Assembly: GCA_010093815.1 (NCBI GenBank)
Contig: ML996585.1
Reading direction: 5' to 3' (one strand)
Origin: Pseudovirgaria hyperparasitica
Taxonomy: Eukaryota
Length of the DNA: 41,121 nucleotides
Shown: piece by piece, positions 1-41,121 of the stretch
Layout: each line of letters opens with the position of its first letter
How positions within the stretch are numbered: position 1 is the stretch's first letter
Program-made: the position numbers and the translations under genes
The notes under the pieces: generated by a model
Seen by the model: the letters and a program-made list of their open reading frames with translations, nothing else
Told to the model about the DNA's origin: nothing
Databases searched by the model: none

Positions 1-113
1 ATAAGGAAGTTTTCCCCTCTTGGGTTTCTTCTTATATAGTAGCTTAGACTAGAGGAGGCATAGGCCTATAGAGTACTACTCTACCTAGTTATATAATATT
101 ATTATTATTATTA
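1..113 (+). mobile_element. 3' end and (ATT)n tail of a Tad1-like LINE inserted in the Gypsy integrase
   Basis: Matches the LINE 3' UTR at ~7110-7210 and, inverted, at 15901-16020 (...GAGTACTACTCTACCTAGTTATATAATATTATTATT). Confidence 0.9.
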
Positions 114-115
114 TA

Positions 116-553
116 ATAAGTTAACTAAAGAAGAACCTAGACTTAAAGTACGCGAAATATACCGTAGATAAAGTTCTATTACTAGTATCTATTAGACTAA
201 GGGGGCTCTCTAGTAATATCTACCTAGTATTCTATATAGATCTACTTAGACTAGCTAGCGAAGACCCTCTACCTAGATAGAAGACTAATAATAAATAACC
301 GGACTCTATACTTATTAAGATATATAAAGAGTAGTAAGTTAAAGAGATACTATATACTAGGAATAAAGGGCGAGGACATAGAAGAGAAGTTCTAGTAAAA
401 TAGACTAGATACCACGACCTAATATAGGAACCCTTAGTAAATCTAACGGATACCGCCGTATTAGATAAGTTTAAATAGAAGTTTAGACCTACTAAGATAA
501 ATAATAGTCTACTAGAGTAGTAGACTATGAAGAAAAAGAAGGTATCCGCCTAG
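116..553 (+). pseudogene. pol: Gypsy pol: integrase C-terminal region and chromodomain
   Basis: Raw translation NIYLVFYIDLLRLASEDPLPR* (de-RIP IHPVFHVDLLRPA.EDPLPGQ), E**VKEIL, EVLVK*TRY.DLI*EPL.NL (chromodomain VKW.GY..PTWEP). Confidence 0.9.
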
Positions 554-669
554 TAATCTACGGAATATATAAATAAAGAAGAGGAAGACTATATAGTCTT
601 AAGAGAGAATAGAAAAGAAATTTATTCTATAGAAAGAAAAGAATAAAAAAAAAGAGAGAGAACTAAATA

Positions 670-1434
670 CTAAAGGAAAAGGTCTAGAGACCGGTATATT
701 CTAATAGACCTATAGATTAGTCTAATAGGGCCCTAATACTAACACTAGAGGAATACCGCCTATACTATAATAGAAGATTAGTAAGAGAATTCGACCGGAG
801 TCTAGGATTAAACTTATATTTAACCCTACTAGACTACTTTATTAGTTACCTAGGTAGTTATCTAGAAGGTAATAGTACTAAAAGCGTAGTTAGTAATTAT
901 TTATCTAGAGAGTCTAAATAGTCTTATATAGGAAGTAGACTAGCTACTTATAAAGGCTATAAAGCCTTTACGGCTTTTAGAACCTAGGTAAGATTCTTAT
1001 AGATATCTAGTCTAAACTAACCGTTAGCTAGGCGTTAAAATATAGAACTAGAAGAGAAAAGAACTTACGCCCTAGTATTAGCCGACTAAGTCTATACTAT
1101 ATAAGTAATATAAGTAATCTCTAGCCTAAAACACTCGGTTAGTAGTTATTATAATAAGGGTTTCTAAGTTAGCTTATAGATTCTAGTAATTTACTCTTCT
1201 TAGGGTATAACAAGCGTAGAAGCGACTTTAGTTTAACTAAGTAAATTAGTAGAGCCCGACGTAAATAATACGGAGTCTAATACGTACTACTTAGTTAGTA
1301 TAGTCTTTACTAGCTAGGGTATAGCCCTAGTAGTAGATAATATTATTTATCTATAGAACCTAAGCGTTAGTAACTAGACTCCGACTAGATAAGAAGAGAG
1401 AATCTAATCTTATAACGGAGAAGGACGAGGTTAT
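670..1434 (-). pseudogene. Spliced antisense gene with a Zn(II)2Cys6-like cluster inside the Gypsy 3' region
   Basis: Three phase-0 introns with CTAAC/CTAAT branch sites: 1413-1351 (donor RIPed), 1287-1237 (GTACGT) and 1068-1012 (GTAAGT). The spliced frame has TAC/TAT codons at C-x2-C-x6-C-x10-C-x2-C-x6-C spacing. Start and end are approximate. Confidence 0.65.
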
Positions 1435-2362
1435 TAAGGTCTAGAAAAATAGAAGAGAAACTATACCTTTATACTTAGGACTCTTAAAATTATAAATAGA
1501 TCTTCGTGAATAAGATATTATAAATAGAATATCTATAATATATAAATATCTATTTATATATAACTCTAAAAATATATAAATAACCCTTATTCACGTACTC
1601 TTAATAGACGAGTAAATAGTCACGGCGTACGTAATAATAGGTACCCTATTAACTAAGAAGTACCTAGTAAGGGATAGATTAATATAAAAATAGTCCTTAA
1701 TTGAATAACTAAACTCTTTCTTCTATATACTTAATAATAGATCTAAGGCCTAAGAAGATATAGGGCTAAGGCCTAAGAAGGTATAGGGCTAAATTAAAGT
1801 AGATACACGGACGGTAAGTCTAATAGGATTTCACTAGACTTACTACGCGAATATATATATTAAGTCTAAGTAGTCTAGCTTATAGAGAGTACTATACACG
1901 GTAGTAATAGAGGCTACTACTATTCTATAATAATAATTATAACTACTAGAGTAATAATAGGCACCACCACGTTAGAAAGCTATTCTTAGATAGACGGCTA
2001 TCTACCCGGTACTAGGGGGGTATAGGTATAAAAGGAGCTACTAACGTAGGAATTAAACTATCTTCTATAAATAACCTATAATAGATTTAATAGATAGATT
2101 CTTTTAATAGAAGATATACGCGCCACGGCCTAATAGTAGATATTAAGTCTAGTCGCTAAGGCCTATATTAGGGGGCATTATATACGATAATAAGTATTAC
2201 TATAAGCTAATAGTAATTACTACTATAACGACTAGATATAGGAGAGTAGCTTTATTAAGGGTGTTCTAGAAAGCTAGTAGAAATAAGCTAGATAACGCTT
2301 ACTTATAAGCGGTCCGCGGCTAGGGTAGACTCTAGTAATAAATAAGTAGAGAGAGGGGGTAA

Positions 2363-2577
2363 TATTAAGGGTAGACCCTAGGTATACTTAACGCTAGTAT
2401 ACTACGCCTATACTACTACTCTCTCCTTACTTAACGAAGCTAAGCGAGTCTCTTTTTAATAGTATACTCTATCCCTTATCTTAAGGAAGCTAAGTAGACT
2501 CCGGCTTCCTCTCTTATTAAACTTACTATATTCTATAAATACTCTTACGTCTATGTATACGTCGTATTCCCGTGATA
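2363..2577 (+). repeat. Gypsy 3' LTR (~215 bp)
   Basis: Directly follows the PPT. Termini TATTAAGGG...CCCGTGATA correspond to RIPed TGTCAAGGG...CCCGTGACA imperfect inverted ends. Confidence 0.7.
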
Positions 2578-5500
2578 CTATCTATAGTAATTATATATAA
2601 TATATACTACTACTATAGCTATAATAGATACTCTTAGAAAGCCACCTACGGGTAGTACTAATAGAACTACTATATCTAGAAATACCTATATAAAGGATAG
2701 AGAGACTATATATATAATAAAGATACTACTAAGTACTCTAACTATAATAGAAACTATCTATTATAGTTAGTAATATATATAAAATATAGATAAGTTACTA
2801 AGTATATTAATACTATAAAGGTAAGAGAGATAAGGTAGATATACTAGGCTATAAGACCTCTACTATCTACTCTAACCTTATCTATAACTATACTAACTAA
2901 TCTATAAGGAGGCGGGACTAATATATAATAGTATACTATATAGAGGAAGATAGGGCAACCCTAGGGTATTCTTAAGATAGCTACTATATAGAGATAGTTA
3001 TACCTTAATACTACTAGTATATAGACTTAAGTATTCTCTAGTATCTAATAAGAAGCTAAGATATACTTATTATTATATAGGTAAATATATAATATAAATA
3101 AGAAAACTAGGCTATACTTCTAGAAGAGATAGATACTATAATAATAGCTATCTAGAAGCTATATAAATACTACTAAACTAATAAACTAATAATATACCTA
3201 GAATACTATACTATCTACTCTCTAGGCCTAGATAGAAGAGTTCTATTCTATATATATAAATTAATCCTACTCTTAGAATAGTTCTATATAGACTAAGATA
3301 ACCTCTAGATAATACTATATCTCTAGATAAATATAGAGCCTCTCTATATCTATAATATCTATAACTAGAGAGAATTACTTATACTAGACGCTATACTAGA
3401 GAGTATTATAATACTAGAATAATATATTCTTCTAGATAACTTTAACCTCTATTATAGATAGTAAAGAGATCTAATAGTTATTAGAGAGGAGCTTAGGGTA
3501 AGAGAACTATATATAAGATACTAAGACCTTCTATACCTTCTTATACTAGTTAGATAGATTATATAGAGGAAATATAAATAAGATAAGAAGGGATCTATAC
3601 TTAATCTTACCCTTACTATAGAATATATAAGCTATAGAATATAATACTACCGCCTTAGTAAGATATAGATAGACTCTAACTATAAATATATAGAGACTAT
3701 AATAGATATATCTATATCTAATAAATAATAGAGAAGATAGCTATAGAAAGATACTAACTAGAAGAAGTATAGAAAGGACCTAGAATTAGTAATTCTAGAC
3801 CTCTCTATAGTTAATATATCTAATAGTCTAGCTATAGATAGAGCTATATAAGTTCTTCTTTAAGTCTTCTAAGACTTAAAAGATAAATATATACTATACT
3901 AAATATATAAGCCTCTAGATATAAGAGATATATCTTAAATATATAAAAGTAGATAGGAAGCCTAGAGACTATATATATATATATATATACTATATCTAGA
4001 TAGCTAAGGTATAGAAGAAATAGAAAGAGATAAACTAATCTTATAATAGGGCCCTCTATAATAAATAGTATAAATACTAGTATATAATTACTAATAAATA
4101 TATATAATAGACTATAGAGCTATAGTATATAGTAAAGTAGACTAAGAGTATAAACGTACCGATACTACTACTACTAATATCTCCCCTAATATACTAGGGG
4201 AGAATATATACTATAAGCCCTAAAAAGATAGAGATTCTCTAAGAAGTTATATTTCCCCCCCTAGAGCTAGTAGACCTATTAGATATAAATAATACTATAT
4301 ATCTAAATATAGTTAATATCTCTATAGAGATTACGGAAGAGAATATACTTAAAGCTATTAAAGTACTTCTAAATAATTAAGTATCTAGACTAGATAGAAT
4401 ACTAAATAGATACTTTAAATATACTATATAGGTAACCTTACTACTTATTAGTCTTATCTTCTAGATATATACTAAGAATAGGTACTATCTCTAAAGCTTC
4501 TAGACTATCTATACTATTATACTTCTAAAGCTAGAGAAGAACTCTAACTCTCTAAAAGAATAGAGACTAATTACCCTTCTCTTCTATCTTAGTAAGATAC
4601 TTAAGACTATAATTATAAAGAAGATAAGTACTATAGTATAAGAATATAACCTTCTTCTAGTAAACTAGAAGGTAAAGACTAGAAGCTCTCTAATTATTAC
4701 TATCTAATATATTCTTAAAGTTATTTAGACTATATAGAAGTAGAGATATATAGTAATATTACTCTTTCTTAATATAGCTAGCGTATTTAATAAGGTAAAC
4801 TATATAAGACTTATCTATAATCTATAGAAGAGATATATACCCGAATAGATTATAAAGTTTATATAGTTCTTCCTTACTAAAAGAATTATCTAGATATATA
4901 TCTCTAGATATTAAAGTAAATATAAGAAGATAATATATAGTATTCTATAGAGAAGTACTATCTCTCTAATTCTCTTTCTCTTCTTTACTATAGATCTTCT
5001 ATAGAGAATATAATATATAGAGGTAGTAGAATATACTAATAATATATACCTTCTAGCTATTAATAATAATACTAGTTTAATATATAAATACCTTAAATAA
5101 GACTATAAAAGATATATCTAGTAGATAAAGCGCTATAGAGTAAAGTTCGTCCCTAAGAAATATTAACTTATATACTTTATTAACTACTATAGAAGATAGA
5201 CTACTAAGGAAGAAGAGTAATATTCTAGAATAGAAGCTTTTACTAAACCGTTAATATAGAGTATATATATACTTAGTATTATAATTAATAATAAACTTAA
5301 ATAGAGTCTATAGATTATATACGCTATAGCTACGGCCCTTGAGATAGAAACTATTATATACTAGATTACGGCCTCTACGTAGGGAACTACCTAGAATAAG
5401 GTATACTAGCTATATATCTCTATAGTATAACCCGCCTTTATATATAGATATAAGTACTAGTATATAGCCCTTGAATAGACTAGGTAAATAAAGCTTAAGT

Positions 5501-6015
5501 CTATATAGAACTATATACTCTATCTTATATCTAGTATATATAAAGCTACTAATATAGTACTACTATAATACGAAATAAACGTAAGAAGTATATAAGACTT
5601 CTACTAGATATAGAGGGTAATATACTTTACTAAATAATAAGTATAAGAATATAGGGGATATATAGAATATACTTTTACTATACTATATATATAAGTTAGT
5701 ATCTACTATTAAGTACTACTATATATAGACTAAACCTAGATATAGTATAGATACCTAATAGAGATAGACTTAAATTAGATTATATAGAAGATAAAGAATA
5801 ATCTAGACGTCTCTCTAGACTAGTAGAACCCTTAGAAGCTTATATAGACTATATAGTTATAGATCTAGAATAAATAGAAGAAAGTTCTCTAGACCTATTA
5901 GATATTCTAATAGAATAGATATCTAGAATAGATTTAAGAACTATAGAAAGAACTAAGTAGATAGATATATAAAGGGCTTATAAAAGTCTAAGTATCTATT
6001 CTTCTCTAAGCCTAA

Positions 6016-6616
6016 TGTAAGGAGGCAGGCTCTACGCACTAACTAACTATACTAAAAGGACCGAATCTTGAAGCTACTACTTCAAGGGTGGAGCACACTA
6101 CTTATATACGACTACTATATACATGTATAATTAACTAGCAGGCCACGTGCTCCTCACGTGCCTAACATTATCCCCCTTTTTAAAGGCGCGTGTCCTCACA
6201 CGTCGTGGGTATACTACCTTACGAAAAATAAACTAAACTAGCCGTAACGGGCCTAGTATAAACCATATGCATATATAACCAATACTCGCAATGCCGCCTC
6301 TAGCACTAGACACGCTAACTTACTATAGTAACGTTACTACCATATCATCCGTCACGTGTATAAAGCACACGTGACGTGGTAAGCTGAACGAAATCGTACG
6401 AAATTTAATAACGGTTAACTAGACCGAGAGTTGAACCCGTGACCCCGTAGTAGCTTTAAGATTATATAAGGAGGCGGGCTCTACGCACTAACCAACTACA
6501 CTAAAAGGACCGAATCTTAAAGCTACTGCTTTAAGGGTGGAGTATACTACTTATATATAACTACTACACACATGTATAATCAACTGGCAGGCCACGTGCT
6601 CCTCACGTGCCTGACA
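6016..6616 (-). mobile_element. TRIM (non-autonomous miniature LTR retrotransposon), 601 bp
   Basis: 152-bp LTRs at 6016-6167 and 6465-6616 (TG...CA; the start of the 6465 copy is RIPed to TA); 5-bp TSD CCTAA at 6011-6015 and 6617-6621; minus-strand PPT AAAAAGGGGGATAA at 6168-6181; 297-bp non-coding interior. The empty site is visible in LINE copy E (~38480-38510). Confidence 0.95.
6413..6511 (-). promoter_or_regulatory. tRNA-like element with Pol III A-box and B-box spanning the TRIM 5' LTR/leader junction
   Basis: Minus strand: A-box-like TAGTGTAGTTGG at 6503-6492, stem CGTAG (6485-6481) / CTACG (6450-6446), then GGGTC, then B-box GTTCAACTC at 6436-6428 within a CGGG/CTCG stem. Confidence 0.6.
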
Positions 6617-7204
6617 CCTAAATAGAAGCTATAGAACTTCTATACTATCTATATTAGAGAAGTATTCTAGACACGTCTCTATAGTATAAAGTATATAGCT
6701 AGAGAGATATAATATAGTACTATCTTATAATATATCCGGACCTCTATATATAGAGATAATTACTTATCTATATAATAAGGACCTCTAATATTATATAGTA
6801 GCTTAATAAGTACCCTAAGAAGATTACCTAGTAGATACTTATATATCTCTCTCTTCCTTAATACTAATAGACCCGGATATATATACTAGATAAGACTAGA
6901 TATATACTAGATAGACCCCGGTATACGCCGGAAGAACCCTAGGAGAACCCTAATTAATAGTTAAGGATAACCCTTAACTAATAACCTCTATATCTATATA
7001 TACTATCTAAGGGTAAAATAATAGTAATATAGACTATAGACTAATAGACGTACTCTATAGCTATATACTTAAGATAAAATAGAGGTTTAGTAAGATATAG
7101 TTATAGATATAAGAAAGTTTTTCTCTATAGAGTTTCTTCTTATATAGTAGCTTAGACTAGAGAAGGTATAGACCTATAGAGTACTACTCTACCTAGTTAT
7201 ATAA

Positions 7205-7299
<95 letters not shown>

Positions 7300-7344
7300 N
7301 NNNNNNNNNNNNNNNNNNNNNNNNNNNNNNNNNNNNNNNNNNNN
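7300..7344. other. Assembly gap (45 N)
   Basis: Run of N between the LINE A tail and the middle of LINE B. Confidence 0.99.
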
Positions 7345-10300
7345 AAATATACTAGCTATATTAAGAGAGAGTAGTATTATTATATATCTCTACTTCTATA
7401 TAGTCTAAATAACTTTAAGAATATATTAGATAGTAGTAATTAGAGAGCTTCTAGTCTTTACCTTCTAGTTTATTAGAAGAAGATTATATTTCTATACTAT
7501 AGTACTTATCTTCTTTATAATTATAGTTTTAATTATTTACTAAGATAGAAGAGAAGAGTAATTAGTCTCTATCCTTTTAGAGAGCTAGAATTCTTCTCTA
7601 GTTTTAGAAGTAGAATAATATAGATAGTTTAGAAGCTTTAGAGATAGTATTTATTCTTAATATATATCTAGAAGATAAGACTAATAAGTAGTAGAGTTAT
7701 CTATATAATATATTTAAGGTATCTATTTAGTATTCTATCTAGTCTAGATACTTTATTATTTAGAAGTACTTTAATAGTATTAAATATATTCTTCTCTATA
7801 ATCTCTATAGAGATATTAACTATATTTAGATATATAGTATTATTTATATCTAATAGGTCTACTAGCTCTAGGGGGGGAAATATAACTTCTTAGAGAATCT
7901 CTATCTTTTTAGAGCTTATAGTATATATTCTCCCCTAGTATATTAGGGGAGATATTAGTAGTAGTAGTATCGGTACGTTTATACTCTTAGCCTACTTTAC
8001 TATATACTATAGCTCTATAGCTTATTATATATATTTATTAGTAATTATATACTAGTATTTATATTATTTATTATAGAGAGTCTTATTATAAACCTAGATT
8101 ACCTTCTTCTATTCTTTCTATATCTCTACTATCTAGATATAATATATATATATATATATAGTCTTCTAGCTTTCTATCTACTTTCTTATATTTAAGGTAT
8201 ATCTCTTATATCTAGAGACTTATATATTTAGTATAGTATACATTTATCTCTAGAGCCTTAGAGGGCTTAAAGAAGGACTTATATAGCTCTATCTATAGCT
8301 AGACTATTAGATATATTAATTATAGAGAGATCTAGAATTATTAATTCTAGATTCTCTATATATTTCTTCTAGTTAGTATCTTTCTAGAGCTATCTCCCCT
8401 ATTATTTATTAGGCGTAGATATATCTATTTTAGTCTTTATATACTTATAGTTAGAGTCTATCTATATCTTATTTAGGTAGTAGTATTATATTCTATAGCT
8501 TATATATTCTATAGTAAGGGTAAGGTTAAGTATAGATTCCTTCTTATTCTATTTATATTTCCTCTATATAATTTAATTAACTAGTATAAGAAGATATAAG
8601 AGGTTATAGTATCTTATATATAGTTCTCTTACTCTAAGTTCTTTTCTTATAACTATTAGACCTTTCTACTATCTATAGTAGAGATTAAAGATCTAGAAGA
8701 ATATATTATTCTAGTACTATAATACCTTCTAGTATAGTATCTAGTATAAGTAACTCTCTATAATTATAGATATTATAGATATAGAGAGACTCTATATTTA
8801 TCTAGAGGTATAATATTATCTAGAGATTATCTTATTCTATATAGAACTATTCTAAGAGTAGAATTAATTTATATATATAGAATAAGACTCTTCTATCTAG
8901 GCCTAGAGAGTAGATAGTATAGTATCTTAGGTATATTATTAGTTTATTAGTTTAGTAGTATTTATATAGCTTCTAGATAGCTATTATTATAATATCTATC
9001 TCTTTAAGAAGCGTAGTCTAGTTTTTCTATTTATATTATATATTTATCTATATAATAAGAAGTATATCTTAGCTTCTTATTAGATACTAGAAAATACTTA
9101 AGTCTATATACTAGTAGTATTAAGGCGTAACTATCTCTATATAGTAGCTACTTTAAGAATACCCTAGGGTTAGTCTATCTTTCTCTATATAGTATACTAT
9201 TATATATTATTTTCGCTCTCTTATAGATTAGTTAGTATATATATTTATAAATAAGATTAGAGTAGATAGTAGAGACCTTATAGTCTAGTATATCTATCTT
9301 ACTTCTCTTACCTTTATAGTATTAATATATTTAGTAACTTATTTATATTTTATATATATTACTAACTAGAATAGGTGTTTTCTATTATAGTTAGAGTACT
9401 TAGTAGTATCTTTATTATATATATAGTCCCTCTAGGTTTTATATAGGTATTTCTAGATACTATAGTTCTATTAGTATTATATATAGATAGTCTTCTAAGA
9501 GTATCTTTATATAGTATATCTATATCTCTAATAGTTAAAGTATTAGATTATTATCTATACTCTATTCTATAGCTTTACTATAAATAATTCTCTCTTAGCT
9601 AAGAAGTCTTTTTATATAATCTAATAGATAATAGTAGAATCTTAGAGCTCTACTATTATAGTAGAATCTTAGAGCTCTACTATTATAGTAGAATACTTTT
9701 TTAATTTTATCTTAATCTCTTATATATTTTTCTACTATACTTTTATAATCTTAATTCTAGAATACTTCTAGTTATTAGATTACTCTATTTATTTAATATT
9801 ATTAGTTATAATAATATATTTCTAGATAGAGACTATATATATCTATATTAAATATATATTAGTATAGATAGATATACTAGAGAAGATATTATTAATTATA
9901 TTTAGATTATAGAAGATAGTCTACTAGACTATATTAATAGTAGTAATTAGTATTATATCTTCTAGAGTAAGTTTAGCTATAATTATATTTAACTATATTT
10001 CTTTTTATTTATTAATCTTATTAATAATATTCTTTAGAGATATCTTTTAGATCTATATAAGAACTTTCTTATTCTAGATAATAATCTATATATTATATAT
10101 TTCTTCCTTAGATATTCTTAGTATTTAAGCTATTCTAGCTATACTATCTAATAGTACTATAACTTATATCTAAGTAGTTAGATATTTCTTTTAGATAAGA
10201 CCTTTCTAGATTCTTAGTAGACTAGTCTTAATCTAGTCTAATTTAGATTCTAGACTTAATTCTAGTATCTATTTTACTTCTATAGTAAGCTTCTTAATAT

Positions 10301-10839
10301 TCTAGACTAGACTCTAAAAGATACTAAGAAAAGTAGTCTCTTCTTTCTTAATCTCTCTTTCTATATATATTATTTAGTAGTTAATCTTATCTAGAAGAAT
10401 ATCTCTAACTAGAGTTCTCTCTTTATTCTTTATCTATAGTATTTTATACTTTTAATTATTTATTATCTTTTAGATAGAGGTTTAATTATTCTAGAATATT
10501 CTACTATATAGCTATTTCTACTATATTAGTATTAGGGATATACCTAGTAGAAGCTAGAATATATTAATATCTAAGGCCTCTATAGTTATTAGTTAAGGGC
10601 TACTCTTAACTAATAAAAAGAAAGTTAATATATTAGTATTTAGTAGTAGTAGTCTATACTTATATCTCTAAAGAGTTTTTAAGTATATATATTTAGTATC
10701 TCTATATATTAGTAATATTATATTTCATATACTATATATATATTAGAGGTTATTATACTTAGTATACTCTATTAATTAATATATATAAATTACTATATTA
10801 CCCTAGACTAATCTATTTAGTCTCTTAGAGTATAAGAAG
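7345..10839 (-). mobile_element. Tad1-like LINE copy B (5' UTR, ORF1, APE, start of RT; 3' part lost in the gap)
   Basis: Reverse-complement match to copy A and colinear with copy C up to the shared 5' end (...TATAAGAAG versus ...TGTGAGAAG at 21181). Very heavily RIPed. Confidence 0.9.
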
Positions 10840-11440
10840 AATTTAAGATAATTTTATTATATAGATATCTCTATATTATCTAACTATTACTTAGAACTAA
10901 GTAATTCTATAATAGTAACCTTTATATTATATACTTACTTAACTCTATATATCTTAGTAGAGTATATAAAAACTAGTATATAAGAAGGTAGCTATTATAG
11001 AATTTAAATCTATAATATTAGATAATAAATACTTCTAGTAATATAGTATACTACTACTATACTACCTAGCTAATAAGAAGAAGATAATAGTAGTAGAGAT
11101 AGTTTAAGCTATTAATTATATAGAAAAGCTTAAGAAATTAGAGACTTAATTATTATAGACTAGATAGATAGTCTCTAAAAAGGTATATAAGACTTATTTA
11201 TATAAATTCCCTCTATTTTAAGTATATAGTTATTAATATAGATGTTTAGAGTTCTACTTAAATTATATAGTTTATTAGTAGATTGGCTTATTAGTAGATA
11301 TATTAACTTAGTATAAGACTTAAATGAATTATAATTTGCATAGCATTTTAGAGAAACCGGGCCACCCAACTTAATTAGCCTCGTAGCCTAATTAAACTAC
11401 CAAGTGCTCGACTTTAACTACTTAAGCCTTCTCTAACGTT

Positions 11441-12970
11441 ATGGATACTAATGCGCTTATCGATCTCGTCTATAAGGTGTAGGGCCAACTTTAGATCGAC
11501 TAGATAAACGAGACCTATAGAATGGTCCGTCTCTATTAGTGGGTTTTAACTTTCTATCCTAATAAGCTTCCCTATTAACTTAACGGTACCTTTTACCATA
11601 GTGCATTTAATACCGGTATAAAGATAGTCTTTAGCGATAACACTACCTAGATAGTTCGTTTTCCTCGTGTAGGGATAGTCTATAACGACTACGCTAACGA
11701 GAAGGTTACTAAGAAGGTAACGGCCCTTAATCTTATATATAATAAGACTAAAGTTCCCGTCCTAAGAGTCTAGGCGTAGGGCCCCGCTACCTGCAATCTA
11801 CTTAGTCTAGGTCCGTTTATTATGATAGACTTTATTAACGGTATAAGCGTTAGTAACCTTCTTAAGAATCCTAACGCCGAGCGCCCTACTAGACTTATAA
11901 GGGAGAACATTAGCGATAGTAACATTGAAGTTATCTATAGATAGTTGGCGAATTTTCTACTTTAGCTCTTTGAGCTCGATTTCGACCGGATCGGTAGCCT
12001 ACTATCGCTAACGGCTAAAGCCTAAAGCTCTACACCGACACGCCCGCTAACATTTAAAGTACATAGTATTCTATAAGATAGAGGAGTTGATACCTTCGGT
12101 ATACTTATTACTTTCCTTTTCTCTTCTCTTCCCTAATACTCTAATTAAGTATATAAACTAAGTAAATGATTTATAGATAACCGATGCCAGGGGTTTATAA
12201 CAACGACCGAGTATTTTCAATATGTTATCGGGTAGGACTAGGAGCAGCTCGTTCACTAGCCAAACTCTGTTTTTGGTTTATATAACGCGAAAAACAAGTA
12301 TATAGCGTTTAAGGCCCTAAAAGCCCTAATACCTAAGTTAGTAAACGCGAAGTATAACTACTATAAGTTTAAGCTAATATACGACGATCTTAGCTTAGTA
12401 AATTTAATTATCTAAAGTAGAGAAGATCTTACCGTCGTTGGAGTAGTGGACCTCGAGTAGTTATATATTGGACCCGCCCAGCTATTTGGCTTAGTACCAT
12501 GGTAGCTTCTCTAAGATAGACCCGTTAATAGCGCGTGGGACTACGAGGGCGATAAGCCGCCTAAGATCGCTACCTGGTACTTTAAGTACCTAGAGATGTT
12601 TATCCGTATCTTGTAGGAGGAGGAGAAAAAAATACTAGGGCATAAAGAGAGAGAGCTCTCTAGTCTCGTTAAGTAGTCGTAAGCCTCTAGGGCCATGTAG
12701 CTATATATACTTCTCTTATCCGGCTTTAACGACTATCGTAGCTTTCCTTTTATATAGCTACGCTAGCATTTAGGGGCTACTAAGTGGGCGAAGCGTAAGG
12801 AGGAATGTAATAACCTAGAAAAGCTTAAGGCATTCGCGGCGCAAAAGGTTAGAGAGTTAGATAAGTATAATAAAGCCTTAGAGAAGAGGGAGGGGGATAA
12901 AGTACTCGTGGATAGCGGGAAGATGATAAAGGAGGTATTCATTATAAACGCTCTGTACTATAGTGCGTAA
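11441..12970 (+). pseudogene. APH-family (aminoglycoside/choline phosphotransferase, kinase-like) gene, RIP-inactivated
   Basis: ATG at 11441, intron 12099-12176, TAA at 12970, one continuous frame with RIP stops. Motifs: SAFN..IKIVF.D...*IVRFP, KVPVLRV*A*G, LGPFIMIDFING, LIYDDLSLVNLII (HGDL..N-like), VVDLE*. Confidence 0.88.
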
Positions 12971-13089
12971 CCCTGTGCTTTATAAGTGGAGGTTCGTCAT
13001 CGTTATTTGTAAGTTAGGTTTCCACGGTCTATAAGGTAGCTTAGTAATCGTTGGGGGCTTCTATCCTAAACCTACGCTAGCTAGAATAG

Positions 13090-13577
13090 TAAGCTATAGA
13101 ACTATAGTATATAGTAAAGTAGACTAAGAGTATAGATACTCTAATACTACTACTACTAATATCTTCTCTATAATACTAGAAGATAATATATTCTATAAAC
13201 CTAGAGAAAATAAAGATCTTAAATAAGATTATATTCTCTTCTCTAGAACTAGTAGATCTATTAGATATTAATAATATTAAATATCTAGATATAATTAATA
13301 TTCTCTAGAAGGTTACTAAAGAAGATATATTTAATACTATTAAGATACTACTAAATAATAAAGTATCTAGACTAGATAGAATACTAAATAGAGATATTAA
13401 GGATACTATATAAGCTACTCTACTACTTATTAGTTATATATTTTAAATATATATTAAGAATAAATATTATCTCTAAAGCTTCTAAGCTATCTATATTATT
13501 ATATTATTAAAGCTAGAGAAGAATTCTAGGTCTCTAAAAGAATAGAGACTAATTACTTTTCTTTTCTATCTTAGTAA
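13090..13577 (+). mobile_element. Tad1-like LINE fragment D (ORF2 linker and RT start), cut by an LTR insertion
   Basis: Matches copy A ~4110-4595; contains NKVSRLDRI (de-RIP NKAPGLDGI). Confidence 0.85.
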
Positions 13578-13807
13578 TATAAGAAGAGATAGGTATAGAT
13601 ATATATATAATATTCCTTAGATAAGGAATATATACTTAAATAGAGTTATATAATAGAATCTAGCTATAATAGACTATTATATAATAAATAGATTAGTAGA
13701 GTATAGCTTAAAGATAATAAGAATATAGTATAATTCTTAAAGTAAAGACTAGATAGAGAGAGAACTAAATATATAGAGAGACCGCTCCTTATATATTCCT
13801 CCTTATA
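13578..13807 (-). repeat. LTR, copy 1 of 3
   Basis: Near-identical to 22856-23067 and 40893-41121. Confidence 0.9.
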
Positions 13808-13949
13808 TATTCTAGATTCTTCTCTCTATTAATAATAGAAATCTTCTAGACCTCTAGACGTACGTATATATTCTATAGCTCTAGTAGTCTCCTTAGAATA
13901 GAATAGAGTAGAGTAGAACTCTACTTAGACTCTCTAGAGTAAGAGTCTA

Positions 13950-15862
13950 TATATAGAGAACTAAGTGAAAATGAATTAGAAGAAGACGAAAATTACATAG
14001 ATAATGAGTCTATATATAATTTAAATACTCCTAAAATTACAGCCGAGTCGGGTGATAATTATAGTTAGAATTAATTTATAAATACTAGAGAAAATTAACC
14101 TAGACTCTCTAGAGGGTCTAGAGACTCTAGATAATAACCTAGATAGTCTATAGACTCTATTAATTCATATTTAGAAGAGGAATTAGCTTATACTAATAAT
14201 AGTAATATTAGTTCTAATACTATGTGTTATTATACTTATAATAGTCTATTTGAATTTAGTACTTATAATATATCCTTAGATATTATAGAGCCTAAATTAT
14301 ATAAACAAGCTATAAAAAGTACACATGCTATAGAATGGAAAAATACTACTATTAAGGAGTATAATAACTTATTAAGTTAAAATACATAGGATTTAGTAGA
14401 TAAACCTAAGAATAGTTCTACTAATATAATCTCTAGTAGATGGGTATTTAAAATTAAATTAAACCTAGATAATACCATTAATAAGTATAAAGCTAGATAG
14501 GTAGCTAGAGGTTTTCTATAAAAATATAGAATAGATTACGTAGAAACTTTTACTTATACTACAAGACCTATAGTAATTCGTTTATTACTACTTATAGGCG
14601 GGTTATATAACCTTAAAATACATTAATAGGACTTTAAATTAGCTTTTCCTAATACTAAATTAAAGGAAACTATATATATATACTAGCTAGAGGGGTTTAT
14701 AGACTCTAATTACCCTAATAGAGTCTATAAATTAAATAGAGCTTTATATAGACTTAAATAATTAGCTAGAGAGTGGTAAGACCTACTTAAGGATATATTA
14801 ATATCCTTAAAGTTCACTTAAATTATAGCTAAAAATGTAGTCTATATTAGAGATAATCTAATTATTTCAGCCTATATAGACGATATATTAGTTTTTATAC
14901 CTAATACTAAAGATATAGATAACTTCTATTTAGAGATAACTAAGTACTCTAAATTAGATATATCTAATCTAGGGTAAGCTAAATATTACCTAGGAATAGA
15001 AATAAAGAGAGATAGAACTAAAGGTTCTATTATATTATCTTAATCTTCTTTTATTAAGAACTTATTAATTAAGTTTAATAAAGAGAATATAAAGCCATCT
15101 AAAATACCTTTATCTCTAGGTGTTAAATTAGATAAAAACCCCTTATAAGCTAAATTAAAAGATATTAGATAATTCTAAAGGGAAATTAGTTCTCTTATCT
15201 ATTTAACTAGTCTAACTAGATGTAACCTAAAATATCTAGTAGGCTATCTAGCTAGATTTATATCTAATCTAAGTCTAGAATACTTTAAGGCCTTAAATAA
15301 GCTATAGTAATATATATTATTTTCTAAGGATTTAGAAATGGAGCTCTATATTAATAAAGACTCTAAATCTAATAATATAATAGCTAAAGGTTATATAGAC
15401 TTAGATTGGGGGGGGGATATATCTAGAAAAAGTACTACTAGATATATATTCCTTATAGAGAATAACCCTATCTCCTAGGATTTAAAATTATAAAAAACTA
15501 TAGTACTTAGTTTCTATAAGGCTAAATATATGGCCCTTAAGGAAGTAACTAAAGAATTATTATATATTAAGTCTCTTATTACTTAAATTCCTATATTAAA
15601 TAATATAGAGATTAAGGACTTATATATAGATAATTAATTAGCTATAGAAATTATAAAGAATCCAGCCTATTATGCTAGAACTAAGTATATAGACATTTAA
15701 TACCATTTTATTAGAGATAATTACCTAAGGAAGGTAATTAATCTAATATATATGTATACTAAGAACTAAATAGTAGATAGTCTAACTAAGGCAGTTAACT
15801 ACTCTATATAGAAGTATTTTATAGACTCTATTAATTTAATTAATAGAGCTAAAAACCTATAA
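13950..15862 (+). pseudogene. pol: Ty1/copia pol fragment (RT and RNase H), 5'-truncated
   Basis: EPKLYKQAI, SRWVFKIK, YKAR*VARGF, ALYRLK*LAREW, SAYIDDIL (~14867-14890), GYIDLDWGG, RTKYIDI*YHFIRD, IVDSLTK. Its PPT (ATTAAGGGGGTA, 21203-21214) and probable LTR start lie beyond LINE C. Confidence 0.93.
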
Positions 15863-15883
15863 AAATAAAAAATAGTATATAAG

Positions 15884-15900
<17 letters not shown>

Positions 15901-15923
<23 letters not shown>

Positions 15924-18900
15924 TTGTATAACTAGGTAGAGTAGTACTCTATAGGCCTATGCCTCCTCTAGTCTAAGCCACTATGTAAGAAGAAACCCCA
16001 TAGGGAAAAACTTCCTTATGTCTATAACTACATCTCGTTAAACCTCTGTTTCGTCTTAAGTATATAGCCATAGGGTACACCTATTAGCCTATAGCCTATA
16101 TTACCGTTATTTTACCCTTAGGTAGCACGTGTAGGTGCGGAGGTTATTAGTTAAGGGCTGCCCTTAACTAATAATCGGGGTTCTCCTAGGGTTCTTCCGG
16201 TATATGTCGGGTTACTACTAGCGTATACCGGGTCTCTTCCGGCATATATTTCCGGGTCTACTAGTACTAGAGGAGTAGTAGATATATAAGTATCTATTAG
16301 GAGACGTCCTTAGAGTACTTATTAAGCTATTATACGACATCTAAAGTCTTCATAACGTGGATAAGCCATTACCGTTATATATAGAGGTTAGGGCATATAG
16401 CTAGATAGTAGCGTATTATACCTCTCCGGCCGCACGTCTTATACTATAGGGAGGTATCGGGAACGCCTCTCTTATAGATATAGTATAGAAGTTCTATGGC
16501 GCCCGTTCGGGCTTAGATAAGTATAGATGCTTAGGCTTTCGTTAGCCCTTTATATATCTATTTACTCGGTTCCTTCTATGGCCCTCGAATCTACTCTAGG
16601 TACCTATCCTACTAGAAGGTCTAGTAGGCACGGAGTGTCTCTTTCTACTTATCTTAAGTCCACGACCGTATATTTTTCACGAGTTCTTAAAGGCTCTACC
16701 GGTCTAGGAGAGCGTCCGGGTTATCTCGGACTTCTTATACTACTTAACTAGAGTCGGCTTCTATTAAGTACCTATACTATATTCGATTCCGGCCTATATA
16801 TAGGAGTACGCGGTAATATATACTAATTCGTGCACGTAGCGCGGCGAAAGTATATTCTGCGTTTTCTATACGTTCCTATACTTATTATTTAGTGAAGTAT
16901 ACTACCCTCTATATCTAGTAGAAGTTATATATACTTATGACGTCTATCTCGCGTCGTAGTAGTACCGTGTTAATAGCTTTATATACGCCTAATATAAGAC
17001 GGAGTATGCGGTTCTATATAGATTCGAGCTTTATTCGCCTAGTCTATATAAGGGCTATATACTAGTACTCGTGTCCGTACGTGAAGGCGGGTCGTGCTAT
17101 AGATATATATAGCTAGCGTGCCTTATCCCGGGCGGTTCCCTACGTGGAGGCTATAATCCGTTATATAGCGGCTTCTACCTAGAGGGCCCTAGAGATAGCG
17201 TATACCACTTATGGTCCCTATTTAAGCTTACTATCTAGTATAACTCCGAGCGCGCGTATGCTTTATACTAGTAGTTCGTTAAATGCGTCGATTCGGGGGC
17301 GTTATTCGCCTTCCCTAGTTGCCTATTTCCCTTAATGATTAATAAAGTACATAAGCTGGTATTTCTCCGGGGCGAACTTTACTCTATAGCGTTTTACCTA
17401 CTAGAGGCACCTCTTATAGTCCTGTTCTAGTCGTCTACACGTTCGGTTGGTATTATTATCGATGGCTAGGAGGTATATATTATCGGCGTATCCGACTACC
17501 TCTATATACTTTATTCCTTAAAGAAGGTCTACTATAAAGAAGAGGAATAGAATCGGAGAGATGGTACTCCCTTATAGGATGCTGCATACCGTCTCTTTAT
17601 ATTCGCTCTAGTACCTAGGGATATATATCTAAGTTATTCTTCCTATAAGGAATGACTATATAAAGCGTATAATCTATTCTAGTATTCGTCTTATCCGGAG
17701 ATTATAAATAAGTCTTATGTGGTTTACCTTATTAAACGCTCTGGCCATATCGAGGGAGAGGAGCGATACTACCCGTCCCTATTTCTATGCGGCCTAGACG
17801 ACTTTAATAATATATTAGATAGCTATTATTAGGGAGCTATCTACCTTTGCCTTCTGGTTCGGAGGGAGGAGATTATATTCCTATACCGCGGTACTTATCT
17901 TCTTCGCTATCGTAGCCTCTAGTATCTTACCTAGGTAGAAGAGAAGGGCGATTAGTCTCTATCCCTTTAGGGAGTTAGGGCTCTTTCCTAGTTTTAGGAG
18001 TATAATAGTATAGGCGACTCGGAAGCTCTAGGGGTGGTACCCCTACGTAACGTATACTTAGAATATATAAGTAATAAGCGGTAGGGTCGCTTTTATAGTA
18101 CTTTTTAGGCATTAATTTAGAATTCCATCTAGTCCGGGTGCTTTATTATTTAGGAGTATCTTAATAATATTAAGTATATCCTCCTCCGTAACTTCTTCGG
18201 GGATATCTACCGTATATAGATATTCGGCGCCGTGAACGTCTAATAGGTCTACTAGTTCCGGGAGAGGGAACATGGCCTCCTATAGAGCCTTAGTTTTCTT
18301 AAGGCTCGTGGAGTATATTCTCCCCTAATATATTAGGGGAGGCATAAGTAGCGGGGGTGTCGGAGTATCTACGCCCTTGGCCCATTTCGCTATGCGCCAT
18401 AGCCCTATTACGTATCATGTCTATTAACTAGTAATTATATACTACTATTTACGCCTTTCGTTATAGAAGACTTTATCGTGTTATCGTATCGCTTTCTTCT
18501 ATTCTTCCTATAACTCGGGTGTTCTCGTATAGTATACGCGTATATATAGCCTTCGGGCGTCTTATCTACTTTCCTATACTTAAGGAATCCCCTTTACTTC
18601 CAGGGGCCGGTATATTTAGTATAGTACGTGTTTATTTCTTATATTCTAATATATTTATAGGAGTGTCTATACGGCCTGGTCTATGGCTAGGTTGTTAGAT
18701 ATATCGACTATAGAGGGATCTAGGATTGCCGATTCTAGGTCCTTTAGATACTTTTCCTAGTTAGTATCCTTCTATATCTATTATCCCTGTTATTTATTCG
18801 GGGTATATACGTTTATTACGGTTTCTATATATTCGTAGTCGGAATCCGTCTATACCTAGCCTAGGTAGTAGTATTGGATCCGGTAACTAATATGCTCCGT

Positions 18901-21181
18901 AGCGAAGGTAAGGTTAAGCGTGGACCCGTCTTTATCCTATTTATATTTTTTCTATATAACTTATTCTATAGGTGTAAGTAGATATAGGAAGTCGTGGTAG
19001 CGGGTACGTAGTTCCCTTACTCTAAGTTCTTCCCTAACTATGGCTAGGCCTCTCTACCATCGGTAGTAGAGGTTAAAGTCTCCTAGGAGGATGTGTTACC
19101 CTGGTTCCATAGTACCCTCGAGTATCTCGTCTAGTATAAGTATACGTTATTAGTTATATATGTTATATATATATAGGGGGCCTATATCTATTTATAGGTG
19201 TAGTATTATCCTAAGGTTATCGCGCTCGGTATACAACCATAATAAGAGTAGTATTAACCTATAAATATAGAAGAGGACTCGTCTTTCTAGTCCTAGAGGG
19301 TATATAGTGTGGTATCCGGGGTGTATGGTTAGTTTACTCGTCTGGTAGTGTTTATAGGGTTCCTAGATAGCGAGTATTATGGCCCCGGTCTCTTCGAGGA
19401 GCGTCACCTAGTTCTCTCTTTTATATTATATATTTACCTATATAATTTAGAGTATATTCTAGTCCCTTATTAGGTACTAGAGAGTATATATACCTATATA
19501 CTTATTCCTTAGAGGCGCGACTATCCTCGCGCGGTAGCGGCTTTAACTATGCCTTTTAGTCATCCTATCGTCTTCGGAATAGTCTACTATCCTACCTAAC
19601 TATCTTCCGGAGGGGAGGTTAGGGGTATTATAAAGGAAGGGCTCGTGGTAGATATTATATTCTATAACTATCTTACGCCTGTCGCTTTTATCGTATAAAT
19701 GTATTCTATAACCTATTTACGTTTTATACACGTTAACGACTATAACGGGTGTTTCCCGTCGTAGTTTAAATACTATACTATATCCCTATTTCTTAGTCTA
19801 TCTCCTCGCGGTTTATAAGGGCACTTCTAGATGGCGTGGTCTCCACGGTACTATCCGCACTTAGTCTTCTATAAGTACCTTTATATAGTATGTCTATACC
19901 CTTAATAGTTAAAGCACTATATTATTACCTATACTCTATTCTATGGCTCGGCCATAAGGAGCTCTCCTTCTATTAGGAATCCCTTCTATATAATATGTTA
20001 TACGAGGGCGGGGTCTCGGAGCTCTATAATTATAGTAGAGTGTTTTTTCGCCGTCGTCTTAATCGCCTATAGGTTCTTCTACCACGCTTTCATAATCTTA
20101 ATCCCTAGGTATTTTCGCGCGTTGGATTATTCTATACGCGTAATATCCTCCGCTCTAATAGCCTATCCCCGCACGGGTACTATATATACTATAATTAGGT
20201 ATATGGCTGCCCTAATAGACGCGCTAGGGAAGATACTACCTATCGCGTTCGGATCTCGCGAGATGTTTTACTATATAGTATTCGTTATAGTAGTAAGTAC
20301 TATCCCACCTAGTATAACTTTAGTAGCCACGACGCTTAACTACATTCCTTTCTATTCGTTAATCTTATTTATAATTTCCTTTAGGGATACCTATTAGACC
20401 TACGCTAGCGTGTTCTTATCCTAGATTATAATACGTATACTATATACTCTATCTATGGTCCTAGTGGTCCTTAGTGCGGTAGCTCCGGGTATTACTATAA
20501 TCTAAGCCCACGTATTAGGGCGCTTACCTTAGGATAGCTCTTCCTAGATTCTCCGTAGGCTAGCTTCCATTCGGTTAAGCCTACTACTAGGTTCCTCTCG
20601 TGGCGACTTCCTTTCTTCCTCCGTGATTCCTCTTAGGTTCTAGATAAGGTCCCGGAATATATAAAGGAGGGTCTTCTTTCCCTTCTCGGCGTCCCTCTCT
20701 ACACGTATTACCTAGTATTTAATTTTATCTAGGAGGGTCTCCCCTCTCGGGGTCCCCTCGGTCTAGGTTATCTATAGCGCTTCGCACCCTTAGTTAGTTC
20801 CTATATTTTAGATAGGTGTCTGGCTGTCCACATTAATGTTACTATATGGCCGTTTCTACCATACTAGTGGGGGTATATCTAGCGTATACCGGGGTGTTAC
20901 GATGCCTAAGGCCGCCATGGTTATTAGTTAAGGGTAGCCCTTAACTAATAAAAGGGGGTCGGCGTATTAGTATTTATTAGATATGGTCTATGCTCGTGTT
21001 ATCGAAGAGTCTTCGAGCGTATATATATAGTATCTCTATACGTCGGTATCATCGCGTATTATACGCTATACGTACGCACGTGTATCGGAGGTTATTATAC
21101 TCGGTGTACTCTATCGTTTAATGTATATAAATCGCTGTTTTACCCCGAATTGACTAGTTTAGTCTATTGGGGTGTGAGAAG
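15901..21181 (-). mobile_element. Full-length Tad1-like LINE copy C (~5.3 kb), the least RIPed copy
   Basis: ORF1 ATG at 20918 with CCHC knuckles (~19700-19916). ORF2 ~19470-16240 has APE (ILAI*EPY, LGDFNL) and RT (NKAPGLDGI, VGYADNIYL); no RNase H recognised. (ATT)n tail at 15901-15924. (TA)n on both flanks is the probable TSD. Confidence 0.95.
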
Positions 21182-21349
21182 TTTTTATATATATATATAT
21201 AGATTAAGGGGGTATATAAGTTTTATATATATAATAACCTTATAATCTATTATATATATAATATATAAGTTATATAGAATAAGAGTCTAGCTCTACTCTA
21301 TTCTATTCTATAGAAGTATATTCTCTAGTATTCTATAGAAGAGTTCTAG

Positions 21350-21480
21350 TTCTACTCTACTCTAGAGCTATTCTAGCTCTACTCTACTCTAGAGCTATTC
21401 TAGCTCTACTCTACTCTAGAGCTATTCTATCTCTACTCTATTCTAGAGATAACTAAGCTCTATTCTACTCTAGAGACTAG
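21350..21480. repeat. 27-bp tandem repeat, ~5 copies (CTCTACTCTACTCTAGAGCTATTCTAG)
   Basis: Direct inspection; related CTAGAG-rich repeats occur at ~21980-22280. Confidence 0.8.
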
Positions 21481-22855
21481 ACTAGACTCTATAACTTCTT
21501 TAGAGACTATAGACTAGAAGAGTTATATTAATATAAGCTAGTACTAGCTTATATTAGATTAAGTAGGAATCGGAAGTATATAGATAGAGATAATATATTA
21601 GTTAATATATTAGTTCTTAGTATACTAAAATAGACTATTATAGATAATTTCGGATATTTATAGAATACTATTAGTATTTAGTATACTATTTAATATATAT
21701 TATCGATTCTTAATAATAACGCACGTAAATTATATATATATAGACCTTTCTATAGCTATAGATAGTCGTCTCTTTAAGCCTTTTAATTAAATATACTTTA
21801 TATACTATATATTATATCCCTTAGTCTTATTCATTCAAGATACCTTCTATACTATCTATTCTTCTAAGGGTATTATATATATCTATTCTATATATACCCT
21901 TTTAACTCTTATAATAATAATATAATAATTCTTTATATACTCTTAGACTTCTTAAAAGAAAGATATATATTTATTTCTACTCTAGTTCTAGAGGTATAGA
22001 CATTCTTCTAGAGTAGAAATAGAGATAACTCTAGAATAGAGATAAGCTAGAGTATAATAATCTCTATATTAGAGATATAGTAATATCTATAATATATATA
22101 GATATATATCTAGAGTATAAGTAGCTCTAGAATAACTATATAGACGTTTCTCTAGAGTAGAACTAGCTCTAGAGTAGAAGTAGACATTTCTCTAGAGTAG
22201 AACTAGCTCTAGAGTAGAGGTAAAATAACGTCTATAGATATATAACCTCTATATTAGAGGTATAATAACGTCTAGAGTAGCGATATAATATCCTCTAAAA
22301 TATAATAGATACTTATTTATCTATTTAATAGATCTATCTTCTCTAGAATACTTTTTATAGAGTTCTTCTAGAGTTTCCCTTTACTCTAGAAGTCTTATAT
22401 AATAGAATATATAAAGTAATAGTATAAACTATTTTTTATATATTATATCTATTATAATAAACTCTATAAAATAGATATTCTCGCTAGCTATAAGTATACT
22501 AGATAATTTTCTAAGGGTTCCAGGGCCTAGAAACTCTAAGTATACTATTCAAATATTATAGAGATAGAATATATCCCTATAATAAATAATAGAGTCCCCT
22601 TTAATATAATAATTAAAAGGTTCCCTTTATATATATATATAGATAGAGGTAAATATATATATATATAAAGGTCTAGAGTATATAGTAGGATAGAAGTTAT
22701 ACCTTAGATACTAGGTAATCTCTATTACTAGAGGCCTAGCTAGTAGGGACTATACGCTAGTAGATCTCTTTCTATTAAGATAACTTAATAGAGGTAAGCC
22801 GTATAATTTATAATAAATAGTTAAATATAAGCTATAAGCCTCTAGGCTTATAACC

Positions 22856-23067
22856 TATAAAAAGGGTAGATATAAATAGATATATAATATTCCTTAGATA
22901 AGGAATATATATCTAAATAGAGTTATATAATAGAATCTAGCTATAATAGACTATTATATAATAAATGGATTAGCGGAGTATAGCTTAAAGATAATAAGAA
23001 TATAGTATAATTCTTAAAGTAAAGACTAGATAGAGAGATAACTAAATATATAGAGAGACCGTTCCTT
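22856..23067 (-). repeat. LTR, copy 2 (5' LTR), truncated at 23067
   Basis: Matches the other copies up to CCGTTCCTT, then switches to CATTAGG instead of ATATATTCCTCCTTATA. Confidence 0.9.
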
Positions 23068-23101
23068 CATTAGGAAAGATACGGCGCTCCTAATGCTTCT
23101 A

Positions 23102-23280
23102 GGTATCCCGGTACTTCTAAAGTTATCCTAAATGGGTCCTAGTACTTCTAGAGTTATCCTAATCCTCCCGGAGTTATCCCGGTCCTTCTAGAGTTGTCCT
23201 AGTTCTTCTAGAGTCGTCCTAGTCCTTCTAGAGTCGTCCTAGTTCTTCTAGAGCTATTCTAGTTCTTTTAGAATTATTCT
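23102..23280. repeat. 20-bp tandem array, ~8-9 copies (GTCGTCCTAGTCCTTCTAGA-like)
   Basis: Direct inspection; head-to-tail units with no spacers. Confidence 0.85.
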
Positions 23281-23304
23281 ATTAAATATTAAGAAAACGT
23301 TTAA

Positions 23305-23615
23305 TTCTATTATATACTAGTATATATAGTAACATTCTACTATATACCGGCGTAGTATAGTAATACTACTTTATATTATAACTATACTTCGAGTATCTAG
23401 GAATATTCTATAATATACCGGTGTATAGTATATTAGAATATCCCGTTATATACCGGTATATATAGTAACGTTCTACTATATACCGGTATATAATTATAAT
23501 ACTACTTTATACTACGACTATACTTTAAGTATCTAGGAATATTCTATAATATACCGGCGTATATCGGAATATTCTATTATATACTAGCATATATAGTAAC
23601 GTTCTACTATATAAT
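23305..23615. repeat. ~130-137-bp tandem repeat, ~2.3 copies, containing TATACCGG sub-repeats
   Basis: The motif TATATAGTAAC(G/A)TTCTACTATATA recurs at ~23322, ~23459 and ~23590. Confidence 0.8.
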
Positions 23616-23761
23616 AGTATAGAATAAATATCTTATTTCTCTTTATATATAGATATATATAGATATATAATTATAAGTAAACAGCGGTTTATATTTATAC
23701 TACTATACTATATAGTCTCTTAGAAGCTAATTAACTAACTACCTTACTTACTTCTATACTA

Positions 23762-26700
23762 CTATATCTCTATAGAATTAAAGTATACGCCTATTACTAG
23801 TATATTAGATATAGCTATCTCTACCGTAGCTATATCTTCTTTTTCTAGGTCTAAGGCTTATATTCTTATACTTTTAATTACCTTATCTAATACGGTAAGT
23901 CTAGCCTTAACCTCTAAATAGTCTAAAATTAAAGTATACGTATATACTATAGGCCGATATTATCTATAGTAATAATATCTTATACTTATCTACGGCCACG
24001 TCTCCTTACGTAAGTATTAGTCTACTAATACTATAAAACTAGTAACTATTAGGTCTTATCCTTTATAGATCTACGAAGCTAATACTAGTAGAATATATAG
24101 AGAATCCAACTTAGTCAATCTAAATAATCTATATACCTTATTTAATTCGGACATACTTAGGCCGGCTAGTAAATATACTAATATTTTCGCTTATATATAT
24201 GGACGTAGTACCTATATATATTAGTAAATTACGTTACTAGTAGATAGTATAAACACTTATTAAGTATAGAAATATTAGGCTTACTAGTATAATATATATA
24301 AGTACGATTTTCTCTAGGTAGTTAGCGGATATTTATTACGCGTGTCTAGTACTTTTATTATAAATATTATTATTAATAAAGTTATAGATCTAGTTTACCT
24401 TCGAAGCGTGTTTATTAGCTAGTAATACTATCTCCTTTTATATAGTCTTATCTAGCTATAGAAGTACTTCGCATACGGGATTAGTAATTATCTTACTTAG
24501 TATACTATTATTACTATCCCTCTAACGCGTAAGCGTAATATTAATTTACTTATCTTCTATCTTTTTATTAGTAAGGTATATAAGTAGTATATATATAGTA
24601 GCTAGCCTAGCCTAGTAGTAGTATACGTTAAGCCTAGACCTAGTACCCCTATTTAATTTACTCTAGGCGGTAGATTATATCTATAAGTCCCGCGGCGTTC
24701 TATTAGACTATAGATTATTAAACTATTTACCTCTATTCTTGTATAACCGTATAATTATCTTCTCTAGTTCTATAGCTAGGATAGATATAAACTCTACTAC
24801 TAGCTTTAATATTATAGATAGATATATCTCTCTATTAAACTATTTAGTTAGTAGTCTCTATTATAGAATAAATAGTAAATACTAATCGGCTACTATACGT
24901 AGTATACGCTTACCTTCTATGGTTTCTAATACTCTATAGACTATTACAGCTATCGTATCTACTAGCTTACCTTTTATTAAACTAAGAAGTTTATTTAACT
25001 ATATTATAATAATCTTTCTTATAGTTTTATTCTATAGGCTCTCGAATACCCTTTTAGTAGTATTATTATTAATATAGTCGGGTAACTTATCCAGAGTATC
25101 TACCTCGATAGCTACTAGAATATCTACTAGACTATTTAAGAGGGGTGTTATACTAACCTATATACTAAATATAAAGGTATTATATATTATATATTTATAC
25201 TATTTTATATTAGGGTTCTTTATAGAATAGAACTTATCTACTATTAATATACCGAGGAATGCTACTTCGCGAGTTTAAGTGTTTTTAGTACTAAATTTTT
25301 TCACCCTCTTTATTCTTATAACCACGTGTTCTATAAAAGATTTAAGATATTAGAGTTCTATACTCTAGATAGTACTATAGATTATATAGTTCTTCGTATA
25401 TTGCGACGGAAATTTAGTAGTAGCGCTTCTATTAATAGAAATCGACTATACTCTAATAATATACTTCTTATTAGTCTTGAATTTAGTAGTATTACTAATA
25501 TTAACGCTATATTCCCATTCGGGGTGTAGGTATCTCTTAGCTAAGTATTATCGGTCTATATACGAGAATTATTAGATACTAGGGGCGTTAGTAAGGGTTT
25601 TTAAGTACGCTAGCTATACTATTATCTTTATTAGATTCTATTTATTAATCTAATTAGTAAATATACTATCCGTATTATTATATATCTATTTAAAGCGCTA
25701 TAGCTAATACGCTATTAGAAGGGACCTTAGATAGTATAGTATAAATAGTCCTTAAAGGCGGGGTATATAGATAAAATTATTAGTCTAGCTACACGGACAT
25801 TTAATCGGATATAGAGATTATATCGGGTACTTTCTATCTATACCCGAGTCTTAAGTCGGTTATAGATAATTTCCTAGATTAAGTTCTATATTATCGCGTA
25901 GAAAGTCCTAATAAAACACGAGGCGGATAAACGTTATAAGCATGATTATCTTCTCTAGCTCTAGACTATCTACTAAGATCTAGTACTTCTATAGACCTAC
26001 CCGCTACTTAAATATAGTAACTACCGCGAGTAACTAGCTAGCCTATAGCCTATATAACCTACTTATACTAAAGGCTAGATATAGAGTAGATATATGGCCG
26101 AACTCCTTTATTAGATCGTCTAGTATAAGTCTAAATATACTTATAGTAAGTAACCGTATCTCTTCCGTATAATAAGAGATAGCTTAGACTACTTTATTAG
26201 AGTTATTAATAGTAAATATTCTATAGATATATTAGTATAGTAGTATATATTCCTACTTACTTCTTAGTATAATTTACGCTTTCTATAGTTTCGTACTAAT
26301 ATTATTATCTACCGGAATTAAGTTCTCTATATCTAGCTTTACTTTATCTCTATTAGAGTTATTATCTATAGAAAGAATTTTAAAGTCAAGGCCGTTTGCT
26401 AATATACTATCTAATATATATCTACTATATAAATTATCTACTAATCTAAATAGTTCCTAGTTTTTACGTGTCTACTAGTCGATATCTAGTAATATAATAT
26501 ATTCTAGTTTTAGACGTTTCGGAGAATTAACTAGGTTTACTATATTATCTAAGAGTATCCTCTTTATTTCTAGTAGCCGTAGATAAGTCTCGCTAGTATC
26601 TAGAGGTATAACGGTATTTATAGGGGAATTATCTATATTAGTAATTATAGCCATATCTATCTTCGATACTACTCTAATGTTAGTATCTAGAACTATATAT

Positions 26701-27278
26701 ATATATATATATCTAAGTATACTAGCTACGTTATCTTCTATTTTAGTATCTTCTATATTCTCTTTCTCTATATATTCTAACGGTAACTATAGCTACGTAT
26801 CTATACCTATAGTATCTTTATCTAGTTTAGCCTCTATTATATCTATAGTTATAACCGTTAGTACTAACTTACCATTTATAGCCGTAATATACTAATTAAA
26901 TTCTCTAGTAACGGTTTCCTTAACTATTCTATAGAGTATAGTAGTATCTATACTACTAGTTTCAAGCTCTATTACTACTTCTTTACTTACTATCTTAATA
27001 ATAGTAGCCCTATATATATTATAACTTATTTCGGGTATTAGGTATAGGTCTTAGAGGTACTAGATATAAGGTAGGAGGGTACTAATACTTAAGGCCTCCG
27101 TACGTTATATATACGTGTTACGGTTAGCTATTCTATAGCTAGTAGTTAAACTAGGATAGTCGTGACTCTTATTATATCTATCTATTTCTATATATAACTT
27201 AGACTATAGGTTGTAAGACGGCGTTAATAGCGATAAGATATAAAAACTAGATTTAGATAGTAGAAGTTAAGTTACTAT
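23762..27278 (-). pseudogene. Divergent SWI2/SNF2-family ATPase (~1130 aa)
   Basis: Motif I LVDSLELEKIIM (de-RIP LADGPGLGKT, ~25975-25941); II VDKFYSIKNP (VDEFH..KNP, 25241-25212); III SITPLLN; LFIL**R; V G*DLIVT; VI *ISIRYYYYR*YR (Q...RCHR.GQ.R). Introns at 26277-26221 and 24260-24212. Confidence 0.85.
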
Positions 27279-27649
27279 GTTTAGTAATTATAATATAATT
27301 TTAATAAGTATAGAGAAAGTAAAGTATATAAGTAAATATTTAATTATTAGAGTAGATCTTATATAATTATAGTTATAGTAATAATATAGCTAGTAGAACC
27401 GGGCGTATCCTAACGTAAACTAGGTAGACGCCGGCTTATACTAGTATTATAATATCTTAACTAAATATATATACTATAGTTATATAGCTAGTAGAATCGG
27501 GTATATACTAATATATAGTAGGTAGAAGCCGTCTTATATCGGATTATATTACCTTAGCCAAGCACGCACGCTACTCTTACTACCTCTAGCACCCTTTTTA
27601 TTATTCTATTAGTCTTTAAAAGCGATATCTATATTCTCTATGTCTAAGG

Positions 27650-28860
27650 TACTTTTAAGGCTTTTAAAGTTACTATCTTTAGAGCTTATAGATTGGTCTT
27701 ACGACTTTCTAGATACTAATAGTAGTATATATAGTATCGCTAGAGGAAGGGTTAAGTCGTTTAGGTAATACTATCTACTATCTATAATACTATCTCTATG
27801 GGTATCTCTACCGTTATAGATAGTAGCTTTCTATTACTATTATTATACTAATTATAGTAAGTATAGTATTAGAGACGGAGGGGCGGATTTATTCGAGCGT
27901 AACCTATATATAGCCGTCTATACTATTATATACTAGTCGCTGGTTTATATTTCGTTTTACTTTAGATATACTATCTATATTCTATCTAAGGCTAAGGAGT
28001 ATTATACTATTACTATATTCTAGGATATATTTAATTACTAACTATAGGAGCCATCTAATATCTACCTCTAGTTCTATTTTACTTATTATATACTTAACTA
28101 CTAGTATAATAGAATACATGGTAGTATAGCTCTAGTTAAGTACCCTCCTAGTCTTTATTACGTATTAGACCCTAATTTACTATATAAATACTACTAAATT
28201 AATACACGAAGCGTTACTATAGTCTTTCTACTAGTTAGATATAGATACTAGTATTTTAAGGAATACGTTATCGTTAAACCTAATCATAAATTTAATTTTT
28301 CTTATAGTATATATATTAGTAGACTATAGAACTACTATAAGTATAGACTATAAGATCGTAGTATACGAGAGCTATAAGGTTATAATAAATAGAGGTTATA
28401 AGATCGTGATAGGCGGAGATTATAAGATTATAATAGATAGGGATTATAAGGTTATAGGATATAGAGCTATAATTACACGCCTCTTCTTATACTTAGAGAT
28501 AGTTTTTCTATAATATATAGTTTTCTATACTATAGTACGTACCTAGTCGTAGATATAGTATAGCGCCTTTATCTCTATATACTCTACTACTCTTTTCTAT
28601 ACTACTAGGAATTCGCCCGCTACCTTATTAATAATCTTATATACTCTTTTTATACCGAGCTCGTTCTTAGTTTAATATCTATAGTCTATAAGTAGAGTAG
28701 CTATATATACTTCTATATATAGCTACCTTATACACGCCTCTATAGCTTTATACTTTACTTATATATCTAGGCTTAAGATACGAAGTAGTACTATAGTAAT
28801 TACTATATTCGGATGGTTACTTTATTATAGAATCGGATTTAATATATTAATCATATATAG
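27650..28860 (-). pseudogene. Unknown protein with a 24-bp S/T/P/Q-rich linker repeat (possible upstream exons to ~29360)
   Basis: A long single frame with only RIP-type stops; 8-aa repeats like SPPITI(S)Q at ~28340-28460. Boundaries are uncertain. Confidence 0.55.
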
Positions 28861-29857
28861 TTAACGTGTATAGTTAATATAGTATTTATAATTTATAGAC
28901 TAATTATATAGTATATACGTAGTATATTATAGGCGTAAGAAAGATAGAGATATAGGTTAGACGATAGAGGTAGAAGCCGTAATAATAAGGCATCTACTAG
29001 GTGAATCTTATTTATATTCTTATTATTCCTTAAACACGCGTTTATAATATATATATAACTTAGCATGGCGTGGTCGGGCGTGTAGTTATTTACTTTATAT
29101 TATCTAATACCCTTAATAGAATTAGATAGCTATAATTCTTATCTTATAATATTATATCGTAGGCGACTACGTCTAGAACGGTATATGGCTATATATATAT
29201 AAGGTACCGTGTTAGTCTTATTCTATTTTATATTTATATACTTATCCCTAGGTACTCTCCGAGTATTATAAGTCTATATTTTATTATATTTAAGTATTAT
29301 ATCTTTCTATACTTTTAAAGTACACGATATTTAGATTTACTATATTCCGTATATATTATAGTTAAAGTCTAAAGGTAGAGACTTTAATTAGGGCGTATAT
29401 TTTTTTATATTTTCTCTTTAGATAGTAATATCTCCTAATATAAAGGCTAGAAGTAGTTTTAAAAGTATAAAGAGAATAACTAAAGGAAGTCTATATTATT
29501 AGGCCGGGGCTTATAATAGATATAGAATTATATTTATTTCTTAATTAGTCGGTACTAGTTAATGTATCTAGTGGCGCTATATTATCTAATAGCGCGTCTA
29601 TACTAGAGTAGACGTAATAGAAATACCCTTAATAGATCTTTAATAGAGCTAAACTATCTATCTAGTAGAATATTATAACTATATCTAAAATAAATATAGA
29701 GGTATACTTACTAAGAAGCCGTAACTAAGTAGCCCTAATATATAAGTCTAATTATATACTATTACTAATTAACTTCTATATCTTTATATATTATAATACC
29801 GCTATCTTAGTTGGTATCCTCGTAGTCTCTATCGTCCTAGCCGCTAGTAGTTACTTT

Positions 29858-29932
29858 ATTAGTAGTATTAGTTCTAGTAGTATTAGTTCTAGTAGTATTA
29901 GCTCTAGTAGTATTAGCTCTAGTAGTATTAAC
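29858..29932. repeat. 15-bp tandem repeat, ~5 copies, coding for the helicase C-terminal tail
   Basis: TAGTAGTATTAG(C/T)TC units; the minus frame reads NTTRA (de-RIP DAAGA-like). Confidence 0.8.
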
Positions 29933-32900
29933 TAGATTATTACCATTTATACGTGCTAGTAATTTAGTATAGCTAGAATAATAACGCCGAGTATAACTAG
30001 TAGTCTTATAATTATAGTAAAACGTACCTATAAGCGTCTTAGGTTTAGGGTAAATATTAGCTTTATAGCTAATATTCTAATAGTTATTATATATATATAT
30101 CGACCCTCTTAGATACTTAATAGACTTATATTCTTTAACGTTATATTTATAGTAGACTAGCGGCTTACGGGGCTTAGTACTATTAGTAGTTTATTAATTA
30201 CTTTATTCTCCCCTCTCTCTAATACTAAGTATAGAGTAACTATATTAGAGATTAGGTATATTAGAGGGTAGAGGGAGGCTATCTAGATCGGGGGTCGTGC
30301 ACGTGTATATCGTATAAATCTTAGAGTACTTATTCTATATCTCGCCAAGTACGCTATCTAGGACTTTCTACCTCTTAAGAGATATAAAGTTAGTAATAAT
30401 AACTATTATCTATTTAGCGCGCGTAATAGTAATAATATTATAGTTTACTTCTAAGAGGAAGCTAAAGCGATTGGTTTAGACCGGGTTAATAAGGACTATA
30501 TCGTTATTATAACCCTAAGAACCGTCCTATAAACGCTATTAGATAAGCTTCTATACTAGCTTAGGTAGAGTATTAAATTAAGCTTTATCCGCTATAGTAA
30601 GTATAGTTAGAAGCGAGTTTCTAACTATCCCTTTAAATAGATTACGTTAGGTAGCGTATATAGAAATATAGAGTACGCGATTAAGTATAATACTATAATA
30701 GAAGAGCTTAGTAATAATCTACTAAGTAAAACGTAATAAGTCTATATTATATATTAAGTTATTTACTATATACACGTAATCCCTATTAACGTTAGTATAT
30801 ATAATATATTAATAGCTATAGATTCTAAATATTTATTAAACGGTCTCTACGAGTAGTATATTAATATTATTTATTATATAGGGCGAGGTCGTTAGCTCGC
30901 CTAAGTAAGTAATTAGTAATATAACGTTTATTATTCTAGGAACTAAGTATTCTAACTCGGTAAGGCAAGTAGTTAGAAAACTATATTATATCTAGCGCTT
31001 TATAAAGGAGATTCTCTAGTTCGCGGTCTATATATTAGTACTATTATACTAGTAGGTATCGAGCTAGTATAGGTCGCTAATATAAATAAATATCGGTTAC
31101 TATTCTATAGTAGTATAATTAACGATAATTCTAAGTATATTACTTTTAAGGATATATATAGCCTCTTCTATTATAACTAAAATTAGATATATATTATAGG
31201 CTACCTTAGCGATATTTATAATATATAGGGTCTCTATATAAATCTAGATATAGATAGTAACTAGGTCCTAGATAGCGAGGTATAGCTCATTTATTCTATT
31301 ATACTTCTTCTTAGATATATCCTTATTATAAGCGTAATATTTATAGATAGTATATAATAGTTAAGCCGTTTCTTTCTCGAAATTCTTAGAGATCCATTTA
31401 TATTAGTATTAAGATTTAATAAGTCTAACGACCTCGAGTATAATATAACTAGTATATAGTTCCTATAGACGAGCACGGAGATCCGTACTATATTCTAATA
31501 GTTATTTACTATAGTCGGCCTAGGCTTACGTAAGGATAGTACCATCTATTATATTATTCTAGGTTAGCCCGATAAGAGGGTCGCCGTAATAAGATAGTCT
31601 AGCTATAGTAAAGAAAACCTCTTAATTAATAGCTTTGGGGCATCTTTAAAGAATAACTAGTATCTTTAGAGACTTATAGTAAGTAAATATATTACTTATA
31701 TATTTATATACTTTTCTTATAGCGTTGTCGTAGGTTTCGTTAGTTAGGCTAATAATAATATATATATATATTCTATATATTTAGATAGAACCTAGTATAG
31801 AAAGGTACGCTATTACATCGCTAGATAGAATAACTACCTTAGTAGTATAAGTAATAATAGAAGTACTATTTATTTCGTTAATTAGAAGTATAGCTAGTAG
31901 TAGATAAAGCTATAAATAGCTCTTACTAGCTCCTCCATAGCCGTGAAGTAGAAACTAAGCCCTAAGTACGTCCGTTATCTATATATATATATACTATTAT
32001 TAGAGAGATAGTTCTAAATATATAATATCCTAGAGATCGTAGAATCTTTTATAATCTTTAATATAGTGGTTATAGTCGATAGATTAAAGATTTAGATAGT
32101 TATTACTAAGTATTAGATTCTATATAGAGGGTAGTAAAGGGAATAGAATACTAGAGTAGACTTTAGATAATATTAGAAGTATATATATATTAGTAACGGG
32201 GCTAGTAATAGAACCTTCGTCGCTAATAATATCGTGACTATATTCTATATTTATATTCTTATTATTATCTAGGGATATAGATAATTTAGAAAGAGTAATA
32301 AGGGTATTCTAAGGCTCCGTACTATAATCTAGAATCTCGTTATTAGAGTTAGAGGACCTATATATTAGAGATATAGATACCGAGTCTACGATAATATTAA
32401 GGACTATTATATTAAATATATTCTAAGCGGCGTGGTTATCTACGCCGCCGTCTCTAGAAGCTTATATAGTATAGTAGGTTAGTTTCTAGTACGTATTAAT
32501 ATATTACTTAGTAAGCTTATTATAGATTTATATACTAACTAAAGCTAGAAGGTTCGTAAACCCTATAAGCGTAGTAAGAGATAACCTAATTATACTTAAA
32601 CTAGTATCGCTAGTCTAAATAAAATGTTTAGGATAAGCTTAAGTTATATTAGTAACCGTATCTATTAATATAATTAGTACCTTAGATACTTTAGAAAGAT
32701 ATCTAACCTTATTAAAGACTTTTAGAGCGAGGCATTTAAATAGAAGAATATCTAGGTAAAATTAAAGGACTTTAAAGCGGTATGTATCGTTATTATAATC
32801 CTTTAAATCTACTTTAAGGTACCTATAACTACCTAGTTCTATATAATAGAATCCTTTTGTATTAATAGAATAGATAATAGCTAAGAGCGCCTAAGTAATA

Positions 32901-33918
32901 TCTAAGAGCTAGATATATCTAATAGTAATATCTTAGAATTAGGATAATAGAAGATCTATCTATTTATCTTATAAGGTACTTATAGTAATATATATTAGAT
33001 AGTCGAATTTCTTATTAAATAACTCGCGGTAGAGAATAGAGATCTAGGGCTAAGTATCCGGCCTACTTAATATACTATATTATATATAGAGAGTAGTAAC
33101 TTCTATATACCATAAATTAATCGGATTACTCTCTAGTTTAAGCTTATTATTAAAGCCGGTAAGATCTATAGAGTTATATAGCGGTAGTAAGATATAAACT
33201 ATAGTATAAGTACCTAGATCTTCGAAGAATTACTTTACTTATTTATATATTATATTAGGTCTAATATATAATAGAATAGTAAAACCTATACTAAGAAGCT
33301 CGCTAGCTATAAGTTTAATAATCTAAAAGTCGTAAGAGTCTTTATAGAGGCTAGTATTAGTATATAGTATATTAGCTTTATCCGCTTCGCTTATAATAAG
33401 ATTAGAAAGTTTAGAAAAATACTTAATAAAGTTATCTACTTACTTAATCTTAAAGATCTATACTATAGAGTAGTTAGATAATAGAAGGATATTAGTATAA
33501 TTAAAGCGGAGTAAGCTTATTAAGAATACTAATTTCTCTTTATTAATCTATTAGAAGCGAGTATATAACTTAATCTAAGAGTAGTACTTAGGGAATTTAA
33601 GGAATCTATATATATAACTAATCGACTCTTTAAAGCCGTAACCTTTACTATAAGCCTTAAATACTACTAGCTTAAGCTTAGCTTAAGTTTTCGCTTATTC
33701 CTACTTAAGTCTATCTATTTCTCTACTAATACTATAGATATTTCTAAAGGTTAACTATAGATTACTCTATATAAGAGAGATCTAATAGATAGTATAAGTA
33801 GAAACGGGAGTCTTACTACTTTAGACCTTCTTAAGTTTATACTTATTATTAGAATAGTAGTTACTAATAAGTATACTAAAGACAAGTAGTTTATTATCGG
33901 TTAAGATAGTAGTTATAT

Positions 33919-34200
33919 TATAAGCTTCGACTTAAGTATAAGACTTAGCTTTAATATAAGGATTAGCTTAAATATAAGGCTTGGCTTAAATATAAGGCTT
34001 AGCTTAAATATAAGGATTAGCTTAAGCGTAAGGTTCGATTTAAATATAAGACTTAGCTTAAACGTAAGGCTCGACTTAAATGTAAGGCTTAACTTAAGTA
34101 TAAGGCTCGGCTTAAATGTAAGGCTTGACTTAAGTATAAGGCTCGACTTAAATATAAGGCTTAACTTAAATATAAGACTCGGCTTAAACGTAAGGCTTAA
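33919..34200. repeat. 18-bp tandem repeat, ~15.5 copies, coding for a hexapeptide at the helicase N-terminus
   Basis: Unit TGTAAGGCTCGACTTAAA-like; the minus frame gives (V/A)EP(Y/H)(I/V)(Q). Confidence 0.92.
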
Positions 34201-34639
34201 TTATATTAAGCGTAGACTAGTTCTAAATATTACTAAATATAACGAGTTCTTAATCTATATTATAAACTATAAATATAACCTCGTTAACTATTATATAGAA
34301 TAGACCTTAAGGGTTAATAGAGTCAAGTTCGACGTAGCGTTTATATATAGTTATAATTAATATAGAATAAAGTATAGAAGGTAAGATTTAGATTTAAAAA
34401 CTAAGATAAGTAGAGAAAAGGTTTATAGAAGTTTTCTTTTATAATATAGAGATAACTAAAGGAAGCTAAGATTAACGTAGGCTAAAGTAATAGTAGCTTA
34501 AGTAGTTTATAAAGTAGGGTAGTATACTACTATTATATAAGTCTAGTAGCTTACTAACTAAGTATATAGTATATTATAGAAGGCTATTAAATTAGAGCTT
34601 AGGTAAATATAGATATAAGTAAATAGTATTATATAAAAG

Positions 34640-35290
34640 TTTAGCCGTCTAATATACTAACGCTATAGATACTAAGTCTATCTTCTAAATTCTATAGTAA
34701 CTATCTCTTCTAGGTAGTAAGATATTACTAGCTATATCTTATCTATTCTATTTATAGTAGAGATACTATATATCCGTTAGTATACTAGCGTACGTATCTA
34801 ACTACCGCTTAAATATAACTTACCTTATACTATAATATATACTATTAAGCTAATATTATACTAATATTTATAGGTTCGTATCTATAAACTTCTCTTCTAT
34901 AATATTAAAACTAGTAATATTATCTAGTAATAGAACTATATAAGAAGAAGGCGGACTTAGTATATCTAGTTATATATAGACTTCTACTATCGCCTTAATA
35001 ACTACTACGCTAGTAGGCGCTTTCTCTCTAGCCCTAAATAGTATATAATATTGGACTTTTATACGTTCGCTCGAACTCTTAAGTATACTAGTATTATATA
35101 TTGATTTATAAGGTAATTAGATTATAATTACTAGTATATTAATATTAATAGGTAGAGTAGACGGGATAGTAGCGCTTAACTCTTCTAATATAACGTTAGC
35201 TAGCTAATAATATAATAGGTAAATATACTAGTCGCGTTATTATTAACGTCTATCGTCTAAGTAGATAAAGCGTTAACTATATCTATATTA
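34640..35290 (-). pseudogene. Unknown small spliced protein
   Basis: Frame with RIP-type stops and a canonical intron at 34823-34766 (GTAAGT...CTAAC...TAG). Ends are approximate. Confidence 0.5.
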
Positions 35291-35534
35291 AGTAGACTAG
35301 GGCGTACCTATATACTATTAATAAAAGATCTAAATCTAGTAAGGTATCCGCTATATATATAACTCTATATATAACTAATAACTAAAAACCTAAGATATAT
35401 AAATAGTATTAGGTCTACGGAAGAGCAATAGTATTATACTAGTATATACTAGATATACTAGTATATATTAGTATACGCCGCTTAGTCGTTATAATATATT
35501 AATATATACTAATATCTATTAGTATATATATATC

Positions 35535-36471
35535 TTAAGCTTATCTACGCGCGCTAGACGGAGGAATTCTACTACTATACTTATAGCGCGACGTTTCTAT
35601 ATAGTTAGATTATAGTTAATATATTATAGTAGGCTTCTAAATATACCGTTTATATCGCCCACGCGGAAAACTACCCGATCTAGTCCTAAGTCTAGTACCT
35701 ATTTAATAGTCTACTATAATACCTAGTCTAAACTATTCTTATAAAGAACTATATTACTTAACTTGCTTAGTAGAATCGGGTATTCTAGATAGACACGACT
35801 ATGCCTATAACCGTCTACGTCCTCTAGTATATCTATAGATAAGCTAATAAATTCTAATAGTTTATTTATACTAAGATCTACTATATTATGTATTTTTATA
35901 CTCTTAATATTTAATAGCGTTATACTATTCTATATAGCTATTATTAGTACTAGAGTAACCCGAGTATAATCATAGATAAGGACTATAGATATACGTATAT
36001 AATACGGCGGCACGGCTACTTTAGAAGATATAGATACTAGTAGTCTAATAGTTAAATAACTAGGTTAGCTAGATATATTAGGCGGGTTTATAGAGTATAT
36101 ATAATATTATAATAGCTTGTCTAGCCCGGGGCATCGTTTTAATATATATAATAGTATTTAGCTAACCGCCGCTAGTTACGTATAAATACTAAGAATATAG
36201 TATTAAGTTAATATATAGTATCTACCTATAAAATAGTATAACTACTATTAATAAATATATATTTATCCGCAACCGTCTGGAGGTAATACTCTCATTTTAT
36301 ATAGTGGTCCTTTACTTCCTTACTACGTAGGTTTAGTAATAGACTAGTAAATTCCTCTTAAATTAACTCTTCTATATATACCCGAAGTTTCTATCTATTA
36401 GACGCTCTAAATATATAAAGTATATTAAGACTCGCTTCTACTTGGCTATTTATTCGCGGCTAGCTAGATAT
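35535..36471 (-). pseudogene. Unknown protein, possible paralog of 27650-28860
   Basis: Coding-like frames with one apparent frameshift in a P/S/Q linker; intron 35646-35597 with CTAAC; C-terminal LD*VL**TIK*VLDLGLDRVVFRVG. Confidence 0.55.
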
Positions 36472-36732
36472 AGCTATAGATAGATAGAATAGAGAATAGA
36501 GTATATTACTAGGGTAATAGAGAGATAATATATATACTCTATATAATAGATGTAGGTATAACACGTATATTACGGCTATATTAACGTAAGTAGTCTATAT
36601 AGTTATTAGTAATAACTCGTTAATTTAATAGAGGCGGGGAAACATATAACTAGTATCCGATTCTATACTAATATAGAGCACGTAAAATAACGACGTTAAA
36701 TATATAATACTCTATACATAATATTAAGTATA

Positions 36733-37243
36733 ATAGATAATAGCCCTACTCTAGTAATACCATCTATATATAATAAAAGAGTAGTATAGTATATAGACAT
36801 GATAGGATAGTAGACCGTCTTTACGACTATATAGATCTACTACTAAAGAGAAATACTATAAGATCTAGTATATACTATTATAAATATACTATTATCTATT
36901 ATATTTAGGTATACTAACTTAGCGTATATAAAATATAGATAACTACTAACCTATTATAGTTCGCTATTATTTAAAGCCTAACGAGTAGAACTAAGGAATA
37001 ATCAGTAGAAATAGTTAGATATAAGAGTTTTTAGTAATTAGAGAATAGTCTAGATAGCTTAAGAGAAGGATAGAGAACCTTCGTAAAGTATATACTTATA
37101 TAATATTAATATATAAATATTTAAGAGAAGTATATAATACTAACTATTATCTCTATAATAGATTATTATTAATTAGTACTATTATTAAGAAGAGATAGAC
37201 GAGCGTAATAATAAATAATTATAGTAGTAAACCCTTATATTAA
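36733..37243 (+). pseudogene. Unknown small two-intron protein, divergent from the rest of the block
   Basis: Introns 36909-36959 and ~37083-37161, each with ACTAAC and TAG; splicing keeps the frame. Confidence 0.45.
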
Positions 37244-37459
37244 ACACGAACAATACAACATATTAGTACAGTATATTTATCTATTATAAGAATATACATC
37301 TAGTTACCATAGTTTCTAACAGTCTATATAAGAATATATATATTAATAATATAGTAATATAAGTCTAACTATACTTATAAGACTAGAGAAAGAATAAAGA
37401 AAGAGAAGAAGAAATATTAGAAGGGGGAGATACTTAAGAAAGACGTTTCCCTAGTAAGA

Positions 37460-37595
37460 GCGTTATATACCCGGTATATACTTATTTATACTTATTTATA
37501 TAGACTCGTTATATACCCGATACTTATTTATTAATAGACTTATTACGTATCTAATACTTACTTAACTATAGACTTATTATATACCCGGTATCTAA
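37460..37595. repeat. 34-bp tandem repeat, ~3.5 copies
   Basis: ATAGACTCGTTATATACCCGATACTTATTTATTA-like units. Confidence 0.75.
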
Positions 37596-37873
37596 TAAGA
37601 TATAAACGCAAATAACGAAAATATTAGAATCGGGTATAAGCTAGGTCTAGTAGACCTAGAGATATAGTTTGGATTTCAGGGTATTAATATATATAATCTA
37701 TCTATATTAGGTTAATACTATCTACGTCTAGTTCTACCTATAAATAAGAATTCTTTAAGTTCTATATACCCCTTTTAGAGGCGTAGAGTTTTTATACTAG
37801 CTAGTAATTATTAGATAATAAGGAGGTGTATCCCTAGATACTCCTTAGCTAAAATTATAGATAGTTATTAAAT

Positions 37874-40800
37874 ATAATAATAATAATAATATTATTATAT
37901 AACTAGGTAGAGTAGTTTACTCTATAGGCGTATACCTCCTCTAGTCTAAGCTATTATATAAGAAAAAACCTTTATATAAGGAAAAACTCCCTTCTCTCTA
38001 TAACTATATCTCGTAAAACCTTTATATTATCTTAAGTATATAGCCGTTAGGAATATCTATAGGTCTATAATCTATAGTACTATTATTTTACCCTTAGATA
38101 GCACGTATAGAGTATAGGGGTTATTAGTTAAGGGTTACCCTTAACTAATAATTAGGGTTCTCCTAGAGTTCTTCCGGCGTATATTAGGGTCTATCTAGTA
38201 TATACCTAGTTCCTTCTAGTATATATATCTAGGTCTATTAGTATTAGGGAAGAGGGAGGTATATAAGTATCTATCGGGCGATCTCCTTAGGGTACTTATT
38301 AAGCTACTATATAATATTAGAGGTCCTTATTATATAGATAAGCGATTATCTCTATATATAGAGGTCCGGGCATATTATAAGATAGTATTATATTATACCT
38401 CTCTAGCTATATACTTTATACTATAGAGATATATCTAGAACGCCCCTCTAGTATAAGTAGTATAGAAGTTCTATAACTTCTATTCGGGCTTAGAGAAGGA
38501 TAGATACTTAGGCTTTTATAAGCCCCTTATATATCTATCTACTTAGTTCCTTCTATAGTCTCTAGATCTATTCTAGATATCTATTCTATTAGAATATCTA
38601 ATAGATCCGGAGGACTTCCTTCTATTTATTCTAGGTCTACGACTATATAGCCCGTATAAGCTTCTAAGGGTTCTACTAGTCTACGGAGATATCCGGGTTA
38701 TCCCCGATCTCCTATATAATTTAGTTTAAGTCTATCTCTATTAGACTCTTATATTATAGTTAAGTCTAGTCTATATATAGTAGTACTTAGTAGTAGATAC
38801 TAACTTATATATATAGCGCGGCGAAGGTATATTCGGCGTGTCCCACGCGTTCCTATACTTATTATTTAGTAAAGTATACTACCCTCTATATCTAGTAGAA
38901 GTCTTATATACTTATTATATTTATCTCGCGCTATAGTAGTACTATATTAGTAGCTTTATATATACTAGATATAAGGCGGAGTATACGGTTCTATATAGAC
39001 TTAAGCTTTATTCGCCTAGCCTACGTAAGGGCTATATACTAGTACTTATATCTATATATAAAGGCGGGTCGTGCTATAGAGACGTATAGCTAGCGCGCCT
39101 TATTCTAGGTGGTTCTCTATATAGAGGCCGTAATCTAGTATATAGCGGCTTCTACCTTAAGGGCCCTAGATACTATATATATAATCTATAGACCCTATTT
39201 AAGTTTATTATTAATTATAACGCTAAGTATATATATACTCTATATTAGTAGTTTAGTAAAAGCATCTATTCTAGAACGTTGCTCTCCTTCCTTAGTAGTC
39301 TATTTCCTATAGTAGTTAATAAAGTATATAAGTTAGTATTTCTTAGGGGCGAACTTTACTCTATGGCGCTTTACCTACTAGATATATCTCTTATAGTCTT
39401 ATTTAAGGCGTTTATAGGTTAAACTAGTATTATTATTAATAGCTAGAAGGTATATATTATTAGCGTATCCTACTACCTCTATATATTATATCCTCTATAG
39501 AAGGTCTATAGTAAAGAAGAGGAAGAGAATTAGAGAGATAGTACTTTCTTATAGAATACCATATATCGTGTTCTTGTATTTACTTTAATATCTAGAGATA
39601 TATATCTAGGTAATTCTTTTGGCGAGGAAGGACTATATAAACTTTATAATTTATTTAAGTATATATCTCTTCTATAGGTTATAGATAAGTCTTATATAGT
39701 TTACCTTATTAAATGCACTAGCTATATTAAGGGAGAGTAGTATTACTATACGTCTCTACTTCTATATAGTCTAGATAACTTTAAGAATATATTAGATAGT
39801 AGTAATTAGGGAGCTCCCGGTCTTCGCCTTCTAGTTCACTAGAAGAAGGTTATATTCTTATACTATAGTACTTATCTTCTTCGCGATTATAGTCTTAAGT
39901 ATCTTACTAAGATAGAAGAGAAGGGTAATTAGTCTCTATCCTTTTAGAGAGTTAGGGTTCTTCTCTAGCTTTAGAAGTATAATAGTATAGATAGTCTAGA
40001 AGCTTTAGGGGTGGTACCTATTCTTAGTATATACCTAGAAGATAAGACTAATAAGTAGTAAGGTTATCTATATAGTATATTTAAGATATCTATTTAGTAT
40101 TCTATCTAGTCTAGGCGCTTTATTATTCGGGAGTGTTTTAATAGTATTAAGTATATCTTCTTCTATAATCTCTACGGGAATATTAACCGCGTCTAGATAT
40201 ATATTATTATTAATATCTAATAGGTCTACTAGCTCTAGAGGGGGAAATATAACTTCTTAGAGGATCTCTATCTTTTCGGGGCTCGTGGTATATATCCTTT
40301 CCTAGTATATTAAGGGAGATATTAGTAGTAGTAGTATCGGTATATCCGCGCTCTTAGCCTACTTTACTATATACTATAGTTCTATGGCCTAGTATATATA
40401 TTTATTAGTAATTATATACTATTATTTATATTATTTATTACGGAGGGTTCTATTATAAGATTAGATTACCTCTTTCTATTTCTTCTATACCTTAGTTATC
40501 TAGATATAGTATACACGTATATATAGTCTCTAGGCTTCCCTTCTACTTTTATATATTTAAGGTATACCCCTTATATCTAGGGGCTTATACGTTTAGTATA
40601 GTATATATTTATCTCTTAAGTTTTAGAAGGCTTAAAGAAGGACTTATACGGCTCTATCTATAGCCGGGCTATTAGATATATTAACTATAGAGGGATCTAG
40701 AATTACTAATTCTAGGTTCTCTCTATACTTCTTCTAGTTAGTATCTTTCTATAGCTATCTCCCCTATTATTTATTAGATATAGATATATCTATTACGGTC

Positions 40801-40892
40801 TCTATATATTCGTAGTTAGAGTCTATCTATATCTTACTAGGGCGGTAATATTATACTCTATAGCTTATATATTCTATAGCGAGGGTAAGGTC
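37874..40892 (-). mobile_element. Tad1-like LINE copy E (tail, 3' UTR, RT, to the end of APE), interrupted by an LTR
   Basis: Colinear with copy C 15901-18910; (TAA)n at 37874-37891. Confidence 0.93.
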
Positions 40893-41121
40893 TGTGAAAA
40901 GGGCAGGTATAAATAGATATATAATATTCCTTATATAAGGAATATATATCTAAATAGAGTTATATAATAGGATCTAGCCGTAATAGACTATTATATAATA
41001 AACGGATCGGCGGAGTATAGCTTAAAGATAATAAGAATATAGTATAATTCTTAAAGTAAAGACTAGATAGAGAGAGAACTAAATACATAGAGAGACCGTT
41101 CCTTATATATTCCTCCTTATA
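40893..41121 (-). repeat. LTR, copy 3 (solo or 3' LTR), inserted in LINE E
   Basis: TGTGAAAAGGGCAGG...TTCCTCCTTATA, 229 bp, matching 13578-13807. Confidence 0.9.

Follow-up and report, generated by a model that had tools for sequence, protein, structure and literature searches.

A 601-bp non-coding LTR retrotransposon of Pseudovirgaria hyperparasitica with a putative self-primer and a tRNA-like module, possibly a Pol III promoter, split by the LTR boundary

We analyzed a 41,121-nt stretch of contig ML996585.1 from Pseudovirgaria hyperparasitica (GenBank assembly GCA_010093815.1), hereafter the window, in which positions are counted from the first letter. On its minus strand lies a 601-bp LTR retrotransposon, non-autonomous and of the TRIM type, an assignment that the first-pass annotation had made from the letters alone and that is borne out by two 152-nt LTRs, a 5-bp TSD (TTAGG), a polypurine tract (PPT, 6181-6171) and the lack of coding capacity (Table 1). 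The direct terminal repeats are short and of the TG...CA form, the total length stays below the 1 kb of such elements, a primer-binding site (PBS) occupies 6463-6449, and no stop-free frame of at least 120 codons was found in the internal region (6168..6464). The LTRs differ at 16 of their 152 positions (90% identity), with every difference a transition, and the terminal CA of the 5' LTR has itself become TA by a RIP-type transition. Structurally, two further inverted repeats stand out: a hairpin within the LTR, whose 3' arm overlaps the putative self-primer described below, so that the hairpin would be an alternative partner to the PBS, and a CACGTG-containing palindrome in the internal region, for which a role in dimerisation or packaging is speculative.

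Table 1. Features of the element and its flanks, in the order of the element's own orientation.
Feature	Coordinates	Strand	Description	Source
TSD, upstream copy in element orientation	6617..6621	.	TTAGG	sequence reading
5' LTR	6465..6616	-	152 nt, TGTCAGG...CCTTATA	repeat comparison
Two CACGTG palindromes in U3	6593..6609	-	putative function only
TATATAA box	6551..6557	-	starts 30 nt upstream of the first base of the self-primer
LTR hairpin	6516..6535	-	arms 6535-6528 and 6523-6516; structural role presumed
Putative self-primer and presumed start of R	6513..6527	-	AGTAGCTTTAAGATT; perfect complement of 6463-6449
tRNA D-arm/A-box-like segment	6485..6503	-	TAGTGTAGTTGGTTAGTGC	motif, weight matrix, nhmmer, covariance-model alignment
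Anticodon-arm-like hairpin	6467..6483	-	TAGAG-CCCGCCT-CCTTA; putative	read from sequence
Primer-binding site	6449..6463	-	starts 1 nt after the LTR end; complementary to the element's own LTR
Internal region	6168..6464	-	297 nt, non-coding	ORF scan
Variable loop and T-arm/B-box-like segment	6424..6445	-	GGGTC-ACGGG-TTCAACT-CTCGG	motif, weight matrix, nhmmer
CACGTG-containing palindrome, internal region	6349..6377	-		covariance-model matches 2 and 4, sequence reading
T5 run	6224..6228	-	private to the present copy (RIP-type C>T at 6227)	run contigs
Polypurine tract	6171..6181	-	AAAAAGGGGGA; 3 nt before the 3' LTR	sequence reading
3' LTR	6016..6167	-	152 nt, TGTTAGG...CCTTACA	repeat comparison
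TSD, downstream copy	6011..6015	.	TTAGG	sequence reading

The element belongs to a family, and the insertion can be read from other copies of the repeat that hosts it: their empty-site joints skip 606 nt (601 + 5), with 4-5 bases fitting either side. The family accounts for 1742 pieces among 592,746 records of one sequencing run (X1) and 855 among 180,325 of a second (X2), and it is best explained as a TRIM family that was highly amplified and underwent RIP afterwards. The run data also point to a possible subfamily whose 3' interior differs at 6143/6173 and to a candidate leader variant in runs X3/X4. The window itself shows a RIP signature, CpA to TpA, of the kind typical of Pezizomycotina. 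Within the window, blastn returned only the element and its two LTRs, and a purine/pyrimidine-collapsed search gave scattered single 20-mers with no related copy; exact-pattern scans of metagenome, prokaryote genome and viral contigs yielded no further copies.

Functionally, the PBS is the first of two unusual features. It has no TGG start, and although the first-pass annotation had drawn a PBS at this place, no tRNA-type site was found there; what lies there is the perfect 15-nt complement of LTR positions 6527-6513, without a mismatch and offset by 1 nt from the LTR end. Among 20,000 shuffles of the LTR the longest such complement was 12 nt and only 19 shuffles reached at least 10, against the observed 15, and for an RNA starting at 6527 the primer/PBS duplex is the minimum-free-energy fold. 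An earlier study gives an operational criterion for self-priming, a complement of at least 10 bp whose start lies 0-5 bp past the LTR (PMC6317226), and by this measure the element has 15 nt at an offset of 1 and no tRNA-type PBS. The match thus indicates that the element is a probable self-primer of the Tf1 type. The Tf1/sushi-type elements (Tf1, Tf2 and Tj1, with Maggy, Skippy, Cft-1, Boty, Grasshopper and Afut1 proposed) share with the present element the lack of a TGG-type PBS, a 5-bp TSD and a presumed RNA 5' end, within the 5' LTR and complementary to the site after the LTR, over 11 nt in Tf1 and 15 nt here. They are Pol II-transcribed Ty3/gypsy elements, autonomous and several kb long, in contrast to a non-coding element of 601 bp with a tRNA-like module around its PBS, and the RNase H cleavage demonstrated in Tf1 is only presumed here. 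No Ty3/gypsy chromovirus coding region is present in the element, and neither a related copy nor a helper element was found in the window by blastn and the purine/pyrimidine-collapsed search. The sole confirmed reverse transcriptase relic in the window, from a Pfam scan of 14300-15799, is a RIP-degraded Ty1/copia domain (RVT_2, E 1.7e-44), around which no direct repeat of at least 40 nt that could represent its LTRs was detected in 9500-19500.

The second feature is the module that surrounds the PBS. The minus-strand string quoted in the first-pass annotation is present exactly, from 6511 to 6424, and reads GGTCCTTT-TAGTGTAGTTGGTTAGTG-CGTAG-(30 nt, 6480-6451)-CTACG-GGGTC-ACGGGTTCAACTCTCGG. Its D-arm/A-box-like segment has all of U8, G10, A14, R15, G18, G19 and A21, with a D-stem that consists only of three G-U pairs and one G-C pair. 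The anticodon-arm-like hairpin that follows forms four of its five pairs around a loop without U33 and R37, and roughly 20 extra bases, among them the PBS, separate this arm from the variable loop. Since the LTRs span 6616-6465 and 6167-6016, the LTR holds the A-box half and the interior holds the B-box half, the placement that had been proposed; the 5' LTR ends at 6465, the B-box half lies 20 nt past that end, and after the 3' LTR comes the TSD with no B-box. With the B-box beyond the LTR, a complete promoter would be formed by the 5' LTR and leader only, and the earlier statement to this effect agrees with what we find, both boxes being together in the 5' LTR context alone, in halves that straddle the LTR/leader junction.

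At the sequence level, we consider the tRNA likeness of the two halves to be real, as judged by scoring against tRNA-derived models. Weight matrices built from 25 E. coli tRNAs, that is, from bacterial training sequences and with columns picked after the hypothesis was known, gave 16.8 bits for the D part and 21.2 bits for the T part, a joint 38.05 bits, compared with 7.2 for the runner-up in the window and −3.9 on the antisense strand. None of 20,000 simulated elements reached 38.05 bits (maximum 24.5), and in a 40 Mb simulation a D part of at least 16.8 bits arose 370 times, a T part of at least 21.2 bits three times and a joint score of at least 30 bits never; arithmetic from these single-part rates puts the chance estimate at ~5e-6 such pairs per window. 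A strict motif pair of invariant positions (a D-arm with a T-arm 15-90 nt later, expected ~1.4e-4 times per 600-nt element) occurs a single time over the two strands of the window, at the 6503-6424 module, and 6424..6445 is the window's sole occurrence of the T-arm motif. With the same tRNA alignment, nhmmer ranked the two pieces of the module, in collinear order, as the best two of four window matches (E 0.086 for the T part and 2.2 for the other). Position by position, the module retains 16 of the 17 near-invariant tRNA columns (those conserved in at least 23 of the 25 E. coli tRNAs) and agrees with one single tRNA at 32 of 42 positions.

Tools that take structure into account give a different picture, and the module is not a tRNA: neither ARAGORN nor RF00005 matches it, it lacks an acceptor stem and it holds the ~20 extra bases. 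A tRNA gene or pseudogene would have a cloverleaf, an acceptor stem and a 7-nt anticodon loop with U33 and R37 and be detected by tRNA finders, a description that the module does not fit. ARAGORN called no genes on it, with introns allowed or not, and Rfam RF00005 gave no match at E<=10, whether 901 nt or 116 nt were searched. A purpose-built tRNA covariance model scored 8.5 bits, with seven window places above it (rank 8 of 31, E 1.9), which is at noise level, and aligned only model positions 8-65, with the 39-nt middle unaligned. The first-pass annotation had named the lack of a covariance-model signal as evidence against its own reading, and on this count the outcome went against it, RF00005 finding nothing and the purpose-built model no more than those 8.5 bits; its caveat that the acceptor stem pairs poorly was, if anything, understated, the stem being absent. 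We argue that the covariance models fail because the acceptor stem is missing and ~20 nt are inserted, rather than for lack of tRNA ancestry. Several other candidates were set aside. At lowered ARAGORN thresholds, c[6417,6497] was one of 82 (80%) to 305 (60%) candidates and is noise, and the candidates at the 90% threshold (18003-18077 and 32458-32573) are unrelated to the element, as are D-arm-like strings at 32467-32485. The only Rfam match at E<=10 was a microRNA family at the primer/PBS inverted repeat, a chance match whose 12 bits compare with a gathering score of 110, and the 5S rRNA family gave none at E<=10 or at its gathering score. Two readings were rejected as well: that the module derives from a read-through tRNA primer copied in antisense, because of the antisense joint score, and that RNase P releases the leader as a primer, because the acceptor stem is absent and the cut would leave unpaired 3' bases.

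Taken together, we read the element as a self-primed TRIM with a tRNA-derived module that most likely serves as an internal type-2 Pol III promoter, a reading that the sequence features lead us to hold at a probability of roughly 45%. RNA synthesis would begin at or near 6527, ~30 nt after the TATA box, so placed that the first 15 nt of the RNA could pair with the site directly after the 5' LTR; given this complementarity, the RNA would double back on itself and act as the primer of its own reverse transcription. RNase H would then cut where the duplex ends and provide the primer 3'-OH, as in Tf1/sushi-type elements. The module wraps the primer site: U5 holds the D-arm/A-box and a degenerate anticodon arm, the LTR end and the PBS come next, and the leader holds the variable loop and T-arm/B-box. 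Its acceptor stem and anticodon loop would have decayed while 16 of the 17 near-invariant D/T positions were kept, and it is this pattern of a decayed cloverleaf with preserved D/T positions that makes an internal type-2 Pol III promoter its most likely use. Such a promoter would set the start just upstream of the A-box, which is at the self-primer. Throughout this scheme we infer the start site, the RNase H cut, the use of Pol III and the helper element.

Two T runs and one RIP site bear on this reading. The first-pass annotation had cautioned that a T5 run might terminate Pol III unless RIP had made it; the run at 6228-6224, the sole T5 in the transcribed strand, does owe its length to a RIP-type change in a single copy, with position 6227 carrying another base in all of the X1 depth (36 of 36 contigs) and in 19358 of 19623 in X2. 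A T4 run at 6506-6503, past the presumed start but before the A-box, could halt Pol III should four Ts be enough in the host fungus. The B-box C at 6433 is T in ~95% of the copy depth (58781 of 62056 in X1), a rate resembling that at the family's other CpA RIP sites, so that B-box conservation is neither supported nor refuted by the copies.

The strongest competing explanation, doubtful but far from negligible in our view, is an ordinary self-primed TRIM in which the TATA and CACGTG boxes drive a capped Pol II transcript and the module has no promoter function, being either what is left of an old capture of a tRNA or SINE, or an RNA structure that aids the reverse transcriptase/RNase H of the helper in recognising the priming complex. 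The U3 does resemble a common Pol II LTR promoter, with its two CACGTG boxes and with the TATA box 30 nt upstream of the primer, and the T4 run just after the presumed start would fit Pol II as well. In ascomycetes, though, an upstream TATA box is also compatible with Pol III. The D-like and T-like segments form hairpins flanking the primer/PBS duplex in the minimum-free-energy fold, and two hairpins around such a duplex are comparable to the U5-IR stem-loop needed by Tf1. Pol II transcribes those elements for which self-priming has so far been described (Tf1, Tf2, Tj1, Maggy, Skippy, Cft-1, Boty and others; PMC7175516, PMC4600332, PMC6934838). As a structural hairpin, however, a D-stem of three G-U pairs and one G-C pair would be weak, and the A-box and B-box invariants are selectively kept where the acceptor stem and anticodon loop are gone, as is seen in Pol III-driven SINEs and in Helenus elements.

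Priming by a host RNA, for instance a tRNA half cut in the anticodon loop, with the LTR segment acting only as the partner in a regulatory hairpin, appears improbable. Anticodon-loop primers are used by most fungal Helenus families and their Copia helpers (PMC10886601), the copia relic lies in the same window, and the LTR segment also pairs locally with 6535-6528; yet the match to the element's own LTR is perfect over 15 nt and sits at the expected transcript start, and if the PBS complement is taken for an anticodon stem-loop, no stem closes. Chance resemblance, in which D-/T-arm-like strings arose by accident in a GC-richer island of RIPed DNA with no tRNA ancestry, is very improbable: it can draw on the lack of a significant match from RF00005, ARAGORN and the purpose-built model, on the 82 ARAGORN candidates in the window at 80% thresholds and on the very large scan from which the finding was drawn, so that rare coincidences are expected somewhere, but it has to contend with the joint score and its simulated background, the ~5e-6 estimate, the independent nhmmer ranking, the correct order, strand and spacing of the parts, and the position of the module directly downstream of the presumed start.

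Returning to the self-primed TRIM with an internal Pol III promoter, its closest known relatives in design are the Helenus/TRIMp3 elements (Kojima 2024), tRNA-derived TRIMs with Pol III promoter boxes and 5-bp TSDs that are found in fungi, and whose Pol III transcription is, by that paper's own account, unvalidated (PMC10886601). The first-pass suggestion of a tRNA-derived fungal analogue of the plant Cassandra elements holds for the tRNA likeness at the sequence level, though the idea is not new, given the 2024 description of Helenus/TRIMp3. Like fungal Helenus, the present element is a short non-coding LTR element of <1 kb with PBS, PPT and a 5-bp TSD, and it appears to carry tRNA-derived A and B boxes but no functional tRNA, with Pol III presumed in both. 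Of the Helenus box consensus (A, TRGCY...YGG; B, GGTTC), the present copy has TAGTG...TGG, in which TRG and YGG match and CY is replaced by TG, and GGTTC. The two differ in that Helenus holds its whole tRNA-like sequence, and thus both boxes, inside the LTR, whereas here the LTR boundary falls after the anticodon-like arm and before the variable loop, and only the A-box half (6503-6485) is within the LTR. Helenus PBSs correspond to the 3' ends or anticodon loops of host tRNAs, with no LTR-PBS complementarity found by the author, in contrast to a PBS that matches 15 nt of the element's own LTR; and Helenus was found with Censor and tRNAscan-SE, whereas the present module escapes ARAGORN and Rfam. 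Taxonomically, fungal Helenus has been reported from Pucciniales and two Agaricales only (PMC10886601, Table 1); the published tRNA-derived fungal TRIMs are basidiomycete only, with both boxes in the LTR and tRNA primers (PMC10886601), while the present window bears the RIP signature. Cassandra resembles the element as a TRIM with an internal Pol III promoter of small-RNA-gene origin, if that is what the module is; it is a plant element with a 5S-derived type 1 promoter wholly inside each LTR, and the present element has no 5S match. Similarly, tRNA-derived SINEs (SINE2) have a tRNA-related head whose A and B boxes persist longer than the other parts of the cloverleaf, and these too are non-autonomous and of high copy number, but SINEs lack LTRs, PBS and PPT and depend on LINEs for their mobilisation, whereas the present element has all the LTR-type hallmarks.

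We tentatively posit, at somewhat less than even odds, a third design of Pol III-driven LTR parasite and the first in a RIP-active ascomycete, in which a promoter split by the LTR boundary would also start the RNA at a 15-nt self-primer leader, such that a SINE-like promoter, Tf1-like self-priming and LTR-type integration are combined in 601 bp. A promoter that is split at the LTR boundary and complete only in the 5' LTR and leader would by its own layout solve the difficulty that the promoters of the two LTRs are identical, and, if true, the element would be a natural example of promoter asymmetry between identical LTRs. It would also extend TRIMs with small-RNA promoters (TRIMp3) from basidiomycetes, animals and plants to ascomycetes, and mean that elements of this type can ride on self-priming helpers and not just on tRNA-primed ones. 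Screens that compare LTR libraries with tRNAs, as was done for Helenus, would miss elements with split promoters, and tRNA finders would do likewise. If Pol II drives the element, it would still be a clear self-primed TRIM with a fossil tRNA module, mainly of interest to transposon specialists. If Pol III does, one TATA box, two promoter boxes and a 15-nt primer would offer a compact model for the entry of Pol III transcripts into LTR-type reverse transcription, and the sequence suggests a small parasite that may supply both its own promoter and its own primer.

Structurally, a split tRNA-like module does stand astride the LTR/leader junction of the TRIM, as the first-pass annotation had observed, and weight matrices, an invariant-motif pair and nhmmer each recover it. 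The motifs were defined for the D arm (U8, G10, A14, R15, G18, G19, A21 and at least three D-stem pairs) and for a T arm following it (G53-TTCRA-N2-C61 and at least four T-stem pairs); on both strands of the window they gave 14 D-arm rows, some duplicated, one T arm, and a single ordered pair, which is the module. Markov-1 simulations of 30 Mb each yielded 7, 2 and 11 such pairs, equivalent to 0.4-2.2e-4 per 600-nt element. Weight matrices built from an E. coli tRNA alignment (D part, columns 8-27; variable loop and T arm, columns 45-66) scored the element at 16.8 + 21.2 = 38.05 bits, with columns picked when the hypothesis was already known and with bacterial training tRNAs, five of which, when sampled, scored 28-58. 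The joint score was -3.9 on the antisense strand and 7.2 for the runner-up in the whole window, and 20,000 simulated elements had a mean of -0.5 (SD 5.0, maximum 24.5); 40 simulated Mb held 370 D parts and three T parts of equal or better score, and no joint score of at least 30. With the same alignment, nhmmer returned four window matches at E<=100, the best two being collinear on the minus strand (6446-6423, E 0.086; 6504-6484, E 2.2). Of the 17 columns that 23 or more of the 25 tRNAs share, the element keeps 16, the sole loss being purine 57 (A in the element, G in the tRNAs), and one tRNA matches it at 32 of 42 positions. We read both halves as probable descendants of a tRNA or of a SINE head derived from one.

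Structure-aware tools recognized no tRNA here. ARAGORN found no tRNA with introns allowed or not, and with thresholds at 80% it listed 82 window candidates, c[6417,6497] among them; Rfam at gathering scores had no match, nor did RF00005 at E<=10 on 5900-6800 or 6405-6520. Our own covariance model, trained on 25 class-I E. coli tRNAs, aligned its positions 8-65 with 6503-6424, leaving 39 nt in the middle unaligned, at 8.5 bits (E 1.9 in the window, rank 8/31; E 0.029 within 6000-6640), so that the covariance-model signal, whose absence the first-pass annotation had named among the refuting outcomes, did not appear. We attribute the failure of such models to a lost acceptor stem, a degenerate anticodon loop and an insertion of about 20 nt; no downstream partner pairs with the stretch in the place of the 5' acceptor strand. 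The CGTAG/CTACG pairing earlier taken as the anticodon stem exists, and we count it as an alternative: the layout tabulated here seems preferable since it preserves an anticodon-arm equivalent of 17 nt and makes the LTR end and PBS one insertion.

Features of the TRIM and its tRNA-like module (window coordinates)
Feature	Position	Strand	Remark
TSD TTAGG, 5 bp	6621-6617 and 6015-6011	read on minus	brackets both LTRs
LTR pair, 152 nt each	6616-6465 and 6167-6016	minus	
LTR hairpin	6516-6535 and 6067-6086	minus	3' arm is part of self-primer
TATATAA box	starts 30 nt upstream of 6527	minus	
GTCCTTT, place of 5' acceptor strand	6510-6504	minus	
U8 to end of D arm	6503-6485	minus	
G26	6484	minus	
Anticodon-arm-like hairpin TAGAG-CCCGCCT-CCTTA	6483-6467	minus	4/5 pairs; without U33 and R37
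LTR terminal CA	6466-6465	minus	TA in this copy
Single T	6464	minus	
PBS, 15 nt, then AC	6463-6449	minus	
Variable loop GGGTC	6445-6441	minus	
T arm	6440-6424	minus	
Palindrome, two CACGTG boxes, TRIM interior	6349-6377	minus	hairpin-forming, or could pair two RNAs
Polypurine tract AAAAAGGGGGA	6181-6171	minus	

The element belongs to a real, amplified mobile family. Its LTRs (TGT(C/T)AGG...CCTTA(T/C)A) differ at 16 of 152 places, every one a C/T or G/A transition, and enclose a 297-nt non-coding interior with the polypurine tract at its end. Contigs of four public sequencing runs (X1-X4) were aligned to 5915-6720 at a likeness of at least 80%, giving 1742 pieces out of 592,746 records in X1, 855 out of 180,325 in X2, five in X3 and four in X4, with nearly all listed differences among contigs being transitions. 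Several contigs bridge the flanks while omitting 606 nt (6010>6617, 6011>6618; 4-5 bases fit either side), which, as 601 + 5 nt, matches the expected empty site, and further contigs omit 609-615 nt with a few other letters in between; the host repeat therefore also occurs without the insertion. In some X1 and X2 contigs the LTR start adjoins another 3' interior, which has a different purine tract (window 6143-6173), and the main leader contig of X3 and X4 has unlike sequence immediately upstream of the PBS (window 6465), adjacent to a restriction site and an adapter. Both may mark subfamilies, or a helper element that has the LTR or leader in common with the family.

From end to end (1-41121) the window consists of repeat DNA saturated by RIP. 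It has a strong signature (TpA/ApT 1.61; (CpA+TpG)/(ApC+GpT) 0.14; G+C 29%), which suggests a filamentous ascomycete as the host, and just two stop-free frames of at least 120 codons, both junk-like in translation and neither overlapping the element. A RIP-degraded Ty1/copia reverse transcriptase lies at 14300-15799 on the plus strand (Pfam RVT_2, E 1.7e-44, stops read as X), so the copia class, the proposed helpers of the fungal Helenus TRIMs, is present in the genome; a search for an LTR pair flanking it found none. Large dispersed repeats (7345-8527, 16133-18963, 38110-40892; also 13603-13807, 22852-23067, 40889-41121), detectable solely after purine/pyrimidine collapse of the letters, are multiple RIPed copies from other repeat families, and the same collapsed comparison found no relation to the TRIM. 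A 45-N run at 7300-7344 is probably an assembly gap, and the translation directly before it, one residue repeated, suggests a simple repeat there.

Among copies, box conservation has to be read through RIP and through run figures that measure k-mer depth in short contigs and are no tally of copies. At 6433, the B-box C (within GTTCAA) is replaced by T in 58781/62056 depth units of X1 (30 contigs) and 29448/32119 of X2, its context being CpA, the preferred RIP target; the family's other CpA/TpG sites are likewise saturated, with the un-RIPed base at 6519 in 8748/202428 depth units of X1. At 6502 (tRNA position 9) G replaces A in 23246/76535, and an X3 solo LTR with flanks of normal composition has G there too. 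These data are compatible with ancestral consensus boxes, without proving them.

Mechanistically, the first-pass annotation overlooked that the PBS matches the element's own LTR. The PBS, which does not start with TGG, is the exact reverse complement, over all 15 nt, of LTR bases 6527-6513 (listed as repeat I3), and its match to the 3' LTR copy is 94% across 17 nt (repeat I2). Among 20,000 LTR shuffles the longest complement beginning 0-5 nt after the LTR was 12, and just 19 reached 10 or more. This is the Tf1-type self-priming architecture, a mechanism likewise proposed for Tj1 (PMC4600332), and the element has the at least 10 bp of complementarity beginning 0-5 bp after the LTR by which a plant survey recognizes self-priming (PMC6317226). 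The self-priming PBS inside the module is the new point, and a more secure one than the Pol III claim. Both partners carry RIP-type changes in this copy, C>T in the primer (6519) and G>A at the base opposite it in the PBS (6457), with the pair kept intact and C retained at the matching position of the 3' LTR; the two changes may be coincident RIP events, or the PBS may be inherited from a parent's mutated primer. RNA would start near 6527, its 15-nt leader would fold back onto the PBS, the RNase H of a helper would release the primer 3' end, and minus-strand synthesis would copy U5 and R and then jump to the 3' LTR. The minimum-free-energy fold of RNA starting at 6527 is the primer/PBS duplex, with a D-like hairpin in the loop and a T-like hairpin directly after. 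The LTR hairpin could mask the primer sequence in the RNA's 3' copy, where U3 is present; at the RNA 5' end its upstream arm would be absent.

We lean, at about even odds, towards a Pol III promoter, because the surviving tRNA parts are exactly the A and B boxes, those serving tRNA function alone having decayed, because the self-primer occupies the stretch 10-24 nt upstream of the A box, roughly where a type-2 promoter would start, and because the sole T5 run of the transcribed strand is peculiar to this copy. That run had been suspected of being RIP-made, which the copies bear out, with another base at 6227 in all depth of X1 (36 contigs) and in 19358/19623 of X2. The usual start-to-A-box distance of type-2 promoters fits the self-primer placement, and box spacing of 30-90 nt is tolerated. 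Also in favour of Pol III, fission yeast and Neurospora have Pol III genes with upstream TATA boxes, and T4 is a weak terminator in yeasts. What speaks against it is that the LTR, by its TATA box and two CACGTG boxes, resembles a normal Pol II promoter, and that a T4 run (6506-6503) comes after the presumed start.

Comparatively, the interpretation of the first-pass annotation is partly supported: the tRNA-derived, promoter-like module of the fungal TRIM is real, and the same idea has been published for other fungi. As described by Kojima 2024 (PMC10886601), Helenus comprises TRIMs with tRNA-derived sequence in their LTRs (TRGCY/YGG and GGTTC conserved) and forms TRIMp3 with Cassandra and Ajax; its fungal families (hosts listed: Pucciniales, Agaricus, Coprinopsis) have 5-bp TSDs, a link to Copia helpers and mostly anticodon-loop tRNA primers, and the author calls Pol III use unvalidated and did not find complementarity of the LTR tRNA-like part to the PBS. 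Our element works like TRIMp3 yet lacks the defining "tRNA-like sequence within the LTR", and it differs from Helenus in its own-LTR priming and, presumably, in host phylum. A full-text search of a limited literature collection (fungal TRIMs, self-primed or Pol III non-autonomous LTR elements, ascomycete tRNA-derived boxes) turned up no account of such an element. The Helenus screen compared LTR libraries with tRNAs (PMC10886601), a design by which a module split across the LTR end would tend to be missed.

Follow-up and report, generated by a model that had tools for sequence, protein, structure and literature searches.

A RIP-mutated multicopy block with relics of a UPF1-like helicase and a probable SNF2-like ATPase in Pseudovirgaria hyperparasitica, most likely a dead large mobile element

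The window, a stretch of 41,121 nucleotides from P. hyperparasitica (contig ML996585.1, assembly GCA_010093815.1), contains at positions 23068-37872 on the minus strand a block of 14.8 kb. The block is a copy, mutated by RIP, of a multicopy repeat with a unit length of at least 14.8 kb. The following features were located in the block and at its two edges.

22856..23067, plus strand: LTR-like 230-bp high-copy repeat that adjoins the block on the left and lacks its last 17 bp (from sequence comparison; contigs of other copies extend past 23067)
23068..23095: hairpin with an 8-bp stem (inverted repeat) at the left edge, -4.8 kcal/mol, z -0.78
23137..23281: 20-bp tandem array, 7.2 copies
23304..23627: 136-bp tandem array, 2.4 copies, in which the palindromic core ATACCGG(T/C)(A/G)T occurs 5 times
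24000..25500, minus strand: probable SNF2-like ATPase relic, motif II at 25247 and motif III at 25157 (codon starts 41120-3i; from periodicity)
26250..27320, minus strand: upstream part of the frame of the SNF2-like relic (from periodicity; 26532-26813 matches the proteins P0001 and P0002)
27900..28800, strand not set: short segment that is periodic and includes a tandem repeat of 24/48 bp at 28337-28472, formerly read as a divergent gene
29400..34350, minus strand: relic of an ORF of about 1650 codons with UPF1-like SF1 helicase motifs (from one-phase periodicity and a motif chain)
34351..37463: stretch free of periodicity and of any recognisable coding signal, depth the same as in the rest of the block
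37464..37591: 34-bp tandem array, 3 copies, with 3 copies of a related palindromic core, TATATACCCGGTAT
37873..40891, minus strand: LINE (non-LTR retrotransposon) copy, right neighbour, whose 3' microsatellite tail abuts the block

The left edge was defined by comparison of the three copies of the 230-bp repeat in the window (13578-13807, 22856-23067 and 40897-41121), which agree up to ...GACCGTTCCTT. After this point the first and third copies continue for 17 more bases, whereas the second passes into unrelated sequence at 23068. Contigs of other copies carry the same 17 bases and then diverge from the first copy, and therefore the repeat ends there. The abrupt left junction reported from a sequence-only reading was thus confirmed as a breakpoint at 23067/23068, 17 bp before the end of the LTR-like repeat. 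The missing 17 bp were absent from the right edge of the block, and no BLAST match was obtained between the block and the rest of the window. On the right, the neighbouring LINE has a sister copy at 15885-21300 on the minus strand, which gave an RVT_1 match (E 2.8e-16). The block stops on this side at about 37873, where the microsatellite tail at the 3' end of this minus-strand LINE begins; this point need therefore not be the end of the unit, which may continue beyond the window. A LINE fragment was also seen inside other copies of the block (contig joint 38044 to 24671), as in old elements. Rfam and tRNA searches gave no matches.

The RIP indices calculated over 23068-37855 were 1.63 for TpA/ApT and 0.10 for (CpA+TpG)/(ApC+GpT), with a GC content of 0.28; the usual thresholds are about 0.89 and 1.03, respectively. 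The dinucleotides CA and TG occur in the block at 0.11 and 0.09 of expectation, and the signature is saturated. All 192 stops in the counted frames were TAA or TAG (170 in the three ORF-relic parts and 22 in the aperiodic gap), and only 4 CAA, CAG or TGG codons survive in these frames. Because TGA is scarce in every frame, the restriction to TAA and TAG is not specific to the relic frames. By its indices and its duplication in the genome, the block is a RIP-affected repeat, as had been claimed.

The copy number was estimated from contigs placed at a likeness of at least 80%, out of 592,746 read from run X1 and 180,325 from run X2; the two public runs belong to one study, possibly of the window's own sample, and do not constitute independent support for occurrence elsewhere. 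On positions 22000-39000, 13,693 (X1) and 6,895 (X2) contigs were placed, with 3-21 distinct contigs at each listed variant site inside the block (X1 and X2 together, at least 80% likeness). Transitions made up 1,283 of the 1,342 variant places in X1 (96%). The summed depth in X1 was 12,324-33,500 across all 26 bins of the block, as compared with 88,267-167,095 in the flanks; it was flat over the block, and no part was at the single-copy level. Single diverged contigs had depths of 211-310, from which about 50-65 copies follow by arithmetic, a figure that is not a true copy number. The copies of the family appear to number in the tens. Two hypothetical proteins of P. hyperparasitica, P0001 and P0002, which are encoded on two different contigs, matched 26532-26813 at 58-61%, and their differences from the block were of the types W-to-stop, H-to-Y and A-to-T. 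Pfam gave sub-threshold rows only for both proteins, Atlas gave nothing usable for P0001, and the metagenome contigs scanned with RIP-degenerate patterns gave 0 matches. The contigs per site, the flat depth and the two further loci bear out the earlier multicopy reading and support that the block is, or was, multicopy RIP-hit DNA, one unit of even copy number. The depth is never single-copy anywhere in the block, and hence it holds no unique cargo, contrary to its description as cargo-bearing.

Coding relics were marked by the 3-periodicity of purines, which RIP cannot erase. The periodicity was found in one phase of a minus frame at 24000-25500 and 26250-27150, over a short segment at 27900-28800 containing a tandem repeat, and in one phase throughout 29400-34350. 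It was absent from 23068-24000, 25500-26250, 27150-27900, 28800-29400 and 34350-37872, which amount to 6.6 kb of the block. In place of the six genes proposed before, the periodicity thus leaves two large relics of coding sequence and a short segment with a repeat. Pfam detected 0 families in 11 stop-as-X frames of the block, which lay on the minus strand outside 33001-33899 and, for the plus strand, in one frame over 24301-27201. HMMER has little power here, as RVT_1 was detected only in a LINE copy with a GC content of 0.40. The homologous-protein search found nothing among proteins of near length (words from the first 500 residues of the query only) and only P0001 among shorter proteins. 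A phmmer search of the PDB with a block query gave 17 weak rows, 3 of CHD1L and 14 of pyrrolysyl-tRNA ligase, the latter being taken as chance; further block queries gave 0 rows.

The longest relic, at 29400-34350, contains UPF1-like motifs I, Ia, II, III, V and VI at 31948, 31834, 31177, 31090, 30532 and 30445, in order and in one frame. In a RIP-aware chained-motif test, for which the motif sets were not derived from a library, this frame scored 46.6 bits with all six motifs positive, while the other five frames scored 5.2-14.7 and 30 shuffles gave a mean of 13.1 (sd 5.4, maximum 27.5). Single-motif scans were noisy: for five of the six motifs, the position used in the chain was missing from the six best matches. 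The helicase core lies in the second half of the ORF, behind about 800 codons that include a 15-unit hexapeptide array, and the tandem arrays at 29860-29930 and 33919-34199 are in frame. Motifs I and II are 257 codons apart, a spacing that fits UPF1-like helicases and not Pif1-like ones, and the choice of UPF1-like over another SF1 family is based on it. With respect to AAA_11 and AAA_12, the relic gave 0 Pfam families and 0 PDB matches (HMMER being weak at such a RIP level), and the homologous-protein search with the core found none among shorter proteins. Composition did not decide the strand of the long ORF (LLR of plus or minus 7 bits), and the AlphaFold2 model of the core with stops read as X was unusable (mean pLDDT 35.6). 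The motif chain supports that a relic of a UPF1-like SF1 helicase lies in the block. The UPF1/NAM7-like helicases of the host (SF1B, Pfam AAA_11/AAA_12) have the same six-motif order and a long motif I-II spacer, but the relic is multicopy and RIP-dead, has about 800 extra codons upstream and gave no profile match.

For the relic at 24000-25500, SNF2 motif II (DExH..KN) was the best match of all six frames (18.5 bits), and motif III (TGTP.QN) scored 7.5 bits; the whole chain reached 24.8 bits, against a maximum of 21.8 in shuffles. Motif I (Walker A) scored 5.3 bits and motif Ia -1.1 bits, the region 25500-26250 being without periodicity, and the C-lobe motifs IV-VI were not found (-1.6, -5.8 and 2.0 bits). 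Pfam gave 0 families for SNF2-rel_dom and Helicase_C, and exhaustive phmmer found no SNF2 protein. In the PDB, a phmmer search with the SNF2-like query gave 5 rows, 3 of them CHD1L, with human CHD1L at E 0.43 and gapless over 45 residues. RIP-aware Smith-Waterman alignment with E. coli RapA gave no signal (43.5-50.5; shuffles 47, sd 5). From motifs II and III, this relic is probably an SNF2-like ATPase. It has in common with SNF2 ATPases, among which CHD1L is the best solved match, the DExH...IKN and TP..N block, but differs from them in its weak motif I, in the C-lobe motifs, which were not found, and in having no Pfam match. Of the SNF2 and UPF1 pair described earlier, the UPF1-like member therefore stands with its 46.6-bit chain, and the SNF2-like member is retained as probable.

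Two helicase-type relics on one strand of 14.8 kb could also be an endogenised virus-like sequence (for example, one derived from a long virus, RNA or DNA, that had helicase domains of SF1 and SF2) that was amplified later, and the adjoining 3' tail of the LINE could point to capture mediated by reverse transcriptase. However, one continuous long frame is lacking, with 6.6 kb aperiodic; motifs II-III of SNF2 type are of a cellular kind; insertions of viral origin do not usually reach tens of copies; and phage tblastn and the protein libraries gave no viral match. We regard this origin as highly improbable.

Tandem arrays are present near both edges, as described before, at 23137-23281 and 23304-23627 on the left and in the 34-bp array on the right, whose three repeats span 37488-37586, and further arrays lie internally at 28337-28472, 29860-29930 and 33919-34199. 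Seven of the nine regex matches of the palindromic core in the window fall within the 136-bp and 34-bp arrays. A 13-base core common to the two AT-rich end arrays is at best suggestive, a rough estimate of p being 0.01-0.03. The hairpin with which the block was said to open has indeed an 8-bp stem at 23068-23095, but 42 of 200 shuffles fold equally well. A transition-tolerant alignment of the two 800-bp ends for TIRs or a wider likeness scored 81, as compared with 78.7 (sd 13.2) for shuffles.

These ends bear on whether the block is a large Helitron, a rolling-circle element lying on the minus strand, whose 3' terminus would be marked by the hairpin and whose Rep and helicase would be fused in the 1650-codon ORF. 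Like Helitrons, which have Rep and a Pif1-like SF1 helicase, the block is multicopy, has its SF1 helicase core in the C-terminal half of one ORF behind about 800 codons, and carries a hairpin where the gene-sense strand has its 3' end. Its motif spacing is nevertheless UPF1-like and not Pif1-like, the hairpin is at chance level, an SNF2-like ORF is present in addition, and no Rep was recognised. The Helitron ends 5'-TC...CTRR-3', which go with insertion between A and T, were not found either, as the minus strand ends in ...CCTAATG followed by A, and not in CTRR followed by T. Overall, a Helitron is improbable.

Neither a transposase or recombinase nor a Rep or reverse transcriptase could be recognised in the block, where the level of RIP would have hidden them. 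Likewise, no DUF3435 match was obtained: Pfam gave 0 families for the minus strand over 33900-37900 and 23001-28000, a search with no detection power under such RIP. A small or truncated Starship, whose DUF3435 captain would be too mutated to see or would lie beyond the LINE at the right edge, has been considered because Starships (Pezizomycotina, DUF3435 captain) are likewise large multi-gene units in ascomycete-type genomes that can be degraded by RIP (PMC9156397). A weak open stretch on the minus strand at 36019-35719 (2 stops per 100 codons) would sit at the place of the first gene if the right edge were the 5' end, but it is without purine periodicity. In addition, TIRs, often present in Starships, were not found, nor was a TSD seen at the edges, of which the right is covered by the LINE; the depth is even and high throughout without low-copy cargo, and PMC9156397 tabulates Starships of 75-195 kb with 0-5 copies, as compared with about 15 kb and tens of copies here. 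The Starship interpretation was accordingly not upheld, and we judge it to have little probability.

Helicase-bearing fungal elements that turned up in the literature are Helitron, AcademH and KolobokH. The latter two have a DDE-type transposase beside the helicase, TIRs and a TSD of 9-10 bp. Where they are described in PMC10799480, they are fungal DNA transposons with a helicase, given as DEAD and Helicase_C, beside the transposase, and AcademH is called low-copy. The block resembles them as a helicase-encoding fungal element, but it has a UPF1-like SF1 core and an SNF2-like relic, and neither transposase nor TIR was seen in it.

The block may instead be non-mobile, a segmental or subtelomere-type duplication with host helicase and ATPase genes that was spread by recombination between chromosome regions and then hit by RIP. 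The chromosome ends of fungi are known to hold repeat blocks that carry a helicase and tandem arrays, namely yeast Y' and the fungal TLH genes, which are likewise multicopy; tens of copies would be near the number of chromosome ends, and the block yielded neither a transposition protein nor a TIR or TSD. On the other hand, these subtelomeric blocks carry RecQ-type or other SF2 helicases and not UPF1-like ones, and telomere repeats in the window were not above chance (9 matches with up to 2 mismatches, a count equalled in 14 of 100 shuffles). The sharp edges between a LINE and an LTR-like repeat and the palindromic array core common to both ends also argue against a duplication of this kind, which we consider unlikely.

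The present copy is most likely a dead large mobile element, not assigned to a known type, and a Starship is not supported. We give about an even chance to the reading that it is a dead member of a family of large repeats, with a unit of at least 14.8 kb and copies in the tens, and that this family spread as a mobile DNA element. The element would end near 23068 and 37873, and the arrays of the common palindromic core ATACC(C)GGTAT would be where a protein of the element binds. The helicase and the ATPase may serve its replication or transposition, and the catalytic protein that moves it could act in trans or be encoded within the block, either by the aperiodic 3.5 kb or by the N-terminal half of the long ORF. 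The present copy would have landed in, or become joined to, the LTR-like repeat, the LINE would have been inserted later at or near the right end, and RIP would have mutated every copy of the family. A further proposal, which we make tentatively and hold to be rather doubtful, is a new family, possibly superfamily, of large fungal DNA elements with no captain, Rep or DDE transposase of a known type. In such elements an unrecognised N-terminal catalytic part would be fused to the UPF1-like helicase and helped by the SNF2-type ATPase, and the arrays with the ACC(C)GGT core would be recognised near each end.

Purine periodicity combined with RIP-aware motif chaining recovers coding relics that are no longer visible to HMMER. 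If the family is a transposon, its UPF1-like helicase fused to a further domain, together with an SNF2-like ATPase, would match none of the mobile-element families found; the present copy is dead and only adds to the large repeats of a region that is rich in AT and heavily affected by RIP.

The block at 23068-37872, with its relics on the minus strand, has CpA at 0.11 and TpG at 0.09 of expectation, and TpA/ApT (1.63) and (CpA+TpG)/(ApC+GpT) (0.10) were both even along its length. It gave no match elsewhere in the window by self-BLAST. The stretch was found in two public sequencing runs of one study, possibly from the window's own sample, and 13,693 of 592,746 and 6,895 of 180,325 run contigs were placed on 22000-39000 at 80% likeness. 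In the first run (X1), 1,283 of the 1,342 variant places were transitions; at 898 of them, an A or T of the window stands against a G or C retained in the other copies. The listed variants inside the block were carried by 3-21 contigs each. The summed depth was 12,324-33,500 in every block bin, as compared with 88,267-167,095 in the flanks on either side. For single diverged contigs the depth was 211-310, which would give about 50-65 copy equivalents, and the copies are stated only as of the order of tens, as summed depth is not itself a copy number. Single-copy depth was reached in no block bin, and therefore the block holds no unique cargo, contrary to the cargo-bearing element that the sequence-only reading had proposed.

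An exhaustive phmmer search with the minus frame 24303-27320, stops read as X, retrieved two proteins among 1.84 billion. Both (KAF2756930.1 and KAF2752909.1) are hypothetical proteins of Pseudovirgaria hyperparasitica from separate contigs of 1.57 Mb and 284 kb, with 58-61% identity to the block frame (residues 170-263) and differences of the W-to-stop, H-to-Y and A-to-T types. These matches would support multiple copies independently of the run contigs. A repeat of about 42 residues is present in three copies in KAF2756930.1 and about two in window 26532-26813; the repeat number thus varies between copies of the family. The RIP indices, the run contigs and the two P. hyperparasitica loci thus bear out a multicopy, RIP-hit block.

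AT-rich repeats of fungal type make up the window (GC 0.21-0.43), and self-BLAST shows one element in four copies. RVT_1 was detected on the minus strand in the LINE copy of GC 0.40 (E 2.8e-16), and an (ATA)n microsatellite lies at the plus-strand start of every copy; these features identify the element as a minus-strand LINE, with its 3' tail at the low-coordinate end.

Repeats around the block (LINE copies from self-BLAST)
1-7233, LINE copy, inverted
7109-10866, LINE copy
15885-21204, LINE copy
37856-40891, LINE copy, right neighbour of the block
13578-13807, 22856-23067 and 40897-41121, 230-bp LTR-like repeat

The right-hand LINE copy is interrupted at 40897 by the LTR-like repeat, at a point matching 18914 of a sister copy, and this repeat also follows an inverted LINE fragment at 13086-13581. 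An N run at ~7290-7340, probably an assembly gap, adjoins the long (ATT)n/(ATA)n microsatellite with which the inverted copy ends. On the plus strand at ~11300-12900, the frame from 10868 has the look of an ordinary protein with fewer mutations, similar by eye to fungal phosphotransferase-type proteins, and a Pfam scan up to E 0.1 returned no family for it. To the left of the LTR-like repeat, the tandem arrays at 22003-22513 appeared as single contigs of very high depth (~10,900 in the second run, X2) with just 3-9 differences; they are a very abundant, little-diverged repeat, in contrast to the RIP-scattered block.

At the left edge, the three LTR-like copies agree as far as 23067, where two continue for 17 bases and the third passes into the block. 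Contigs of other LTR-like copies carry the same 17 bases and then diverge from the first window copy, and thus the repeat ends there. The breakpoint at 23068, 17 bp short of this end, had been placed correctly; the missing 17 bases were sought at the right edge and are absent there. The hairpin described at the left edge exists (8 bp) but is ordinary, since 42 of 200 shuffles fold equally well. On the right, a LINE tail starts at ~37873. LINE insertion leaves the 3' end intact, and therefore this edge may be where a LINE entered the block or landed next to it, and not a terminus of the block itself. The two 800-bp ends showed no TIR or wider likeness. The tandem arrays noted near both ends are present, on the left 236-560 bp in from the edge and on the right 283-409 bp in, and have a common palindromic core, ATACC(C)GGTAT; seven of its nine regex matches in the window fall within them. 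They are suggestive of protein-binding repeats close to the ends, and also of true ends near both edges.

Purine/pyrimidine coding is unaffected by RIP, and coding relics were sought by purine 3-periodicity.

Periodic segments of the block
24000-25500 and 26250-27150, one minus frame, aperiodic gap between
27900-28800, short, with a 24/48-bp tandem repeat
29400-34350, ~1650 codons in a single phase, two in-frame tandem arrays

No such periodicity appeared in the other 6.6 kb of the block, which leaves two large relics in place of the six genes counted earlier. Stops per 100 codons were 4.2-7.3 in the relic frames versus 9.7-11.8 over the whole block.

Pfam gave no family in 11 X-read frames of the block, word-indexed protein searches with the relics matched only KAF2756930.1, and a PDB search with the long ORF on both strands found no match. 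Standard tools are blind to these relics, and therefore a per-codon likelihood of the ancestral residue under CpA-specific RIP was built; on KAF2756930.1 it scored 253 half-bits, with shuffles at 40 (sd 4). Motif sets that had been fixed before the search were chained with spacing limits. The UPF1 chain reached 46.6 bits in minus frame 2 with all six motifs positive, versus 5.2-14.7 in the other five frames and a mean of 13.1 (sd 5.4, max 27.5) in 30 codon shuffles. Composition alone did not decide the strand of the long ORF; this score settled it. The long ORF likely holds a helicase. Its chain and the distance of 257 codons from motif I to motif II point to an SF1B core of UPF1-like type, motif spacing being the sole guide against another SF1 family. 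The SNF2 chain scored 24.8 bits in minus frame 1 (other five frames, 0.6-12.8; 30 codon shuffles, mean 8.7, sd 5.5, max 21.8), from motif II (18.5) and motif III (7.5) with a weak contribution of motif I, and its C-lobe motifs were negative in the chained search. For this relic, three of five PDB matches at E up to 10 were CHD1L, aligned without gaps from DExH..KN to TP..N. The second relic is probably SNF2-like, though unproven, so that in the proposed pair the helicase stands more firmly than the SNF2 ATPase.

Joints between distant points were also seen in the runs. A contig of depth 1,712 (X2) links the left-flank array at 22042 to the block interior at 28702, with 23 other letters between, and several copies seem to share this junction. 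Two contigs leave the same point, 23981, for 29673 (skipping 5.7 kb) and 36144 (skipping 12.2 kb); no microhomology was seen at either joint. Both might derive from the unit by internal deletion; their shorter sides span just 21-23 letters. A further contig links 38044, in the LINE 3' fragment, to 24671; another block copy has the same LINE family within its SNF2-like relic.

Starships carry the captain (a DUF3435 tyrosine recombinase) as first gene, TSDs and often TIRs, according to excerpts of PMC9156397. No captain, TSDs or TIRs were found here, although a captain would escape detection at this RIP level, and a Starship is considered improbable. The helicase-bearing fungal transposons named in excerpts of PMC10799480 are Helitron, AcademH and KolobokH, with DEAD, Helicase_C or PIF1 domains. 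Compared by description, none of the three is described there with a UPF1-like and SNF2-like pair, and a Helitron-type element is given an equally low probability. Literature searches found no description of such a pair. A virus-like origin is very improbable, and a non-mobile duplication, the least unlikely of these alternatives, is still doubtful. The family to which the block belongs is real; it is large, has many copies and is dead. A mobile element, which we favor with about even confidence, would most economically explain tens of dispersed, sharp-edged copies beside other transposons.
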